A stretch of 52,149 bases of DNA, taken from positions 1 through 52,149 of IMG/VR virus record IMGVR_UViG_3300037756_000051; one strand, 5' to 3'. The number at the start of each line of letters is the position of its first letter. Positions within the stretch are counted from its first letter, which is position 1. This DNA is from a virus. Taxonomy: Duplodnaviria; Caudoviricetes. Shown piece by piece: positions 1 through 52,149 of this stretch. Position numbers and translations under genes: made by a program. The notes below the pieces were generated by a model. It searched no databases and had not been told where the DNA came from. It worked only from the letters and a program-made list of their open reading frames with translations.

Positions 1-1
1 A

Positions 2-181
2 GCCCTTGCCGGAAACCCTTGGATTGAGGGTGTCCCCAGAGCTTTGCGAGTGGCTTCAGGGCCTGCCAAAGAATTGGACCGTAGGCAGCGAATAGAGGCG
101 ATCGGCGACGCCAATCCACCGATCATGGCCACGATAATCGGCAGAGCCATCCTCTCTACGAAGGGAGGCGTCAATGTCTAA
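2..181 (+). CDS. DNA cytosine-C5 methyltransferase, C-terminal fragment (5' end outside window)
   Basis: Frame from nt 2 reads ...RVASG..ELDRRQRIEAIGDANPPIMATIIGRAIL, resembling the motif X end (RLKALGNAVVP..IGRAI) of phage C5 methyltransferases; stop TAA 179-181. Confidence 0.7.
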   Translation, partial: ALAGNPWIEGVPRALRVASGPAKELDRRQRIEAIGDANPPIMATIIGRAILSTKGGVNV

Positions 182-587
182 GCTCATAAACATCACCGCC
201 CCGCAGCATCGTTGCAGTATTGGCGCATGCCCTGCTGTCTACACCGATCTGACGCCTGCGGAACACAGATGCGAGATCGGCGTGTCATGTCCAGCCGTTC
301 TCCGCACTGAAGGCAGATACGTCATCATCGGAAAACGGCTTGATCCTGAAGCTGAAGGATTATCCGGGAAGGTCGGCGAAAGCGAGGCAGCCGTCGAGAT
401 CCCTGCCGAGATCGTTCTGGCGGCGCTTGGGGTGGATGACCTCATGAAAGCAGCGAAGCCGTTTGCAGCGCTCCTCTGCTCCGATGAGGACGGTTTTAAT
501 CGGACGCGACCGTTCTCGTTTGAGGACTTTGATGCCAAAGTCCGCGCTCTCCGCTCCGCTATCAAGCGTGCGAAAGGAGGTGAGTGA
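174..587 (+). CDS. hypothetical protein with duplicated HRCxIGx(x)CPAV motif
   Basis: ORF with GGAGG RBS upstream; two Cys-rich repeats at the N-terminus. Confidence 0.6.
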   Translation: MSKLINITAPQHRCSIGACPAVYTDLTPAEHRCEIGVSCPAVLRTEGRYVIIGKRLDPEAEGLSGKVGESEAAVEIPAEIVLAALGVDDLMKAAKPFAALLCSDEDGFNRTRPFSFEDFDAKVRALRSAIKRAKGGE

Positions 588-967
588 TGGCTGAAGAAAT
601 CAACGTCGAGAAGCTTTCTAAGATTTGCGCGCGACTTGCTTCGCCTCACGATGGCGAGCGTGCAGCTGCCGCGCTTATAGCAACGCAAATCCTTGAAGAC
701 TTTGATATGCGATGGGATGATCTTATCATCAAAGCATTTCAAGGAAAAGAAAAACCGCAATCATCGCGTTTCGATAGTCGAGTTTCTGGGTGGCACGTTT
801 CATATTGTCAACATGTGCTCGATAATTACTTCGAAGATCTGAACGAATGGCAAATCGGATTTTTGCAAAACCTATGCGGAAAATTTCAGCATTCTTGCTT
901 GACCGAGAAACAGGCCGCTAAACTTGAAGAAATCCTAGATTTGTTCAAAATAAAGGTGCGGACATGA
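584..967 (+). CDS. hypothetical phage protein
   Basis: AGGAGG RBS; GTGA and ATGA overlaps with neighbours. Confidence 0.6.
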   Translation: MMAEEINVEKLSKICARLASPHDGERAAAALIATQILEDFDMRWDDLIIKAFQGKEKPQSSRFDSRVSGWHVSYCQHVLDNYFEDLNEWQIGFLQNLCGKFQHSCLTEKQAAKLEEILDLFKIKVRT

Positions 968-1908
968 ACGAACGTGGAATTGGCGACAACCGCGCCCCAT
1001 TCGATTGCTTGGGTTTCATCGATTTCATCCTCGAAAGCCCGGGCAGCGCATACGAAAAGCTCATCGCTATCGCCATAGCACGGCATATCGGAAAAGATGG
1101 GAAACCTGCCTATCCGAGCCGCAATACAATTTTGCGGTTGGCGAGCTGCTCACTGCCTACGTTCAAGCGCGCTCAGCCGGTTGTAAACGAGTTCTATTTC
1201 GCAACTCAACGTGACGGCAGGTCAACTGAATACGTCGCAAAAACGATGGTTACAACCTCTGAAATTGAGGTCGCTATTTCGAATTTGAGGGCAAATACCG
1301 GGTATCAGAGAGATACCGGCTCAGAGAGAACCCGGCATCAGAGAGATACCGACCGTGGTATCAGAGAGATACCGGCTCAGAGAGAACCCGGGTTCTCTGA
1401 GATACCGGGGGGGGCTCACTGTGATACCGGGGGTGGTATCAGAGAGATACCACAGAAGGAGACAAGTAAGGAGCCACTTAAGGAAGATATGTCATCGGTC
1501 GAGCTACCGCTCGAACCTGATGACCCGTCTCCAAAACTGCCGCGTATCGTTAGCGAGGCGTTTGAGCTTTACAATCTCACTGCGGAAAAATGCGGACTGC
1601 CGGTTGCCCGAGTTCTCAGCCCGTCCCGGGCAGACGCCTTGCGAAGCCGTGTGAAGGAAGCTGGGGGCCTTGATGGCTTCAAGGAAGCGCTTGCCAACAT
1701 TGAGCGTTCAGCATTCCTGCAGGGCAACAACGACCGCGGATGGAAGGCCGATCTGAAGTTCGTGTGTCAAGCCAGCTCGTTTGCCAGGCTTTTGGAAGGC
1801 GGTTACGGCAACGGCGTACATGCTTCACCCAGCAGTCGACCGCAAACCGTATTTCGCGACAGCGACATTCCCGATGTCATGCCGAGGCCACGGGAGGTCG
1901 ACGCGTGA
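964..1908 (+). CDS. phage replication initiator (N-terminal HTH-like domain, lambda O-like position)
   Basis: AYPSRNTI HTH-like N-terminus, central iteron array, C-terminal FLQGNNDRGWKADLKF motif typical of phage replication proteins; directly upstream of DnaB. Confidence 0.8.
   Translation: MNERGIGDNRAPFDCLGFIDFILESPGSAYEKLIAIAIARHIGKDGKPAYPSRNTILRLASCSLPTFKRAQPVVNEFYFATQRDGRSTEYVAKTMVTTSEIEVAISNLRANTGYQRDTGSERTRHQRDTDRGIREIPAQREPGFSEIPGGAHCDTGGGIREIPQKETSKEPLKEDMSSVELPLEPDDPSPKLPRIVSEAFELYNLTAEKCGLPVARVLSPSRADALRSRVKEAGGLDGFKEALANIERSAFLQGNNDRGWKADLKFVCQASSFARLLEGGYGNGVHASPSSRPQTVFRDSDIPDVMPRPREVDA
1295..1452. repeat. iteron array, probable replication origin
   Basis: About 8 copies of the imperfect palindrome GGTATC-AGAGA-GATACC or variants; 35-bp direct repeat at 1301-1335 and 1357-1391 inside the initiator gene. 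Confidence 0.8.
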
Positions 1909-3299
1909 CGGAAGCTGCCCAAGAGCACCTGACCAGCCTTCATGCGGAATGGCATGTTCTCGGAACGCTACTGGCTACGCCGCAAGCGCATTACGCGCTG
2001 GACGTTTTGTCCGATGAGGATTTCAGCCATCCGGCTGCAAAGCTTCTGTTTTCGCTGATCCGGCGGGTTTCGGTCGACGGCGGCATGCCATCCACGACCG
2101 CAATAGCGCCGTTGCTCCAAGGGCAGGAAGCGGGCGGGCTGAAGGACTGGCGCATCCTTGCCGCCGCAACGCAGTTCATCGGGGATACCAGCATCGATGT
2201 GTTGCAGTCCAACATCCGCAGCCTGAAGGAATTCTCAGGTCGACGGCGCATGGTCAGGCTTGGCGAGCATCTGCACAGCGCTGGCCAGACAATCCTGTTG
2301 CCGGTTCTTTTCGAATGTGAAGACGCGATTGCCGAGCTTGACGGCATCGCCGCGCAGCTTCGCAACACACGGTCGACAAGCCACACGATCGGCGAGCTAT
2401 CACAGCGCGTGGTCGACATGCTGGCCTCAGGCGACATCACGCATCTGGTCGACACGGGATTGTCAGACCTCAACAAGGAAATCGGCGGTTTTTCCCGCGG
2501 CGAACTGACCATTCTCGCCGGTCGACCCGGAATGGGCAAGACCACGCTCGCGCTTTCGATGCTTCGCCAGGCGGCGCGCAAGGGCGTTACGTCGACGTTT
2601 TTCTCAATGGAAATGCCGTCGACGGCGGTTGCGGCGCGGCTGCTGAGCGATGCGCTGTTCACCTCGCAGATGACGGTTCCCTACAAGGACATCATCCGCG
2701 GCGAACTGCCATCATGGGGGCTGGAGCGCATCCGGTCGGTGCAAGACACGCTGGCCGACCTGCTGATGCTGGTCGACGACCAGTCAGGGCTTACCGTGAG
2801 CGAGATCGGCGTTCGTGCCCGCCGCTATCAGGACAAGCTCGAAACGCAGGGCAGAACGCTTGACGTGATCTGCGTTGACCATATCGGCTTTGTGAAGGCG
2901 ACCAGCGCCTACAAGGGCCAGAGACATCTGGAGCTTGGCGAAATCACGAAGGGGCTTAAGGCGATCGCGAAGAGCCTTGACGTGGCTGTCGTGGGACTAT
3001 GCCAGCTCAATCGCGAAAACGAGAAGCGCGAGAACAGACGCCCTGAATTGTCAGATCTACGCAATAGCGGTGAAATAGAAGAAGACGCTGACACAGTTCT
3101 CGCGGCATACCGCCTCGCCTATTACCTTGAAAAAATGCGTTATGAAGATGAGGAAAAAGAGCGGAAACGCTTGGTAGACTTGGAAAAAGCTAGTAAAATA
3201 GTTGAAATAATCGGGTTGAAGACCCGTAATGGCCCGACATTTTCGCGGAAGTTCTTCGCCGACATGGGCAGTAACTACATCCGCGACATGGCGGCGTGA
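1905..3299 (+). CDS. dnaB: replicative DNA helicase, DnaB family
   Basis: Walker A AGRPGMGKT, FFSMEM, VDHIG, QLNR, RPELSDLRNSGEIEEDAD. Start GTG 1905 overlaps the initiator stop (GTGA). Confidence 0.95.
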   Translation: MTEAAQEHLTSLHAEWHVLGTLLATPQAHYALDVLSDEDFSHPAAKLLFSLIRRVSVDGGMPSTTAIAPLLQGQEAGGLKDWRILAAATQFIGDTSIDVLQSNIRSLKEFSGRRRMVRLGEHLHSAGQTILLPVLFECEDAIAELDGIAAQLRNTRSTSHTIGELSQRVVDMLASGDITHLVDTGLSDLNKEIGGFSRGELTILAGRPGMGKTTLALSMLRQAARKGVTSTFFSMEMPSTAVAARLLSDALFTSQMTVPYKDIIRGELPSWGLERIRSVQDTLADLLMLVDDQSGLTVSEIGVRARRYQDKLETQGRTLDVICVDHIGFVKATSAYKGQRHLELGEITKGLKAIAKSLDVAVVGLCQLNRENEKRENRRPELSDLRNSGEIEEDADTVLAAYRLAYYLEKMRYEDEEKERKRLVDLEKASKIVEIIGLKTRNGPTFSRKFFADMGSNYIRDMAA

Positions 3300-3308
3300 G
3301 GTAAGAGC

Positions 3309-3452
3309 ATGAGTGAAAAAGACCCGAACAAGGACATCCGCCCGTGGCAGACCATTGGCGAGGCCGTCAACGAGATGCTGGTGAAGACGGCGAATGCCTA
3401 TGCAGATCCGAAGCAGGTTGAGCCGATCAAACGTCGGCGGGAACCGCGCTGA
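3309..3452 (+). CDS. hypothetical protein (47 aa)
   Basis: GAGG RBS, ATG 3309, TGATG coupling to the next gene. Confidence 0.45.
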   Translation: MSEKDPNKDIRPWQTIGEAVNEMLVKTANAYADPKQVEPIKRRREPR

Positions 3453-3724
3453 TGACCCCGAGCTACCAGGAAAACATCCAGCCTCTCACCCGGACAGAAG
3501 AGCAGGCCATATGCCGTGTGATTGAGAAGATCCACGCGGCAATGGAGCGTAAACACGGCCCCACCTATGTCTCCGGAGACCGGGAGAGGGTCGCAAAGAT
3601 CGAGGCTGTCATCCTGTCAGATCCGAATAGAAGCTCTGTGCTTTTAGCGGAGCGAGCCGGATGCAGTCGGCATCTGATCAACAGGCATAGGGCGCGGATG
3701 CGGGAAGAAGGGAAAATCAGATGA
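3452..3724 (+). CDS. hypothetical protein, possible C-terminal HTH
   Basis: Coupled ORF; RSSVLLAERAGCSRHLINRHR is HTH-like. Confidence 0.5.
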   Translation: MTPSYQENIQPLTRTEEQAICRVIEKIHAAMERKHGPTYVSGDRERVAKIEAVILSDPNRSSVLLAERAGCSRHLINRHRARMREEGKIR

Positions 3725-3960
3725 AACTCCACGACAGCGTCACCCTGACAACGGACGAATACGACTGGATCGGCCTGCGTAAGGGCTCAATAGGAACCAT
3801 CGTTCAAGTCTACGATGAAGGTCGGGGATTTGAGGTTGAGTTCGAAGGCTTCGGGGAGCCGGTAACGGTTTTGAACGCGAGCATTTTGGCACTCAACCAC
3901 GAAACTGGCACTCAAACAGACAATTCTGGCACTGAAAACGAAACGAGTGCCAAAACCTAA
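3721..3960 (+). CDS. DUF4926-like small protein
   Basis: DSVTL..D....GL.KG.IGTIVQVY....FEVEF pattern. Confidence 0.6.
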   Translation: MKLHDSVTLTTDEYDWIGLRKGSIGTIVQVYDEGRGFEVEFEGFGEPVTVLNASILALNHETGTQTDNSGTENETSAKT

Positions 3961-3973
3961 GGAGGGCATAGTC

Positions 3974-4432
3974 ATTACTCTGATCTGCTGGGATGGCCGC
4001 ACAGTGGCGGCCGATGGTTTATACAGCTACGACATTTTGCGGGCATCAGCCAGCCTGCCAAAGCTTCGCCGCAAGGATGGCTTCGTATTCGCCTTGACCG
4101 GCACCACGGCGCTTTATGATCCGATGGTAGAATGGTTTCTCGGGGATCGCAATCCAGATAACTTGCCCAAGGTCAGCAGTGATCACATGGATACCCGCCT
4201 TCTCGTTTTTAAAGACGGCTTATGCGAATCCTACAAACTCAATCTGCCGTATCCTGAACCATGCTTTGCCCCTGATGCGTGGGGCATATGTGCGGAATAT
4301 GCACTCGGGTGCATGGATGAGGGAGCCGATGCGGCGCGCGCTGTGGAACGGTCGATCGTTCGCTGCAAAGAACTCGGCGGCCCCGTCCAGGTCATAGACC
4401 TCGAAAGCCTTAAGGCGGAGATCGCAGCATGA
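3974..4432 (+). CDS. Ntn-hydrolase (HslV / proteasome beta-like) phage protein, probable ATT start
   Basis: TLICWDGRTVAADG N-terminus and AWG..AEYALGCM..GADA..AVE C-terminus; AAGGAGG at 3959-3965 sits just upstream of ATT 3974. Confidence 0.6.
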   Translation: MTLICWDGRTVAADGLYSYDILRASASLPKLRRKDGFVFALTGTTALYDPMVEWFLGDRNPDNLPKVSSDHMDTRLLVFKDGLCESYKLNLPYPEPCFAPDAWGICAEYALGCMDEGADAARAVERSIVRCKELGGPVQVIDLESLKAEIAA

Positions 4433-4779
4433 CCGACTTCACCCCCGACTGGAAACTTTCACAGCAAGACCAGTTACAGGTTCACCTGTCGATAGCGCTG
4501 GCGAAACACGTTCCTGACTGGCCTGGCGCGACGGATGAACAGCTTGCTGCTGTGGCTGGCGATCTTTCTCCCGCCATCGCCAAAGCGATAGACGATGCTG
4601 TGAGGGAAGAACGGGAACGCTGTGCGAAGGTACTTGACCGAAAGATCATCGCGCTGATGAAGGACATCGCAATTCTTATGAAGCACGGCGGTCATGAGAT
4701 CATAGATCAAATTGAAAATTCGATCATGCCGAACTTGGAGGAATTAGCCGCCGCTATTCGTTCACGAGGCCAGTCATGA
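4429..4779 (+). CDS. hypothetical phage protein (EERERCA...AAAIR motif)
   Basis: ATGA-coupled ORF with a common phage accessory motif. Confidence 0.55.
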   Translation: MTDFTPDWKLSQQDQLQVHLSIALAKHVPDWPGATDEQLAAVAGDLSPAIAKAIDDAVREERERCAKVLDRKIIALMKDIAILMKHGGHEIIDQIENSIMPNLEELAAAIRSRGQS

Positions 4780-5099
4780 CCGACCCCATCGAAACCACAG
4801 ACCTTCCGTATCACGCGAAGGCGGTGGAGATTATGAGCCGTCAGTGCTGCCGCAGTTGCAAGGCGGTCGGCGATACCTGCGAGTGCGAGGCTGAGGGCGG
4901 AATTAGGATTGCGTATCCGATCAGCGGCGTCGATCTCGTCTCCGCCATAGCCGCCGCTCTTGAAGCTGAAAGGCTGGAGGAACGGGAGCGGTGCAAGGTT
5001 TTCAATGCTGATGTTATCGCGATGATTTTAGCAGAAAACCCAGATACATCGCCAGCCTATCTTGCTGTCCAAATTTGCGAAAGGATTGAAAATGCCTAG
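4776..5099 (+). CDS. hypothetical Cys-rich protein (EERERC motif)
   Basis: ATGA-coupled ORF. Confidence 0.55.
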   Translation: MTDPIETTDLPYHAKAVEIMSRQCCRSCKAVGDTCECEAEGGIRIAYPISGVDLVSAIAAALEAERLEERERCKVFNADVIAMILAENPDTSPAYLAVQICERIENA

Positions 5100-5301
5100 A
5101 GGCGCACCTGTTCCGGTTATGGGGATAAACCTTCGCCGGGAAGATGACCGCGTGATTGTATCGGCGGAGAATGAAGATGGCAAGCTAGTGGATCTGATCA
5201 TCGAGCGCTTTGATGCGCCGATCAGCCATCATGTCAGCGAACATGGCATTCGTTTGTGTTTCGCCGCCGCCATTCGCAACAGGGAGACAGACAATGAATG
5301 A
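5092..5301 (+). CDS. hypothetical protein
   Basis: AAGGA RBS, ATG 5092. Confidence 0.5.
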   Translation: MPRGAPVPVMGINLRREDDRVIVSAENEDGKLVDLIIERFDAPISHHVSEHGIRLCFAAAIRNRETDNE

Positions 5302-5821
5302 CGACATAATCCACGACCTCGGCTCCGCCGAAGACGAGACCAACGAATTCTATCACAAATGGTTGGACAGGAAAGCCGAAGCTGAATCTCTTCGCTCTGA
5401 GCTGGAAGCCTCACGGCATCGAGTGGCGGAGCTTGAAGCGCGACTTGAGATCGACCATTACTTCACGTTCGCAAAAGACGGCGGCGAAGAATTCGTTCGC
5501 GTCGATCTGCCGCCAGATCAGCGGGACAGATTCCCTGACGGCATCGAAGCTCGCGACGCCACTATCAAGCTACAGGAGGAGGCGCTGGCGCGCAAGGATG
5601 CGCGGATAGCTGAGCTTGCTGCAGCAGTCGCGGGAAAAGTCAAACTTATTGAACCCGATCCAGAAACCATCGCATGGGCGGAAGGCGTTTTTGCGGCAGA
5701 AGATGCCAAGAACGCCACCATCGAAGACCTTTCCAGGAAGCTGGAAGCCTCCCGGCATCGGGTGGCTCTGCTCGAAGCTGTGATAAGGAACAACGAGATC
5801 GATCTGGCTGAGAAGGAATAA
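5294..5821 (+). CDS. hypothetical coiled-coil protein with internal LEASRHRVA repeat
   Basis: GGGAG RBS, ATG 5294; near-identical DNA repeats at about 5401 and 5740. Confidence 0.55.
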   Translation: MNDDIIHDLGSAEDETNEFYHKWLDRKAEAESLRSELEASRHRVAELEARLEIDHYFTFAKDGGEEFVRVDLPPDQRDRFPDGIEARDATIKLQEEALARKDARIAELAAAVAGKVKLIEPDPETIAWAEGVFAAEDAKNATIEDLSRKLEASRHRVALLEAVIRNNEIDLAEKE

Positions 5822-5825
5822 TCCA

Positions 5826-5999
5826 ATGCACCTCCTCCACACCGGCGAATGGCGCTTTGAAAAGAACGATCTGGTCATCACGTTGCGCAGCGAATACGCC
5901 GACGTTCACAGCGACGGCGACTATTCCGCGGCAGATACCGAATGGCGCATACCGCTTGCGGAACTTGCCGAGGTACTACGGACGCCAAAATCAGATTAA
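5826..5999 (+). CDS. hypothetical protein (57 aa)
   Basis: AAGGA RBS and an open frame filling the gap. Confidence 0.4.
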   Translation: MHLLHTGEWRFEKNDLVITLRSEYADVHSDGDYSAADTEWRIPLAELAEVLRTPKSD

Positions 6000-6042
6000 C
6001 CGGCGCCAGCGACGCGCTGTGACCGATACACGAGGGATTAAA

Positions 6043-6321
6043 ATGGACATCGATGAGAAAGAACTGAAACGCATCGCCGACGAGATGGGCGTCACGGTCG
6101 AAGACCTGAAGCATTTAGCCGAGCGCCTGGATGGTTCTGCTGTCTCATTGACCGACAAGATCGCCAAGGCTGGCGGCGATAGCGGCACCATAGCATGTCA
6201 GCTTTGTGGTGGCGACGCTGACTTTCACCGCAACGGCCCATCTTACACCGTCAAGTGCGACTGCGGAATGGGAGCTATTGGGCATATGCCGGAGAACATG
6301 ATCCCGCATACGAGGCATTAG
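6043..6321 (+). CDS. hypothetical zinc-ribbon protein
   Basis: GAGG RBS, ATG 6043, CQLC...CDC. Confidence 0.5.
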   Translation: MDIDEKELKRIADEMGVTVEDLKHLAERLDGSAVSLTDKIAKAGGDSGTIACQLCGGDADFHRNGPSYTVKCDCGMGAIGHMPENMIPHTRH

Positions 6322-6323
6322 CC

Positions 6324-6563
6324 GTGGCGCGCTCAAGGATCATAACCGGACTGAAGCAAGCCGTAAGGCACGCGAGGGAGATGAATAGGTTGCCCATAGA
6401 ATGCTGCGAATGCGGGATCAAGCAGGATGAATGGTATGATTGGGCAGGCGGGAGCTTCGCGAATATTTACGAGCGTCGAGGCAAGCTTTACTGCGACAGC
6501 CATCTGATGGATACCCCCGAAAAGCGTGCGTATGAGCGTTGGTTTGTTGATCCTAATTCATGA
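6324..6563 (+). CDS. hypothetical Cys/His zinc-binding protein
   Basis: GAGG RBS, GTG 6324, CCEC...CDSH. Confidence 0.45.
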   Translation: MARSRIITGLKQAVRHAREMNRLPIECCECGIKQDEWYDWAGGSFANIYERRGKLYCDSHLMDTPEKRAYERWFVDPNS

Positions 6564-6570
6564 GGCCAGA

Positions 6571-7134
6571 ATGAGCAAACGCACGACCGCCAAGCAGAAC
6601 CAAACTGTCTACAAGGAATTTACCGATCTCACCGTCATGAAGCGGATCGACATGACGGCGGTGGCGATCTTCGAGGTCCACCGGACGCTTGAAGCAGAGA
6701 AGGCATTCGAGCCAAGGGCGAATACGCAGCTCCACCGTATCTGGAAGCTCAGGAAGCTCGACATGACACAGCAGCGCGGCTGGATACGCTTTCGGCAGGA
6801 CGCGCAAGACGCCTATGGCAAGTCGGGGCCGGTAACGTCATCCTACGGCGAAATCACCGATGGCGGTGACGGCGACGGCTTCCGGGTGCCCAGAGCCTGC
6901 GTCAACGATGCCCAGATCCGTATCGATCACCTCATGTACAATTATCTGATCTACGATGAAGTCTTGCTACTCCGAGACCTTATCAAGGATGATGTTCAAA
7001 ATCACGAGAATTTCAATCTAGAACTGATCGGGTTCATGAAAGCAGGGTACAAAAAGGAAGAAACGGCGCGCGCGAATGGCATTGGTCACATCCAGGCTTT
7101 GCTGACACGGCTCGGACGTTTTTACCGCTTCTGA
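6571..7134 (+). CDS. hypothetical protein, candidate late transcription regulator
   Basis: Last gene of the early cluster before a long non-coding region (Q-like position). Function inferred from position only. Confidence 0.4.
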   Translation: MSKRTTAKQNQTVYKEFTDLTVMKRIDMTAVAIFEVHRTLEAEKAFEPRANTQLHRIWKLRKLDMTQQRGWIRFRQDAQDAYGKSGPVTSSYGEITDGGDGDGFRVPRACVNDAQIRIDHLMYNYLIYDEVLLLRDLIKDDVQNHENFNLELIGFMKAGYKKEETARANGIGHIQALLTRLGRFYRF

Positions 7135-7359
7135 AAAAATATTTGAGTCAAGTGAAAAAAGTTCTTGCAGCCGCATTTTTTTTCTGATACGGCTTATATT
7201 TAACTGGCCCGATTTGCGCCTTTCAGCAACCGCAAACATCAGTCTTTCCCTTCAAAAACCTTGAAAATCAACGACTTTGGCTTGCGCCGATGCTGAAAAA
7301 GCTGTTCCTGCTCGCGAGTGTTTTCCTATTGACGGATTCCAATCGAATCACTAAGGCTG

Positions 7360-7910
7360 ATTCTTGTTAGCAGGCAGAAACCTAGGCTTTCAGACCGTTT
7401 AGACATAGTAAGCCCTGCCCATTTACAGAGCTTCTATGTCGTGGTTCAGAAACCTGAGTATTCCGAGCCGCCCATGAACATACCAGCTTAGCTGGCGCTG
7501 CACTTGCTGGCCTCATCTGAGGCAGGGTAGGTTAGTGGTCACCCATTTGATCAGCAGATCGCCCCGGCTCTTTCGAGCCGCAGTAACGGACTACCCCGGC
7601 AGCTAGTACAGCAACCGCCGGGTTCGATGCGGGCACTTCCCCCGCTCACTTGGTAGGCGTTCGGTTCATCCGGTGTTTTAGGTCTGGTTAACCCCCGGAA
7701 CCGAAGCACACAGGGTGCCGCGTATGGTCCGATCTGCTTGGGTGTCTTGGGGACAATAGGCAGATTGGCTACTCGATACGCAACGCACAAAGCCCCGCCG
7801 AAAGGCAGGGTGAAAAACTAGTTGACGGTGTTGGTGAACTGCATTATGCAGGAATCCTCTAAAGTTCTCGCGGTCTGCTTTGATTTAGCCGTCTGGCAGA
7901 CCGCGCCCTC
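7360..7910. ncRNA. structured non-coding region, strand uncertain
   Basis: No credible ORF; AGCAGATCG (7553) / CGATCTGCT (7730) encloses several hairpins; further stems at 7792-7811 and 7869-7905. Confidence 0.4.
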
Positions 7911-8029
7911 CTTTTAGATCAGCGTTCGTCGATAAATCAAATCATATTTTCGGATATCAGATAGCGTTTGATATTCGTTTTTGGTATGTCTGGGTCTGTG
8001 GATTGATTTCCGCCGATGCCGCTAAACTC

Positions 8030-8057
8030 TTGCGCATATACGTAATTAGGTTAGAAT
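8030..8057 (+). promoter_or_regulatory. candidate sigma70 promoter for the RNA array
   Basis: TTGCGC-16 nt-TAGAAT at the end of an AT-rich tract. Confidence 0.4.
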
Positions 8058-8074
8058 CGTTAGATGATTTGAGT

Positions 8075-8770
8075 TTGAATGCGCCGGAACTCGTTGATCC
8101 GCAATGCATGGCGGGGAGAGGCATTAGCATGGCCCGGACAATTCGCCGGATAGGCTGGGATGCAGAGTCGAGGTCAAGAAATATTTGCGGCCCGCGATAA
8201 CCTCGGCAGGGCATCAATTCAAGGTTTCTCCTCGCCGTTGGTAGGAGAGAGCCTAGTCGGGAGATTTGGTCAGCGCCTGCTGGTCTGCTCCCGGCTCACC
8301 ATTTCAGTTTTTCACAGTTGCCCGTGTGGAGTAGCCTATCCGGATAGTAGGCTGATGATTTAGGACTCCACATGGTTTCAAGGCGTCCGGGCGCAACTGT
8401 GGAAGAGTTTAGATCAGGGCAGCGCATTGCAGAAGGGAAAGCCCGCCCCCTGCATACTCAGGTGGGCGTCGGTATTAATCCGAACCAAACCCGAAAGGGC
8501 TGGCTGGGGCCTGATCTATTACGCAACTGTGGAAGAGTTTCTGGCGGCGGCGAAAGTCGGGAGTGGGCCGAAAGTCCGACAGGTTGGCGTTTCGGCACAC
8601 TCCGCACCTGTCCCGCCAGAATTCAGCGGTTCACACCGGGCGTAGAAGGATTGGCGAAAGCCGGTCGCCCCGCTCCAGTTTTTGGGGTCAACCCCAATAA
8701 CCTTCTCGGGGTCGGGAACCTAGCGCCAGCCAGAAGCCGGTTCCACTCGCACTGGACCGGCTTCTGGCAA
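8075..8770 (+). ncRNA. array of about 8 self-contained structured RNA units
   Basis: Consecutive domains each closed by a stem, GAAA tetraloops on +, potential pseudoknots, 19-nt repeat at 8392-8410 and 8522-8540. Confidence 0.6.
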
Positions 8771-8830
8771 TTAACCGAGGGATATGAAATGCGCGGTCCT
8801 GTATTTCCGGAATAGCTATGAAGGGCGGCC

Positions 8831-9001
8831 TCAATCAATTTTCATCAGTCGCAATCCTTCGTCGGACAGCCCTTGATTGATAAGCTCAGCCTGAGCCAAG
8901 ATGGTAGCATCCCGGAGCGACGTGGCTCGGACCTGAAACGCGAGGCGCTTCATACCTTCCGAGCTGCCTTGGATGAAAACGGCGTAGGTGTAGTCTCTCA
9001 T
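8831..9001 (-). CDS. hypothetical protein (56 aa, MRDYTYAVFIQG...)
   Basis: AGGAGG RBS on the minus strand; below the ORF-track cutoff. Confidence 0.6.
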   Translation of the reverse strand: MRDYTYAVFIQGSSEGMKRLAFQVRATSLRDATILAQAELINQGLSDEGLRLMKID

Positions 9002-9064
9002 TTCCTATCCTCCTGATTACGAAAGCCTTCAGGGAACGACCAGTAAAGGCCGTCCCGAGAGGGG

Positions 9065-9259
9065 TTAGAAGTCTCTGCATTCAGACACGTCGCGGATGCT
9101 CTCTGCGTTCGTCCAAACGTAGGCGCTGCGCTCGCAAGTGCCGGGAATATCTTGGTCATAGCCAAGCATTTCGCGGAATTCCTTCCAAGCTTCGTGAGCA
9201 GCGTCGAGTTCAGTTTCGTGCTGAAGTTCACCGTTGGCTTTGTCGTAGATGCGGATCAT
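9065..9259 (-). CDS. hypothetical protein
   Basis: GGAGG RBS 8 nt upstream of ATG 9259; downstream of a strong minus-strand promoter. Confidence 0.6.
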   Translation of the reverse strand: MIRIYDKANGELQHETELDAAHEAWKEFREMLGYDQDIPGTCERSAYVWTNAESIRDVSECRDF

Positions 9260-9388
9260 CGTCATTTCCTCCAAGGTTGAAATCGCCTTGAAGAGAGATC
9301 GTATCGCCGCCCGTTTTTGCTGAGTAGCACCTGAGACCGTTTGTTAGACTAGCTCATCCCAGGTCGGGTTATCGTGGCTGATAACTCT

Positions 9389-9459
9389 AATATAGGCGCT
9401 GTGTATTTACTTGTCAATACAAATATTGGGTTGACATTGTATTTATTTGTTTGTACGTG
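9389..9459. promoter_or_regulatory. divergent sigma70 promoters
   Basis: Minus strand TTGACA (9417-9412)-17 nt-TATATT (9394-9389); plus strand TTGACA 9431-9436 with a weak -10, probably giving a leaderless mRNA for ATG 9468. Confidence 0.65.
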
Positions 9460-9467
9460 TCATTACC

Positions 9468-9614
9468 ATGGATACGACAATCACAATCCGCGTCGATAAG
9501 GCATGGCTTGCCAAGATCGACAAGTGGCGCGAAAAGCAGCCAGTACCTCCGGGCCGGTCTGAACTTATCCGGCTTGCCGTCGAGCGTTTCATTTCGAAGG
9601 AGCGCGCGAAATGA
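9468..9614 (+). CDS. ribbon-helix-helix (CopG/Arc-like) regulator
   Basis: MDTTITIRVDKAWLAKIDKWREKQPVPPGRSELIRLAVERF: alternating beta strand plus (S/G)RSE.IR helix. Confidence 0.8.
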   Translation: MDTTITIRVDKAWLAKIDKWREKQPVPPGRSELIRLAVERFISKERAK

Positions 9615-10078
9615 GTCCAAGGAAGTACCCAGAGGGCGCGCATGTGTATGTGTTTGGCGCATCTGAGCCGCCCTACAAAATTGGGTACACGAAAAGTCTC
9701 GCGAGCCGGATAGCGCAACTGCGCAGGGGGAAAAGCAAGAATTCTCCTGGTGGAGCATGGAGCGGCGAATATAAGATTCTGCGCCTTTGCCCACCTGAGA
9801 TATTACCGAAAGATTTAGAGCGGCATCTGCACAGTTGCTATCATCCGTACCGCTGCAACGGAACGAGACTTTTCAGGGCGAGAGACGGTTTAGAGATCCA
9901 TAACTGGTCATTAAACGAATGGTTCGATCTGCCGCTCGAAGCACTTGAAGCCACTATAGATTTTGTGATTGAGCATTTCGGTGACGGATACTCCGCCAAT
10001 TTCTGGACTGGACAGAAGGTGTCATCCCTGTTGTTTTCGTATCACGTTGCGTCGTGCGCATATGATTATGCTGCCTGA
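9611..10078 (+). CDS. GIY-YIG / T5orf172-like nuclease-domain protein
   Basis: VYVF...YKIGYT...R..QL...LERHLH...EWF pattern. Confidence 0.75.
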   Translation: MSPRKYPEGAHVYVFGASEPPYKIGYTKSLASRIAQLRRGKSKNSPGGAWSGEYKILRLCPPEILPKDLERHLHSCYHPYRCNGTRLFRARDGLEIHNWSLNEWFDLPLEALEATIDFVIEHFGDGYSANFWTGQKVSSLLFSYHVASCAYDYAA

Positions 10079-10100
10079 TCCACCGGGCAAGGTGCAGTAG

Positions 10101-10358
10101 ATGAGCGACTGGCAGCCAATCGAAACGCTCCCGCGCAGCGTCATGGAAATTCCCCGTGACGGCATCCTCTTGTGGGGACCAAGCGAAGGGAAGCATTACC
10201 TGGATCGCTTCAAAGCCAATTCCGATTGGTGGCGTCACGCGCTACAGATTGACCCGGAAGAGATGATCTATCCGGTGTTTACGCATTGGATGCCGTTGCC
10301 TGACCCGCCCGCGCCAAGCTCAAGGAGCTTAACCGATGAGCGACCGTCCAGCATTTGA
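10101..10358 (+). CDS. DUF551-like protein
   Basis: MSDWQPIET...THWMPLPDPP. Confidence 0.75.
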   Translation: MSDWQPIETLPRSVMEIPRDGILLWGPSEGKHYLDRFKANSDWWRHALQIDPEEMIYPVFTHWMPLPDPPAPSSRSLTDERPSSI

Positions 10359-10503
10359 AGAGCTAAAAGCTACAGCACTTGATGCGATGAAGCAGTTAGA
10401 CGACGAAGACCGCTTGGAGATCATGGGTCAGTTCTGCAAGTTTTGCGGAAGCGACAACCCTAACTGCCAATGTTGGAACGAAGAAATGGTTCGGCGAAAA
10501 TGA
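10336..10503 (+). CDS. hypothetical Cys-rich protein (55 aa) coupled to TnpB
   Basis: AAGGAG RBS; FCKFCGSDNPNCQCWNE; its stop TGA overlaps ATG 10500. Confidence 0.6.
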   Translation: MSDRPAFEELKATALDAMKQLDDEDRLEIMGQFCKFCGSDNPNCQCWNEEMVRRK

Positions 10504-11918
10504 CGAGTTTCAGCCCAACTTCAAGCGAAAAGGTCTTCTATCCATACTGGAACGCGCAATGCGCGGAGAACGCCTCACGGTTGTTGTCTCATGCCGGAAC
10601 CGACTGGCTCGCTTCGGCTTCGACCTCATTGAATGGGCGATCAAGCGCACAGGTGGGCAGGTCGTGGTGCTCAATAAAATCGATACCAGCCCCTCAGCCG
10701 AACTCGTCGCTGACCTCATGGCTATCATCACAGTTTTCTCTTTCCGGCTGCACGGCCTCCGCAGCTACAGGCGTGCGCTCAAGAGCGATCTTGCTGAGGC
10801 CGACGCGGCAACAGATCCGGATTTTGCGCAGCTGGGCGGGTAGCTATCGGCGCGCCTATAATCTGACCGTGGACTTGCTTGAAAGGGCCTATTTGGAGAA
10901 AGGCAAGTCCGGCAGCTACATGCGGGACCGTAAGGTCTGGACAGCGGCTATTCGCGAGCAAATGCCGTGGTTCAAGGAGATTCCGGCCCACACCATTTAT
11001 GGTGCGATGCGCGACGCGGAGATAGATTACAAGAACACCGTTGCCAAGCGGGCAAAGGGCGAAGCTTGCAATTTGCCGCGCTGCAGGGCCAAATTCCAGC
11101 GCTCGTTTTTCGTCCTTGGGAACGCCATTACGCCGCGAGGTATCTATCCGACGAAGCTCGGACCGATCCGTTCGCGCGAGGCGATGCCTGAGAAACCAAA
11201 GGATTCCCGCATCGTTTTCGAAGCGGGGAAGTGGTGGGTGCGCATCCCTGAGGAAGTTCAGACATCGATTGCCGAGAACCAAGGCCGTGTCTGCGCGATC
11301 GATCCAGGTGTGCGTACCTTCGCCACTATTTTTGCGCCTGAACTCATCGCCAAAGTGCAGTTCGGCGGATTCGCGCGCATCGTAAGACTAGCGTATTGTC
11401 TTGACGATTTAATTTCACGTCGTGCCAAGACGAAGAATGGCGCCCGGAGGAGGCGCATGCAGGTGGCGATCCAGCGGGCTCGCCTGCGTATCCGCCATCT
11501 TGTTCAGGATCTCCATTATCAGACGATCGGATGGCTGTTTCGTCGGTTCGGCACGGTTATCGTGCCGAACAGCGATTTCACTTCCGCTGTCTGCCGTGCC
11601 ACGCGCAAGATCAGGAACAAGACCGTCAGGTCTCTGCTGAACTTCGCGTTTGCGCGTTTCCGGGATCGCCTCAAGCATAAGGCGGAACTTTACGGCAAGA
11701 GCGTTGTCACCGTTTGCGAGTCGTACACCTCAAAGACGAACAACATCACCGGAGAGATTTCTGCAAACCTCGGCGGCCGGAAGTACATCTGGCATCAAGG
11801 CAAGAAGATCGATCGCGATATAAACGGCGCTTTGGGGATTTTCCTCAAGGCTTTGTTGGATAGACCATCGGCAGAACCGCCGGTGCAACGTCAATCAGCG
11901 CTTGTTAGCGCCTGTTAA
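10500..11918 (+). CDS. tnpB: IS607-family TnpB of pro-Fanzor type (RNA-guided RuvC nuclease)
   Basis: AIDPGVRTF (RuvC-I), Pro at the canonical RuvC-II Glu position (VIVPN), relocated Glu in CESYTSKT, IDRDINGA (RuvC-III); no CxxC zinc finger. Confidence 0.85.
   Translation: MTSFSPTSSEKVFYPYWNAQCAENASRLLSHAGTDWLASASTSLNGRSSAQVGRSWCSIKSIPAPQPNSSLTSWLSSQFSLSGCTASAATGVRSRAILLRPTRQQIRILRSWAGSYRRAYNLTVDLLERAYLEKGKSGSYMRDRKVWTAAIREQMPWFKEIPAHTIYGAMRDAEIDYKNTVAKRAKGEACNLPRCRAKFQRSFFVLGNAITPRGIYPTKLGPIRSREAMPEKPKDSRIVFEAGKWWVRIPEEVQTSIAENQGRVCAIDPGVRTFATIFAPELIAKVQFGGFARIVRLAYCLDDLISRRAKTKNGARRRRMQVAIQRARLRIRHLVQDLHYQTIGWLFRRFGTVIVPNSDFTSAVCRATRKIRNKTVRSLLNFAFARFRDRLKHKAELYGKSVVTVCESYTSKTNNITGEISANLGGRKYIWHQGKKIDRDINGALGIFLKALLDRPSAEPPVQRQSALVSAC
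10517..10843 (+). pseudogene. tnpA: IS607 serine-recombinase TnpA remnant (C-terminal half only)
   Basis: NFKRKGLLSILER...VVV..RNRLARFGFDLI...ELVADLMAII.VFS.RLHGLRSY; lacks the N-terminal HTH and catalytic YARVS; DRL changed to NRL. Confidence 0.85.
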
Positions 11919-11934
11919 CGGAGAACTACTCTGG
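11850..11934 (+). ncRNA. probable omega/reRNA scaffold and IS607 right end
   Basis: GTTAGCGCCTGTTAAC hairpin overlapping the tnpB stop, ending in GG at 11933-11934 (IS607 ends use GG). Boundary inferred. Confidence 0.45.
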
Positions 11935-11954
11935 CATCATCCATCAACCCGTTC

Positions 11955-12251
11955 ATGACGGCACCGTTTACGCCTGTCGGCACGGTAAGTCGTTCCGTGA
12001 ATACAGGATCGCAAAGGGTTGCGCTCAGTCGCGCGCATGATCAGACCTGCATCATCACAGCGCCAACAGGCAATAGCGGGCCTGTCTTCATCAAGTTCGG
12101 TGACAGCACGGTAGAGGCTGCAGCCACGGATTTCCCGATCCTGCCTGGCACGATCCAGACCTTCCACGTGCTTGAGCAATGGACGCATGTTGCTGCCATC
12201 ATGGCAAGCGGCACAGGCACCATCTACGCCAGCGTCGGGGACGGCGTCTGA
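11955..12251 (+). CDS. putative virion decoration / fibre-base protein (paralog 1)
   Basis: F.P...SQRVAL...FGD.TV...THVA motif shared with 23942 and the N-terminus of 46877. Confidence 0.55.
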   Translation: MTAPFTPVGTVSRSVNTGSQRVALSRAHDQTCIITAPTGNSGPVFIKFGDSTVEAAATDFPILPGTIQTFHVLEQWTHVAAIMASGTGTIYASVGDGV

Positions 12252-12724
12252 TGGCACTACGCGCAGTCAGCATACCCTCACAGGCCAGTGATGTCACGGC
12301 TTCTGCGGTCGTAGGCGATAATGAACTTCTCCGTGGTGACGGAGGCGCAAGAGGCGTTCAGGGCAGCGGCAAGACTCTTTCCGACGAAGCCACGGTCAAC
12401 ACGACTGACGCCACCGTAACCACGCTGGCAACTATAACCGTTCCCACGGATGACCGTATTCTCGTTACAGCGCATGTCAAGGCAACACGCACGGGCGGCG
12501 TAGCGGGCACTGCAGGCGACGCGGCAGGCTACATCATCCACGCCATGCTGCAGAACCTTGCCGGCACCGCTGAGATCATCGCCACGCAAGTCGCAGCTCT
12601 GACGGCAGAAGACGTAAGCGCCTATGCCTGCGTAATCGACGTGACGGGTGCGACCGCACGCATTCGCGTTACAGGCGTTGCTGACACCAATATCACGTGG
12701 GTCGCCGTTTACGAGACATATTAG
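12251..12724 (+). CDS. putative fibre / structural protein
   Basis: DN.L.R.DG...GVQGSG segment resembling the fibre at 46877; Thr/Ala/Val-rich beta C-terminus. Confidence 0.5.
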   Translation: MALRAVSIPSQASDVTASAVVGDNELLRGDGGARGVQGSGKTLSDEATVNTTDATVTTLATITVPTDDRILVTAHVKATRTGGVAGTAGDAAGYIIHAMLQNLAGTAEIIATQVAALTAEDVSAYACVIDVTGATARIRVTGVADTNITWVAVYETY

Positions 12725-12728
12725 GCAA

Positions 12729-13010
12729 ATGATCTTGCGTGATCATCACTGGCCATCAAACAAGCAGCACAGCTTCATCGAAGGACGTTGCACTGGTTGC
12801 GGCACGGTACCACGTGATGACGGCAGGTTCTACCCATGCGGCAGTCACCCGATGACTTTCAACACCCCGCAAGGCCAGATCACTGGCGGCATTACCGAGG
12901 ATGGAGGCTTTGCTGTTCTCGAATGGCCAGACACCCTCACCGAGGCGACAGCTCAATCTGCGCTTGATGAGTTCATGGCCGAACATATCGACGAGATCAA
13001 CGAAATATAA
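12729..13010 (+). CDS. hypothetical protein
   Basis: ORF from ATG 12729. Confidence 0.45.
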   Translation: MILRDHHWPSNKQHSFIEGRCTGCGTVPRDDGRFYPCGSHPMTFNTPQGQITGGITEDGGFAVLEWPDTLTEATAQSALDEFMAEHIDEINEI

Positions 13011-13036
13011 GCCCAAGACAAAGGCGGCGAGCCATC

Positions 13037-13294
13037 ATGGGTAAGCTGGACGAGATCCGAGCGCTACGCGAGCGCAATTATGAAGAAAGACAGGCGGCCC
13101 GCAAGCCTGTCACCAAGAAGGTGAAGCTGGCTAAGGTCAGGAATGCGGCAAAGTCTCATGTTACAGATAAACGCGTTACGGATAAAATCTGCGCTATATG
13201 CAGCGAGCCGTTCACCGCGAAACGCGCCGACGCAATGATCTGTTCAGCGGCTTGCCGCATGCGCAAGAAACGCACCGCTCTATTGAGCGATTAA
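13037..13294 (+). CDS. hypothetical zinc-finger protein
   Basis: CAIC..PF...R.DA..CS..CR. Confidence 0.55.
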   Translation: MGKLDEIRALRERNYEERQAARKPVTKKVKLAKVRNAAKSHVTDKRVTDKICAICSEPFTAKRADAMICSAACRMRKKRTALLSD

Positions 13295-13323
13295 AACCAA
13301 ACCCAATCACACAGGCAAAAACC

Positions 13324-13947
13324 ATGAACCGCAAGCCGAGCACCGCCAAAAAGGCGGACTCCACGGCTGCGAAGCGTAAGACAGCTCGCAAGCCGAAAGC
13401 AAAGACAAAGGCAGCGAGAAAGAAAGTTGTTCTGGCCACCGCAGAAGGTATTGAGCCGGAGACGGTAAGCGAACCGGTAGGCAGGCCGACCGATTACAGG
13501 CCAGAATATATCGACGATGCGCGCGAGATGGCGGAAGCCGGTTTCACCGATCAGCAAATGATGGATTTCTTCGGCTGCTCGAAACCGACGTTTTATAGAT
13601 GGCAGAAGCGCTTTCCTGAATTTCGTAACGCCATAAAGGTGGCCAAGGAAGGCCCCGATGACGAAATGGAGCGCTCGCTCTTTCATCGTGGCAAGGGTTA
13701 CGAGTGGACAGAGCAGCAGGCTTTCAAACTCAAAGAAGTTTCTTGGGAAGACGGCAATAAGGTTGAGCGCGAGCGCGTGGAAGTGGTTGACGTTCGCCGC
13801 GTTGTGCCGCCTGACAGCACCGCCGCAATCTTCTGGCTGAAGAACCGCCGCGGATGGAAAGACAAGAGCGAGGTTGACCACGGCATCACGGATGCCCTGG
13901 CTGCCCTCTTAGGTCAGATCGATGGCGACGGCGCAAGCATCGTCTGA
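13324..13947 (+). CDS. terminase small subunit
   Basis: GRPTDYRPEY, HTH, PPDSTAAIFWLKNR..WKDK; directly upstream of TerL; Lys/Ala-rich N-terminus. Confidence 0.85.
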   Translation: MNRKPSTAKKADSTAAKRKTARKPKAKTKAARKKVVLATAEGIEPETVSEPVGRPTDYRPEYIDDAREMAEAGFTDQQMMDFFGCSKPTFYRWQKRFPEFRNAIKVAKEGPDDEMERSLFHRGKGYEWTEQQAFKLKEVSWEDGNKVERERVEVVDVRRVVPPDSTAAIFWLKNRRGWKDKSEVDHGITDALAALLGQIDGDGASIV

Positions 13948-15517
13948 GGCGATCGAGCAGCTTAAGCGCAATCTCGCAGACCGCAATTGGCGCTTATGCA
14001 ATCTCTACTGGATCACCGATCGCGATGGCAAACGGGTCAGATTCTCTCCAAACTGGATGCAACAGCGTCTCATGGAGGACTGGCATTATCGCAACATCAT
14101 CCTGAAGTCGCGGCAGACCGGGTGCACGACCTTCATCCAATTGCTGTTTCTGGATTTGGTTCTGTTCAATTCCAACATGCGTTGCGGCACCATTGCGCAG
14201 GACAGGGACACGGCCAAGGCGATCTTCGCCGACAAGATCAAGTATCCCTTCGAGAACCTGCCGGAGGCTCTGCAATCGGTCAGGCCGCCGGAGAACGACA
14301 ACCTTTTCGAGCTGAAGCTCAACAACAACTCGTCTATCCGCGTCGGCACATCGATGCGCGGCGGCACGCTGCAATATCTGCACGTGAGCGAATTCGGCAA
14401 GGTCTGCGCCAGGTTTCCCGAAAAAGCGCGCGAGATTGTCACTGGCGCGCTTAACACGGTCAAGGCCGGCCAGTTCGTGTTCATCGAAAGCACGGCGGAA
14501 GGGCAGGACGGACATTTCTACAAGATGACGGAGAAGGCTCGGGCGCATCAGCGCATGGGGTCTGAGCTTTCTGTCATCGATTACAAGTTCCATTTTTTCG
14601 GATGGTTCGAAGACCCGAATTGCTGGATTGAGCCGACCGGAATTCCGATCACGGCGGAAGCGCAGAAGTATTTTGACCATCTCGAAAACGAGCATGGCAT
14701 CACGCTGGATGCCGGTCAAAAGGCCTGGTGGACCGTCACCAAGGAAACGCAGGATGACGATATGAGCCGGGAATATCCGGCTCACCCTGACGAGGCGTTT
14801 GCGGCGGCAGTTGACGGCTCATATTATGGTCGGCACATGGCTGCGGTCGAGAAGCGCGGCGGCGTTGGCAAGTTTGAAGCAGAACCTGGCTGGTCGGTCC
14901 AGACATTCCACGACATCGGCGTTCACGACTATCATTCGATCTGGTTTGCCCAGTTCTTGCCGGGCGAGATCCGGCATCTGCACTATTACCAGAACTGTGG
15001 CGAAGGCATGCCGCATTATGCCGAGTACTGCGAAGAGCAATATGACAAGCACGGCTGGCTTCGGAATGACGACAGCTTCGACTGGCTCCCGCATGACGGC
15101 AAGGTCAAGGAATGGGGCACCGGCAAGACGCGAACGGAGCAGGCCATTGAGAAGAACATGCGGCCGCGCATTCCGACCGCGCTTAGCCTTGCTGACGGTC
15201 GCAACGCTGTCCGCGCAATCCTGAAATTCTCGACATTCGATCAGGAAGGCTGTGCTGAAGGCATCGCGCATCTGAAGAACTACAAGAAAAAATGGAATCC
15301 GACAACTGGCGCTTGGATGAACGAACATCTCCACAGCGAAGCCTCACATGGAGCCGACGCGGAGAGAACGCTGGCTTGCGCACACCGTGAGGTTTTCGCT
15401 CCGGTTGTCGATCCCGAAGAAGAAGAGCGTCAGAAGAACATCAAGGCCCAGCAGGCCCGCGTTCGCGAAGCCCAGAAATCACGCGGCCACCGCCGCGGCA
15501 CAAGGCGAGCAGCATAA
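13922..15517 (+). CDS. terminase large subunit
   Basis: ILKSRQTGCTT Walker A, LHVSEFGK Walker B, IESTAEG, DIG..D nuclease, SHGADA.R. Confidence 0.95.
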   Translation: MATAQASSEAIEQLKRNLADRNWRLCNLYWITDRDGKRVRFSPNWMQQRLMEDWHYRNIILKSRQTGCTTFIQLLFLDLVLFNSNMRCGTIAQDRDTAKAIFADKIKYPFENLPEALQSVRPPENDNLFELKLNNNSSIRVGTSMRGGTLQYLHVSEFGKVCARFPEKAREIVTGALNTVKAGQFVFIESTAEGQDGHFYKMTEKARAHQRMGSELSVIDYKFHFFGWFEDPNCWIEPTGIPITAEAQKYFDHLENEHGITLDAGQKAWWTVTKETQDDDMSREYPAHPDEAFAAAVDGSYYGRHMAAVEKRGGVGKFEAEPGWSVQTFHDIGVHDYHSIWFAQFLPGEIRHLHYYQNCGEGMPHYAEYCEEQYDKHGWLRNDDSFDWLPHDGKVKEWGTGKTRTEQAIEKNMRPRIPTALSLADGRNAVRAILKFSTFDQEGCAEGIAHLKNYKKKWNPTTGAWMNEHLHSEASHGADAERTLACAHREVFAPVVDPEEEERQKNIKAQQARVREAQKSRGHRRGTRRAA

Positions 15518-15557
15518 TGGCATTAGACTTCAACACAGCGGCCCCGGATTTGCCAGC

Positions 15558-18035
15558 ATGAACATGCAACCGCAATCCGCGTCGTTCAAGGAAAACCCGG
15601 AGACGCAATCCGAGGTGAGTCCGCGCGATGCATCGTTCTGGATCGGCGAGATCGAGGCTGCGCAGAGTAGAAACGATAGCTGGTATTGCAAGGCCGAAGA
15701 GGCCGACGAGCGCTATCGCGACTGCGAGGATGAAGACGAGCGCGGGTTCGGCGGCTTAAATGTGCTCTGGTCGAATGTTGAGACGCAAAAGGCAGCCATC
15801 GGCGAGGATTTCGGCGCACCGCAGGTAATGCGCGTCAATATGCCGGAGAATGACGGCGGGCTTGCGCGCCATGTGTCCATGGTCTGGGAGCGGGCAATCG
15901 ACGCCAGCGTCAAGGAAAGCGACGATAACCACGATATCGCGCTTGCTGTCGGCGATATGTTTCTCCCCGGCAAGGGACAGGTCTGGATCGAGATCGAGGC
16001 TGACGACCGCAAGTGGGTGACATCCACGATCTGCCGTGTATGCTACAGGGATTATCTGGAAGGCGCGGCGACGCGCTGGGGCGGCGTTCCGTGGGTTGCC
16101 CGGCGGCATTATTTCACGCGCGACGAGCTGATCAGCGAATGCCGGATGAGCGAAAAGAAGGCGGAGAAGGTTCCGCTCAACATCACCTTGCCGAACAGCG
16201 GCAGTAAATCCGAAATCGAAGACGCCAAAGGCAAGGAGCAGTTCAAGCGCGCCGAAGTCTGGGAGATATGGGCAAAGTTTCCCGTGAAATCCCGTATCTT
16301 CGTGGCGGTCGGTCATAAGGACGACGTGCTTCGCTACGATAAAGACCCGCTGAACCTCAAGAAGTTCTTCCCCTGTCCGCGCCCGATGCAGGCCAATGGC
16401 GACGAATCGAAGCCGCCGCTGACCGATTATAGCCGCTATCAGGACCAGGCTGAAGAGCTTGACCGGCTCAGCCAGCGAATTTTCGTTCTCACCGAGACGC
16501 TGCGCCGCGTCGGCATCCATGACAAGGCGTTCAAAGAACTTGCCGACATTGCCGAGGCCGAAGAGAACACCACGATTGCCGTGGAGAACTGGGCGCAGCT
16601 TCAGGCCTCTGGCGGGCTTGCCAAGGTGCAGGAATGGCAGGACATCGTACCGATCGCGCAAGTGCTTGGCGAGCTTCACAAGCAGCGTGACACGCTTCTG
16701 CGGCTGATTTACGAGTTGTCCGGCATATCTGACCTTGCGCGCGGCCATACCGATCCTGATGAAACGCTCGGCGCGCAGAAGCTCAAACAGTCATTCGGCT
16801 CCAGCCGCTTCAAGCGCCGCGAGAAGGAAAGCCGCCGGTTCGCTTCCGAAGCGTATCAGCTCAAGGGCGAAGTCATCGCCGAGTTGTTCCCGCGCGAACA
16901 GCTTGAACAGATGAGCGGTATCAGGATGCCGCTGCGCGCCGAGATTGACGACGCCAAGCGACAGGTTGCCGAGATCATGCAGATCCAGCAGCAGGCCGAG
17001 CAAGCGCGTCAACAGTTGGCGCAGCTTCAGCAACAGGTTCAACAGCAACAACAGGCGCAGCAGGGGCAAGGACAACCCGGCCAGCCGCAACAGCCAGGAC
17101 AGCCGCCGCAGGGCCAGCCAGCTCAACCAGCGCCGCCGATGATGCCTCCCCATCCGCAAGTCATCGCCCGGCTTCAGCAGCAGGCGCAGACCCCGCCGCC
17201 GGATCAGGAACAGTTGGCGCACCTTACCGAACTGGCACAGACACGTCATAGCTGGGAAGATGTTTCCGGCGTGCTTCGCTCCGATGTCAGGCGGTGCTAT
17301 ACTGTCGATGTTGCGACGGATCAGACCGCGTTCATTGATGAAGAGGCTGACAAGGCGGCGCGCTCGCAGTTCTTCGGCCTCGTGATGCAGTCGATGCAGC
17401 AGATCGGCCCGATGATCGCGGGTAATCCGAAGAATGGCGAGGTCTTCAAGCAGCTCATCATGTTCGTGATATCGGCCTTCAAGGCCGGCCGCAGCATGGA
17501 AGAGGGGATCGAGCAGGCGATTGACGCCGCGATCGGTCAGGCGGCAGAGCAGGCGGGACAGCCGCAGCAGCAAGATCCGAAAGCCGCCGCTGATGCACAG
17601 GTCGCACAGGCGAGAGTTCAGGAAGCTGGCGTCAAGCTTCAGCAGGCTCAGATCGGATTGCAAAGAGAGCAGGTGCAATTGCAGATCGCGATGGTCGAAG
17701 CGCAGCGCGCAGGTGCCGATATTGAGATGAAAGCCGTTGACACCCAATTGAAGGGTCAGCAGGCCCAGATCAAGGCGGCGGCAACAGCGCAGCAGGCACA
17801 GGTAAAAGCCGCTGAAAACCAGCAAAAGCTTATGGACGCGCAAGCAAAAACTGCGCTAGAACATGAGAAGAATCAGGCCAAGCAGATCGGCCAGGCCATA
17901 GATGCGCAAGCCAAGGCGGAGAAGCTTGAATTCGAGCGCACCCAGCGCGCCACGGCTCGCGAGGAAATCCTGAAGGATAACCATGCGAAAGAGCTTGAGC
18001 AGGCAACAGTCATACCGGCACGGGTGGTGGGGTAA
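15558..18035 (+). CDS. portal protein (podovirus type) with Gln/Pro-rich insert and coiled-coil tail
   Basis: Follows TerL; N.LWSNVET, FFPCPRP, IYELSGISD..RG...ETLGAQ.LK motifs. Confidence 0.85.
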   Translation: MNMQPQSASFKENPETQSEVSPRDASFWIGEIEAAQSRNDSWYCKAEEADERYRDCEDEDERGFGGLNVLWSNVETQKAAIGEDFGAPQVMRVNMPENDGGLARHVSMVWERAIDASVKESDDNHDIALAVGDMFLPGKGQVWIEIEADDRKWVTSTICRVCYRDYLEGAATRWGGVPWVARRHYFTRDELISECRMSEKKAEKVPLNITLPNSGSKSEIEDAKGKEQFKRAEVWEIWAKFPVKSRIFVAVGHKDDVLRYDKDPLNLKKFFPCPRPMQANGDESKPPLTDYSRYQDQAEELDRLSQRIFVLTETLRRVGIHDKAFKELADIAEAEENTTIAVENWAQLQASGGLAKVQEWQDIVPIAQVLGELHKQRDTLLRLIYELSGISDLARGHTDPDETLGAQKLKQSFGSSRFKRREKESRRFASEAYQLKGEVIAELFPREQLEQMSGIRMPLRAEIDDAKRQVAEIMQIQQQAEQARQQLAQLQQQVQQQQQAQQGQGQPGQPQQPGQPPQGQPAQPAPPMMPPHPQVIARLQQQAQTPPPDQEQLAHLTELAQTRHSWEDVSGVLRSDVRRCYTVDVATDQTAFIDEEADKAARSQFFGLVMQSMQQIGPMIAGNPKNGEVFKQLIMFVISAFKAGRSMEEGIEQAIDAAIGQAAEQAGQPQQQDPKAAADAQVAQARVQEAGVKLQQAQIGLQREQVQLQIAMVEAQRAGADIEMKAVDTQLKGQQAQIKAAATAQQAQVKAAENQQKLMDAQAKTALEHEKNQAKQIGQAIDAQAKAEKLEFERTQRATAREEILKDNHAKELEQATVIPARVVG

Positions 18036-18253
18036 TGAGCTATGAAAGCGCTCTGCAACTGACGCCGATGTGTTGCGGGAACTGCACTCACTGGCATCCC
18101 GTCACGCGCAACGGTACGGTAGGCGAATGCGAGCATCCTGACAACGCCTATTTTGTTGAGTCATCTGGAAGCTATACAGGCCCAATGATGGTTGATCTGG
18201 CTATGTGCACAAAGTGGACGAAAATCGATGCTGATGAAGTGACGGGAGTCTGA
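18035..18253 (+). CDS. hypothetical Cys-rich protein
   Basis: TAATG-coupled; CCGNC.HW...GEC...C..W. Confidence 0.5.
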   Translation: MSYESALQLTPMCCGNCTHWHPVTRNGTVGECEHPDNAYFVESSGSYTGPMMVDLAMCTKWTKIDADEVTGV

Positions 18254-18257
18254 TGCG

Positions 18258-18671
18258 ATGAAGCAAGTTTTCGTATGCCCAAAATGCGGAAGATCATCAG
18301 AGCTGACAATCATCAATGAAAGCGGTGTGCCGTTGGAAGTGATCGGAGCGACTTGTTCAGGATGCGGTGACTTTGTTGGCCTCGCGAACCTTGAGCGGGC
18401 AAAGCGCGCCTTCGACACGCTGACCCAAGCAATTGAGGCTGAAGGTTATTCCGTACTCGTCGATCCAGACGGCAATTACAGCATAGAGCCCAAGCACCAC
18501 GAAATGACGCCCCTGATGGAAATGGGCGAAGCGATCCGCAAGCACGGCTTGCCGGAGATCGACCGATCGCCGCGACCCTTTTGGAAAAACACAGCAGCCT
18601 TCAACTTGGGATACGGCACCGCCGTCATGATTGATCCGGCAGAGAATCTCAGGGCCGAAAATGACGGGTAA
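18258..18671 (+). CDS. hypothetical zinc-ribbon protein
   Basis: CPKC...CSGC. Confidence 0.5.
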   Translation: MKQVFVCPKCGRSSELTIINESGVPLEVIGATCSGCGDFVGLANLERAKRAFDTLTQAIEAEGYSVLVDPDGNYSIEPKHHEMTPLMEMGEAIRKHGLPEIDRSPRPFWKNTAAFNLGYGTAVMIDPAENLRAENDG

Positions 18672-18822
18672 GGATTTTGGCAGAAGTATTGGCGCAATAT
18701 TCGGCGGCTTTCTGATCGGCCTCGTCACCAAGAACTGGGAGTGGCTACCGGCAACTGTTTTCATCATTCTCATGCTGGCCTCTTACGCCTATCTATTCTG
18801 CGGGCCGAAGCGCGAACGCTAG
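18661..18822 (+). CDS. small membrane protein
   Basis: Two hydrophobic segments. Confidence 0.45.
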   Translation: MTGKDFGRSIGAIFGGFLIGLVTKNWEWLPATVFIILMLASYAYLFCGPKRER

Positions 18823-18840
18823 TAACGGGAATCTGATCTA

Positions 18841-19014
18841 ATGTCAGACGATTTCATTATCCCGACAGATGAGCAGGTGGCAAAAGCGATTGAAAACATC
18901 CGCGCGACCGAGCTTGATTGTGCCGATTGGAGTGATGCCATCCTGATGGAAATCGTCAATGCGGTGATTGCTGGCCTCCAGGGTCAGGATTACGTCAGCA
19001 AGAGAGAAGACTAA
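18841..19014 (+). CDS. hypothetical protein (57 aa)
   Basis: Open frame filling the gap. Confidence 0.4.
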   Translation: MSDDFIIPTDEQVAKAIENIRATELDCADWSDAILMEIVNAVIAGLQGQDYVSKRED

Positions 19015-19069
19015 TGCCCTGCAAGCCCAGGCCCCACGGCAAGCCGAAACCGAGGCCGAGACCTAAATC

Positions 19070-19315
19070 ATGATCACGGAACTTGAAGCAGGCTCCGAAA
19101 CCATCCGCATGAAGCGTGGCGATATTATCGAAGCTATGATCGATGAAGGTCTTGATCCTGAAATCGCCAAGCGCGTTTTCGAGCGGCTGGTGAAGCGCGA
19201 CTACGAGTTGAAAGCGGTGCAGGCTCAGATACAAGCCGACAGCATGAAGGCACGGATGGATTTCTCGCGCCAAGGACCAATAGGCGTGTTCACGACAGAT
19301 ACGGAAGTACGCTAA
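19070..19315 (+). CDS. hypothetical protein
   Basis: ORF track. Confidence 0.5.
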   Translation: MITELEAGSETIRMKRGDIIEAMIDEGLDPEIAKRVFERLVKRDYELKAVQAQIQADSMKARMDFSRQGPIGVFTTDTEVR

Positions 19316-19318
19316 GCA

Positions 19319-19993
19319 ATGAGCGCGTTCGATCTCTATGCCGAGCTTGGTATTGAACGAGGTGCGGATGATAAGGCAATCCGCACAGCCTATCGACGCC
19401 TTGCCAAGAAAGCTCACCCGGATACTGGCGGATCAACGGAGGCGTTTGAGCGCTTGCAACTCGCACATGCCGTCTTGAGCGATACGGAACGCCGCAAGCA
19501 GTACGATGAAACCGGCCGATATGATGCAGGGCGCGTAGACAATGGCGACGCCGATGCTCTGGGCGTGCTCATCCAGATGATCGAGAAGTTTCTGGGTGCG
19601 GAAGCAGAGCCCGAGACGCTGGATCTTCCCAAAGAGATCGCGCGCGAAGCCAAGCAGACGCTTGCCCAGATCAGCAAGGCTATTAACCAGGCCGAGCGCA
19701 CGAAAAATCGCGCCGAAAAACTGCTTGGCCGCTTCAAGACCAAAGACGGCGAAGAGACCCCAGTCGAAGCGATGCTGCGTCATCAGATTCAAAAATATGA
19801 ACTGGCGGCAAAAAAGCATGGCCACGCCAAAACCGCTTTCGAGCGCGTGATTAATCTGGTCGAGCAGTGGCGGTTTGAAAGAGAGTTCACCCAAGATCCA
19901 TTCGTGCAGGCTGCTATGCAGCAGAGAGGATCTTATTCGAGTTTGCTGAATCAGTTCGGCTCCGGCACAACTTCAACATTCGGTTTCAGATGA
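19319..19993 (+). CDS. J-domain (DnaJ-like) co-chaperone
   Basis: DLYAELG...IRTAYRRLAKKAHPDTGG...F..L..AH.VLSD.ERRKQYD with intact HPD. Confidence 0.9.
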   Translation: MSAFDLYAELGIERGADDKAIRTAYRRLAKKAHPDTGGSTEAFERLQLAHAVLSDTERRKQYDETGRYDAGRVDNGDADALGVLIQMIEKFLGAEAEPETLDLPKEIAREAKQTLAQISKAINQAERTKNRAEKLLGRFKTKDGEETPVEAMLRHQIQKYELAAKKHGHAKTAFERVINLVEQWRFEREFTQDPFVQAAMQQRGSYSSLLNQFGSGTTSTFGFR

Positions 19994-20406
19994 CTATTTC
20001 TCTATCCGGCCTTGATCTATCCTTCATGAAGAAACCAGACCCGCAAGCGGTCGATCGCGGACGTTTCCGCTGGTCCGACAAGGCCGGCAGGCTCGTATCC
20101 GTCCGTGAGTGGCACAGGCTGCACGGCGAGCCATCGAAGCTGTCCAAAAAAGTCGGCATCCCGTTCTTCATGCCGGATATCGACGCCCATTACGGCGGCG
20201 CATGGGAGTCAATCATTGACGGCTCGGAAATCTCCAGTCGCTCAAACTGGCGTGAGCACAATAAAAGAAATGATGTCGTCGATGTCGGCGACAAGTTCTT
20301 CAGCCCCGATGGCGATGATGTCAAGCGGACTGAAGAGATCATGGGATATGACAAATCCTTGATAGGCCATCCTGATTTCGTCTGGGGCAAGCAGGATCTA
20401 GACTAA
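19990..20406 (+). CDS. conserved phage head-region protein
   Basis: MPDI...SIIDGSEISSRS.WREHNKRN..VDVG motif, between portal and scaffold. Confidence 0.6.
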   Translation: MTISLSGLDLSFMKKPDPQAVDRGRFRWSDKAGRLVSVREWHRLHGEPSKLSKKVGIPFFMPDIDAHYGGAWESIIDGSEISSRSNWREHNKRNDVVDVGDKFFSPDGDDVKRTEEIMGYDKSLIGHPDFVWGKQDLD

Positions 20407-20436
20407 CCACACAACCACCATAGGCGGACTTGGCGC

Positions 20437-20462
20437 AGCTCGGTTTTTACCGGGCTTTTTTA
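20437..20462 (+). terminator. intrinsic terminator
   Basis: AGCTCGGT-TTTT-ACCGGGCT followed by a T run. Confidence 0.6.
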
Positions 20463-20488
20463 TTGCCTACTGCCGGAGAGGATCATAA

Positions 20489-21946
20489 ATGAGTGACGTA
20501 GCAGGCGCAGTCGAGACGGAAGTACAGGAAACCGGCGCGGAGCCGAAGCCAGCGGTCAAAGCCAAGGCGAAGGCCAAGGAGAAAGAGCCGCCGCATTACC
20601 ACGTCAACGAGATGAAAACGGGTAAGCGCGATCCATTCTCGGCGGCGTTCAACGAAGCTCAGGACGAGCTGCGCGGCGTGGAGGATGAAGACGACGAAGT
20701 CGAGCCGGAACCCGCGCCAGCACCGAAGAAAAAGCCCGCTCCAAAGCCTGAGAAGAAGGCTGAGGCCGAAGAAAAAGCGCCGGAAAAGAAACCCGCGCCC
20801 AAGCCGGAAGCCGCTGAAGAAGCGGAGGAAGACGACGAAGAAGAAGAATCCGAGGCTGAAGCTCCGAAAGCCGAAAAGAAGATAGAAAAACCGGAGCCGG
20901 TCAAGGCCGAGGTCAAGGAACCGGAGCCGAAGGAAAAAGGCCCGCTTGAGGCCAAGAAATACTGGCCCAGCCGCCGCCGCGAGGCTTTCCGCTTCCAGCC
21001 TCGACATGTGCAGGAAGCCTGGCTTGCTGAAGTTCCAAAGGCCGACCAGCGCTGGAGCGAAGAGCAGAAGACCGCATTTGAAAAGCTGCCCCTCGAAGGC
21101 AAGGAACTGCTTCTGGAGCGGCATCAGGAATTTGAGCGCGGCTATGGCGAGAAGTTCGAAGGCCTCGCCAAGGAACGCAAGCTGATCGAGGAAGTTCAGA
21201 AAGCCGTTCCGCCGCAGATGCGCACGATCATGGAGCAGCGCGGGATTACCGAATCCCAGATGCTCGCCAAGCTCGCGCAGCAACAGCTATTCGCATGGGC
21301 GAACCCGAAAGGGTATATCGCCAAGTTCATACAGGATTCAAAGATCAACCCCGCAGACCTTTTCCCAAGGCCCGCCGAGGGTGAACAGCCTACGACGCAA
21401 CACGCTGCCCCGCAACAGGACAATCCGGCCGCCCTTGACATCAGGACGCACCCGCATTTCCAAGCCATGGCAGCAAGAGTGCGTGAACTGGAGGAGGCGC
21501 AGACAAAAGCCGCCGAATCCGACGACGAGCGGTTTACCGCTGAATTCAACGGCCTGCTCAGTGAAGCGGACGGCGAGGGAAACTCGCTCTATCCGTTCAT
21601 CCGTGTTTTGGCAGGTCCGATGGCTACGATTATCGAGAACGACTCTGACCGTTTCGACGGACTCAGTATCAGGGATCGGTTGGCAGCCGCCTATTATCAG
21701 GCCCTTGAAGATTTTCCAGAGCTTACCGCGATCTACATGACCGCACCAGCATCGGAGACGAAGGTTGACGAACCTGTCGTCAAACCGGTGGCGGACTCTA
21801 GTGGAGAAAGTGAGCGCTTGGCGAAGCTTGAAAAGGCCGTCACTCCAAAAAGCCAGGCCCCGGCAATGGCGTCCGCAAGTTCCGCGTCAGACGACCCGTT
21901 CGAGAAGGCTTTCCAGAGTGCGAAAAAACAACTTGGAAAACGTTAA
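20489..21946 (+). CDS. capsid scaffolding protein
   Basis: Glu/Lys/Pro-rich low-complexity protein directly upstream of the major capsid gene. Confidence 0.7.
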   Translation: MSDVAGAVETEVQETGAEPKPAVKAKAKAKEKEPPHYHVNEMKTGKRDPFSAAFNEAQDELRGVEDEDDEVEPEPAPAPKKKPAPKPEKKAEAEEKAPEKKPAPKPEAAEEAEEDDEEEESEAEAPKAEKKIEKPEPVKAEVKEPEPKEKGPLEAKKYWPSRRREAFRFQPRHVQEAWLAEVPKADQRWSEEQKTAFEKLPLEGKELLLERHQEFERGYGEKFEGLAKERKLIEEVQKAVPPQMRTIMEQRGITESQMLAKLAQQQLFAWANPKGYIAKFIQDSKINPADLFPRPAEGEQPTTQHAAPQQDNPAALDIRTHPHFQAMAARVRELEEAQTKAAESDDERFTAEFNGLLSEADGEGNSLYPFIRVLAGPMATIIENDSDRFDGLSIRDRLAAAYYQALEDFPELTAIYMTAPASETKVDEPVVKPVADSSGESERLAKLEKAVTPKSQAPAMASASSASDDPFEKAFQSAKKQLGKR

Positions 21947-21963
21947 CATAGGAGCAACTTGCT

Positions 21964-23942
21964 ATGGCAAGTCCTAATGCCACGTTCGACGAATTGGCCT
22001 CGCTGACGATTTCGAAGTACTCGAAGACGCTGCGAGACAACGTTTAAATTGGACGTTGTAAAATCGGGTGAAACGGTAGACGCCTGAGACGGTAATACCG
22101 TGCTAAGCTGTTGATGTAACGCAATATATACTTGCGCCAGGGCAACAGAAAGCGTAACGACTAGGTCTTGACGAAAGAATAATAGACCCACGAGCGCCCG
22201 ACACTTTCTAACCAGAGAGGGGAATCCCGAATGGTGGTTATCTATGGCATCGAATGCTTGCCGACTAAATTCGTTTACGTCGGATGCACCGAATGCGGGC
22301 TAGCAAAGAGATGCAGAGAGCATTTCAGTTTGCTGAAAAATAGCAAACATAGCTGCACAAAAATGGTTGAAGACTTCGCACAATACGGCAAAGAGGCCTT
22401 TGCCGCGCGAATTCTCGAAGAGTTGCCTCACAACACGACGTTGGGTGTCAAGCGAGATCGGGAGATCAAGTGGATGTCCAAATTTCGTGATGAGGGCAGG
22501 CTCTACAATCATATGGTCGCATCTTTTGGCATGGGGACGAAGCCGAAAGGCTGGAAACCAAGTCCGGAGTCGAACCTTAAGCGCCGCCTGGCGCAGCTCG
22601 GCAAGCCAAAGGGGCATGGGGCGAAGATCAGCGCCACAAAGAAGGCGCTCGGCCAGAAACCCAGCAGAGAAGCTTGGTTGAAGGGCCAAATGTCCATGAT
22701 GCGCAACAAAGAAGCCAAGAGAGTGGTGAGATAGTCTGCTCTGCAGTCGAACGTGAAGCTGCAGAAGTATCGGATAAAGAGCCGGTACGATAACACAAGG
22801 TCGAACAACATCCCGCTCTATGCGTTCATGAAAGACGCAGGAGCAATCGTAGAGGAAGACGGCGGTATCTACCTGCTGGAAAACCTCGATTATAACGATA
22901 ATGAGACGTTTAATACTCGGGCGTCTATAAACCTTTCCTGATTGGCTTGGAAGTGCTGGCAAGCACGACAAGGGGCAAGCAGCGGAGACATTCGCGGGCA
23001 GCCTGAACGACTTAGCGGAAAGGCCCCTAGTATTAGGGGAATCGAAAGTCTGAACACTGGTATAATGCAAGATCTGAAGCCAGTGAGGGAGGGTCGAAGA
23101 ACTCTCCCCGCCGCGTAAGCGGTCAGTAGCGCTCCGTTGGCGTGAAAGTAACAGAATGCACTTGGTTCAACGGCTACGAGGAAATCTCGATCACGCCGTC
23201 TGAATTTGCAACGACGGCTCATTTCGACTGGAAGGAATGCGCAGGGAATGCTGTCTTCAGCGCCCGTGAAGTCGCACAGAACTCCGGCGAGTCCAAACAG
23301 CATGATCTGGTCAAGGGCAAGGTCAAAAACCTTGAGCGGACCATCATCAACAATGTCGGCGCGGCCTTGTTCCATGCCGGCACGGAGAATGACGGAAAGT
23401 CGTTCGGCGGATTGCAGTATATCATTCCCGATGATCCGACGACCGGCACTGTCGGTGGCATCAACCGCGCAACTGCTGGCAACGAGTTCTGGCGTAGCCA
23501 GACCTTTGATGAGACTGACGACAGCGTGACGCTTTCGGCCACGACCATCCTTGATGCCATGGAACTGCTCTATGTCCGCTGTACGCGCGGCATGGATGTG
23601 CCGAATCTCTGGGTCTACGGCAACACTTACTGGCGCTTTTTTGCCGGTGCGGTGAACGCCAACCAGCGCTACATCCGCGAAAGCGATGCGGCAACCGCGA
23701 AGACCTCGTTCCCGTACTACCTGTTTAAGAACACCAAGGTCTTCCACGACCCGAACGCCGGGGCAACCCACGGCTACGCGCTCAACACCGAATATCTCAA
23801 GGTGAAGGTGCACAAGGATCGCAACATGACGCCTGACAAACCGCGTTATCCGTCGTCACAGCGTGCGACAGTCATCCCCATCGACATGATGGCAAATGTC
23901 GTATGTGGAAATTCTAGCTTGCAAGGGGTCATGAAAGACTGA
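21964..23942 (+). CDS. major capsid protein, spliced: join(21964..22044, 22801..22910, 23159..23942), 324 aa
   Basis: AGGAG RBS. Joined reading MASPN...LRDNV|SNNIPLY...DNETF|TWFNGYEEISITP... is continuous (975 nt) and resembles the podovirus capsid pattern DNVS.N...GG..I.E.L.Y..N.T..W..GYE. Confidence 0.85.
22045..22800 (+). ncRNA. group I intron 1 (IA-like, ORF-containing)
   Basis: P1 ACAACGTT/GACGTTGT with U-G at the splice site, starts TAA, P3 TCGGGTG/CGCCCGA, P7 GACTA/TAGTC, ends in G 22800; removal restores the frame. Confidence 0.9.
22231..22734 (+). CDS. intron-encoded GIY-YIG homing endonuclease with NUMOD3-like tail
   Basis: VIYGI...VYVG.T...KR.REH...E..W...LYN; stop codon falls in the intron P7' strand. 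Confidence 0.85.
   Translation: MVVIYGIECLPTKFVYVGCTECGLAKRCREHFSLLKNSKHSCTKMVEDFAQYGKEAFAARILEELPHNTTLGVKRDREIKWMSKFRDEGRLYNHMVASFGMGTKPKGWKPSPESNLKRRLAQLGKPKGHGAKISATKKALGQKPSREAWLKGQMSMMRNKEAKRVVR
22911..23158 (+). ncRNA. group I intron 2 (248 nt, no ORF)
   Basis: P1 AGACGTT/GGCGTCT, starts TAA, P3 CCTTTCC/GGAAAGG, P7 GACTT/AAGTC, ends in G 23158; TT|C restores the Phe codon and frame. Confidence 0.88.
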
Positions 23943-24280
23943 TGAGCATTTTCACTCCGATTGCTGACAGTCAACTTCTGACTGTCATTCAAAGCTCTCA
24001 AAGGGTTGCCCTTCCCACCACTCCGGTGGGAAGGCTGGCGATGTCCGTGATCATGAATGTTCAATCAAATGACGAGCAGATTACCGCTCGGTTTGGTGAT
24101 GATACCGTGACTGTCTCGGCGTCAAACGGGTATGTCGTTGCGCCCAAAGGGCAGACCACGGGTAATGAGCGGATTGTTGGGGTGCCGCATGGTGCTACGC
24201 ATGTCGCGTTCATTGCGACAGGAACGGGCGGCGCTGAAAAGAAAATTCATGTCACCTTCGGTGACTTGATCTCAGGCTAA
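23942..24280 (+). CDS. putative virion decoration / fibre-base protein (paralog 2)
   Basis: TGATG-coupled to the capsid gene; SQRVAL...FGD.TV...THVA. Confidence 0.55.
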   Translation: MSIFTPIADSQLLTVIQSSQRVALPTTPVGRLAMSVIMNVQSNDEQITARFGDDTVTVSASNGYVVAPKGQTTGNERIVGVPHGATHVAFIATGTGGAEKKIHVTFGDLISG

Positions 24281-24301
24281 GCCGCGAAAGGATAAACACC
24301 A

Positions 24302-24793
24302 ATGGCTTACAAAATCCTTGGGAACGTGGTCATCACGCAGCCGATCGCGGATACCTCCACAACCCAGAAAGAAAAGCTTGGACGCATCGTCCAGGCTGTT
24401 GACCCCACTTACGGGGTTGGCGAATTTATCTACCTGACCGGCGTTGCGTCTACGGTGGTTGGATCGATCGTCAACTACGACGCCGTTTGGGTCACGGCAT
24501 TGCACACCACCGCGCTTGATAACCCAAGACCGCTGGCTGTCGCAATGTCGGCGAACGTTGCTAGCCAGTATGGCTGGTATCAGATCAGCGGTCAGGCTGT
24601 GGTCTCCAAGTCCGCAGCTCTATCGCTGGCGGCAGGCGATGGGATCGGCGCGTCAGGCGGTGCGGCTATCGTGGTTGCTACGGGCGGCATTTTGAACGGC
24701 ATGTGTGTTGCCGCGATTGCTTCGGCCGCAACAGGTGTCACCACCGTTCGAGTCATGGTGAACAGGCCACATGATACGTCGGATCTTTCCTAG
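24302..24793 (+). CDS. putative capsid cement / decoration protein
   Basis: GEFIYL...AVAM.A..A.QYGWYQISG, downstream of the capsid gene. Confidence 0.6.
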   Translation: MAYKILGNVVITQPIADTSTTQKEKLGRIVQAVDPTYGVGEFIYLTGVASTVVGSIVNYDAVWVTALHTTALDNPRPLAVAMSANVASQYGWYQISGQAVVSKSAALSLAAGDGIGASGGAAIVVATGGILNGMCVAAIASAATGVTTVRVMVNRPHDTSDLS

Positions 24794-24872
24794 CAATGTT
24801 AGCTAACATTGCGGATTGATATTGTCTCTGTGATGAAGTAGGGTGCTCTCTTCAGCAAACGGAGAGCACCCT

Positions 24873-25460
24873 ATGATTGGACAAAAGTTCGAATGGCTGA
24901 CGGTTATCGCGGACGCAAGACACGGCTATTGGCGGTGTCGATGCAAATGCGGGAAGGAAACGTCACCGAATGCGACTCATTTGAGATCGGGTCGGGTCAG
25001 ATCCTGCGGGTGTTTGCGAAAGTCTCTCAAGGTTACTCACGGGATGACAGGCTCTCCGTCATACAAAGCTTGGACTGCAATGTTGAAGCGATGCAGAAAC
25101 CCGAACAATGCGCAGTTCCATAACTACGGCGGGCGCGGCATCAGGGTTTGCGAGCGTTGGCAAAAGTTCGAAAATTTCTACGCCGACATGGGCGACAAGC
25201 CAGAAGGAATGTCTCTGGATCGTCATCCGGACCACGATGGCAATTATGAGCCCGGCAATTGCCGCTGGGCCACGCAGACACAGCAGATCAGAAACAAGCG
25301 GAATACGGCTCGCGTGACTTACGAGGGCGAAGAGGTTTCGCTTGCAGAACTATGCGAGCAAAAGGGCCTGAAATTGCGCCGCATCAGGCAGCGCTTGGCC
25401 GCAGGAATGCCGATTGAACGGGCACTAATGCCCGGAAAACACAACCGTTGGAACCCTTAA
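24873..25460 (+). CDS. free-standing HNH-type homing endonuclease-like protein
   Basis: W.CRC.CG...SCGC...THG...W..M..RC...YGGRGI.VC.RW..FENF..DMG..P...SLDR...GNYEPGNCRWAT. Confidence 0.85.
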   Translation: MIGQKFEWLTVIADARHGYWRCRCKCGKETSPNATHLRSGRVRSCGCLRKSLKVTHGMTGSPSYKAWTAMLKRCRNPNNAQFHNYGGRGIRVCERWQKFENFYADMGDKPEGMSLDRHPDHDGNYEPGNCRWATQTQQIRNKRNTARVTYEGEEVSLAELCEQKGLKLRRIRQRLAAGMPIERALMPGKHNRWNP

Positions 25461-26854
25461 TGGCCGCACCAAAATACGATCTGTGTCAATGGAATTATCA
25501 AAATCCCCAAGCCTCCGGGCCTTTGCACGTTCCGATGGTCGTCCTGTGCAATACGCCGGATGAGGAAATCGAAGCCAACGTCCGCGAAAACACGGCAAGG
25601 GATCTGACTTGGCTTGCCGGTGTTGACGCGCATGACGGCATCGCGGTCATGGTCGGCGGCGGGTCGTCGGTTGCAGATCATCTTGACGATATTCGCTGCC
25701 TCGTGAGCGAGGGGGCAACGGTCTTCGCGATGAATGCCGCATCGCAGTATCTGCGCGGGCACGGCATCGCCGTTGACTGGCAGGTGACATGCGACGCCAA
25801 GGCTGAAACCGCCGGTCTCGTCGATCTTGGCGCGCGCGGGCATCTCTTTGCCTCGCACGTCAACCCGGCCACGATCAATGCGGCTTCAGTCCCGAGGCTA
25901 TGGCATAGCGCCATTCATTGCAACGAAGACTGGTTTCCGCCTGAGAAGAAGAAGCGCGGCGGATACGCCCTTCTGGGCGGCGAGGCGTCAACCGGACTTG
26001 GTGCGCTCTGCGTCGCCTACTGTCTCGGCTTCCGCCGCATTGAGATATTCGGCTATGACAGTTGCCACCGTGACGATCAGAGCCATGCCTATCCCCAAGC
26101 GATGAATGGCTCCATACCGGTCATGGCGTTCGCTTGGGCGGGCCGGTGGTTCCAGACCTCGGTCACCATGCGGACGCAGGCGGAGCGCTTCCCGATCACC
26201 GCCCAAGCGCTACAGCAGGCGGGCGCTACGGTAGATGTCTGGGGTGACGGCCTGTTGCAGCATATATGGACCGCGCCGCCGGAGAACCTGACCGAACGGG
26301 ATAAATATTCCAAGATGTGGCAGATCGATGCCTATCGTGCATATTCTCCCGGCGAAGTATGCGCCAACCGTTTTCTTGCCGAGATGAGGATCGACGACAC
26401 TGGCCCGGTGATTGATTTCGGCTGTGGCACCGGACGCGGCGGTCTGGCGCTTACGCGAGCCGGGCTTGATGTCACGCTGACCGACTTCGTCAGCAATTGC
26501 CGTGATGAGGAAGCGCTCGAACTGCCATTTCTGGAATGGGATCTGACGCTCCCTTGCGCGCTTCGCGCTCCCTACGGCTATTGCACAGACGTAATGGAGC
26601 ACATCCCTAGCGAAGATGTTGAGGCCGTACTGACTAACATCATGGCGTCGGCTGAAACCGTGTTTTTCCAGATCTCGACGGTCGATGATGATTTCGGAAG
26701 ACTGTTCCTCAACCAGCCGCTGCATCTCAGCGTGCACCCGCATGACTGGTGGCTTGGACTATTCGGATCGCTCGGCTTTGAGGTCCGCAACGCCATCGAC
26801 AACGAAAACGCATCAATTTTTATCGTGACTAGAAAATCGGCGCTAGCAGCTTAG
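25460..26854 (+). CDS. MptE/Maf(DUF115)-like domain fused to a class I SAM methyltransferase
   Basis: N-terminal VGGGSS..FAMN...D...FGYDSC; C-terminal IDFGCGTGRG...CTDVMEHIP. Confidence 0.65.
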   Translation: MAAPKYDLCQWNYQNPQASGPLHVPMVVLCNTPDEEIEANVRENTARDLTWLAGVDAHDGIAVMVGGGSSVADHLDDIRCLVSEGATVFAMNAASQYLRGHGIAVDWQVTCDAKAETAGLVDLGARGHLFASHVNPATINAASVPRLWHSAIHCNEDWFPPEKKKRGGYALLGGEASTGLGALCVAYCLGFRRIEIFGYDSCHRDDQSHAYPQAMNGSIPVMAFAWAGRWFQTSVTMRTQAERFPITAQALQQAGATVDVWGDGLLQHIWTAPPENLTERDKYSKMWQIDAYRAYSPGEVCANRFLAEMRIDDTGPVIDFGCGTGRGGLALTRAGLDVTLTDFVSNCRDEEALELPFLEWDLTLPCALRAPYGYCTDVMEHIPSEDVEAVLTNIMASAETVFFQISTVDDDFGRLFLNQPLHLSVHPHDWWLGLFGSLGFEVRNAIDNENASIFIVTRKSALAA

Positions 26855-26866
26855 GAGGCTGAGACG

Positions 26867-27505
26867 ATGACTATAATTGACAAGAAGAAATGGTTCGATG
26901 TTCCCGACAGCGGATCAAAGGACGATCAGGGGGAAATCTTTTACAATGTCGAGGCCCGCTTCGGCGACCATCCGATTCTGGATGTGAAGGCCAGCAAGGC
27001 TGCCCGGCACAATGTCTATTTCTATGGCCCTGTCCTGCATATGCGGGTCAAGCGGACATCGCTCAATTCAAGAGCGATCAAGAACTGCTACTCGGTCGTC
27101 ATGCGTTTCGACAAGGGCGAGGAGGACATCCGTATCGAGCAGGGCATCGCCCCCAATGGACAAAGCGTGCCGGTAAGGGTCGGCAATCCTGGCATGGGCA
27201 AGGAAAACTTCAATAGGGCTTGCAAGCTCATCGTCCGATGCTGGGACGCGTGGGAGCATTACCAGAAGTTCCGCAAATCCGCCGTGACGCCCCTAGAGCA
27301 GGAAGCCATTGCGATCGTTTCGCAGTCCCCGAACAAGGTGAAGAGCCGCCTTATGGTCGATCGTGAAGGCAAGCTCATGGAAGTCGATCCAGTCCGCGAA
27401 GAGGAAGCCGAGGACGAACCGGATTTCACGCCGGAAATGGGGGCGGAGATCATCTCCAGCCCGGAGCCAGCGGCGAAGGTGAAGAGGCGCAGGAAAGCGG
27501 CGTGA
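26867..27505 (+). CDS. hypothetical head-region protein
   Basis: AGGAGG RBS. Confidence 0.55.
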   Translation: MTIIDKKKWFDVPDSGSKDDQGEIFYNVEARFGDHPILDVKASKAARHNVYFYGPVLHMRVKRTSLNSRAIKNCYSVVMRFDKGEEDIRIEQGIAPNGQSVPVRVGNPGMGKENFNRACKLIVRCWDAWEHYQKFRKSAVTPLEQEAIAIVSQSPNKVKSRLMVDREGKLMEVDPVREEEAEDEPDFTPEMGAEIISSPEPAAKVKRRRKAA

Positions 27506-27705
27506 ACGAACTGGATCAGGTCACGGAATTTGTGAACAGGCAGGCACGCGAGGCAAAGATGGCCTACGACATTTTTCGCGGCTCATATAGAGCAACTGAG
27601 GTTCCACACTGGAATGATCTGCCCGTGTGGATAAGGGATGCGTTGATCCATGCTCACAAGTTCGGCGAGATCAACAATGCGTGGCGAATGAAGGATAGAC
27701 GATGA
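27502..27705 (+). CDS. hypothetical protein
   Basis: Overlaps both neighbours by 4 nt. Confidence 0.45.
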   Translation: MNELDQVTEFVNRQAREAKMAYDIFRGSYRATEVPHWNDLPVWIRDALIHAHKFGEINNAWRMKDRR

Positions 27706-28424
27706 CGCTTAATTTGCTGCAAATTTGCACTCGCGGTCTCGACGAGATTTCGTCATTTAACGTTCCAAACAACATCATCGGCAATAGCGACGATACCGCC
27801 AAGACGCTGCTGGCGGCGGCCTATAAAACGGGCGAAGAGCTGGTGCGCGAATACGACTGGCAGGAGTTGAGCAAGACGGCCACGGTGTTGACCGTGGCCT
27901 CCACATCGCTTTACGATCTGGAAAGTGATTACGAACGCATTGCGCCGGATACGATGTGGAACAATTCCGAAGCGCGCTACATGCGCGGCCACACGACTAG
28001 GCGCAAATGGGCGGCGATCACCAACGCCTCGGTCTATTCCAGCTTCACCTATGACTGGCGGCTGAAGGGCGGGCAGATCCAGGTCTTCCCGACGCCTTCC
28101 AGCGTGTTCACGTTCAACTATGAGTATCTCTCCAACATCTATTGCACCGACAGTGCTGGGGTCGACAGGGCGGACGGATGGGTCAGCGATACCGATCTGC
28201 CGACACTGCCGCAGGATCTCTTCATCTACGGTATCCGCTATTATTTTGCCGACAGCAAGACGCTCGCCAACGCCACGAAATGGGGCGCTGAGTATTACGA
28301 CCTGATCGAAACGCGCCAGAACACCGATGTCCCCGGCGAACGTGTCAACATGGCCGCAAGCGTCAGAGCGCCGCGCGGCCAGTTGCGGCGTCTCAACATC
28401 CCCGATATTATAACGGGCTACTGA
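27702..28424 (+). CDS. head-tail adaptor (tail tubular A-like)
   Basis: Size, position before the nozzle, LLQI...WQEL...Y.L..DY pattern. Confidence 0.65.
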   Translation: MTLNLLQICTRGLDEISSFNVPNNIIGNSDDTAKTLLAAAYKTGEELVREYDWQELSKTATVLTVASTSLYDLESDYERIAPDTMWNNSEARYMRGHTTRRKWAAITNASVYSSFTYDWRLKGGQIQVFPTPSSVFTFNYEYLSNIYCTDSAGVDRADGWVSDTDLPTLPQDLFIYGIRYYFADSKTLANATKWGAEYYDLIETRQNTDVPGERVNMAASVRAPRGQLRRLNIPDIITGY

Positions 28425-28428
28425 TCAT

Positions 28429-29952
28429 ATGCGCCCGCTTCCGGCCAAGATGATCCGCCTTCAGCAGAAGGCGCAGAAATTCGCCGTGCTTCAACAGGTC
28501 CGCGGCCAGTCCATCCCGATCCCGGCCCCGACCGAGGGCATGAACACCCGCGATGGCGTGTCGAGTCTGAGCCCGACCGAATGTCGATCGCTGCGCAATA
28601 TGCTGGCCGAACGCGGCAAATGCGTGATCCGCAAGGGCAAGACCTCGCACCAGACGGTTAGCGCCGTGTCGTCGATCGGCATGATGTTCACGCATGAGGG
28701 CGTCAGCGCCAATGTGATCCTTGCAGCGGCCGGCGGCGAGATTTACAATGTTACCGGAACGCCGTCAGCACTGACCAGCAACACTTACAACAGCGATGTC
28801 TGGTCGGTCGTGCAATTCAACGACACGACAATCGGCGTCAACGGGCAAGACACGCCATGGGCTTATGATGGCTCTACGGTCGGCGCATCCGGCCTCTCCG
28901 GCTCCGGGCTGACGATCACCAATCTGCGCACGGTCCATGTCGTCGGCGTGCGGATGTGGTTCACCGAAGTCGCCAGCGCCGATGTCTGGTATCTTGCGCC
29001 CAACGCCATTACCGGTGTGCTGACGAAATTCCAGCTATCCCAAGAGACCAAGGGCGGCTATTGCGTCGGCATCTACGAATACGGGCCTCTTGCGATTTTC
29101 ATCATGTCCACCGGGGAAATCGTCACCTATCAAGGCGATCCGGGGACGGATTTCGCCCAGGCAAAAACCTATCAGGCCCCGATTCCTGTGGGGTACGATC
29201 CGGCCATTGACGTCAATGGCGAGCCGGTGATCATGACGGACTCAGGGCCGCTGCCATTCGAGGCAATCGCACGTGGGCTAGACGATAATGCCGTCGATCA
29301 GGGGCCATGGGGCAAGATCACGCCGTCATGGGCGGCGGATTTTGAGAGTTATGGCTCCAATGCCGGATGGAACGCGGTGTTCTTCAAGGGCCTCGTGATC
29401 CTCAATCTGCAAGTCGATAGCACGACCAGCAAACAGTGGGTTTTCAACACGCGTACCAAGAGTTGGTCATTTTTCGACGATCTGGATGGCTACCAGTTCA
29501 CGGAAAGCGGCGGCGTGCTGTATTTCGGCGACAAGGGATCAGGCGAAATATTCACCCATACCGGCGGAACGAATGATGGCGATTCGATCGTCGGCACGAT
29601 CCGAGGCGGCTTTATCTATCCGTTCCAATCCCAAGTCAATGGCCAATACACGCTTGCGCGCCTGAACGTTGAGGCAACCGGCACAGTCACGGGGCAAATC
29701 CAGGTTGATACGGATTACCGCGAGCTGGGCATTAATGCGCCTGAAATCCCGCTTGCTTCGTCCGGCTCTGGGCCGTGGGGCGAGCCGTGGGGATCGCCGT
29801 GGGGCACGAATGGCCAGCCAATCCTGAAATGGTCTAGCGTCAAGGGCTTCGGGCGCTCGGTTGCCCCTGTCGTACAGTTCAATTCGCAGGCTGATGACCT
29901 TGCCTATTACGGCATCGATCTGATTGCTGCGCAATGTGGCGTGACGGGGTAG
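28429..29952 (+). CDS. tail nozzle / DNA stabilization protein (P22 gp10-like)
   Basis: PAPTEG.N.RD N-terminus, beta-rich, GE...YQG.PG, QWVFNT.T..W. Confidence 0.7.
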   Translation: MRPLPAKMIRLQQKAQKFAVLQQVRGQSIPIPAPTEGMNTRDGVSSLSPTECRSLRNMLAERGKCVIRKGKTSHQTVSAVSSIGMMFTHEGVSANVILAAAGGEIYNVTGTPSALTSNTYNSDVWSVVQFNDTTIGVNGQDTPWAYDGSTVGASGLSGSGLTITNLRTVHVVGVRMWFTEVASADVWYLAPNAITGVLTKFQLSQETKGGYCVGIYEYGPLAIFIMSTGEIVTYQGDPGTDFAQAKTYQAPIPVGYDPAIDVNGEPVIMTDSGPLPFEAIARGLDDNAVDQGPWGKITPSWAADFESYGSNAGWNAVFFKGLVILNLQVDSTTSKQWVFNTRTKSWSFFDDLDGYQFTESGGVLYFGDKGSGEIFTHTGGTNDGDSIVGTIRGGFIYPFQSQVNGQYTLARLNVEATGTVTGQIQVDTDYRELGINAPEIPLASSGSGPWGEPWGSPWGTNGQPILKWSSVKGFGRSVAPVVQFNSQADDLAYYGIDLIAAQCGVTG

Positions 29953-29988
29953 ACTGACATCCTCCCCGGTGGATAAAGGAATAAGGCA

Positions 29989-30453
29989 TTGGATAAGAAT
30001 AACCCTTATGCACGGACAAAGACTTTCGGCAATGGACAGCCAGCATACGGCTTTGGCGAGGGATTTGGTCGCTACCTTGGTTTGCTAGATGGCGAGTCGA
30101 GTGCGCCTCCACAGGCTGCATCGCCAGTATCACAATCATATGGTAGCATAAACCCGATGAAGGTCTTGCCGCCTTCAGCCTTCGGAAGGAATGATCAAGC
30201 ATCAGCCTCAGATTTTAATGACTTCCTGTCTCGCCTTTCTGGTGGCGTGGGGACACAACCCGTGCCACCATCTCCATCCCCATTGATGCCGGGTCCAGCA
30301 GACATGATGGATTGGCGATCAGTCCCATATCAGGCAGGTCCATCAAGATTGCAGGCGATGTCAAGCCCCGTGATGCCGAAGGATTACCCTGAATCCAGCA
30401 TGGCTCGGCTCAGTGCTGTGCTTCGCGGTGGGAGGCGTGACGGGCTAACTTGA
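29989..30453 (+). CDS. low-complexity protein ending in the shared MPKDY...MARL..VLRG peptide
   Basis: AAGGA RBS, TTG start, TGATG coupling to the next gene. Confidence 0.5.
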   Translation: MDKNNPYARTKTFGNGQPAYGFGEGFGRYLGLLDGESSAPPQAASPVSQSYGSINPMKVLPPSAFGRNDQASASDFNDFLSRLSGGVGTQPVPPSPSPLMPGPADMMDWRSVPYQAGPSRLQAMSSPVMPKDYPESSMARLSAVLRGGRRDGLT

Positions 30454-31736
30454 TGCCGCGAGATTATGCTGAAACCGGCATGGATCGCCTCAGGGCGGCG
30501 CTTCGCGGTTCGCCGGAAGACGATTTTGCCTATGGCGAGGGTATCCCCGAAGATGCGACATGGCGCAACCTTCTGCCCATGGCTGAATTCGGTCTCGGTA
30601 TGGCTCCGGTCTCTGGAGAGGCTATAGCTGCGCGCGACGCGTGGGACGCCTCGGGACGGGCCGGGAACGCGCTTCTGAGCGGCGATTACGGGGAAGCCGC
30701 CTCAGATTACCTGAACATGGGAACCGGCCTTCTCGGCGCAATCCCCGGCGCTGGCATCATCGCACGCGGCACGAAACGCGGTGCTGCATGGATGGACCGG
30801 AATTTGCCGGAAGGGTTTAACCGGCTGCTGGACTCTGTGTATCCGCAAGGCTACGTGCCGAATGATACGGCAGCCGCCTTTCCAGGTTGGCACGGCTCGC
30901 CGCATGATTACCCGGCCGAACGTCTGGTCCGCAAGCAGGACGGTACGACCGAATTCATTTCCGGCCAGCCTGATGTCCTTCCTGACATCCCGCCCGGCCA
31001 TGATCTGATCCAGGATTTTCCGCTTGGCCGCATGCGATTGGACAAGATCGGGACGGGAGAAGGCGCGCAGGTCTATGGCCATGGGCTTTATCTTGCGGAA
31101 AATCCGGCAGTTGCGCAAGAATATCAAAAAGCCCTCGTAAAGAAACAGCCAATTCCACAGGATGCAATACCTGAAGGCGGCGATTATTATGCAAAGTTAA
31201 AGTATGAATTCCCGCCTGATGCATTAGAAACAGCAGAAAAGAAATTAAGGGCATCCATTGAGGATATGAAGGATGCAGCCGGTGACGCTCGTTTCCCCTA
31301 CCGTCAAGAAGCTGCAATAGCGGATTTACCCAGACTGCACAAAGAACTTGAAACCCTTGAACAGGTCAAGGCATTGCCGGGCGGCACGCGCCAAGGCAAT
31401 CTCTACCGCGCAGAGATCGACGCAGAGCCTGAAGACCTACTGGATTGGGATCTGCCGCTCAATCAGCAGAGTGAGAAGATACAAAGTATCGTAAGGCCGC
31501 TTTTTACCAAGGAAAACGGACTTGGCCACATTCAGGACATTGATCACCTGCCCGGCGAGAATATTGTCAAACTGCTAACGTTCGGTCTCAAGCCAGACGG
31601 TACAGCAGCGGCACTCCGCGAAGCGGGTATCCCCGGCATTCGCTATCTGGATCAGATGTCACGCGATGCTGGCGAAGGATCGCGAAATTTCGTCATCTTC
31701 GACGACAAGCTGGTTAAGATGCTGGGCAAAGAGTGA
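30453..31736 (+). CDS. cassette A: shared N-terminal region + ADP-ribosyltransferase-like (polyvalent-protein type) domain
   Basis: WHGSPH...KIGTGEGAQVYGHGLYLAE...GIPGIRYLD...NFVIFD. Confidence 0.6.
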   Translation: MPRDYAETGMDRLRAALRGSPEDDFAYGEGIPEDATWRNLLPMAEFGLGMAPVSGEAIAARDAWDASGRAGNALLSGDYGEAASDYLNMGTGLLGAIPGAGIIARGTKRGAAWMDRNLPEGFNRLLDSVYPQGYVPNDTAAAFPGWHGSPHDYPAERLVRKQDGTTEFISGQPDVLPDIPPGHDLIQDFPLGRMRLDKIGTGEGAQVYGHGLYLAENPAVAQEYQKALVKKQPIPQDAIPEGGDYYAKLKYEFPPDALETAEKKLRASIEDMKDAAGDARFPYRQEAAIADLPRLHKELETLEQVKALPGGTRQGNLYRAEIDAEPEDLLDWDLPLNQQSEKIQSIVRPLFTKENGLGHIQDIDHLPGENIVKLLTFGLKPDGTAAALREAGIPGIRYLDQMSRDAGEGSRNFVIFDDKLVKMLGKE

Positions 31737-32914
31737 TGCCGAAAGACTATGCCGAGACGGGGATGGAGCGGTTAAGGACTGCGCTCAAAGGGTCTTTCAC
31801 ACCGGGAAGCCGCGAGTGGTACGCCGATCAAATCTACGGAACTGGCGTACCTGCCGACGTTGAGCAGAAGCGGGCGGAATCCGCCGACTTTATCGCGTCC
31901 ATGACGCCGGTAATCGGGGAAGGCATGGCGCTCCGGGATGCGTGGGCCGCGTCCGGCAGGGGCGGACAGGCACTCACACAGGGAGACATGCAAGGCGCGG
32001 CGGGCGAATATATGAACCTGCTGTCTTCGCTTGCGGGCGGGCTTCTGCCGCTCTCGGTGCAGAAACTCACGTCTGCCGCCATGCCGTCCGATCCGAAAAA
32101 CACGACGATGATTTTTGCGGGGCCGACCGCGAAAACGGCGGATCATGCTGCGCTTGCCAAGGCTCAGGAGATGAAAGCACAAGGCGCATCGCGTGCTGAC
32201 ATCTGGCGTGAAACCGGCTGGGATCTGGAAAAGGCAGATCAGATTCCACGGTTCGAGATCGATGATAGCAAAAGCCTTTATGATCAAAATGCTTACAAGG
32301 AACTGAAAGAATCCGCAGAGTTTGACGGTAGAACCTACAATCCGTCGTTTGATAACGCGCAACTTGATTTTGTCCTAGACCACGATCAGCTATACTCAGC
32401 TTATCCAGACATGGGTGAAATGCCTTTAGCATTTTTTCCTAATCAAGGCGCTATGCGAGGCGAATATGGTGGCCTAAGTCATAAAAGCGGTATGGCGCTA
32501 CGCAATGACTTAGATGATGCGACGGGACGGTCCACTGCGCTCCATGAGGCGCAGCACGCAGTTCAAGGTCGAGAAGGCTTCCCGCGCGGCGGATCACAGA
32601 CAGGCCCTTATCAAGCTGGCGAACGAGACACTCTAATACGGCAGGAGTTTAATCGTCGCAAGAAAGGCGCGATCGACAATCCATATCTCGATAGCGTGCC
32701 GACCGATGCGCAGATCATGGAAGAGGCTAAGTCATTTGTTGATAGCCCTGTCGGCAGAGAGCTTGCTTACAGGCGTCTCGCAGGCGAGGTCGAAGCCCGC
32801 AACGTCCAGTCCCGCATGAACATGACCGCCCCCGAGCGCCGCGCCACTCCCCCGTGGGAAACGCAGGACGTTCCAGACGACCAGCAGATCGTGCGATTTG
32901 GTGGAAATAAGTAA
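31736..32914 (+). CDS. cassette B: shared N-terminal region + LPD23-like / HExxH metallopeptidase domain
   Basis: IWRETGW...RFEIDDS...L.H.QLY.AYP...HEAQHAVQ..EGF..GG...YRRLAGEVEARNV. Confidence 0.65.
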   Translation: MPKDYAETGMERLRTALKGSFTPGSREWYADQIYGTGVPADVEQKRAESADFIASMTPVIGEGMALRDAWAASGRGGQALTQGDMQGAAGEYMNLLSSLAGGLLPLSVQKLTSAAMPSDPKNTTMIFAGPTAKTADHAALAKAQEMKAQGASRADIWRETGWDLEKADQIPRFEIDDSKSLYDQNAYKELKESAEFDGRTYNPSFDNAQLDFVLDHDQLYSAYPDMGEMPLAFFPNQGAMRGEYGGLSHKSGMALRNDLDDATGRSTALHEAQHAVQGREGFPRGGSQTGPYQAGERDTLIRQEFNRRKKGAIDNPYLDSVPTDAQIMEEAKSFVDSPVGRELAYRRLAGEVEARNVQSRMNMTAPERRATPPWETQDVPDDQQIVRFGGNK

Positions 32915-34077
32915 TGCGGGTCGCTACCTACAAATACCGGCTCTTGCCGACGCGGAAACAGCACGAGGCACTTGTAGCAATACTCGACGCGCAGCGCGCG
33001 CTCTACAACGCCGCGCTTGCTGAGCGTATCGACTGCTACCGCAAAACCGGGCGGACCATTTCTTATATCGATCAAAGCAGATCTTTGACCGAATGCCGCA
33101 AGCAGATCCCGGAGATGGCGGACGCTCCGCTCTGCATCCAGCGCGGCACGCTCAAACGTCTGGACGAAGCGTATAAAGGGTTCTTCCGTCGTGTGAAGTC
33201 GCGCAACGGCAAAGCTGGCTTTCCCCGGTTCCGTGGTAAGGGATGGTTCAACAGTTTTGACTTCAACGAAATGTACGGCATCCGCTTCGACGGCAAGCGC
33301 CTGCGTTTAAAATCAATGCCATCCGGCTTGCGTGTCCATCTTCACCGTCCGATGCCGCAAGGCAAAATCCTCACCGCCAAATTCAAGCGCGATCACAAGG
33401 GTTGGTCCGTCTGCTTGGCGATTCGCGTTGAGATGCCGGAGAAATGCGTTGTTCAATCGGCCATCGGCCTTGACGTTGGCCTGAAGGCTTTCGCCTATCA
33501 GAGCGATGGCATTGTCATCCCCAACCCGAGGATTGCTCGCCGAGCAGAGCGCGAAATGCGTCGTCGCCAGCGGGCGCTCTCGCGTTGCAAGCGCGGATCG
33601 AATTGCCGCCGCAAGGTCAAGCGCGAAGTGTCGCGCCAACACGCGAAGATCCTCAACACCCGCACGACGTGGCTGCATCAGCAGTCGGCGCGGATCGCGA
33701 ATTCCTATGACCTGATTGTCGCCGAAGATCTCAACATCAAAGGCATGGTCAGAAACAAACACCTGTCCCGCTCGATCTCGGATGCGAGCTGGTCGCGGTT
33801 CTTCGAAATGTTGTCTTACAAGGCTGAGAGAGCCGGTTCGATATTCATCAAGGTCAATCCGAGAAACACATCGCAGAACTGTTCGGGATGCGGAGAGAAG
33901 GTTCCGAAATCCTTGGCCGTGCGGACGCATAGCTGTCCGCATTGCGGCCTCGTAATCGACCGGGACTGGAACGCCAGCCTGAACATTCTGCACGCCGCTG
34001 TAGTGGGTGGCGGGTTCGATAACGTAGGCGGTTACGTCAAGCGTCGAACCGGAAAACTCACGGAGATAACGAAGTGA
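32914..34077 (+). CDS. tnpB: IS200/IS605-family TnpB (solo, no tnpA)
   Basis: YKYRL.P...LYN.AL N-terminus; RuvC IGLDVG, VAEDL, DRDWNA intact; CSGC...CPHC zinc finger. Confidence 0.93.
   Translation: MRVATYKYRLLPTRKQHEALVAILDAQRALYNAALAERIDCYRKTGRTISYIDQSRSLTECRKQIPEMADAPLCIQRGTLKRLDEAYKGFFRRVKSRNGKAGFPRFRGKGWFNSFDFNEMYGIRFDGKRLRLKSMPSGLRVHLHRPMPQGKILTAKFKRDHKGWSVCLAIRVEMPEKCVVQSAIGLDVGLKAFAYQSDGIVIPNPRIARRAEREMRRRQRALSRCKRGSNCRRKVKREVSRQHAKILNTRTTWLHQQSARIANSYDLIVAEDLNIKGMVRNKHLSRSISDASWSRFFEMLSYKAERAGSIFIKVNPRNTSQNCSGCGEKVPKSLAVRTHSCPHCGLVIDRDWNASLNILHAAVVGGGFDNVGGYVKRRTGKLTEITK
33993..34060 (+). ncRNA. probable omega RNA scaffold overlapping the tnpB 3' end
   Basis: GCCGCT/GGTGGC and GGTTCGA...TCGAACC stems ending GGAAAACTCA. 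Boundary inferred. Confidence 0.45.
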
Positions 34078-34102
34078 GACACTACCAGATAGTAAGGTTC
34101 AG

Positions 34103-34591
34103 ATGACCGAGATCATCCTCGGCCAAGACGCCCGCGTCGCCCGCTGGATGTTCGAAGTCTCTAACTCGCGCCCGATGCAAATAAACGCAGCGATCGGATT
34201 GGCAGACGGCACCGGAAATCTGGTCGGTGGGATAGCTTTCACAGGCTTCAATGGTTCCGATATCGAGTGCCATTTCGTCGGTCCCGGCACGCTATCGCGT
34301 CGTGTCGTCCGCCTGATCTTCGGTATAGCCGTGATGCAGTTCAATCTCAACCGGCTGACGGTTCACACCCGCAAGCGTTCTATGGCGCGCGGCGTCACCA
34401 AGCTCGGCGCAAAATTCGAATGCGTGTGCAAAAGGCTTTATGGTCCGACCGATGCGGCGGAACACGCCGGCAGAAGATACTATTTCCCTAGAGAGACTAT
34501 GCTCAAACTCGCTGGATTGAAAGAACCTCGCGGCGAACCTGCCCGCGCAGCCTACCCGACTAAAAGGATAAGACATAATGGGTTTTCTTGA
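34103..34591 (+). CDS. GNAT-fold protein (P22 gp14 / T7 gp13-like position)
   Basis: G.LVGG..F...L.RL......KLG.KFE pattern between nozzle and ejection genes. Confidence 0.6.
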   Translation: MTEIILGQDARVARWMFEVSNSRPMQINAAIGLADGTGNLVGGIAFTGFNGSDIECHFVGPGTLSRRVVRLIFGIAVMQFNLNRLTVHTRKRSMARGVTKLGAKFECVCKRLYGPTDAAEHAGRRYYFPRETMLKLAGLKEPRGEPARAAYPTKRIRHNGFS

Positions 34592-35777
34592 TGATTGGTT
34601 TGGCATTGAAACGCCAAAGCCGCCTGATCCATACGCGACGGCCGATGCGCAATATCAATACAATAAGCAGGCCGCCGAAGACTTCATGCGGATGGGGTCA
34701 TTGGATCAATTCGGCCCATTCGGCTCGACCACTTACGAGCGCGGCCCGGATGGCCTACCGACCTCGCAGACGGTCAACCTGTCGCCTGAAGTTCAATCCT
34801 GGCTTGACAGCCAGTTCGGAGCGTCCGCAGGACTGAGCGACGCCGCACTAAGGCAGATCGGCTATCTACCGGAAGACAAGTTCCAGCTTCCAACCGGACC
34901 GTCAGCGACGGATTACGCCACCGGGGCATTCGGTTCCGAACTGCTCGACCCGTCCAGCTTCTCCGATCTGTCGGACATTTCGCAGACTTCGTATGATCAG
35001 GCAAGATCACTGTTCGAGCCTGACATCGAGAACGCCCGCAACGCAATGGAAGTCAAGCTTGCGCAGCGTGGAATCCCGGTCGGCTCGGAAATCTACAATC
35101 AGGAAATGGACCGTCTCGATCGTTCAGCCAACCAGGCTTATTCCGGGGCCGCCAGACAGGCGCAACTGGATGCAGGCAACGAGCAGTCGCGCCGCTTCAA
35201 CACGGCGCTACAGGGCCAGACATTCGGGCAGAACCAGTATCAGACGAACCTGTCGAATGATCTGCTGGAGCGCAACCAGCCTTACGCGGAAGCCTCGGCC
35301 TTGCTCGGGACAAATCCATCGTTCCAGACGCCGAGCTTCATGAACACGCCGACGCAGGCGATTTCCTCGCCCGATTATCAGGGGCAGGTTAACGCGAATT
35401 ATCAGGCGAAGGCAAATCAAAGTTCCGGTTTGTGGAACACGCTGGGTAGCCTCGGCAGTGCCTTTGCCGGGTCTAATGCTGGGTCAGCGGCGCTGGTCGG
35501 TCTATTCTCCGATGAAGACATGAAGGAAATGCGCGAGCCGGTTGACGGCGAGACGATCCTTGCCGGCTTCCGTGACATGCCTATTGACGAGTGGAACTAT
35601 ACCGACGAGGCGCGCATGGATCATGGCGTGCCGGGCGGAAGACATATCGGGCCGATGGCTCAAGACTGGAAAGAGCAGTTCGGCGGAGACGGTAAAACCA
35701 TCCCCGTCGTTGACGCGCTAGGGCGCTTAGCCAAGGCCGTGCAAGCGCTCGATAAGCGGACGATGAGGGCGGCATGA
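34578..35777 (+). CDS. DNA ejection / pilot protein with C-terminal S74-like chaperone domain
   Basis: P.PPDP..TA..Q N-terminus, Gln/Ala-rich, SDE.MKE...WNY...HIGPMAQD. Confidence 0.65.
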   Translation: MGFLDDWFGIETPKPPDPYATADAQYQYNKQAAEDFMRMGSLDQFGPFGSTTYERGPDGLPTSQTVNLSPEVQSWLDSQFGASAGLSDAALRQIGYLPEDKFQLPTGPSATDYATGAFGSELLDPSSFSDLSDISQTSYDQARSLFEPDIENARNAMEVKLAQRGIPVGSEIYNQEMDRLDRSANQAYSGAARQAQLDAGNEQSRRFNTALQGQTFGQNQYQTNLSNDLLERNQPYAEASALLGTNPSFQTPSFMNTPTQAISSPDYQGQVNANYQAKANQSSGLWNTLGSLGSAFAGSNAGSAALVGLFSDEDMKEMREPVDGETILAGFRDMPIDEWNYTDEARMDHGVPGGRHIGPMAQDWKEQFGGDGKTIPVVDALGRLAKAVQALDKRTMRAA

Positions 35778-36493
35778 CCCTTACACAGGAACGGCTCAAA
35801 GAGCTTCTGGAATACAGGCCCGATGAGGGCCTTTTTTATTGGCGGAAGGCGCGGGGGCATAAGAAAGCCGGGGCAGTCGCTGGATATTTGCGAGAAGACG
35901 GCTTTTGCAAGATCAGCATAGATAAACAATCTTATGGATCGCAGAAACTGGCCCACTTTTATGAACACGGTGAGTGGCCAAAGAGCGCCGATGCGTATCC
36001 GGTATTGACGCAGGAGAGATTGATAGAACTTCTTCATTACGACCCCGACACAGGCTTATTCACTCGCTTAAGGACTCGCGGCTCAAGTAAGGCGGGGGCT
36101 ATTGCTGGGGGAATTAGTAAAGGGCCACGAGATGGATACCTAAGGATCAAAGTTGACGGAAAGCGATACAAGGCCCACCGCCTCGCATTTTTATACATGA
36201 CCGGAAAGTGGCCTAATGGCCTTGTAGATCACAAAGATACAAACAAGCTGAACAATTCTTGGAAAAATTTGCGTGAATCGACGAATGGCCAAAATAAAGC
36301 GAATGGCAGAACGTACAAAAACAACAAGCTGGGCATTAAGGGTGTAAGCCTAAGGGGAAGGAAATACCATGCCCGAATATATCATTCGGGCAAGCTGACA
36401 ACACTCGGAACATTCGAAACGGCGGAAAAGGCAAATCAAGCCTACTATGCCGCAGCAACTGAAGTTCATGGTGGATTCGCGAGGGCATCGTAA
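35774..36493 (+). CDS. HNH-AP2 homing endonuclease with duplicated N-terminal module
   Basis: LTQERL.ELL.Y.P twice, AHRLAFLYM...VDHKD.NKLNN...NLR, AP2-like LGTF.TAE.A..AY. Confidence 0.88.
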   Translation: MTLTQERLKELLEYRPDEGLFYWRKARGHKKAGAVAGYLREDGFCKISIDKQSYGSQKLAHFYEHGEWPKSADAYPVLTQERLIELLHYDPDTGLFTRLRTRGSSKAGAIAGGISKGPRDGYLRIKVDGKRYKAHRLAFLYMTGKWPNGLVDHKDTNKLNNSWKNLRESTNGQNKANGRTYKNNKLGIKGVSLRGRKYHARIYHSGKLTTLGTFETAEKANQAYYAAATEVHGGFARAS

Positions 36494-38145
36494 TGGATAT
36501 TACCGATCAAATCATCGGCGTTGAGAGTAACGGAAATCCATTTGCCAAAAATCCACGCTCGTCGGCTCTTGGATCGGGGCAATTCCTCGGAGAAACCTGG
36601 CTCGAAATGATCCAGCGCCATCGTCCCGACCTGACGCAAGGCCGTAGCCGTGAAGAGATCCTTTCTATGCGCACAGACCCGAACCTATCCAGAGACATGA
36701 CGCAAGCTTACGCAGACCAGAATTCGGCCTTCCTACGGTCGAAAGGCTACGAGGCGACGCCCGCGAATACGTACCTATCTCATTTTGCTGGTCCAGCGGG
36801 AAGTGCGGCAATCCTTGCCAATCCCGGCGCAACAGTCGAGGCCCTTCTCGGCCCGGAAGCCGTGCGCGCCAATCCCTTCCTGCAAGGGATGACCGGACAG
36901 GATGTCATCGACTGGGCTGGCCGGAAAATGTCGCCAAGCCAAGCGATGGCAAAGAACCTGAAGAAGCAATTCGGCACGCCGGAGACTGCGCAAGGGCCAG
37001 CCGCTGCATCGGGGGATGACATGGGCAGGTTGAAAGCAGCACTCTCCGGCAAGACCTACGACCCAGACAATCTTTCCGGCGCTGACCGGCTGATCGATCA
37101 GGGCCAGAGCATCGCGGGCACGTCCGGCAATCCGTGGGGCGCAATCGGGGGCACGATCCTTGCTGGGCTTGGCGGTTATGAACGGAGCCAGGAGCGCGGA
37201 AACGAGAAGGCTTACAGAGAAGAGCTTGGCCAGACGCTCAGCGGTTCAGAGAACCCGATCGATATGGCGCGCAAGCTTATGACCTCGCCAGACCCAAAGC
37301 TGCAGGAGGCAGGAATAGACTTGTACGCCAAGGCGTCGATGCTGGCGCAGAAGGGCGGCACGCAGACGGCGGCGATACAGGAATATGAACTTGCGAAAAG
37401 CGAAGGCTTCGAGGGCGATTTCGCTTCCTTCCTGAAGGAAAAGAAATCGCCCCTTGTCACCATACAGGGTGAAGAAGAGTACGCCAAAACACGCGGCAAG
37501 GCGCTTGGCGAAGAATTCGGCACAATCCAGACCAATGCGCAGCAGGCTACGGACCGCATCGGCCAGCTTCGCCAAATCGATGATTTGCTGTCCAACCCCA
37601 ATGTCTACACCGGGACTGGAGCCGAAGCGATCAATGCGCTGAAGCGCACAGCTCAGACCTTATTCGGGCAGGATAGCATTGAAGGCGTTGCCGATGCCGA
37701 CGCCGCCCGCCGCGTCTCCACGGAGATGGCTCTAAGCCTGAAAGAAAATCTACCGGGTCCGATGTCAGATTCCGATCGTGAGTTTTTGCAGGCCATCCCG
37801 CCGAATATCGGAGACACGGCGCAGGGGCGCAAGCTCCTCGTCAGCCTCATGACGGCGAAGGAGCAACGCAAGATTGAGGCCGCTGAACTTGCGCGGGAAT
37901 ACGCCGAGCAGAACAACGGTCGCCTTGATGATGGCTGGTATAGCGTTCTCGGGCGCTATAATGCGCAAAATCCTGTTTTTACGCCTGAACTGATGGAGGA
38001 AGCGCGTACATTCAGCGGTGAAGGCCAGCAACAATCGCCTGCGGCAGGCGTTGCGCCCCGCATTCAGAGTGATGATGACTTCGACGCGCTGCCATCTGGA
38101 TCACAATTTATCGGCCCTGACGGCAAGCTGCGGAGGAAGCCATAA
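36493..38145 (+). CDS. ejection protein with N-terminal lytic transglycosylase-like domain
   Basis: IIGVESNG...SSA.G.GQFL..TW...YL.HFAG; C-terminal DFDALPSG..FIGPDG..RRKP. Confidence 0.75.
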   Translation: MDITDQIIGVESNGNPFAKNPRSSALGSGQFLGETWLEMIQRHRPDLTQGRSREEILSMRTDPNLSRDMTQAYADQNSAFLRSKGYEATPANTYLSHFAGPAGSAAILANPGATVEALLGPEAVRANPFLQGMTGQDVIDWAGRKMSPSQAMAKNLKKQFGTPETAQGPAAASGDDMGRLKAALSGKTYDPDNLSGADRLIDQGQSIAGTSGNPWGAIGGTILAGLGGYERSQERGNEKAYREELGQTLSGSENPIDMARKLMTSPDPKLQEAGIDLYAKASMLAQKGGTQTAAIQEYELAKSEGFEGDFASFLKEKKSPLVTIQGEEEYAKTRGKALGEEFGTIQTNAQQATDRIGQLRQIDDLLSNPNVYTGTGAEAINALKRTAQTLFGQDSIEGVADADAARRVSTEMALSLKENLPGPMSDSDREFLQAIPPNIGDTAQGRKLLVSLMTAKEQRKIEAAELAREYAEQNNGRLDDGWYSVLGRYNAQNPVFTPELMEEARTFSGEGQQQSPAAGVAPRIQSDDDFDALPSGSQFIGPDGKLRRKP

Positions 38146-40430
38146 TGCCTCGCTGGCAAGACGCGCCGGTTGTGGACCCGACGCAGGGTTTCCGCTGGCA
38201 GGACGCTCCGGAAGTGGAGGAAGAGGAAGCCGAGGGCGGCTTTTTCAACGATACATGGGTTGGCCGTCAGATGAAAGGCGCTGGAGAACTTGCGCAGGGC
38301 GCGTATGAAGCGGCGGTTCCTGAACGTGATCCGCGCTACGCGGAAACGCCTGGATTTACCGGGGAAGGTCTGCCCATGCAGGATGTAATGGGCATTCAGC
38401 GCGGCAAGCTGTCGGCCGCAGGTTTTGAAGACAAGCCATATCGCCAGATGATCATGCAGACGCTCGGCGATCGCATCAAGGAAGTCAAGACCGACGAGCA
38501 GGGCAACGAGATCGTGCGCTACAGCGGGGATGACGGCAAGGAATACGAGACCTACGTCAATCAGCCCGGCCTCGATATGCAGGATGTGGACCGTTTCATC
38601 TCCGGAACAGTCCCGTATCTCGCGGCGGCGTTCGTGACATCAAAAATTCCCGGACTCAACAAATCCATGCTGCTTCGAGCGCCCGCACAAGGACTGGCCG
38701 CAGGCAGCGTCAGCATCGGGCAGGATCTCGGCGCAGACCAGCCGATCGATCTGCCGAAAGCCGGTCTGACGAGCCTGCTAGGCGGCACAGGTGAGGTGGT
38801 TGGCGTAGCCGCATCGAAACTGTGGCGCAAGCTCACACAGCCTCAATATTATGACGAGGCAGCCGGAACGCTAACCCAAGCCGGTCGCAACGAGGCGGAA
38901 CGTCTCGGGCTTAATCCTGATCAGGTCCAAGGCGAAATGGCGCAGCGACTTAAGGAGATCAAGCGCGCGGAAAACCCGGAAGCGGCGGCGGCTGGCATCG
39001 AATCGGGCGAATTCGGCATCCCGACGACCAAGGGTCAACGCACGAAAGACCCTGAACAGCTCAACATCGAAGAGCAGATGCGCCGGTCGTTATTTGGCCC
39101 AGGCGCACGCGAGGTCATTACTGACTTCGACAAAACGCAGCGTGGGGCCATCCAGCAGGCCGCAGAAGGCGTTCAGGGCCGTATTGCGCCTAAATCCGCC
39201 GCAACGTTGCCCGAAGCAGGCCAGGAAATCGGAGAGAGCCTCCGCAGCGCTCGCGCTGGCTCGGACGCCCAAGTGACGCAGGCATGGAAAGAGATCGAAG
39301 ATCTATATCCGGTCTTGTCTGACACGAACACCGGCAATGCTGCGCGGGATATGATGACGCAGGATCTGCGGCAAAAGTTCGACAGCCTCGGCTTCTTCCC
39401 GGATGAAAAATTGACGCCGACCGCTCATCAGATGATGAACGAGCTTACGGATTTTTCCAGGAATATTCCCACACATACACCATATGAGCTGCTCGGCAAG
39501 ACAGGGCGCACGCCGTCGATAGACAACATGCGCCGCCGCTTGCTTGCACGCTATGAGGGGGCTGCACCAGGGCAGGACAAGGCGGCATCGCGGGCGATTT
39601 ACAATGGATTCAATGATTGGATCGAGGATCTCAGCGCAACTCAGGCGCTTAGAAGCAGCAAAGGGCAGTTCGTCAAAGGGGATTCGGCTGAAAAACTGGC
39701 CGAAGCCCGTAAGATTACGCGCGAGCAGCGCCAGCTATTCGAACCGAAAGATCCCCGTGGCAAGCTGACGCCTGCTGGAAGAATCCTTACGGACATCGCA
39801 GAAAATGCCGACACGCCGGAGCGCATTGTACAAAGCATTTTCGGGGCAAATGTCACCGGCATGCCGAAAGCGGGAACCGTTGATGCTTTGCGTCACATGA
39901 AACAGGTGTTCGCGAATGACCCATCGAAAACCGATCAGGTCAAGGCTGCATACTTTCTGAAGATGGTGACGGGAAATGACGGCAATTTGCTGTCACCGGG
40001 CCGGCTGGCGACAGCGGTCAACAAGTCGTTCGCCAATCAACGCTCAGTGGTTGATGAAATGTTCGATCCGGCAGAGCAAGAGTTTATCAAGCGCTTTCAG
40101 AAGGCGATCGAAACGGCTGTCTATACGCCGCCGAACCCGTCTGGAACATCCTACGCCCTTGAAGCCATGCGCCGCAAACAGCGCAGCAGTGGACTGGAAT
40201 ATGTCTTGCGGCGGCTTGGCACTCGTTCGACGTTCCAAGGCAAGGTCTGGCAGGGCACGATGTATCATTGGTTGGCGCGTGCGCTCCCGAATATCTTTGG
40301 CGCTCAGGAAGCCGCGTCACGCAGTCTGGCACGCAAGGCCATAGGTCAGACGATCGATTTCAAACCCGATCAGGGATGGCTTTTGAGCGCGATTGCAGCC
40401 TCACATGCTGCGTCGGATAATCAGGAATAG
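38145..40430 (+). CDS. large DNA ejection / internal virion protein
   Basis: RWQDAP.V repeats at the N-terminus, size, position. Confidence 0.6.
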   Translation: MPRWQDAPVVDPTQGFRWQDAPEVEEEEAEGGFFNDTWVGRQMKGAGELAQGAYEAAVPERDPRYAETPGFTGEGLPMQDVMGIQRGKLSAAGFEDKPYRQMIMQTLGDRIKEVKTDEQGNEIVRYSGDDGKEYETYVNQPGLDMQDVDRFISGTVPYLAAAFVTSKIPGLNKSMLLRAPAQGLAAGSVSIGQDLGADQPIDLPKAGLTSLLGGTGEVVGVAASKLWRKLTQPQYYDEAAGTLTQAGRNEAERLGLNPDQVQGEMAQRLKEIKRAENPEAAAAGIESGEFGIPTTKGQRTKDPEQLNIEEQMRRSLFGPGAREVITDFDKTQRGAIQQAAEGVQGRIAPKSAATLPEAGQEIGESLRSARAGSDAQVTQAWKEIEDLYPVLSDTNTGNAARDMMTQDLRQKFDSLGFFPDEKLTPTAHQMMNELTDFSRNIPTHTPYELLGKTGRTPSIDNMRRRLLARYEGAAPGQDKAASRAIYNGFNDWIEDLSATQALRSSKGQFVKGDSAEKLAEARKITREQRQLFEPKDPRGKLTPAGRILTDIAENADTPERIVQSIFGANVTGMPKAGTVDALRHMKQVFANDPSKTDQVKAAYFLKMVTGNDGNLLSPGRLATAVNKSFANQRSVVDEMFDPAEQEFIKRFQKAIETAVYTPPNPSGTSYALEAMRRKQRSSGLEYVLRRLGTRSTFQGKVWQGTMYHWLARALPNIFGAQEAASRSLARKAIGQTIDFKPDQGWLLSAIAASHAASDNQE

Positions 40431-40675
40431 AACAGCCATAGTCCAAGCGTTTTGACTGGACCGAACAAGACACCGAGCATTGTGGCGAGGCATAGCAGAA
40501 AGATGCTAATTCGTAAGCTGCGCGGAAGGCGGTCTATGGTCTTCTCAATGTGTGATTTTCGTCGGGTGAAATCGCTTTTTGCAATCGAGCGCTGAACCAG
40601 CCGATGCGCTTTCGCCTGACTGTGCGTCATCCAATCTCCCGGTGCAGCCTCCGTCATCTCGATTTCGTCGCTCAC
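40421..40675 (-). CDS. small membrane protein
   Basis: C-terminal hydrophobic helix. Confidence 0.5.
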   Translation of the reverse strand: MSDEIEMTEAAPGDWMTHSQAKAHRLVQRSIAKSDFTRRKSHIEKTIDRLPRSLRISIFLLCLATMLGVLFGPVKTLGLWLFYS

Positions 40676-40941
40676 CGTTCTTTCATTCCTTCTCTCACGG
40701 CATCAGCAACGATAGAGGGAAGATCGCGGCGGAATGATGTGATTTCAGCTTCGACCTTGCCGAGACGGTTTTCTATCTTGTCAAGTTTGCCGTCAATCCG
40801 CTCCAGCCGCAAGCCGTGTTCATCTTGTACAGCAGAGACCCTGCCGAGCTTGGCGACAACCCAGCGGAGAGTTTCAACCGTGTCGTGCTGGTTGGCTTCC
40901 AGCGCAGTAACACGGCGTTCTAGGTCGGCAATGTCGGTCAT
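40672..40941 (-). CDS. coiled-coil protein
   Basis: Heptad RLERIDGKLDKIENRL. Confidence 0.55.
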   Translation of the reverse strand: MTDIADLERRVTALEANQHDTVETLRWVVAKLGRVSAVQDEHGLRLERIDGKLDKIENRLGKVEAEITSFRRDLPSIVADAVREGMKER

Positions 40942-40946
40942 GGCGC

Positions 40947-41369
40947 TTAGCTGCTCTTCAGGATTTCCGTTGCGTCAATAGCGTTGTGCCCGTTCGGATC
41001 ATCGACCTTGAACATCTTGACGGTAATTGCCGTCTCGAATCTCGGCATGGCGATGGTGCTTGGTCCGGTGGCATAGACCCTGCCGCCCTGATCGTTGATG
41101 TAACCGTGAGCCTGGCCGGGGGTGTGTCCGAGGACATTGGGCTTATAGGCTGAGGCTCCGTCAACGATCAGGAATTTGTCGTAGCCATTTTTCAGGGTCT
41201 CTTTTGCGGCAATGACCATAGCGCGCCGTTCGGGTTCAAGAGCGCCGTAGATAGGCGCTGTCGAGACGTTTACACGTACTGTGTCGTTAGCAAGACGCAT
41301 TGCAGATTGCTCTGCGCAGCCAGCGCAAACAAGCATGACGGCTGCACTCAATAGGCTGTTTTTTATCAC
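40947..41369 (-). CDS. lipoprotein
   Basis: Signal peptide with lipobox-like CAGC; GGGGG RBS. Confidence 0.65.
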   Translation of the reverse strand: MIKNSLLSAAVMLVCAGCAEQSAMRLANDTVRVNVSTAPIYGALEPERRAMVIAAKETLKNGYDKFLIVDGASAYKPNVLGHTPGQAHGYINDQGGRVYATGPSTIAMPRFETAITVKMFKVDDPNGHNAIDATEILKSS

Positions 41370-41394
41370 TTAAATCCCCCAATCGAAGTTGCTC

Positions 41395-41553
41395 TTAATC
41401 CTTCGTGAAACCAACGGCAGCAATGCCGATAACAGCCAGCCAGGCCGCGCCGCCCCACGGCATGCCATAAAGTTCGAACGCCAATAGAGGGATGAAAGCC
41501 ATGATGGAAATCAGCCACCTGAACCAGCGGTGCTCCAGATAATTGGCGATCAT
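41395..41553 (-). CDS. 52-aa two-TM membrane protein (MIANYLEHRWFRWL...)
   Basis: Not in the ORF track; ATG overlaps the upstream stop (TGATG); two hydrophobic segments. Confidence 0.5.
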   Translation of the reverse strand: MIANYLEHRWFRWLISIMAFIPLLAFELYGMPWGGAAWLAVIGIAAVGFTKD

Positions 41554-41759
41554 CACGCTGTCCCCATTGCGACAGAAAGCTTTTCAAGAAACTCATGGAT
41601 GCCCCAAGCTGCAATGCCCCACAGGGCAGCAGCCGTAACCAACCCCAGAACTCTTTCTGTTGGGAATTCTTCAGCAAGAAAGTGCACGACCCTCTTAAAC
41701 AGACCTTGCCTTGGCTCCATGACGCCCGGCCGCGTCTCCGAATAGACGATCTCATCCAT
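41553..41759 (-). CDS. small membrane protein
   Basis: One hydrophobic helix. Confidence 0.5.
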   Translation of the reverse strand: MDEIVYSETRPGVMEPRQGLFKRVVHFLAEEFPTERVLGLVTAAALWGIAAWGIHEFLEKLSVAMGTA

Positions 41760-41773
41760 ACCAAGGAATCCTT

Positions 41774-43603
41774 ATGGTTGACAAAACGCACCCTAAATAT
41801 AGTCCACAAATAGAGGCTATACAAAGAAAACTCCAGGCTTCTGGATTTTATCAAGGTGAGATCGACGGCGTTGACGGTCCTGCGACGCAGCGCGCAATCG
41901 CCCTTGGACAGCAGATGGAGCCGAAAAAGAGCGATGCTGAAATTCAGCTTGAGCGGGAACAGTTGGCGGCCGGGCAATCCGACAAGGAAGCCGTGCGGCA
42001 GCAAAAGCGCGAAGAAACCGCAGATCCCCTTTGGGATACGTTCGTTCCGTTCGGCATAGGTGCTGGGGTAGGGTATGGAAGCGGCGAACTTGCCAACCGA
42101 GCGTTATTTGGAAGCGATGCCAGCAAAGCCGCGGCCCTTAAGGAAATCGGCAATGAACTTGGCCCAACTTCGAAGCTGACCGATTCTAAAGTCAACCGAT
42201 CGCGAGCATATGGCGCGAGTGAGGCTGCTAAACGTATCGTGCCCACTTCGACCGGTGCCAAAATTGGCAATATGCTAGGGCGCGCAACCACATACGGCGT
42301 TCCTGCGGGCATACTTTACAATGAATGGAGTCGTTATGAGAAAGCAGGCGAAGACCCTTCGCTAACCGAAACAGAACGCCAAGCCAATCGCCGGATTGCA
42401 TCTGGACTTCTCGGCGCATTGACGGGCGTCGGCTTTGAAGGTGGAATCCGCGTTGCGAACCGAATTCTCCCAGAAGGATATGGAACGGCTTTAACTCGCA
42501 TCGAGACCGCCCGCAATCTGGCCGAACGTTTTGATGAGCGAGATGCAGGAAAAAGTCCTGCATCTTCCGGAATATCACGCCTTGAAAATTCATTGAAACG
42601 ACCTCAGTCAGAGCTCATTGAGGCTAAGCCTATACAGTCGTTGCCGCCACCGCAGTCGCCGCAATCCAAGCCCCAGCTTGCTGCCCCGAAAGAGCAAACG
42701 CCGATCCGGAACATGGAACGGTTGCGCGGTGCTGTAGCCGCCGCTGGCGGCAGCCCGGCATCGACGAAATCCGCCAATTATGAAGCTCTCCGCAAGGGGC
42801 TGACAAAAGACAATCTTTCTGCTGTTGCCGATAGCATGAACCTGCCGAAAACAGCCTCGAAAGCGACAGTTCTTCAGAGAGCAAGGGAACTGCTTAGAAC
42901 GAGCGGAAAATCCGGACTACTTTTGCCCTTGGCCGCCGCTGCTACCGCCTATGAACTGGCAGGAGAACCGGCCGAGGCAGGAACGCCAGAAGTCGAAGCA
43001 GGCACGGGCAACCTCTCTACGACCGGAACCAACACCGCAGACCGCCTTGGGGCGGCAACGGCGGCAGGCGGCACGGTCTACGGTATGGATAGGCTTATCA
43101 ACGCCCTGAAAGGCGCAGCGCCAAATCTGACCCGATCCATCGGAGCCGGTGGCGTCATGACCCTGCCCGGCGCGATCGCCGACCAGTTCGACAATGCCAC
43201 GCCGGATGAACTGACCGCAGGCAGCAACCGCCTCTACAACCAGCAGGCGCGCTTCCAGGAAGCCACCGGCTTGCCCGATTGGCTCATGGGCCAGAACGTC
43301 GCCGAAGCCCGCGACATGGCGCAAGTCCCGGAACGCAACCCGGCGCGTGTCTACGAGAACGCCTATCAACCCGGAGGGGAGCCTTCCGGCTACGGCGGCG
43401 GAACGCATGAGATGCCGGACGGCAGCGTGATGGCCGATAGCGAGATGCCGCCGCCACAAGCGCAAGAGCAGCCCGCACAAGAGCCGCCAGCGGAAGCCGC
43501 CGACTTCGAAGCCCTCAGCCAAGCGTTCGAGCAAGACCCGGAAATCGCGGATTTGCTCCGCGAATACGTCAGATCGCGCATTGATATGACGCAGTATCAG
43601 TAA
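41774..43603 (+). CDS. putative internal virion protein with N-terminal peptidoglycan-binding domain
   Basis: IQRKLQASGFYQGEIDGVDGPATQRAI (PG_binding_1-like). Confidence 0.7.
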   Translation: MVDKTHPKYSPQIEAIQRKLQASGFYQGEIDGVDGPATQRAIALGQQMEPKKSDAEIQLEREQLAAGQSDKEAVRQQKREETADPLWDTFVPFGIGAGVGYGSGELANRALFGSDASKAAALKEIGNELGPTSKLTDSKVNRSRAYGASEAAKRIVPTSTGAKIGNMLGRATTYGVPAGILYNEWSRYEKAGEDPSLTETERQANRRIASGLLGALTGVGFEGGIRVANRILPEGYGTALTRIETARNLAERFDERDAGKSPASSGISRLENSLKRPQSELIEAKPIQSLPPPQSPQSKPQLAAPKEQTPIRNMERLRGAVAAAGGSPASTKSANYEALRKGLTKDNLSAVADSMNLPKTASKATVLQRARELLRTSGKSGLLLPLAAAATAYELAGEPAEAGTPEVEAGTGNLSTTGTNTADRLGAATAAGGTVYGMDRLINALKGAAPNLTRSIGAGGVMTLPGAIADQFDNATPDELTAGSNRLYNQQARFQEATGLPDWLMGQNVAEARDMAQVPERNPARVYENAYQPGGEPSGYGGGTHEMPDGSVMADSEMPPPQAQEQPAQEPPAEAADFEALSQAFEQDPEIADLLREYVRSRIDMTQYQ

Positions 43604-43704
43604 GACTAGCGCAACCTTTCAGAATTGAGTACATATAGCGAACGCGACGGGTGCTGGTAACACCGCGCCGCGTTCTTGACATCGAACCTGTAAAGGAGGC
43701 TCGA

Positions 43705-44616
43705 ATGCCCGCCACACGTCTAAAGCGTATCTGTTCGGTTGCCAACTGCGAAAATCCAACCGTTGGCCGTGGCTTATGCAGAAAACATTACCTGCGACAG
43801 TATAAACGTCCAGATGGGGACCTCTCCGATCCCAAGTTTGCTGACGGCTGTTCGGTTGCCGGGTGCAAGGGCAAACACCACAGTCACGGACTTTGCAGAA
43901 CGCACGTCATGGCGAAGCAATCTGCTGGTCCTCTCTCCTTGGAGAGGCTCAAGGAAGTGCTGCATTATGATGCAGATGCGCGCGTTTTCTATTGGCGTGC
44001 TGATCGCGGCAAGAACAAGGCTGGGTCGGTAGCCGGCAGCGTTCAGACGGACGGTTATTCGCGCATCATGATCGACCACAAGGGCTATTCGGTCTCGCGG
44101 CTTGCTCACTTCTATGAACATGGGGAATGGCCGTCGAAGTCAGGCGATCTGACGCAGGACCTTCTCAAAAGGTTGTTCGAATACGACCCCGAGACTGGTT
44201 TCTTCTGGCATCGGACGGTCAAGGACGACAGCGAAAGAACGCGCCGGGCTGGGGCTATCGCTGGCGGAGGCTATCGCTACATCAAGATCAACCACAAGAG
44301 TTACCTCGCCCAACGTCTGGCCTTCCTCTACATGATTGGCCGTTGGCCAAGCCGCCACGTCGATCATAGAGATCGTGATCGTGACAATAACGCTTGGCGC
44401 AATCTGAGGGAGGCCACGCGTCGCCAGAACAGCGGCAACCAAGCCGCCCGCGTCAATAATAAGCTCGGCGTGAAGGGCGTTCACCGCGTTCGCAACGGAT
44501 ACCGCGCCGTCGTTGCTCGGAAGCATCTCGGCACATTTGCAACCATCGAAGAAGCAAGCGCCGCCTATGAAGCGGGAGCTAAAAAGTATTTCGGTGAATT
44601 CGCAAGATCTTCATAG
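43705..44616 (+). CDS. HNH-AP2 homing endonuclease with two N-terminal C3H zinc fingers
   Basis: CSV..C...GLC..H twice, duplicated module, VDHRD.D.DNN.W.NLR; AGGAGG RBS before ATG 43705. Confidence 0.85.
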   Translation: MPATRLKRICSVANCENPTVGRGLCRKHYLRQYKRPDGDLSDPKFADGCSVAGCKGKHHSHGLCRTHVMAKQSAGPLSLERLKEVLHYDADARVFYWRADRGKNKAGSVAGSVQTDGYSRIMIDHKGYSVSRLAHFYEHGEWPSKSGDLTQDLLKRLFEYDPETGFFWHRTVKDDSERTRRAGAIAGGGYRYIKINHKSYLAQRLAFLYMIGRWPSRHVDHRDRDRDNNAWRNLREATRRQNSGNQAARVNNKLGVKGVHRVRNGYRAVVARKHLGTFATIEEASAAYEAGAKKYFGEFARSS

Positions 44617-44628
44617 GGATATTTAAGT

Positions 44629-45891
44629 ATGGGATACACCGGCAGCCCTCCAAACCAAGTTTATCAAAGGACGGACGGCAGCAGAACTGGATCTGCTGTA
44701 AATGTTGAGGCAGATAATGCCGCGATTAATAATACAAGCGCCCTAGCTGACGCAAGAGAAAACGACTTAGCGGCAGCGATAAACTTGCTGTGGCTAAGAA
44801 ACGGCGGGAATGCTCCGACCGCGAACCTCCCAATGAACACCAAGAAGTTCACCGGGATGGCTCAAGGCTCGGCGCGGACGGACAGCTTGCGTATCGACCA
44901 GGTGCAGGACAATGATTTTGTCTATGCAGGCACGGTCGGTGGCACCGCGGATGCGATCGAACTGACGACCGTGCCGACATGTACGCCGGTTGAAGGCATG
45001 ACGATTGTCTTCATTCCGGGATCAGACAGCACGAGCACGGTTACGGTTGATCTCAATGGGGACGGCGCGACGGCGCTGCAATATAATGCGGCGGCGCTTA
45101 GTGGCGGTGAAGTGCAAGCAGGCTTGCCGGCGCGGATCACGCATGACGGCACGCAATGGCAACTTGAAAACCCATATCACGGCTATGCGCCGCAGAATGC
45201 GAATGTCAAAGCCCTTGCCGGGCTGACCGGCGCTGCTGACAAGCTCCCGTATTTCACCAGCGCCAGCGCAATGGCGAATGCCGATCTGTCCAGCTTCGGA
45301 CGGACATTGATCGACGACGCCAGCGCCAGTGCTGCACGAACGACACTCGGGCTTGCAATCGGAACGGATGTGCAAGCCTTCGATGCCGGGCTTACGAATA
45401 TGACCGGCGCAATCGTAGCATGGCCGACTGCAACAGCACCGACCGGTTGGCTCGAATGCGACGGCGCGGCGGTCTCGCGAACAACGTATTCAGCACTCTT
45501 TGCTATCATCGCTGAAACGTATGGTGACGGCGACGCCTCCACGACGTTCAATTTGCCCGATTTGCGCGGTGAGTTCATCCGTGGCTTTGATAATGGGGCA
45601 GGCAATGATCCGGATGCAGCCTCGCGCACGGACCGCGGCGATGCAACCACCGGGGATAATGTCGGGACGAAGCAGGATTTTGCAGTTGAAAACGCAACTG
45701 GCCGACTTGGCAAAGTAATTGGCGATTCTAACACTGTTGACGGCGTATTTGCTGCCGTAAGTGCCGGAACTGGATATGGTACAGGCGGCGGCACCTTGGA
45801 ACATGTCGATATGGATCTCAGCACTCAGCTTCAAACCTCAACAGAAACCCGCCCCCGCAACGTCGCCATGATGTGGATCATCAAGACTTAA
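44629..45891 (+). CDS. tail fibre protein with phage tail collar domain
   Basis: GAIVAW....PTGWLECDG.AVSRTTYS.LF...TFNLPDLRGEFIRG.D...ETRPRNVA. Confidence 0.85.
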   Translation: MGYTGSPPNQVYQRTDGSRTGSAVNVEADNAAINNTSALADARENDLAAAINLLWLRNGGNAPTANLPMNTKKFTGMAQGSARTDSLRIDQVQDNDFVYAGTVGGTADAIELTTVPTCTPVEGMTIVFIPGSDSTSTVTVDLNGDGATALQYNAAALSGGEVQAGLPARITHDGTQWQLENPYHGYAPQNANVKALAGLTGAADKLPYFTSASAMANADLSSFGRTLIDDASASAARTTLGLAIGTDVQAFDAGLTNMTGAIVAWPTATAPTGWLECDGAAVSRTTYSALFAIIAETYGDGDASTTFNLPDLRGEFIRGFDNGAGNDPDAASRTDRGDATTGDNVGTKQDFAVENATGRLGKVIGDSNTVDGVFAAVSAGTGYGTGGGTLEHVDMDLSTQLQTSTETRPRNVAMMWIIKT

Positions 45892-46510
45892 GATCCCACC
45901 GTTCCCAAATAAACGGATACCGCCAAGTCAGATTATGACTTTTTTCCAAGTCTCGTGAAATTGCATCATAGCGCGCTCGGGAATCGTCCTCGACGAGATG
46001 GAACTGAACAACGAGCGCCTTTATCCTGCTGATTTCCCCTGCGCTGATGAGCTTTTCAATGATGGCAAATTCCTCGCCCTCAACGTTCAGCGCCAACAAA
46101 GCGGCGTCACCGTTCTCGGTGAGGATATCGGAAATGCAGCGCATGCGCGCTTTCACCGCGTTTCCTTGTCGCTTGTAAGCGCTGGAACCCTCGCCGTTGA
46201 TGTGAATGTCAACTTCGGCGTTACGATCCGAAAGCCCGGCGCAGTGAACCTCCACGTTGGCGAGGTCTTGCGTTGCGTTTTTTGCTTGGTCGAAGAATTC
46301 GGAGATTGGCTCGAAGCCGATCACATGAGGCTTTCCACAAGCTGCGATGCGGCGCGTGAACTCTCCAAGGTAGCAGCCGCCTTCAATAACGGTGTCGCCA
46401 TCTTCAAACTCGAAGTCAGTCAGCAAAGTATCATTGCCGCGCTGCCACTTCCATCTTTTCAAGGCTCTGTATTGGTCATTGACCGCAAACTTTATAACAT
46501 TCAATCCCAT
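45881..46510 (-). CDS. FkbM-family methyltransferase
   Basis: VIEGG.Y.GEF...GFEP...LLALNVEGEEF...VQFH. Start uncertain (ATG 46510 or TTG 46579). Confidence 0.75.
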   Translation of the reverse strand: MGLNVIKFAVNDQYRALKRWKWQRGNDTLLTDFEFEDGDTVIEGGCYLGEFTRRIAACGKPHVIGFEPISEFFDQAKNATQDLANVEVHCAGLSDRNAEVDIHINGEGSSAYKRQGNAVKARMRCISDILTENGDAALLALNVEGEEFAIIEKLISAGEISRIKALVVQFHLVEDDSRARYDAISRDLEKSHNLTWRYPFIWERWDLKS

Positions 46511-46581
46511 AAGTAATTCCTCGTAGATGCCGAAATAGACACTGCGAGCAACCTTACAAACCCATTCCCATGAAAGCAAGA

Positions 46582-46731
46582 GTGAAACAGTTCAGCTTCC
46601 ACATTATCGGCCTGCCACACACTTGCCTGACAGAGGATTTCACAGCTTGCGCCTTCACCTTCCGCGTTCTCAAATTCTGCGGGATGATGACGGGGCTAGG
46701 TCATACCGTCTATCTGTACGGCGGCTGTTGA
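46582..46731 (+). pseudogene. N-terminal fragment of a glycosyltransferase
   Basis: FHIIGLPHT...TACAFT.RV.KFC.MM..LGHTVYLYG then stop; resembles the N-terminus of phage GT-B glycosyltransferases. Confidence 0.55.
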
Positions 46732-46826
46732 CTGGCGATCTATGAGCTTTATTTCATCAGGGGTAACTGAAAGATATTGGTACACCCCTGTTCCGCCCAA
46801 ACTTAACACATAAGACCTGAGAATAC

Positions 46827-46848
46827 ACCCGCTTCTGGCGGGTTTTTT
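46827..46848 (+). terminator. intrinsic terminator
   Basis: ACCCGC-TTCTG-GCGGGT followed by a T run. Confidence 0.65.
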
Positions 46849-46876
46849 GTTGCCCTCCAAGGAAATCACCACACAG

Positions 46877-48766
46877 ATGTCAGTCTTCGCGCCTCTGGGC
46901 GATTCGACAATTATTTCCTGCACCCAGACGGATCAGCGCGTTGCGCTTCCGACGCTGCCGGCAGATGCGCCGACCATCCGCCTTATGGCGGAAACGGCTG
47001 GCTTGCTGGCCTTGTGGGTCAAGCTGGGCGACAACACCGTCACCGGCAGCAAGACCACATCCATGCGCATCCAGCCCGGCTCGGTTATCGATACCGCGGC
47101 GTTTATCGGCGTGAGTGCGAGCGAAACGCATCTGTCGATCTTCTGCGAAGGCCGTGAAGGCAATGTCGTCATGACCGGCGGCAGAGTGCTCAATGAAACC
47201 ACCGGGCTGACGGGTGCGACAGGACCGACAGGGCCAACTGGCGCGACAGGCCCCACCGGGGCCGATGGAGCGCATCCCGGTTATAGGTTCCTGTTCGACA
47301 GTTCGACCACAATGGCTGATCCTGGGGCCGGTGATTTCCGCCTCAATAATGCGACACTGGCCTCGGTGACAGCCGCGGCGGTCTCGGATAACTCGGCGGA
47401 TGCCGGAAATCCCGATGTCTCTGCGGCAGTGCTTGCGTGGGATGACAGCACGAATTCGGTTCGCGGTACGCTCTACATCAAGCAAATCGCTGATCCGGCA
47501 AACTTTGCCATATATAACGTCACCGGAGCAAGTGTGGACAACGTAGGGTGGACGCAGCTTGCGCTGACTTACGTGACTGGCGCTGGAACGCTGTCGAATA
47601 CTGATCCTTGCGTCCTGGAATTTGCGCGGGCCGGGGATCTTGGCGCAACCGGACCAACCGGTGCAACAGGACCAGCGGGAGCTGGCGATGTCGTCGGCCC
47701 GGCATCGGCAACAGACAACGCCATTGCTCGTTATGACGGCACAACCGGAAAACTCATTCAGAACTCCGGCGTCACCATCGATGACAGCGACAACGTTTCC
47801 GGTGCGGCAAGCATCACCCTATCCGGAGCAAATGGCGTCGATGTAAACCCCGGATCGGATATCGACGCGGATCTGCTGACGGTAGGCGTTACGGGTGCTC
47901 CGACTTTCTCATGGGATGAAAGTTCAAATCAGTTCCGCTCAACACACGGATTGATCATTGGTGCGACCGGAGACGGCGCGCATACGATTGCCGGCGTGTC
48001 CATCGTCTCCAATTTTGAAATCCATTCCGAGGGCGGTACCGATCCTGGCGGACTGTCCGTCCATCGTCATGCTGATAGCCAAGTGCTTGGCGGCCATGCG
48101 TTATTCTTGAAAAGCCGGGGAACGCACGCCAGCCCGACTGTTGTCGCTGATAATGATATTCTCGCTTGGCTCGACGGCCTAGGCTATGACGGCACGGATT
48201 ATGAATCCGCCGCCGCGATCCAGTTTCTGATCGATGGCACTCCCGGCAATAACGACATGCCGGGAGAGATCGCGTTTTTCACCAATGCAGGCAGCCAGAC
48301 GCTTACGCGGCGTATGTCGATCCGGGCGGACGGTAGCGTTGAAATCGTTAGCGCAACACTCACATTAAACGGCAACGCCGCCCTTGATGTTGGCGACATC
48401 AATGCAAGCGTCCAAGCTTTTGACGCCGATACACTGAAAGCCGACACTCCAGACACGCTGACGGCAGGCTTTGCTCACACCGTCGACAATGACGGCACGC
48501 AGTCCACCGGGACATACACGCCGGATCAGGACGGCGGCAACATGAAACGCATCGTCAATGGCGGTGCCTTCACGCTTGCGCCGCCCACGGACGATTGCTG
48601 CATTATCGTTCAGATCACCAATAACGCATCGGCGGGAGCTGTCACCACATCCGGCTTTTCCGGGGTGTTCGGCGATGCTTTCACGACCACCGATGGCGAC
48701 GATTTTATCTGCACCATCATCAAGATCAACGGGTTCTCATCGCTCACAGTGCAGGATGTAAGCTGA
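46877..48766 (+). CDS. collagen-like fibre protein with N-terminal paralog-3 domain
   Basis: QRVAL...LGD.TV...TH N-terminal domain, two G-x-T triplet tracts, GDVVGPASATDNAIARYDG. Confidence 0.75.
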   Translation: MSVFAPLGDSTIISCTQTDQRVALPTLPADAPTIRLMAETAGLLALWVKLGDNTVTGSKTTSMRIQPGSVIDTAAFIGVSASETHLSIFCEGREGNVVMTGGRVLNETTGLTGATGPTGPTGATGPTGADGAHPGYRFLFDSSTTMADPGAGDFRLNNATLASVTAAAVSDNSADAGNPDVSAAVLAWDDSTNSVRGTLYIKQIADPANFAIYNVTGASVDNVGWTQLALTYVTGAGTLSNTDPCVLEFARAGDLGATGPTGATGPAGAGDVVGPASATDNAIARYDGTTGKLIQNSGVTIDDSDNVSGAASITLSGANGVDVNPGSDIDADLLTVGVTGAPTFSWDESSNQFRSTHGLIIGATGDGAHTIAGVSIVSNFEIHSEGGTDPGGLSVHRHADSQVLGGHALFLKSRGTHASPTVVADNDILAWLDGLGYDGTDYESAAAIQFLIDGTPGNNDMPGEIAFFTNAGSQTLTRRMSIRADGSVEIVSATLTLNGNAALDVGDINASVQAFDADTLKADTPDTLTAGFAHTVDNDGTQSTGTYTPDQDGGNMKRIVNGGAFTLAPPTDDCCIIVQITNNASAGAVTTSGFSGVFGDAFTTTDGDDFICTIIKINGFSSLTVQDVS

Positions 48767-49317
48767 TGTTTGCTGTCTTTCCTGCTCCCTATGTCGCCGC
48801 TGGCGGCGGAACTCCTACAGAAACAGGCTTCACCCTTGTCGGAACAGGGGAAACGGTTAATACTGGTGGTTCAGCTTGGAGTAACCCAGGAAACATTACC
48901 ACTGATGATGGCACTTCTGCAACTTGTAATGTTGGCACTGCTATTGGTGGGGCCACAGGGGATACTCTTAGGGGGTCTAATTGTGGGCTTGCCATTCCTG
49001 GCGGAGCTACAATAGACGGAATAGAAGTTCGCGTGCAGCTTTTATATTCTCCTAGCAATGGCATTCCTACGGTTAATTCTATAAATATAGGTAAGGATGA
49101 TAGTACGCCAGGAACAGCCAAGACACCAGGAACAGTTTTAACGACATCTTTCGTCGATTACGATTATGGAAGTTCATCTGATCTCTGGGGGTTGACATGG
49201 ACGGCCGCTGAAATCAATAGCACTGAGTTTCAAGCCTTTTTCGATTGTAATAACACAGGTTTCGGTGCTCAGGTCAATTGCGACGCCATGTGGATCAATG
49301 TCCATTATACGGCATAA
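48766..49317 (+). CDS. putative fibre tip / receptor-binding protein
   Basis: TGATG-coupled, Gly/Thr-rich, visibly more AT-rich than its neighbours. Confidence 0.5.
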   Translation: MFAVFPAPYVAAGGGTPTETGFTLVGTGETVNTGGSAWSNPGNITTDDGTSATCNVGTAIGGATGDTLRGSNCGLAIPGGATIDGIEVRVQLLYSPSNGIPTVNSINIGKDDSTPGTAKTPGTVLTTSFVDYDYGSSSDLWGLTWTAAEINSTEFQAFFDCNNTGFGAQVNCDAMWINVHYTA

Positions 49318-49346
49318 GCCCGCCCATTCCCGCAATCTCAATATCC

Positions 49347-49372
49347 AGCCCCTTCTCAGGGGCTTTTTCTTT
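49347..49372 (+). terminator. intrinsic terminator
   Basis: AGCCCCT-TCTC-AGGGGCT followed by a T run. Confidence 0.7.
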
Positions 49373-49398
49373 GAAAGCCTTTACCGAAAGGATAGCGT

Positions 49399-50247
49399 AT
49401 GGAAGCCGGAAAGCTTGCCCTCGATGAAATCAAATATTGGGAGCGCAATCTAAAGACGGGTACTTTCTATGATCGCGCTTACCAGGATAGTGAGGGTGTT
49501 TGGACGATCGGCTGGGGCACGATTCGATGGGATATGAAGACGCCCGTTAGAGAAGGCAACACAATCACCGAAGATGAGGCTGACCGCCAGCTTCGCAAGG
49601 AATGTCAGCGCATTGAGGATGCTTTAAATTCTAGCGTTAAAGTCCCATTGACGCAACCGCAGTTCGACGCGCTCATATCGCTGTTTTACAATATCGGCAT
49701 AGGCTGGTGCACGGGCATCGGGCACAAGCAGGCGACGTTTATCAAAAATCTGAACAAGGGTAATTATCTCGGCGTACCGGCCGGGATGCTGCAGTTCACA
49801 AGGGGGGCCATCAGTGGCAAGCATTACAATGGGCTTCTCAATCGTCGCAAGCGGGAAGTGAAAATCTGGCTGACCGATCCTGACAACGATATCGTCCCGC
49901 TGCCTGAAACAGTGGCCGTTCCTGCGGAAGGAACTGTCCCCGAGCCGATGCCACAGGCTGTGACGGAAGATCGGCCAACTATTCTTAAGACGGCCAAGGA
50001 CAGCAAGACCGTTAAGTGGGGCGTCGGAGCTTTCGCTACATGGCTCGCTACGCAGATCACCAATGCTTACGACTGGCTATTCGGTATCGTCAAGGAAGCC
50101 GGCCCGGAGATCGTCAGCCTTAAGACGCAGCTATCGCCTTTCGATGCGCTGATCAAAATGACGCCGACCATTCTCGTTGGCCTCACAGCCTTCTGCATCA
50201 TCGGCGTGATAGCACAGCGCATTTCCGATAGAGGAAAGCCACGATGA
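49399..50247 (+). CDS. endolysin, GH24 lysozyme with C-terminal hydrophobic extension
   Basis: E...AYQDSEGVWTIGWG, LTQPQFDALISL.YNIG, GLLNRRKRE. Confidence 0.9.
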   Translation: MEAGKLALDEIKYWERNLKTGTFYDRAYQDSEGVWTIGWGTIRWDMKTPVREGNTITEDEADRQLRKECQRIEDALNSSVKVPLTQPQFDALISLFYNIGIGWCTGIGHKQATFIKNLNKGNYLGVPAGMLQFTRGAISGKHYNGLLNRRKREVKIWLTDPDNDIVPLPETVAVPAEGTVPEPMPQAVTEDRPTILKTAKDSKTVKWGVGAFATWLATQITNAYDWLFGIVKEAGPEIVSLKTQLSPFDALIKMTPTILVGLTAFCIIGVIAQRISDRGKPR

Positions 50248-50579
50248 TCGGCGGTCTTGTAGCGCTGGCGTTCAACCCATCGTTCTGGATGGCCATCGCG
50301 TTTACAGTGGCGGTGTCATTTTCAGGAGGCTTTTTCAAGGGCTGGAACGCCTCGAACGCCGATCACTGGCGCGATCAGGTCACGGAGATGCAGCGCGCCG
50401 CTGTGCAGAAGGAAGCCATCATCAAAGCCGACGCGAAGCGCGCCGAAGCCGACCAATCCGAAATCGCCAGACTTAACGCGACACTCGAAAGCGTCATCCA
50501 TGAGCATAAGATGTCTTCTTGCAAGCTGTCTCCTGCTGAGCTTGTCAGCCTGCGACGCCTCGCCTCCGGCAAGCATTGA
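50244..50579 (+). CDS. inner-membrane spanin (Rz-like)
   Basis: N-terminal TM helix plus coiled coil, after the endolysin. Confidence 0.7.
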   Translation: MIGGLVALAFNPSFWMAIAFTVAVSFSGGFFKGWNASNADHWRDQVTEMQRAAVQKEAIIKADAKRAEADQSEIARLNATLESVIHEHKMSSCKLSPAELVSLRRLASGKH

Positions 50580-50754
50580 CGTAGCCTTGTCCTGCCCGCC
50601 GGTCCCGTCCGACATTGTAGCTGAGAGCAAGCGCTCGCCGCGCGTTGAAGGCGATACAGCGGTTGAAGTTGGTGGCAGGTTGATCAACCAAGTTCATGTC
50701 AAAAACGCCGCCTTGAAGCGCGCTATCGCCGCTCATGAGGAATGCCGGAAATGA
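50500..50754 (+). CDS. outer-membrane spanin (Rz1-like lipoprotein)
   Basis: Lipobox LSAC, Pro-rich, overlaps the Rz-like gene in another frame. Confidence 0.7.
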   Translation: MSIRCLLASCLLLSLSACDASPPASIDVALSCPPVPSDIVAESKRSPRVEGDTAVEVGGRLINQVHVKNAALKRAIAAHEECRK

Positions 50755-50936
50755 GTGACGAACTAAAATGGTGCAAGTGCTGTAAACAGGACAAGCCCGC
50801 AAGTGAATTTCTGTCGCCGCGCCGCAAAAGCATACGCATCACGTTCTGCGATAGCTGCGCTCAAGCCAATATGGCAAAATGGGAGCGCACACAAAACGTT
50901 GGTTTGCGACCCGACCAAATTACGGACAGCGAATGA
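50751..50936 (+). CDS. small zinc-finger protein
   Basis: KWCKCC...K...EF...C..C. Confidence 0.5.
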   Translation: MSDELKWCKCCKQDKPASEFLSPRRKSIRITFCDSCAQANMAKWERTQNVGLRPDQITDSE

Positions 50937-51286
50937 CCGACCGCCTAAAATCCCTCACCGCTCTCTATCTCGTCATTCTTGGCTGCGCTCTCGCCGTCGT
51001 CTCCATGAAGGAAGACGATTACCGCTCTCGGGCGTCACGCCTCGATCTGAAAGTCATGACGCTGGAGCTTAAAGGCCAGTCTGCCGTCATCGACCGCATG
51101 GGCGTCCTGAGAAATCAATCCCGCGCGAAGGCTGAACAGTTCGAAGCCGCCATGCTCCTGCTGACGATCGGCCTTATCATCGGATCGCTCGGCGCTCTGT
51201 TCGCTGCGCCGCTTGCGTTCATTCCGCTATTTGTAAGCGGGATTGCCGGGGCCGGGGCTGGTTACTTCGTCTGGCTGGCGGTGTGA
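50933..51286 (+). CDS. membrane protein, holin candidate
   Basis: Three hydrophobic segments near the lysis genes. Confidence 0.4.
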   Translation: MTDRLKSLTALYLVILGCALAVVSMKEDDYRSRASRLDLKVMTLELKGQSAVIDRMGVLRNQSRAKAEQFEAAMLLLTIGLIIGSLGALFAAPLAFIPLFVSGIAGAGAGYFVWLAV

Positions 51287-51288
51287 AA

Positions 51289-51860
51289 GAAGTATGGTTT
51301 TAAACCATACTTCACGCGACCTATTTCGACACGTCTCGGAAATGGTGGTTTTAAACCACTATTCGATAATGGTGCCGTCAGGCAAAGTCGGATTAATCGT
51401 GATCCAAGTGTGCAGGATTTCGTTGGCTTCGCCTTCATCACGCATGTTCACGGTTATCTCGTTCGCAAAGCCGTGTAAAATCAGCAGATCGCCCGGCTCA
51501 ACACCAGCCATTGCGGGATCATAGTCTTTGTGAACTCTATATTTCACTATTTGTGCTCTGGCTCGCGACAGAAAAATGACGGGAAGACCCAGCTTTGACG
51601 CTGGAAGAAGTTGCGTGCGGAACCTGATCTTGAGTCCTGCAATCCCTTTGAGCAGTCGTCGCCACCAGTGATCGTCTCATCTTGGCCGTGCCGCCTTCCC
51701 TACCCATACTCTACCAAATCCAGCGATTTAAGTACAGTGTGGCTTTACAAAATCGACGGTTTGTAAACCATCTTCGACACGTGTCGAAGATGCTCCCGTA
51801 CACGCACTTCGTCCCCTTTAAGGGACGATAAGCCCCTTAATGTCCCTTATAGGGGACATT
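51289..51860. repeat. two clusters of short palindromes
   Basis: 12-bp inverted repeat 51289-51313, 51345-51359, perfect 24-bp palindrome 51769-51792, GTCCC/GGGAC pairs at 51810-51827 and 51839-51860. Confidence 0.7.
51359..51547 (-). CDS. hypothetical protein
   Basis: ORF between two palindrome clusters; start uncertain. Confidence 0.35.
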   Translation of the reverse strand: MKYRVHKDYDPAMAGVEPGDLLILHGFANEITVNMRDEGEANEILHTWITINPTLPDGTIIE

Positions 51861-52149
51861 TGAATGAACGAACAAGCAGCGCAGCAACGCCGATCTAGAC
51901 CATCGACGCCGCTGCTGACCAAGGACGAAAGAGGTTTCGCCGATGGCTTCCAACAACATCAAGTAAAATCGGGACTGAAACATGGCAGCTACTACAAATG
52001 CGGAGCAGGGTGCAAATGGATTGGGTCGCCGGTATGCTCGACCGGATGCGGGAAAGTCAGCACGCGGATCGACAAGTACTGCTCAAGGTTTTAGAACATC
52101 AGGAGAAAATCATCGACCTGCTGTCAAACATGGAGCATACTCACAAGTC

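Follow-up and report, generated by a model that had tools for sequence, protein, structure and literature searches.

What is a TnpB nuclease gene doing in a phage genome when its reading frame runs upstream through the remains of a transposase gene and into phage DNA, and is this amino terminus peculiar to the phage copy? The DNA analysed here, termed the window, is the whole of IMG/VR record IMGVR_UViG_3300037756_000051 (52,149 nucleotides), a complete 52-kb phage from sediment that CheckV rated as 100% complete. Its terminase is of the tailed-phage type, with 38–42% identity to the listed GenBank phage records, which come mostly from proteobacterial hosts.

An immobile IS607 stump in a phage genome

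The segment 10516–11934 is what remains of an IS607-family insertion sequence, an immobile stump that the phage record contains once (Table 1). The tnpA remnant matched positions 101–186 of the 187-position IS607 transposase profile (NF033518) over nucleotides 10517–10774 with 79 bits. As the match is confined to these positions, the HTH, the catalytic serine and the left end are gone, in line with the original prediction, and phage DNA reaches up to 10515. With the left end lost and tnpA dead, the element is unable to move. Its right end terminates in GG (11933–11934), as stated for IS607 elements in the accessible text of a review (PMC13565253).

The element had been proposed to start at 10336, whereas our data place the left junction at 10516/10517. 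The transposase profile match begins at 10517, tblastx matches to relatives start at 10517–10520, and nucleotides 10480–10515 also occur in a contig of sequencing run X2, which then diverges elsewhere. Because this end of the 55-aa ORF region recurs in another context in X2, it is phage DNA. The right junction lies at 11931–11934, with a contig from another sediment run (X3) matching from 11932 on and differing before; those parts of the locus without cover in X2 and X3 are not informative. Run X1 contributes a 2589-nt Logan contig that is identical to the window over 10311–12899 and so across both junctions, which the IMG/VR record spans as well, although the two may derive from the same reads and are thus not independent, and the junction is known from assemblies that are possibly all of one sample. 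The sole support for an empty-site allele is one 301-nt contig at a depth of 3.9, and the original left flank of the element is lost. No near-identical DNA was found among GenBank phages, scanning viral contigs for exact peptides of the window protein alone gave no match, and the search of genome contigs yielded one locus only.

Table 1 Features of the truncated element and its surroundings (positions in the window)
Feature	Position	Strand	Description
55-aa phage ORF (CxxC...CxC)	10336..10503	+	Stop TGA 10501-10503 overlaps ATG 10500 of the TnpB frame
Long TnpB frame	10470..11918	+	482 aa from ATG 10470 or 472 aa from ATG 10500
5'-truncated IS607-family element	10516-11934	+	tnpA 3' third, TnpB and right end
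Left junction, phage DNA / truncated IS607 element	10516..10517	.	Profile start, X2 contig, tblastx starts
tnpA remnant, last 108 codons in tnpA frame	10517..10843	+	Without HTH and catalytic Ser; Asp to Asn at 10598
Fanzor2-type N-terminal domain of TnpB	10518..10787	+	Residues 17-106, +1 frame of tnpA
TnpB core (WED, REC, RuvC, Cys-less TNB)	10788..11918	+	Motifs, profiles, fold
Predicted 3' module of guide (omega/re) RNA	11859..11934	+	Closing helix GAUAG/right-end tip and two hairpins
Predicted guide segment, right-end flank	11935..11954	+	Inferred from right end; runs into the ATG of the next gene
Downstream 98-aa phage gene	11955..12251	+	Related phage contig begins at 11947

Of the two phage genes flanking the element, the 55-aa ORF is preceded by AAGGAG 8 nt upstream of its ATG, has no Pfam family and found no relative among viral contigs. 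The related phage contig that starts next to the downstream gene is 87–94% identical over two aligned pieces.

Within the tnpA remnant, the codon AAC at 10598 encodes asparagine in place of an aspartate that is invariant in 10/10 intact relatives, and this DRL to NRL change is silent in the TnpB frame, where GGA still encodes Gly, exactly as had been predicted. Read in its own frame, the remnant has 1 of 25 conserved columns changed, compared with 0–6 in intact controls, and hence shows no decay. Relaxed selection on the remnant was accordingly rejected as unproven. The original prediction had further held that selection now acts newly on the overprinted frame; this shift is not demonstrable from such counts, and overprinting turned out to be a trait of the wider family (see below).

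A TnpB reading frame that opens in phage DNA

The TnpB frame is open from 10464, extends 108 codons upstream of the core and contains two ATGs, both in phage DNA. The proposed start at ATG 10500–10502 does overlap the TGA of the 55-aa ORF as ATGA, so this part of the proposal held; a second in-frame ATG is present at 10470. On reading the sequence, no clear Shine-Dalgarno motif was seen before either ATG, and a promoter and terminator scan returned nothing exceeding shuffles. Among the sequencing runs listed for the region, none was of RNA. A GTG at 10767 is a possible start of a core-only protein, and the IMG gene call P0001 (364 aa) begins far inside the gene.

The 482-aa ORF scored 114.5 bits on the NCBIfam guided_TnpB profile (NF040570; cut-off 100) over residues 108–457 and also matched Pfam Cas12f1-like_TNB and HTH_OrfB_IS605. 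All motifs that had led to its designation as an IS607-derived TnpB were recovered. DPG occupies residues 278–280 (nt 11301–11309), Pro366 (nt 11565) stands at the canonical RuvC-II Glu site of a TnpB-type chain in the alignment to 9yyg, the shifted Glu417 lies within ESYTSKT (nt 11718) and Asp450 of RuvC-III within RDIN (nt 11817). The split-RuvC Asp-Glu-Asp set is thereby present as D278, E417 and D450, while residues 417–450 contain no cysteine and thus none of the zinc-finger cysteines. Among 120 homologues, DPG was found in 114, the proline at the old Glu site in 119, the shifted Glu in 119 and the RuvC-III Asp in 118. The TNB segment was Cys-free in 108 of them and, where the full segment aligned, 30–35 residues long, mostly 33. 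At the level of sequence, the catalytic D-E-D of the window TnpB is conserved.

The AlphaFold model of the protein reached a mean pLDDT of 87.7 and a pTM of 0.83. Its residues 99–467 adopt the WED-REC-RuvC-TNB core of canonical TnpB structures (ISDra2, 8exa and 8h1j; ISFba1, 8iaz) with Z scores of 19.9–24.0, the values being 24.0 for 8exa and 23.1 for 8h1j.

A structured N-terminal domain shared with a mimivirus Fanzor2

Upstream of this core, residues 21–100 are modelled as an ordered segment of helices and one strand, with block pLDDT values of 67–94, and carry the motifs PYW (residues 25–27) and SW (65–66). In the VIA-align comparison, the mimivirus Fanzor2 structure (9b0l_P) aligned over 417 residues with a Z of 24.4 and an rmsd of 4.1, matching model residues 23–467 to chain residues 53–518. 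The 49 other listed entries begin at model residue 92–104, so that residues 23–91 are covered by 9b0l alone. The window model thus resembles 9b0l in having a structured N-terminal domain before the WED, and the likeness to Fanzor2 is stronger than originally noted, as only this structure aligns with the extension among the listed entries. According to the accessible text of the structural report (PMC11832414, 2024), residues 53–130 form a Fanzor2 N-terminal domain (NTD) absent from other TnpB structures and residues 1–53 a disordered NLS.

The window retains the last ~86 residues of an extension of ~160–190 residues, and the truncation point falls 8 codons ahead of the first conserved motif of the domain. 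In a full-length relative (L005), residues 1–77 scored below pLDDT 50 and the domain was ordered from about residue 80. As the leader of L005 is predicted to be disordered and the domain is kept here, the window protein has lost only the leader. Two further copies, the locus L015 and Vibrio phage 184E37.1, are truncated at nearly the same place; in each, tnpA is broken while the TnpB frame stays open. Following the domain, the first strand of the core is nearly invariant (L109, P111, Q115).

Overprinting of tnpA across the nuclease family

Over the 108 remnant codons the TnpB frame has no stop, whereas the third frame has four, and when the remnant was shuffled synonymously 5000 times, just 0.22% of the shuffles were free of stops in the TnpB frame (mean 3.3 stops), bearing out the prediction of an N-terminus encoded in a second frame across tnpA. 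The truncation may be recent enough that the open frame tells nothing on its use in this phage. At all ten loci with a whole tnpA, the +1 frame over tnpA is open for 146–217 codons to the tnpA stop and continues into TnpB. Of 2000 synonymous shuffles per locus, no more than 0.45% were stop-free, with means of 3.8–9.1 stops, and the +2 frame at the same loci contains 6–22 stops. These loci were recruited by patterns in the TnpB core, the extension being no part of the search.

The domain also outlives the gene that it overlaps. In two loci without tnpA (L003 and L002), the extension domain persists while the tnpA frame is full of stops, and it is likewise retained in L015, where tnpA has decayed, and in Vibrio phage 184E37.1, where tnpA is a pseudogene. 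A profile built from the NTD only retrieved 1164 cluster representatives at a threshold of E ≤ 1e-3, of which 444 also passed E ≤ 1e-10, and the TnpB TNB domain was present in 10/10 sampled matches. Pairwise amino-acid identity in the overprinted frame was 0.31, compared with 0.28 in the unused frame and 0.22 for the shuffle null, and in the leader half of the overprinted frame it was 0.22 against a null of 0.21. Because the unused frame scores nearly as high, pairwise identity is a weak test, and we relied instead on the absence of stops and on the copies lacking tnpA. Silent sites are saturated, since the nearest DNA relatives share about 55–60% protein identity. Most relatives are part of complete, multi-copy mobile elements. 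On this comparative sequence evidence, the overprinted N-terminus is a family-wide trait and not an innovation of this phage copy.

A Fanzor2 extension overlapping tnpA had been presented as known. In the literature passages searched, we found no description of an overlap between the N-terminal domain of TnpB or Fanzor2 and tnpA; the published accounts found have tnpA and tnpB as adjacent or partially overlapping only, and in the accessible text of PMC11832414 it is the structured NTD alone that is in print.

The right end and the predicted guide RNA

The right-end tip motif ends in G in 13/13 aligned relatives, and one identical right end occurs at four loci, which diverge directly after it. 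The last 200 nt of the element fold with a z of −3.48, a value equalled by 0/200 shuffles. In 13/13 relatives, the right-end segment folds into hairpins (mean z −2.4), and in many of them the GAU motif and the right-end tip additionally pair in a closing helix, whose sequence varies. These are single-sequence folds, adopted as a fallback and constituting weaker evidence, after RNAalifold on a MAFFT alignment of the right ends had returned no pairs and no consensus structure. Rfam gave no hit at E ≤ 1 in 10300–12400 and none at gathering score over the whole window. The 20-nt predicted guide has no second match in the window when up to 3 mismatches are allowed, and searching viral contigs with it, as had been suggested, gave no exact match.

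Proposed history and competing explanations

Taken jointly, the data are best explained, with a probability of roughly 0.7, by an immobile IS607 stump that would express a Fanzor2-type TnpB from a phage start and sustain a predicted guide-dependent, homing-type drive. In complete elements, a disordered leader and the domain (RuvC-R plus thumb in ApmFz2) occupy the +1 frame over almost the whole of tnpA. A deletion or recombination took the left end and the first ~100 tnpA codons of the present copy, leaving every structured part of TnpB as well as the right end expected to encode the guide RNA. This truncation fell just ahead of the domain and fused it in frame to the start codons at the end of the 55-aa phage gene. 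Translation may begin at ATG 10500, through termination-reinitiation, or else at ATG 10470, and the protein would bind an RNA ending at 11934 plus ~16–20 nt of flank. Such a nuclease would presumably cut related phage genomes having the same site without the insert, upon which recombination would keep or copy the stump, transposition being no longer possible.

The same arrangement would arise if a freshly truncated insertion sequence were simply decaying, the ATGs in phage DNA being accidental, TnpB unmade or internally started without the N-terminal domain and the phage deriving no function from it. The tnpA frame of the remnant is still open with its single changed column, which argues that little time has passed; chance openness is needed over 16 phage codons only, neither ATG has an evident Shine-Dalgarno motif, and the IMG call starts deep in the gene. 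Moreover, decay does occur in phages, as contigs L008, L009 and L012/L020 carry mere 3' fragments of related TnpB genes. We nevertheless consider this course of events unlikely: the cut removed exactly the part predicted to be disordered in L005 and spared the first domain motif by 8 codons, L015 and Vibrio phage 184E37.1 were cut at nearly the same place with the TnpB frame left open, neither the catalytic residues nor the right end is damaged, and a start at the IMG position would delete the nearly invariant first strand.

A domesticated regulator or binder that has lost its zinc-finger cysteines and no longer cuts appears highly improbable, even though the Cys-free TNB segment prevails among homologues, the predicted guide extends into the region where the next gene starts and, according to the figure legend of a preprint, Cas12k and TldR proteins without the ZnF are dead. 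Retention of D-E-D in 118–119 of 120 homologues is unexpected of dead relatives, the TNB segment has kept its length and is modelled with high confidence, and most relatives reside in complete, multi-copy mobile elements; in addition, the natural target directly adjoins the end of the element itself, a place at which a TAM is not to be expected. Scarcely credible, finally, is a junction at 10516 created by joining reads of two genomes, with the true element complete elsewhere. In its favour, the record stems from metagenome assembly of a sample containing several variants, with loose ends at 10340 in X1 and X2 and contig breaks at 11932 and 11947. Against it, both junctions are spanned by the X1 contig and the IMG/VR record, though not independently, and copies truncated to the same shape are present in the genome of a cultured phage.

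Beyond the stump with its putative homing-type nuclease, we tentatively propose, at odds slightly short of even, that the Fanzor2 NTD and its NLS-forming leader arose in prokaryotic IS607 elements by extension of tnpB into the +1 frame of tnpA (~500–600 nt shared), and that phages repeatedly keep truncated copies of the structured part as immobile RNA-guided nucleases against rival phages. TnpB and Fanzor nucleases are studied as Cas12 ancestors and compact genome editors; the present analysis finds that a Fanzor2-type domain occurs widely among TnpBs of prokaryotes and phages, is written across tnpA in complete elements and persists after loss of the transposase. If confirmed, this would document a protein domain that originated by overprinting and would explain why gene callers annotate such loci as tnpA or else as a long TnpB. 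The phage stump itself provides a candidate immobile RNA-guided nuclease that is open to experiment, perhaps acting in phage-phage competition.

Relation to Fanzor2, canonical TnpB and pro-Fanzors

Among solved structures, the mimivirus Fanzor2 (ApmFz2, TnpB-like L79; 9b0l) is the best relative of the window protein both by sequence (E 2e-37, compared with 1.5e-11 for ISDra2 TnpB) and by fold (Foldseek E 1.4e-21, in addition to the VIA score), at 19–23% identity. The two share the DPG motif, the shifted Glu, IS607 ancestry and the structured N-terminal domain before the WED strand. In contrast, ApmFz2 belongs to a giant virus of amoebae and keeps a CxxC...CxxC zinc finger, whereas the window protein is encoded by a tailed phage and has no cysteine there. 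ApmFz2 is also described, in the accessible text, as having a basic thumb and an N-terminal NLS, while the pre-core stretch of the window protein is not basic and its leader is lost; a eukaryotic or eukaryote-virus genome and an N-terminal NLS, both expected of a Fanzor2, are thus lacking.

As with canonical TnpB, the right end is expected to supply the guide RNA, and tnpB often occurs alone, in copies lacking tnpA; the canonical IS200/IS605 and IS607 proteins differ in having no N-terminal domain, a Glu at the canonical RuvC-II site and a zinc finger. Loss of the zinc-finger feature in an immobile, host-kept copy is reminiscent of TldR and Cas12k, nuclease-dead TnpB derivatives whose ZnF-less forms the preprint legend describes as catalytically dead. 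Unlike these, the window protein keeps the RuvC D-E-D and a full-length TNB segment, and the loss of catalytic residues that typifies TldR is not seen. Loss of the four zinc-finger cysteines could impair cleavage.

The window TnpB probably belongs to a large clade allied to pro-Fanzors and to Fanzor2, whose members carry the Fanzor2-type N-terminal domain. Pro-Fanzors, according to the accessible text of Yoon et al. 2023 (PMC10711439), are mostly cyanobacterial IS607 TnpBs with DPG and a C-shifted RuvC-II Glu. The window protein conforms in its non-acidic residue (P366) at the canonical Glu site and in placing E417 136 residues after DPG, within the 120–160 allowed by the published pattern. 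A serine-recombinase tnpA partner is likewise shared, as a remnant in the window and whole in relatives, and the named relatives include proteins from Geitlerinema and Spirulina. The passages of that article covered here mention neither the N-terminal domain nor the overlap with tnpA. Its pattern further demands E-x6-CxxC...CxxC, which is absent from the window protein and from 108/120 close homologues, so that the Cys-less, NTD-bearing clade escapes it. In a tree of 107 NTD-bearing proteins, a set without Fanzor sequences, the Cys-less proteins fall on one side of a branch with support 98. The window protein lies on this side, sister to the Cys-bearing forms, and the original description of it as ancestral to Fanzors does not hold. 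One Cys-bearing member, from Microcoleus phage My-WqHQDG, has the same overprinted N-terminus.

An IS607 stump with a structurally complete TnpB

An immobile IS607 stump occupies the locus and encodes a structurally complete, Cys-less TnpB with a Fanzor2-type N-terminal domain (NTD) ahead of the WED/REC/RuvC/TNB core. The 482-aa ORF matched the NCBIfam guided_TnpB model over residues 108–457 (114.5 bits against a cut-off of 100) as well as the Pfam families Cas12f1-like_TNB and HTH_OrfB_IS605. The residues named in the original prediction were recovered, with DPG at positions 278–280, Pro366 at the canonical RuvC-II Glu site in an alignment to a canonical TnpB-type chain, the relocated Glu417 within ESYTSKT, and no Cys between residues 417 and 450, confirming the absence of a Cys zinc finger; Asp450 falls in RDIN.

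Another frame encodes the C-terminal 108 residues of an IS607 serine transposase, matching positions 101–186 of the 187-position transposase profile with 79 bits and lacking, as proposed, both the HTH and the catalytic Ser. This tnpA remnant is preserved as well as intact tnpA genes, so the truncation may be recent. Across its 108 codons the TnpB frame contains no stop, in line with the roughly 90 open codons noticed before. Of 5000 synonymous shuffles of the remnant, just 0.22% were equally free of stops, and four stops interrupt the third frame. The Asp-to-Asn change at 10598 is indeed silent in the TnpB frame, the Asp being invariant in 10/10 intact relatives. The TnpB frame is open from 10464 and has two in-frame ATGs, one at 10470 and one at 10500 that overlaps the TGA of the 55-aa phage ORF (ORF55), as described before. 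We saw no clear ribosome-binding site before either ATG; judged from sequence, GTG 10767 could start a core-only protein.

Matches to relatives (tblastx) and to the transposase profile start at 10517–10520, and a contig from another sediment run (X2) shares 10480–10515 and continues into other phage DNA, together placing the left junction at 10516/10517 and both ATGs within phage DNA. Both the IMG/VR record and a Logan contig contain this junction, the contig possibly coming from the same sample. On the right, the terminus is the GG at 11933–11934, GG being the rule for IS607 ends according to a review (PMC13565253, partial text). In a third run (X3), one contig agrees with the window from 11932 on and has a different sequence before that point, and a related phage contig (L022) starts at 11947 with 87–94% identity over two aligned pieces.

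A short right-end tip motif is common to the window and its relatives. One identical TnpB 3' end and right end occurs in four loci (L004, L008, L009 and L012) that diverge immediately after it, so such elements are mobile and multi-copy; the window contains one copy. L008, L009 and L012 (the same contig as L020) derive from a single mobile element as 5'-truncated copies or solo right ends. TnpB in these three is reduced to its C-terminal 63–133 codons, and one truncated copy lies inside a 50-kb viral contig.

The N-terminal domain is overprinted on tnpA across the family

The overprinting of the NTD on tnpA is family-wide, a more interesting result than the stump itself. DNA loci were retrieved by TnpB-core patterns, so their choice was not biased by the extension. 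In 10/10 loci with a whole tnpA, TnpB occupied the +1 frame of tnpA, which was open for 146–217 codons up to the tnpA stop. With 2000 trials per locus, the share of synonymous shuffles that were equally open ranged from 0 to 0.45%; the +2 frame contained 6–22 stops. Measured from the start of the TLRKY motif (TnpA HTH), the open frame has its first ATG 13 nt downstream in 5/11 loci, within 22 nt in 7/11, and further downstream in four. In many loci the Leu-Arg-Lys codons of this HTH are spelled AAGGA(A/G) shortly before the ATG, with AGA/AGG as the Arg codon in 8/11 loci, and this stretch of tnpA looks like an embedded ribosome-binding site.

Identity was 0.31 in the +1 frame versus 0.28 in the unused frame and 0.22 for the shuffle null, a modest excess, and equalled the null in the first half of the extension. 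The leader, preceding the NTD in full-length relatives, is maintained as an open frame with unconserved sequence. At least 60 residues precede the core in 45 of the 120 best homologues, nearly all 45 having a P-Y/F-W motif and a later S-W. The remainder are short gene calls; the caller perhaps kept tnpA and began TnpB after it, in which case 45 may be an undercount. One 545-aa NCBI protein (P0013) begins with the MerR-type HTH of TnpA and enters the TnpB extension frame just ahead of the catalytic-Ser motif; this is a natural HTH-TnpB fusion or else a tnpA with a frameshift.

Persistence of the domain without tnpA is the stronger evidence. In L002 and L003 the NTD lies in an open TnpB frame and the tnpA frame is stop-riddled and unrecognisable, and in a phage contig (L015) tnpA is decayed and the TnpB frame begins shortly before P-F-W. 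Vibrio phage 184E37.1 (L040) combines a tnpA pseudogene with a 493-aa protein starting just ahead of P-F-W. The 561-aa protein of Microcoleus phage My-WqHQDG (L041), with DPG, shifted Glu and full CxxC...CxxC, overlies a complete tnpA. Neither the pseudogene nor the embedded tnpA is annotated in its GenBank record. An NTD-only profile search returned 1164 cluster representatives at E ≤ 1e-3, and 10/10 sampled matches were TnpB.

A TnpB frame over a whole tnpA was not found in the IS607/TnpB/Fanzor2 literature covered (PMC3627910, Yoon et al. in bioRxiv and NAR versions, PMC10530073, PMC10691335, PMC10432273, PMC13565253, PMC11832414; partial texts), where tnpA and tnpB appear solely as adjacent or partially overlapping genes. 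A Fanzor2 extension overlapping tnpA, cited in the original prediction as known, is not described in these texts; a structured Fanzor2 NTD is already in print (PMC11832414, partial text).

Fold and relation to Fanzor2

The AlphaFold2 model of the 482-aa protein, calculated with 120 homologues as input, had a mean pLDDT of 87.7, with residues 1–18 below 50 and residues 21–100 ordered in a helix–helix–strand–helix arrangement. The best solved relative by sequence profile was mimivirus L79 (TnpB-like, Fanzor2; E 2e-37, compared with 1.5e-11 for ISDra2 TnpB), in agreement with Foldseek. VIA-align placed model residues 23–467 on chain residues 53–518 of 9b0l (Z 24.4, rmsd 4.1, 417 aligned); in the other 49 entries among the matches listed, the alignment starts at model residue 92–104. 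The Fanzor2 NTD (residues 53–130) is described as missing in other TnpB structures; one part of it completes the RuvC fold and contacts the guide RNA, another forms a basic thumb on DNA, and residues 1–53 are a disordered NLS (PMC11832414, partial text); disordered N-terminal regions are also reported elsewhere (PMC10530073, PMC10432273, partial texts). In the model of L005, a full-length relative of 527 aa, residues 1–77 have pLDDT <50 and the NTD is ordered from ~80, so the truncation in the window took the leader, which is predicted to be disordered, and spared the whole structured protein.

Among the 120 homologues, DPG is present in 114, Pro at the canonical Glu position in 119, the relocated Glu also in 119 and the RuvC-III Asp in 118, and the TNB segment is without Cys in 108. 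The term pro-Fanzor fits the window protein as to DPG and shifted Glu; the CxxC...CxxC of the published search pattern, with Glu six residues ahead of it (PMC10711439, partial text), is absent, and a Cys-less clade cannot match a pattern that needs it. The original prediction is confirmed as an observation and partly supported as an interpretation. In a FastTree phylogeny of 107 NTD-bearing proteins, which contains neither Fanzor nor outgroup rows and so gives no direction of change, a branch with SH-like support 98 separated 72 Cys-less and one unclassified rows from 24 Cys-bearing, nine unclassified and one Cys-less. The window protein falls within a fully supported 19-row Cys-less group, adjoining P0002 and P0004.

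Phage context and predicted guide RNA

The IMG/VR record, which the window spans in full, is 52,149 bases long, linear and rated 100% complete by CheckV, with nearly all long ORFs on the + strand. GenBank phages resembling its terminase have mostly proteobacterial hosts among the matches listed; none of the GenBank phages searched had near-identical DNA. The top sequencing run containing window DNA is a sediment metagenome. After 10340, contigs of runs X1 and X2 each switch to a different sequence, so the region from the ORF55 start onward is variable among phages, also within the probable source sample. Gene order differs in X2, where the start of the DUF551 gene comes after the 3' end of an ORF55-like gene. 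Numerous short ORFs overlap one another on both strands of window 8372–8838, where no gene is obvious and Rfam gave no match.

Coordinates of features in the window and in related loci
Feature	Record or locus	Position	Strand	Remark
T5orf172/MUG113-domain gene	window	9611–10078		just 5' of stump
DUF551-domain gene	window	10101–10358		just 5' of stump
ORF55	window	10336–10503		55 aa
TnpB ORF	window	10470–11918		482 aa
tnpA remnant	window	10517–10843		
Predicted guide	window	11935–11954	+	runs into start of next gene
Large terminase	window	13922–15517		38–42% identity to terminases of GenBank phage records among matches listed
Shared TnpB 3' end and right end	L004	1357–1382		
Shared TnpB 3' end and right end	L008	1726–1751		
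Shared TnpB 3' end and right end	L009	1960–1985		
Shared TnpB 3' end and right end	L012	3214–3239		
AAGGA(A/G) near ATG	L013	5763–5778		other loci too
AAGGA(A/G) near ATG	L017	5826–5847		
AAGGA(A/G) near ATG	L018	5799–5814		
Long TnpB	L040, MW824371.1	111158–112639		GenBank: 'transposase'
Long TnpB	L041, OR578706.1	154597–156282		GenBank: 'hypothetical protein'

Rfam searches at the locus and across the window gave no match, and RNAalifold on a MAFFT alignment of right ends found nothing. The last 200 nt before the element end (to 11934) fold with a z of −3.48. The segment from the conserved GAU to the tip is predicted to form hairpins in 13/13 aligned right ends (mean z −2.4), and a closing GAU:tip helix is predicted in many, its paired letters varying by locus. 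The predicted guide occurs once in the window.

What the first reader, a model, noticed from the sequence alone, without database searches (positions are those of the whole stretch)
21964..23942. Major capsid gene interrupted by two different group I introns
Seen: the ORF track shows only fragments, but removing 22045-22800 and 22911-23158 gives a 324-aa capsid protein. Both introns follow ACGTT, begin TAA, end in G and have P1, P3 and P7 pairings; they flank a 110-nt exon; only the first encodes a homing endonuclease. Known: phage group I introns are mostly reported in DNA-metabolism genes. Inference: the most abundant virion protein depends on double self-splicing, the ORF-less intron may spread by co-conversion, and exon skipping would shift the frame.
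Basis: partly seen in the sequence, partly recalled or inferred. Interest (0 to 1): 0.7.

Follow-up and report, generated by a model that had tools for sequence, protein, structure and literature searches.

The report
Two group I introns split capsid gene
The major capsid gene of this 52-kb phage is interrupted by two different self-splicing-type (group I) introns, one carrying a homing endonuclease gene; this is real, but it is a further example of something already known in phages.

Summary
Removing 22045-22800 and 22911-23158 leaves an open 975-nt frame (324 aa) whose three pieces tile intronless homologues without gap or overlap. Intronless alleles in related metagenome contigs read exactly the predicted junctions (L053 at junction 1, L052 at junction 2). 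All four occupancy states occur among relatives.

Both inserts are group I introns. Each has a U.G pair at the 5' splice site, a terminal G, and P3-P9 helices with the P3/P7 pseudoknot. Covariance models built only from relatives score the window's copies at 103.3 bits (intron 1) and 155.8 bits (intron 2). Covariation is strong. Rfam's general model misses the window's own copies but hits relatives. The GIY-YIG gene lies in the P8 loop of intron 1.

Splicing itself is inferred, because no RNA run holds the stretch. Capsid-gene introns are already published (mycobacteriophage LittleE, Tuc2009). Less expected: both intron lineages recur mostly in capsid and tape-measure genes of other viral contigs. 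Verdict: real, a new member of a known kind, moderate interest.

The parts
21964..23942 (+). Major capsid protein gene, three exons and two introns
   Evidence: Joined exons give 324 aa. Exon 3 hits phrog_9953 at E 9e-55. The full-length intronless relative L053 hits phrog_9953 over profile 5-325 of 329 at E 1.4e-62.
21964..22044 (+). Exon 1 (27 codons)
   Evidence: Tiles columns 1-27 of the alignment with intronless homologues. It is 100% identical in protein to L062, L004 and L052.
22045..22800 (+). Intron 1, group I, 756 nt, with an ORF in the P8 loop
   Evidence: The intronless allele L053 reads the predicted junction GACAACGTT|TCGAAC. Model R2, built from 13 relatives, scores 22059-22201 at 103.3 bits, E 3.9e-32. 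ORF-less copies at the same site in L052, L004 and L056 hit Rfam RF00028 at 47-48 bits, E 3e-9 to 6e-9.
22037..22059 (+). Intron 1 P1: exon 22037-22044 pairs with the guide sequence 22052-22059; U22044.G22052 at the splice site
   Evidence: Eight standard pairs. The Rfam alignment of the truncated piece gives the same pairing.
22064..22201 (+). Intron 1 core, 5' part: P3 (22064-70 x 22195-201), P4 (22073-78 x 22096-101), P6a (22108-13 x 22143-48), P7 5' strand (22159-63), P7.1 hairpin (22164-68 x 22184-88)
   Evidence: Helix check and MFE fold. R2 alignment with structure. Family covariation: 27 of 40 pairs show compensatory changes.
22202..22725 (+). Intron 1 P8 (22202-09 x 22718-25), enclosing the endonuclease ORF
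   Evidence: Eight standard pairs. ORF-less relatives have a short hairpin at the same place.
22231..22734 (+). GIY-YIG homing endonuclease ORF (167 aa). Its stop codon 22732-34 lies in the P7 3' strand. A purine-rich, Shine-Dalgarno-like run ends 8 nt before the ATG.
   Evidence: Pfam PF01541 at E 3.2e-8, 34.2 bits. PHROGs homing-endonuclease families, phrog_314 at E 9.6e-11. Sequence read.
22732..22800 (+). Intron 1, 3' part: P7 3' strand (22732-36), P9 (22741-46 x 22759-64), P9.1 (22767-73 x 22782-88), terminal G22800
   Evidence: Helix check. About 90% identical to L004. The intron 2 model R1 hits 22665-22848 at 18.7 bits, E 1e-4.
22801..22910 (+). Exon 2 (110 nt: 36 codons plus 2 nt of a split Phe codon)
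   Evidence: Tiles columns 28-63. Continuous with exon 1 in L005, L053, L057, L060 and L062, and with exon 3 in L052, L053, L060 and L062.
22911..23158 (+). Intron 2, group I, 248 nt, ORF-less
   Evidence: The intron-2-less allele L052 reads the predicted junction GAGACGTT|CAC. Model R3, built from 25 loci in other genes, scores 22925-23162 at 155.8 bits, E 5.2e-41. Covariation: 96.0% of cells paired against 79.2% when shuffled, and 33 of 49 pairs changed on both sides.
22904..23143 (+). Intron 2 helices: P1 22904-10 x 22920-26; P3 22932-38 x 23017-23; P4 22946-49 x 22969-72; P5 22953-57 x 22962-66; P6 22973-76 x 23001-04; P7 23009-13 x 23046-50 (pseudoknot with P3); P8 23024-29 x 23034-39; P9 23056-60 x 23080-84; P9.1 23087-93 x 23102-08; P9.2 23110-14 x 23119-23; P9.3 23129-32 x 23140-43
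   Evidence: Helix check; the script picked the wrong P4 partner there, and I corrected it by eye from the columns. RNAalifold. Pair counts.
23159..23942 (+). Exon 3 (1 nt completing the split codon, 260 codons, then the stop)
   Evidence: phrog_9953, profile 67-326. 36-37% identical to the myxophage Mx9 capsid protein from its residue 64.

Best explanation
The capsid gene is transcribed as one pre-mRNA carrying two independent group I ribozymes. Each folds its own P1 helix, with a U.G pair at the 5' splice site, and its own P3-P9 core. Each then excises itself by the usual two guanosine-initiated transesterifications. This joins 22044 to 22801 and 22910 to 23159, and the ligated message encodes a 324-aa HK97-type major head protein. 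An in-frame TAA at the first codon of each intron stops ribosomes on unspliced RNA.

Intron 1 carries a GIY-YIG homing endonuclease gene in its P8 loop. By analogy with I-TevI-type enzymes, this enzyme would cut intronless capsid alleles during co-infection, and repair would copy in the intron together with flanking exon sequence. Intron 2 is an ORF-less copy of a second lineage that is mobile on its own; in close relatives it carries an antisense HNH gene between the 5' splice site and the guide sequence.

Shown here: the exact boundaries, group I architecture, membership of two intron families, and presence/absence polymorphism. Inferred: splicing in vivo, endonuclease activity and its target.
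For: BOUNDARIES
- Intronless DNA alleles match both predicted junctions letter for letter.
- The window's exon translations tile homologues at columns 1-27, 28-63 and 65 onward, with column 64 being the split codon.
- A soil-run contig (X4) bridges both inserts.

OCCUPANCY among 11 informative contigs
- Both introns: the window, L004, L056, L059.
- Intron 1 only: L052.
- Intron 2 only: L005, L057.
- Neither: L053, L060, L062 and the X4 contig.

STRUCTURE
- All listed helices form standard pairs in the window.
- Intron 2 family, 29 sequences: 96.0% of cells paired against 79.2% shuffled and 37-45% slid; 33 of 49 pairs changed on both sides; 0 of 500 shuffles reach this. The P3/P7 pseudoknot is included.
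- Intron 1 family, 13 relatives: 27 of 40 pairs are compensatory.

MODELS that exclude the window
- R2 scores intron 1 at 103.3 bits, E 3.9e-32; the next hit is 11.5 bits.
- R3 scores intron 2 at 155.8 bits, E 5.2e-41, and it is the only hit at E<=0.1.
- Ten of the 13 sequences behind R2 reach Rfam RF00028's gathering score (51.4-92 bits). The other three score 47-48 bits.

SELECTION
- All 42 differences over 489 nt between the window's joined exons and intronless L062 leave the protein unchanged where tested.

HOMING FOOTPRINT
- Identity to L062 drops to 15/21 just upstream of the intron 1 site and to 91/110 in exon 2. It is 56/60 before that stretch, and 58/60 and 227/237 after it.

ENDONUCLEASE
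- Pfam GIY-YIG above its cut-off.
Against: - There is no RNA evidence. No listed sequencing run holding the stretch is RNA, so splicing is not shown.
- Rfam RF00028 finds nothing in the window at the gathering score or at E<=0.1 over the whole window. On the truncated 5' part of intron 1 it gives only 12.3 bits, E 0.57.
- The best RF00028 hit to any intron 2 family member is 40.3 bits, below the gathering score of 50.
- The P4-P6 region of the window's intron 1 shows no blastn similarity to that of its closest ORF-less orthologue L004, although it aligns to the family model.
- Most P7 pairs are invariant, so only one P7 pair carries covariation.
- No convincing P10 pairing was seen by eye for intron 2.
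- The host is unknown.
Confidence: 0.9

Rival explanations
1. The inserts are genuine group I introns, but one or both no longer splice well. The gene would then be a decaying capsid pseudogene in a defective phage lineage.
For: There are no RNA data. Rfam's general model does not reach significance on the window's own copies. The P4-P6 region of intron 1 is divergent from L004.
Against: Every core helix is intact in the window. The family models score both copies full length at 103 and 156 bits. The exons differ from an intronless allele only by silent changes. The record is rated 100% complete. The same two-intron layout occurs in other assemblies: L004, L056 and L059.
Confidence: 0.06
2. 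The inserts are not introns. They would be endonuclease cassettes or other insertions, with the capsid protein made from separate fragments or by some recoding event.
For: Free-standing homing endonuclease genes do split some phage genes (general knowledge, recalled). A free-standing HNH gene lies nearby at 24843-25460.
Against: Exon 2 is 36 codons long, has no start codon and begins in a different frame context. Intron 2 has no ORF. Both inserts have a group I core with covariation, and family members that pass RF00028. The boundaries obey the U...G rule.
Confidence: 0.02
3. Assembly chimera: intron-bearing and intronless strains were mixed in one metagenome contig.
For: Intron-plus and intron-minus alleles coexist in public data.
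Against: One contig of run X1 covers 21900-24000 with no differences, though it may be the source assembly. The two-intron architecture recurs in separately assembled contigs L004, L056 and L059.
Confidence: 0.01

Closest known systems
Capsid-gene intron of mycobacteriophage LittleE (Pope et al. 2013, PMC3706429; abstract and passages read)
   Same: [quoted passage not shown] It was recognised by comparison with intronless relatives. A related ORF-less intron lies in a tail gene of sister phages. Its endonuclease ORF is on the opposite strand, as in intron 2 of L005 and L057 here.
   Different: LittleE has one intron, not two. Its splicing was shown by RT-PCR and N-terminal sequencing; here it is only inferred. 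The host group (actinobacteria) and the capsid family are different. The window's endonuclease is GIY-YIG, on the sense strand, in P8.
Staphylococcus phage Twort orf142 with three group I introns (Landthaler & Shub 1999; seen only as a reference title, content recalled)
   Same: Several self-splicing group I introns lie in a single phage gene, separated by short exons, and exon skipping is an issue.
   Different: The Twort gene is not the major capsid gene as far as I recall. No sequence comparison with it was made here.
Group I introns in tape-measure, terminase and tail-tube genes of Bacillus cereus-group prophages (Tourasse & Kolsto 2008, PMC2504315; passages read)
   Same: These are phage structural and packaging genes colonised at several positions by group I introns, often ORF-less, with co-conversion tracts. 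The intron 2 lineage here also sits in tape-measure genes of SPbeta-like Bacillus phage contigs.
   Different: That paper's text has no mention of 'capsid'. The subclasses given there are IA1/IA2; I could not assign a subclass to intron 2.
T4 td intron with I-TevI (recalled, not tested here)
   Same: A group I intron carries a GIY-YIG homing endonuclease ORF looped out of the ribozyme core, with the ORF end overlapping core sequence. Homing occurs with co-conversion of flanking exons.
   Different: The T4 ORF lies in a different loop, as I recall, and in a nucleotide-metabolism gene. The window's ORF is shorter (167 aa), and no DNA-binding domain was identified.
Bacillus phage Moonbeam terminase with two group I introns (PMC4299906; passage read)
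   Same: Two group I introns lie in one late or packaging gene of a phage.
   Different: There both introns carry endonuclease genes, and the gene is terminase, not capsid.

Membership tests
Group I intron (intron 1, 22045-22800) | The 5' exon ends in U, paired as U.G with an internal guide sequence (P1) | tested here: met
   22037-44 pairs with 22052-59 over 8 pairs, ending in U22044.G22052. The same pairing appears in the Rfam alignments.
Group I intron (intron 1, 22045-22800) | The last intron nucleotide is G, and the boundaries are precise against an intronless allele | tested here: met
   G22800. L053, L062, L060, L005 and L057 are continuous across the site. The L053 DNA equals the predicted junction.
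Group I intron (intron 1, 22045-22800) | Conserved core P3-P8 with the P4-P6 domain and the P3/P7 arrangement, supported by covariation | tested here: met
   Helices in the window. 27 of 40 family pairs are compensatory. R2 scores 103.3 bits over all 148 positions.
Group I intron (intron 1, 22045-22800) | Recognised by the curated Rfam model RF00028 | tested here: inconclusive
   The window's copy gives no hit and only 12.3 bits on the truncated piece; it carries a 504-nt ORF in P8. Same-site ORF-less copies score 47-48 bits against a gathering score of 50. Of 15 sampled loci with the same core motif, 12 are hit and 10 reach the gathering score or more.
Group I intron (intron 2, 22911-23158) | U.G pair at the 5' splice site in P1; terminal G; precise boundaries | tested here: met
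   22904-10 pairs with 22920-26, with U22910.G22920. G23158. L052, L053, L060 and L062 are continuous, and the L052 DNA equals the predicted junction.
Group I intron (intron 2, 22911-23158) | Core P3-P8 with the P3/P7 pseudoknot, supported by covariation | tested here: met
   49 pairs, 96.0% of cells paired. In P3, 6 of 7 pairs covary. The terminal P7 pair occurs as AU 15, GC 12, UA 2. Controls are far lower. R3, built without the window, scores 155.8 bits.
Group I intron (intron 2, 22911-23158) | Recognised by the curated Rfam model RF00028 | tested here: inconclusive
   The window's copy gives no hit. The one family member hit, L036 at 949-1146, scores 40.3 bits, E 6.3e-7, below the gathering score of 50.
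Group I intron (both) | Guanosine-dependent self-splicing, or spliced mRNA in vivo | not testable with these tools
   No RNA holder is listed for the stretch.
Group I intron (both) | Guanosine-binding G-C pair in P7 | tested here: inconclusive
   A G-C pair is present in P7 of both introns (G22159-C22736 and G23009-C23050). It is invariant in the family, which fits the feature but does not prove it.
GIY-YIG homing endonuclease (ORF 22231-22734) | GIY-YIG catalytic domain | tested here: met
   PF01541 at 34.2 bits against a cut-off of 22.6, residues 3-90. PHROGs homing-endonuclease families.
GIY-YIG homing endonuclease (ORF 22231-22734) | Cleaves the intronless allele near the insertion site | not testable with these tools
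   Indirect only: exon divergence clusters around the intron 1 site.
Major head protein, phrog_9953 (Mx8/Mx9-type) | Full-length match to the family profile | tested here: met
   Exon 3 covers profile 67-326. Exons 1 and 2 of L005 cover profile 5-64, and intronless L053 covers profile 5-325. tblastn finds Mx8, Mx9 and a Bradyrhizobium phage, each annotated as capsid.

The most novel reading that the evidence does not exclude
The window's two introns represent two related group I lineages that preferentially colonise virion genes, above all major capsid genes of several different PHROG families and at many different positions. If so, 'split' capsid genes are a common and largely unannotated feature of environmental phages, not a curiosity. 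The capsid gene of this phage group would be a natural system with all four occupancy states for studying intron gain, loss, endonuclease turnover and ribozyme domain exchange.
Probability: 0.5. Interest if true: 0.55.

Novelty: new member of a known kind. Interest (0 to 1): 0.4.

Why it matters
For annotation: a gene caller sees only fragments of the most important structural gene. The same happens in public records; MW202674.1 is annotated with two 'P22 coat protein' pieces around an intron of this family.

For biology: the relatives provide a clean natural series of both, either or neither intron, with endonuclease-bearing and ORF-less forms. There is also a localised tract of silent exon divergence at the homing site. 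This is the kind of material used to study intron homing and the gain-loss cycle.

The sampled host genes of both intron lineages are mostly capsid and tape-measure genes. If confirmed by a census, this would shift the textbook picture that phage group I introns live mainly in DNA-metabolism genes.

Tried and rejected
- RNA evidence: no RNA holder is listed for 21900-24000, so expression and splicing could not be examined.
- Rfam on the window: nothing at the gathering score, nothing relevant at E<=10 on 21900-23300 (two chance matches to unrelated families), and nothing at E<=0.1 on the whole window.
- My first guess for intron 2's P7: I took CUGAAC near 23050 to pair with GGUCAG near 23122. 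I dropped it once the P3 and P7 covariation placed P7 at 23009-13 x 23046-50.
- RNAalifold's alternative helix: it pairs 23049-52 with the 3' tail. This conflicts with P7 and involves only invariant columns, so it stays undecided; it could be a P9.0-like contact.
I modelled the 5' domain only.
- blastn against named phage records found only one intron relative, MW202674.1.
- Other copies of either intron family in the window: none found.
- Intein, group II intron and transposon readings were considered and dropped. The inserts contain stops in the exon frames, have a group I core, and leave no target duplication at the exact junctions.
- I did not assign subgroups (IA1, IA2 and so on). No tool here does this, and my recollection of the subgroup rules is not a test.
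- Supplementary tables of the papers were not available. They might list further capsid-gene introns, for example in PMC12880540 and PMC11835236.
Full report
WHAT IS THERE

The window is a complete 52,149-bp viral record. Between 21964 and 23942 the table-11 ORF list shows only fragments on the + strand: a 27-codon start, a 167-aa ORF, and a 266-aa tail. Joining 21964-22044, 22801-22910 and 23159-23942 inside a script gives 975 nt with a single open frame of 324 codons. The last piece alone matches PHROG phrog_9953 'major head protein' at E 9e-55, but only from profile position 67 of 329. By tblastn it is 30-37% identical to the annotated capsid proteins of myxophages Mx8 and Mx9, a Bradyrhizobium phage and others. 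So the first ~66 residues of the family are missing from that piece, which is the size of exons 1 and 2.

BOUNDARIES

Searching viral and metagenome contigs with exon 3 gave 2 and 13 related loci. tblastn of the three exon peptides on them, together with one soil-run contig, shows every occupancy state among 11 informative contigs:

| State | Contigs |
|---|---|
| Both introns | window, L004, L056, L059 |
| Intron 1 only | L052 |
| Intron 2 only | L005 (the same contig as L020 and L055), L057 |
| Neither | L053, L060, L062, X4 contig |

Five further loci (L054, L058, L061, L063, L064) do not cover the region.

At the DNA level, intronless L053 reads ...GACAACGTT TCGAAC..., and intron-2-less L052 reads ...GAGACGTT CAC....

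A protein alignment places the window's exon translations at columns 1-27, 28-63 and 65 onward of the intronless homologues. Column 64 is the Phe codon split TT|C by intron 2. Intronless L053 matches phrog_9953 over profile 5-325.

The intron 1 boundary could formally slide by one base, but only 22045-22800 ends in G. The intron 2 boundary is unambiguous.

GROUP I IDENTITY

Rfam's general model RF00028 finds nothing in the window. It gives only 12.3 bits (E 0.57) on the 5' part of intron 1 cut off before the ORF, although that alignment reproduces my helices. This must be stated plainly: the curated model does not by itself identify the window's copies.

The evidence comes from relatives.

- ORF-less intron 1 copies at the same site in L052, L004 and L056 score 47.9, 47.1 and 47.1 bits (E 3e-9 to 6e-9, gathering score 50), full length and starting at the 5' splice site.
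- Of 15 such loci sampled, 12 have an RF00028 hit over the motif. Ten of these reach the gathering score or more, up to 92 bits.
- An alignment of 13 relatives, none of them the window, gives an RNAalifold structure of 40 pairs, 27 of them with compensatory changes.
- A covariance model of their 5' domain scores the window's 22059-22201 at 103.3 bits, E 3.9e-32, over the full model. The next best hit scores 11.5 bits.

For intron 2:

- A motif pattern from its 3' half found 45 IMG/VR stretches.
- On 29 distinct sequences, a structure with P3-P9.3 and the P3/P7 pseudoknot has 96.0% of cells paired, against 79.2% in shuffles and 37-45% when partners are slid.
- 33 of its 49 pairs are changed on both sides, and no shuffle out of 500 reaches any of the five measures.
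- A model built from 25 of these loci, leaving out the window and its three capsid-gene relatives, scores 22925-23162 at 155.8 bits, E 5.2e-41.
- One family member (L036) is also hit by RF00028, at 40.3 bits, E 6e-7.

ANATOMY IN THE WINDOW

Intron 1 has these helices:

- P1: 22037-44 x 22052-59, with the U22044.G22052 pair
- P3: 22064-70 x 22195-201
- P4: 22073-78 x 22096-101
- An extended P6, including 22108-13 x 22143-48
- P7: 22159-63 x 22732-36
- A hairpin between P7 and the P3 3' strand: 22164-68 x 22184-88
- P8: 22202-09 x 22718-25
- P9 and P9.1
- Terminal G22800

The GIY-YIG ORF 22231-22734 (Pfam at 34.2 bits against a cut-off of 22.6) fills the P8 loop. Its last codons form the P8 3' strand and the P8-P7 joining stretch (J8/7), and its stop codon lies in P7. 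ORF-less relatives have a short P8 hairpin there.

A hairpin between P7 and P3 is, as I recall, a mark of subgroup IA. I did not test subgroup membership.

Intron 2 has no P2 and no such hairpin. It has a compact P4-P6 and four hairpins after P7. Its coordinates are given under 'parts'.

Both introns begin with an in-frame TAA.

The two introns share the P7 sequence. The intron 2 model weakly hits the 3' part of intron 1 (18.7 bits, E 1e-4), so they are related but distinct.

MOBILITY

The intron 1 copy in L004 and L052 lacks the ORF, and by blastn it shares only the first 28 nt and the last ~70 nt with the window's copy. Runs X2 and X3 hold that ORF-less form.

In L005 and L057, intron 2 is about 893-898 nt long. 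It holds an antisense ORF between the 5' splice site and the guide sequence. The L005 ORF matches Pfam HNH at E 6e-11. The L057 ORF was not searched, but its translation carries the same HNH-type residues.

The window's exons differ from intronless L062 at 42 of 489 positions, with no protein change in the parts tested. The differences are concentrated around the intron 1 site:

| Segment | Identity to L062 |
|---|---|
| Exon 1, first 60 nt | 56/60 |
| Exon 1, last 21 nt | 15/21 |
| Exon 2 | 91/110 |
| Exon 3, first 60 nt | 58/60 |
| Exon 3, next 237 nt | 227/237 |

L052, which has intron 1 but not intron 2, keeps the window-like exon 2 (102/110). This pattern fits co-conversion of flanking exon sequence with intron 1, or selection of a cleavage-resistant intronless allele. 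It does not show that intron 2 travels with intron 1.

WHAT IS NOT SHOWN

Splicing, endonuclease activity and the host are all unshown. No RNA run holds the stretch.

COMPARISON WITH WHAT IS KNOWN

- Pope et al. 2013 (PMC3706429; abstract and passages read) showed by RT-PCR and protein sequencing that the capsid gene of mycobacteriophage LittleE is spliced. Its group I-type intron carries an antisense endonuclease ORF. They cite an intron in the capsid gene of lactococcal phage Tuc2009.
- Tourasse & Kolsto 2008 (PMC2504315; passages) describe group I introns at three sites in tape-measure genes, and in terminase and tail-tube genes, of Bacillus prophages.
- Phage Moonbeam has two introns in its terminase gene (PMC4299906; passage).
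- Twort orf142 has three (title seen, content recalled).
- Gut jumbo phages carry about 18 group I introns per genome, with metatranscriptome support for splicing (PMC12880540; passages).

So a group I intron in a capsid gene, and several introns in one late gene, are both known kinds. My five literature searches did not turn up a bacteriophage capsid gene with two different group I introns. That is a statement about those searches only.

WIDER PATTERN (PARTLY FOLLOWED UP)

Intron 2 lineage. I gave PHROGs 10 of the 18 representative 3' flanks computed.

- 5 were major head proteins: phrog_283 in three loci, at three different profile positions, and phrog_1357 in two loci.
- 4 were tape-measure proteins (phrog_4211), in SPbeta-like and other contigs.
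- 1 had no hit.

Intron 1 motif. Two samples were taken.

- In the first, flanks of 9 loci with Rfam hits gave major head protein in 8: phrog_1328 in six loci, phrog_1005 in one and phrog_9953 in one.
- The second used the first 20 of 79 distinct downstream stretches of at least 90 aa; L087, at 80 aa, was dropped. It gave 12 major head proteins (8 phrog_1328, 4 phrog_9953), 1 tape measure, 1 ribonucleotide reductase large subunit, 2 homing endonucleases and 4 with no hit.
- Together, 20 of 29 sampled loci are major head genes.

In L086 and L091 the profile match starts at position 28-29, the same site as the window's intron 1. Other phrog_9953 genes carry introns near profile positions 15, 127 and 299. 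Five of the 15 loci have two introns close together.

Caveats: the motifs were derived from a capsid-gene intron, contigs were de-replicated only crudely, and the 'downstream stretch' is a longest-open-frame heuristic.

VERDICT

Its novelty is modest: this is a new member of a known kind. The comparative series and the apparent capsid and tail preference of the two lineages are the parts worth following.

Noticed in passing
Of 29 sampled loci, 20 have a major head protein gene as the flanking exon (phrog_1328, phrog_9953, phrog_1005). The others are a tape measure, a ribonucleotide reductase, endonuclease ORFs or no hit.
   Followed up: partly
L007-L051 (IMG/VR loci): The intron 2 lineage, defined by the motifs of its 3' domain, occurs in 45 stretches. 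Of 10 sampled 3' exons, 5 are major head proteins of two other PHROG families (phrog_283, phrog_1357) and 4 are tape-measure proteins. These include SPbeta-like Bacillus phage contigs whose named relatives (phi3T, SPbeta) lack the intron.
   Followed up: partly
L001 = MW202674.1 16569-18084: This public record annotates two separate 'P22 coat protein' CDS and a small hypothetical CDS between them. The gap matches the window's intron 2 at 68.8% over 221 nt, so it is probably an unannotated group I intron.
   Followed up: partly
L005 2016-2732 (-) and L057 375-1004 (-): In two relatives, intron 2 carries an ORF on the antisense strand, inserted between the 5' splice site and the guide sequence (the P1 loop). 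The L005 ORF hits Pfam HNH at E 6e-11; the L057 ORF was not searched. The orientation is the same as that reported for the LittleE capsid intron.
   Followed up: partly
window 22024-22044 and 22801-22910: Silent differences from the intronless allele L062 cluster here: 15/21 and 91/110 identical, against 93-97% elsewhere. This looks like a co-conversion tract, or like an endonuclease-resistant intronless allele.
   Followed up: partly
window 22073-22157 versus L004 607-730: The P4-P6 region of intron 1 has no blastn similarity between the window and its closest ORF-less orthologue at the same site, while the 5' end, the P7-P3 region and the 3' end are conserved. Both versions fit the family model. 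This suggests exchange of ribozyme domains between alleles.
   Followed up: partly
window 24843-25460 (+): A free-standing HNH endonuclease gene (phrog_374, E 2e-67) lies just downstream of the head-gene cluster. It is a second kind of homing-type element in the structural module.
   Followed up: no
window 20489-21946 (+): The 485-aa ORF directly upstream of the capsid gene is rich in A, E, K and P and has no Pfam or PHROG hit. By its position it may be a scaffolding protein.
   Followed up: no
L111, L141, L127, L135, L114: Five of the 15 sampled loci have two RF00028 hits close together, 48 to about 800 nt apart. L127 is a phrog_9953-type capsid gene. Pairs of introns around short exons therefore seem common in these contigs.
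   Followed up: no

Follow-up and report, generated by a model that had tools for sequence, protein, structure and literature searches.

Two neighbouring genes of a tailed phage, cas1 and cas2, begin with the same N-terminal region and end in different enzyme-like domains. This raises the question of what the shared region does, and where the two proteins would act. The window, meaning the whole stretch of DNA that was analysed, comprises 52,149 nucleotides (IMG/VR record IMGVR_UViG_3300037756_000051; Duplodnaviria, Caudoviricetes), and all features described below lie on its + strand.

The shared N-terminal region of cas1 and cas2

The gene cas1 (30453..31736) encodes a protein of 427 aa with an N-module and an ART-like domain. 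The gene cas2 (31736..32914) encodes a protein of 392 aa with a short form of the N-module, an LPD23 domain and an HExxH metallopeptidase-like domain. BLASTP aligned residues 1–88 of cas1 with residues 1–94 of cas2 (47/95 identities, 49%, E = 1e-20) and showed no other significant similarity outside these N-terminal 88–94 residues. This confirmed the earlier note on this DNA, which had described a common N-terminal region followed by different C-termini. Both genes also open, as that note had stated, at a stop/start junction with the pattern MP[RK]DYAETGM[DE]RLR.AL[RK]GS; the junctions are TGATG overlaps, and cas1 and cas2 overlap by one base. The 9-codon prefix MPRDYAETG of cas1 (30453..30479) stands ahead of an internal Met, and some relatives, such as P0013, begin at this Met without the prefix. 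The prefix of cas2, MPKDYAETG(ME) (31736..31767, 32 nt), recurs at 97% identity at the beginning of a 104-aa gene, otherwise unrelated, in the related virus record L008.

Residues 1–110 of cas1, searched against the whole record, matched three places, cas1 itself included. The second place was 31736–32044 (52%, E = 2.5e-23). The third was the end of the upstream ORF-A at 30373–30450 (50% over 26 aa, E = 0.004), a match that is weak alone and that coincides with the truncated third copy noticed earlier at the end of this ORF. The leader stub MPKDYPESSMARLSAVLRGGRRDGLT (30373..30450) is in the frame of ORF-A (29989..30453), an orphan, Pro/Ser/Gly-rich ORF of 154 codons, the last 27 of which repeat the cassette leader. 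At the DNA level, the three leaders have 38–49 of 66 positions in common, and the longest exact DNA match between the N-regions of cas1 and cas2 is 10 nt. The leader pattern gave three matches in the window at ≤3 mismatches against 0.01 expected, and three were reached by 0 of 100 shuffles, a test that is partly circular because the pattern was derived from the very copies counted. A looser pattern gave one extra match in IMG/VR (L020); this one falls within an unrelated ORF and is likely to be a chance match.

ORF-A is the sole open frame in the gap that it occupies. Its GC3 was 0.48, compared with about 0.70–0.72 in the nozzle, portal and major-head genes. No homologue of ORF-A was found at near lengths or in the 13 related loci; in L012 and L015 it is absent, and the cassette adjoins the nozzle gene directly.

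The two proteins had been thought to diverge near an xFxG motif. The motifs AFPGW and IFAGP are indeed present, but the true divergence comes earlier in cas2, which is without the last ~35 residues of the family core. The core end, IPGAGIIARGTKRGAAWMDRNLPxGxNRLLD, is kept in cas1 and missing from cas2.

A conserved module with exchangeable tails

The region common to cas1 and cas2 is part of a module of ~125 aa with a 90-aa core. The profile A2 found 123 representative protein clusters (56 at E ≤ 1e-10 and 41 at E ≤ 1e-30), a count that includes likely false matches (multi-stretch matches; cytochrome, BNR and Sortilin families). The false matches at the low end of the list are probably due to the Asp-box-like ARGTKRGAAWMD segment. 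The module is nearly always N-terminal, with the core starting at a median residue of 43.5. It is helical, and its end consists of a hydrophobic stretch rich in Gly, then a basic ARGTKRGAAWMDRNLP segment and a junction of the P-S-D-P type; the predicted models showed moderate confidence in this part (pLDDT about 68–78 for two helices).

The module matched nothing in Pfam or PHROG, and five N-regions were without any Pfam family at E ≤ 10. Phage_Mu_F, the MuF domain, was accordingly not among their matches, nor was it found in full-length cas1. The sequence search of the N-core against PDB chains found nothing credible, tblastn at E ≤ 1 found no copy of the module in cultured phages or plasmids, and none was found in representative bacterial genomes. 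The resemblance of the helical part to PT-TG, proposed in the earlier note, was not upheld: neither the five N-regions (E ≤ 10) nor a six-frame search of the record gave an HMM match to PF14449. The only lead towards PT-TG is a weak one from a language model, a protein-atlas cluster at score 0.87, 57% of whose members carry PT-TG.

The N-module is under purifying selection. The conserved pre-core and 90-aa N-core of cas1 (30510..30845) showed 78–84% nucleotide identity to 8 loci. Compared with L004–L009 and L014, 24–33 of the 90 core codons had synonymous changes only, versus 7–14 with nonsynonymous changes. Among phages with unrelated portal, hub or nozzle genes the core retains 78–86% nucleotide identity, which sits uneasily with docking to a single, specific structural partner.

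Behind the module, 138 tails of ≥60 aa were collected, which fall into at least 42 unrelated groups. The search with a profile of the shared region, suggested earlier as a check, thus found the module joined not merely to the two C-domains of this phage. The tails comprise LPD23 + HExxH peptidases, ART-PolyVal-like domains, GNAT, BECR RNases, SLT and many without assignment. Pfam annotated LPD23 in 29 of the 123 clusters, ART-PolyVal in 15, GNAT in 2, DUF3990 in 2, SLT in 1, and PBECR3, PBECR1 and PBECR2 in 2, 1 and 1. The 684-aa protein P0059 carries the core, a cas2-type and a cas1-type module fused in a single chain, and P0075 (1045 aa) is another fused form. At least two unrelated effector domains are present in P0059, P0068 and P0075; in cas1 there is a single catalytic domain, and in cas2 there is LPD23 with one peptidase domain.

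Recombination has swapped the tails exactly where module and tail join, and in the peptidase class also at a conserved 3′ tail. The breakpoint of cas2 lies at the junction PSDP (32087..32098). From 32089, which corresponds to position 5943 of L006, the C-domain of cas2 shows 93.6% nucleotide identity to an L006 gene over 810 nt; the N-core of L006, whose front module is cas1-like, ends at 5940, three bases before the shared DNA begins. The protein P0012 combines a tail 95% identical to that of cas2 over 271 aa with a core that is 92% like cas1 and 59% like cas2. The breakpoint of cas1 is at 30845, where the alignment ends exactly in 7 of 8 loci; with L007, which has an ART-type tail, it extends past this point to 30907. 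GC3 was 0.64–0.72 in the N-modules versus 0.52–0.53 in the tails (0.53 in the ART-fold domain of cas1).

The conserved 3′ tail of cas2, RATPPWETQDVPDDQQIVRFG (32840..32902), has 15–17 of 21 codons identical to 5 loci, and synonymous change is almost nil in its central ~45 nt. The same motif also terminates or links modules in other tail types. Evidence of RNA structure in this segment was unconvincing (z −1.84; 11 of 200 shuffles equally good). The cassettes had been supposed to swap at their common 5′ sequence. The swapping itself stands, with sharp DNA breakpoints, but these lie mainly at the 3′ end of the module and at the conserved 3′ tail. The family thus shares with polymorphic toxins a conserved N-terminal part and C-terminal domains exchanged by recombination.

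Enzyme-like domains of cas1 and cas2

According to its structure model, the C-domain of cas1 has an ART fold (residues 133–427; 30849..31733), with the motifs WHGSPH, YGHGLYLAE and RNFVIFDD and a pLDDT mostly >85. The VIA fold search matched it to 9k3a_B (Z 10.5), tankyrase 2 (Z 8.8), ParT (Z 8.1) and diphtheria toxin (Z 7.8), the last three over 124–130 residues. The best solved match, 9k3a_B, is a chain of the cyanophage A4 pre-ejectosome, one domain of which aligned with an rmsd of 4.0 over 149 aa. Foldseek against PDB gave nothing at E ≤ 0.001 for the cas1 or cas2 model, and the sequence search of PDB with the cas1 family gave nothing credible. BFVD contained 27 matches at E ≤ 0.001, down to E = 7.5e-21, several of them named ART-PolyVal-like. 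In Pfam, cas1 had no match to ART-PolyVal (PF18760, cut-off 31.2 bits) at E ≤ 0.01. Most homologues are under that threshold, 12 of the first 52 matching below the cut-off; P0057, from a different tail group of the family, passes it at 41.9 bits.

The candidate active-site residues of cas1 are the invariant H147 and the conserved Y of G-L-Y. D417, which closes the last strand, is frequent but replaced by S or N in some members. Almost no variation is seen at N412, and we take it to be the position where H-Y-E enzymes carry E, by motif analogy with PARP and not by superposition. The ARTs of polyvalent proteins are described in PMC5512222 as having an H-Y-D configuration. Since cas1 keeps H147, the GLY tyrosine and D417, the doubt about its activity that N in place of E had raised is softened.

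The LPD23 domain of cas2 (PF18838; residues 126–179; 32111..32272) scored 68.3 bits against a cut-off of 27. Further downstream is a putative zinc-binding motif of the HExxH type, HEAQH (32543..32557). H270, E271, H274, E280 and E351 were invariant in 39 aligned sequences, and cas2 has the HExxH helix of the zincin-like MPTases, with E280 and E351 both candidates for the downstream glutamate ligand. The top Foldseek rows against PDB were weak (PprI/IrrE, E 0.27–0.7; putative metallopeptidase 4l7a, E 1.8). The wide VIA search list was filled by generic helical-hairpin matches to the N-part only (Z ≤ 7.0). The cas2 tail aligned to segments of giant proteins from 46 phage records; Pseudomonas phages, including the F116 group, account for 39 of these. 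A cas2-type module lies within H66_0060, a giant Pseudomonas phage protein whose record carries the note 'verified by mass spectrometry as part ...'. Both C-domains are polyvalent-protein-like, as had been recognised from the sequence: cas2 through LPD23 (68 bits), and cas1 through the predicted ART fold and the ART-PolyVal-like matches in BFVD.

Gene context and proposed role

Upstream of the cassettes are a tail adaptor gene (27702..28424; Pfam SU10_adaptor, E = 4.6e-10; phrog_6013 tail protein) and a putative nozzle/hub gene (28429..29952; phrog_5107, E = 2.9e-44; phrog_3287 virion structural protein). The latter had no match in Pfam or PDB and is named nozzle because it comes after the SU10-adaptor gene; in L012 and L015 its homologues immediately precede the cassette. 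A solo tnpB ORF directly follows cas2 (32914..34077; Pfam OrfB_IS605 and Cas12f1-like TNB; phrog_506, E = 2.5e-98). Next are a GNAT-like gene (34103..34591; phrog_4470), a virion structural or ejection-type gene (34578..35777; phrog_6121, E = 2.8e-37; Peptidase_S74 chaperone) and a transglycosylase-bearing internal-protein candidate (36493..38145; phrog_4067 transglycosylase, E = 1.2e-19). Rfam had no match anywhere in the window. The GNAT-like gene was considered as a detached tail and rejected, as it is unlike the GNAT tail of P0004 and stands as a gene of its own in L012 and L015. Relatives of the gene at 34578..35777 also match phrog_4287 'DNA ejection protein'. The cassettes had been placed between nozzle and ejection genes; phrog_6121 supports the ejection-type gene, and the nozzle, with its phrog_5107/3287 matches, is a putative one.

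All 13 related virus records have one copy of the module, so the tandem arrangement seen earlier is real but peculiar to this phage. The cassette neighbours portal, hub/nozzle or ejection genes in 13/13 records. It stands right after a P22 gp10-like hub in L004, L005 and L014, and before the hub in L011. It directly follows the portal in L007–L009, with one small ORF in between in L010. In the window, L012 and L015 it comes after the nozzle-like gene, and in L013 it is among ejection-type genes. No universally co-occurring partner of the N-module was found among the 13 records; phrog_6121 (8/13) and a 609-aa protein (5/13) were rejected for this role. The same downstream gene follows differing tail types in L004 versus L005 and in L007 versus L008 versus L009. 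A cognate immunity gene varying with the toxin, as in polymorphic toxins, is therefore absent downstream. This agrees with the earlier note, which saw no immunity genes between the cassettes; cas1 runs into cas2, and tnpB is next.

We infer capsid loading and injection from gene context and analogy. Our preferred reading, to which we give a probability of roughly 60%, is that cas1 and cas2 belong to a polymorphic family whose N-module loads the virion interior and whose exchangeable tail enzymes act in the newly infected host. The proteins would have a three-part design: a short variable leader, the conserved ~125-aa helical N-module, and one or more exchangeable enzyme modules of the polyvalent repertoire. 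The N-module would incorporate the protein in the virion interior (portal/ejection-protein core) of podovirus-like phages, and the protein would exit the capsid together with, or before, the DNA. The tail enzyme may then alter host targets for takeover or counter-defence, in cas1 by ADP-ribosylation or a different NAD-dependent reaction, and in cas2 by proteolysis or self-processing. The tandem pair, the ORF-A leader stub and the orphan prefix in L008 may be scars of cassette gain and loss.

A further proposal is tentative, and we think it rather doubtful: the N-module, perhaps with the 9-residue prefix, may be a portable virion-loading/ejection tag across podovirus-like phages with unrelated portal, hub and nozzle genes. 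It would bind a feature common to them, such as the packaged DNA, a generic portal-channel feature or the host envelope during ejection, and the infected cell would receive any enzyme placed behind the P-S-D-P junction.

A structural comparison is offered by cyanophage A4, which has the gene order seen here, adaptor, nozzle, small ORF and then the 380-aa gp29 (PMC12002296), and in which the ART-like domain matched by the cas1 tail is physically within the capsid core. The fold match is limited to this one domain. There is no sequence similarity; hhalign probability was 0.2 for the N-core against gp29 and 0.2–0.3 when the cas1 family was aligned to the A4 gp27 region. Within the pre-ejectosome core, gp29 is ordered solely in its N-terminal 92 residues, which anchor it (PMC12002296), and ADP-ribosylation occurs 0 times in the text of that paper.

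The A4 structure also bears on an alternative that we consider unlikely, in which cas1 and cas2 are structural or maturation components of the ejection apparatus and not host-directed effectors. The N-module would be a part of the channel or plug, and the tails would work for the particle itself; the HExxH domain, for instance, would process internal proteins, and the ART-like domain would have a packing role without catalysis, as in A4. In that phage, the chain that carries the ART-like domain forms a structural layer of the pre-ejectosome, and cas1 and cas2 stand where ejection or plug genes are located. Self-processing roles of MPTase domains are discussed in PMC5512222, and the conserved ...QQIVRF followed by G at the module joints could be a cleavage site. 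However, a purely structural part should not have its bulk replaced by GNAT, RNase, SLT and unknown domains over at least 42 tail groups. Conservation of the motifs H-G-S, G-x-G-L-Y-F and HExxH..E is also what active enzymes would be expected to show.

It is less probable still that the proteins are unpackaged late enzymes, held at the membrane or assembly site by the hydrophobic Gly-rich stretch of the N-module and acting in the producing cell, for instance in superinfection exclusion, lysis timing or host-machinery modification. In favour of this, MGTGLLGAIPGAGII is a hydrophobic segment (Kyte-Doolittle 1.49 over 15 residues), and the core is kept across different virion architectures. Some N-helix fold matches are small membrane subunits (Z about 6–7, which is noise level for helices). 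However, the 19-residue hydropathy maximum is 1.22, below what a membrane-spanning helix would be expected to show. Close coupling to portal, hub or nozzle genes in 14/14 records and the annotation of homologous tail modules as virion components in cultured phage also speak for packaging.

Classical polymorphic toxins for competition between bacteria, as proposed for the MuF toxins of temperate phages, would share the conserved N-terminus, the toxin-like variable C-termini and the recombination exchange, but are very improbable here, as no downstream gene varies with the tail, representative bacterial genomes hold no copy, prophages are not evident, and the carriers are phage records with complete structural modules.

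The preferred reading places cas1 and cas2 beside other polymorphic, virion-delivered effector systems, to which they are akin: MuF toxins, T4 CTS proteins and polyvalent proteins. MuF genes usually sit after the portal, where the cassette gene is found in L007–L010. MuF toxins have a conserved N-terminal virion-associated module and diverse C-terminal enzymes (Jamet et al. 2017, PMC5576092; Iyer et al. 2017, PMC5512222; Iyer et al. 2022), and the present family resembles them in this design and in the location of the gene in the packaging/structural module. It differs in that the MuF domain is absent, the module is just about 125 aa, and most of the tails are domains of the polyvalent-protein set. 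The carriers resemble lytic phages of the podovirus type, without prophage copies in representative bacterial genomes.

The polyvalent proteins of phages and conjugative elements have LPD23, zincin-like MPTase, ART-PolyVal, PBECR RNases, GNAT and SLT in common with this family, as well as the genomic context and the proposed early-infection role (PMC5512222). In contrast to their 2–15 domains per chain, cas1 and cas2 have one effector unit each behind a common N-module, which is not among the Pfam LPD families. The fused relatives P0059 and P0075 show that the family ranges from one effector to several.

The internal proteins and Alt of T4 have a short N-terminal leader common to otherwise unrelated cargo of one phage, and this cargo is diverse, fast-evolving and includes the ADP-ribosyltransferase Alt (PMC3012670). 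The present proteins are unrelated to them in sequence, and a large conserved module comes after the leader. T4 is a myovirus with prohead-protease cleavage and scaffold-dependent loading, whereas the phages considered here are podovirus-like, and the leader feature seen in them is the shared 9-codon prefix.

The first minutes of infection are decided by phage proteins that enter the cell with the DNA, yet the known modules for their delivery are few (MuF, the T4 capsid targeting sequence and giant polyvalent proteins). The N-module is an undescribed, strongly conserved module with a precise exchange junction and at least 42 tail groups, mostly of unknown function. The contrast between one effector per tag in cas1 and cas2 and both tail types behind one tag in P0059 bears on how polyvalent proteins are assembled. 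If the module directs packaging and ejection, the list of tails would be a catalogue of candidate takeover or anti-defence enzymes, and the junction would be a natural loading site for chosen cargo in short-tailed phages. If it is a portable tag, it would offer a general cargo-delivery handle, like the T4 capsid targeting sequence yet transferable between phage lineages.

Shared module and leader copies in the window

The window, a complete IMG/VR virus record (52,149 bp, linear, CheckV 100%), carries the cassette genes on the plus strand. The SU10-type adaptor (27702–28424) and a 507-aa nozzle-like protein (28429–29952) are followed by the orphan ORF-A (29989–30453), cas1 (30453–31736), cas2 (31736–32914), a solo tnpB (OrfB_IS605/Cas12f-like TNB, 32914–34077), a GNAT-like gene (34103–34591), a phrog_6121 virion/ejection-type protein (34578–35777), an HNH endonuclease (35774–36493, phrog_99), a 550-aa transglycosylase-bearing protein and a 761-aa protein, all in the same direction. 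Two HNH endonuclease genes are inserted among the structural genes (35774–36493 and 43651–44616; phrog_99, E = 2e-79 and 3.5e-73), and the GC3 of the first (0.50) is far under that of the nozzle, portal and major-head genes. A 468-aa protein within the structural module (25448–26854) combines MptE-like and methyltransferase domains and is also kept in the related loci L012 (71% aa), L013 and L010. Away from the cassette region, short patches of 8309–10347 are 94–98% identical at the nucleotide level to L008 and L010, and these three phages appear to have a mosaic gene pool in common.

The common N-terminus of cas1 and cas2 described in the earlier note was confirmed (49% identity over 95 positions, E = 1e-20), with no alignment elsewhere. 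Both genes begin at TGATG overlaps, as had been claimed, and their first 20 residues are nearly the same. The third, partial leader copy was also recovered as 26 residues at the end of ORF-A, in register and immediately before cas1 (E = 0.004, weak alone). cas1 keeps the final ~35 residues of the conserved module, which are absent from cas2. The copies are only 58–74% alike in their DNA, the two N-regions share no exact match longer than 10 nt, and they are at present no substrates for homologous recombination.

The first nine codons of the leader (MPKDYAETG) lie upstream of an internal Met, which some relatives use as their start. Over 32 nt, the cas2 prefix (31736–31767) has 97% identity to L008 9092–9123, where an unrelated 104-aa gene begins downstream of that phage's cassette; the prefix part (27–32 nt) encodes MPKDYAETG, and the homologues of this gene in L007 and L009 lack it. 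The exact leader pattern occurs in IMG/VR only in the window and the L008 record. In our reading, the stub in ORF-A and the prefix in L008 are scars left when cassettes were gained or lost. The leader is possibly a short targeting peptide.

The module family and the exchange of its tails

A word-index search with cas1 residues 1–110 gave 52 proteins of 234–748 aa. A profile of the 90-aa core (A2), derived from the window plus 12 viral loci, was run against 1.84 billion representatives. It matched 123 clusters at E ≤ 1e-3, a count that includes probable false hits among its weakest rows; 56 of them match at E ≤ 1e-10, and 41 at E ≤ 1e-30. The median start of the core is residue 43.5, and it lies beyond residue 150 in only 9 of 150 matched sequences. 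The N-core had no match in PHROG or among PDB sequences, and the module was found neither in cultured phages or plasmids (tblastn, E ≤ 1) nor in representative bacterial genomes. The proposed PT-TG resemblance was unsupported, as no Pfam family was found in the N-regions even at E ≤ 10. In AlphaFold2 models it is a helical hairpin, predicted with moderate confidence (pLDDT about 68–78) and followed by a disordered linker. No mention of the module was found in literature on MuF toxins, T4 CTS and polyvalent proteins, a scope that does not prove it unpublished.

Tabulation of the C-terminal domains behind the shared region, which the earlier note had proposed, gave not merely two C-domains: 138 tails of at least 60 aa fell into 42 groups by all-against-all BLAST. 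The largest group subdivides into cas2-type (44), cas1-type (22) and two other sets (8 and 4). Pfam assigned LPD23 to 24 of the 52 first matches, ART-PolyVal to 12 (all under the cut-off), GNAT to 2 and nothing to 14. Among the 123 representatives there were LPD23 (29), ART-PolyVal (15), PBECR3/1/2 (2/1/1), GNAT (2), SLT (1), DUF3990 (2), DUF6973 (1) and DUF6098 (1). P0059 (684 aa) joins core, LPD23/peptidase and ART-like domain in one chain and links the cas1-type and cas2-type sets, and two LPD23 units are present in P0075 (1045 aa). The family therefore extends from members with a single effector behind the tag to polyvalent proteins of small size.

The suggestion that cassettes are swapped by recombination was borne out by breaks in DNA similarity at the module/tail junctions (30845 and 32089). 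The cas1 N-region (30510–30845) has 78–84% nucleotide identity to eight loci, and seven of the eight alignments end at 30845, the core's last codon; the eighth, to L007 with its ART-type tail, extends to 30907. The cas2 C-domain (32089–32898) is 93.6% identical to L006 over 810 nt, starting three bases past the L006 core end, at the junction between P-S and D-P; in L006 nothing matches the N-region of cas2 at the nucleotide level. In P0012, the L006 protein, the tail is 95% identical to that of cas2, and the core resembles cas1 at 92% and cas2 at 59%. The seven cores closest to cas1 (91–94%) all carry non-ART tails. Codon differences between cores are mostly synonymous (cas1 vs. L004: 27 synonymous and 7 nonsynonymous of 90), so the protein sequence of the module is under selection. 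GC3 is 0.64–0.72 in the N-modules and 0.71–0.72 in the nozzle, portal and major-head genes, and falls to 0.52–0.53 in both tails (minima 0.30–0.36), which fits a foreign origin of the tails.

The peptidase class has a conserved 3′ end, RATPPWETQDVPDDQQIVRF (window 32840–32902), nearly invariant at the nucleotide level in five other loci (L004, L006, L009, L010 and L014). Its ~45-nt centre has hardly any synonymous differences from phage to phage, whereas ~30% of codons differ synonymously in the N-core of the same genes; the conservation is at the nucleotide level. An RNA fold in this part was not convincing. In other tail types the motif recurs C-terminally or at internal joints, and 38 of 153 sequences matched a loose pattern of it. 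Neither IS ends nor an Rfam RNA were found for tnpB (32914–34077), whose end lies 26 nt ahead of the following gene. Since the cas2 end, RFGGNK before the stop, is closer to the internal joint RFGNQGP of relatives than to the terminal RFR, and the tnpB start overlaps the cas2 stop codon, insertion of tnpB may have truncated cas2 and cut off a further module.

The two tails of the window

Residues 133–427 of cas1 have a high-confidence predicted fold that matches the ART structures of tankyrase 2 (Z 8.8), ParT (Z 8.1) and diphtheria toxin (Z 7.8). The top match is a domain of 9k3a_B, a chain of the cyanophage A4 pre-ejectosome (Z 10.5, rmsd 4.0, 149 residues). This ART-like fold domain comprises residues 1278–1602 of chain B (locus L017, 20116–25269, minus strand); residue numbering suggests that the chain is gp27, and "ADP-ribosyl" has zero occurrences in the A4 paper text. 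The resemblance of both C-domains to those of large polyvalent proteins was supported: of the 27 BFVD matches of the cas1 tail at E ≤ 0.001, several bear names such as ART-PolyVal-like and large-polyvalent-protein, and cas2 has LPD23 at 68 bits with an invariant HExxH..E.

The cas1-type group keeps the motifs HGS, GxGLYF and [ST][RS]N[YF]V[IV]FD. The activity of cas1 had been called uncertain for an N in place of E in the last strand, and by motif analogy we take N412 to stand at the position of the E in H-Y-E enzymes. D417 could be the aspartate of the H-Y-D configuration that PMC5512222 gives for polyvalent-protein ARTs. An insertion of 38 residues in cas1 (30903–31016, residues ~151–188) separates the first ART motifs; of the 20 aligned cas1-type proteins, only that of L012 (P0045) shares it.

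Giant proteins with segments that align to the cas2 tail occur in 46 phage records; 39 of these belong to Pseudomonas phages, the F116 group among them. One such protein, H66_0060, is annotated as structural and "verified by mass spectrometry as part ...".

Gene context and a proposed model for delivery

The tandem pair is special to the window phage: the copy-number check found it there, but exactly one copy in 13 of 13 related records. The family gene directly follows a P22 gp10-like hub in L004, L005 and L014 and lies just before it in L011. It directly follows the portal in L007–L009, with stop and start overlapping, and in L010 it is one small ORF past the portal, ahead of the major head gene. 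In the window, L012 and L015 it comes after a nozzle-like gene, and in L013 it is flanked by the genes of a lytic-domain protein on one side and of ejection-type proteins on the other. The claimed lack of immunity genes was upheld, as the small gene downstream of the cassette stays constant while the tail type varies, so it does not qualify as a cognate immunity gene. The core hardly differs between phages whose portal, hub or nozzle genes are unrelated, and the search for a neighbour common to all related records found none; both results argue against a specific docking partner.

The window system would work much like MuF toxins, T4 CTS-tagged internal proteins and polyvalent proteins. It lacks the MuF domain and appears to be without the defining features of the T4 proteins, and the window pair lies outside the multi-domain criterion of polyvalent proteins. 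A4 has the same gene order as the window. According to PMC12002296, only the N-terminal 92 residues of its gp29 (380 aa) are ordered, and they lie in the innermost layer of the pre-ejectosome. gp29 has no sequence similarity to the window family, and by analogy the A4 structure offers a possible model for loading. The data show that the family is modular, that its module is under selection, that tails are exchanged at defined junctions, that its genes lie among structural genes, and that its tails come from the polyvalent repertoire. We infer that the N-module would load the protein into the capsid core, from which it would be ejected to act on host targets.
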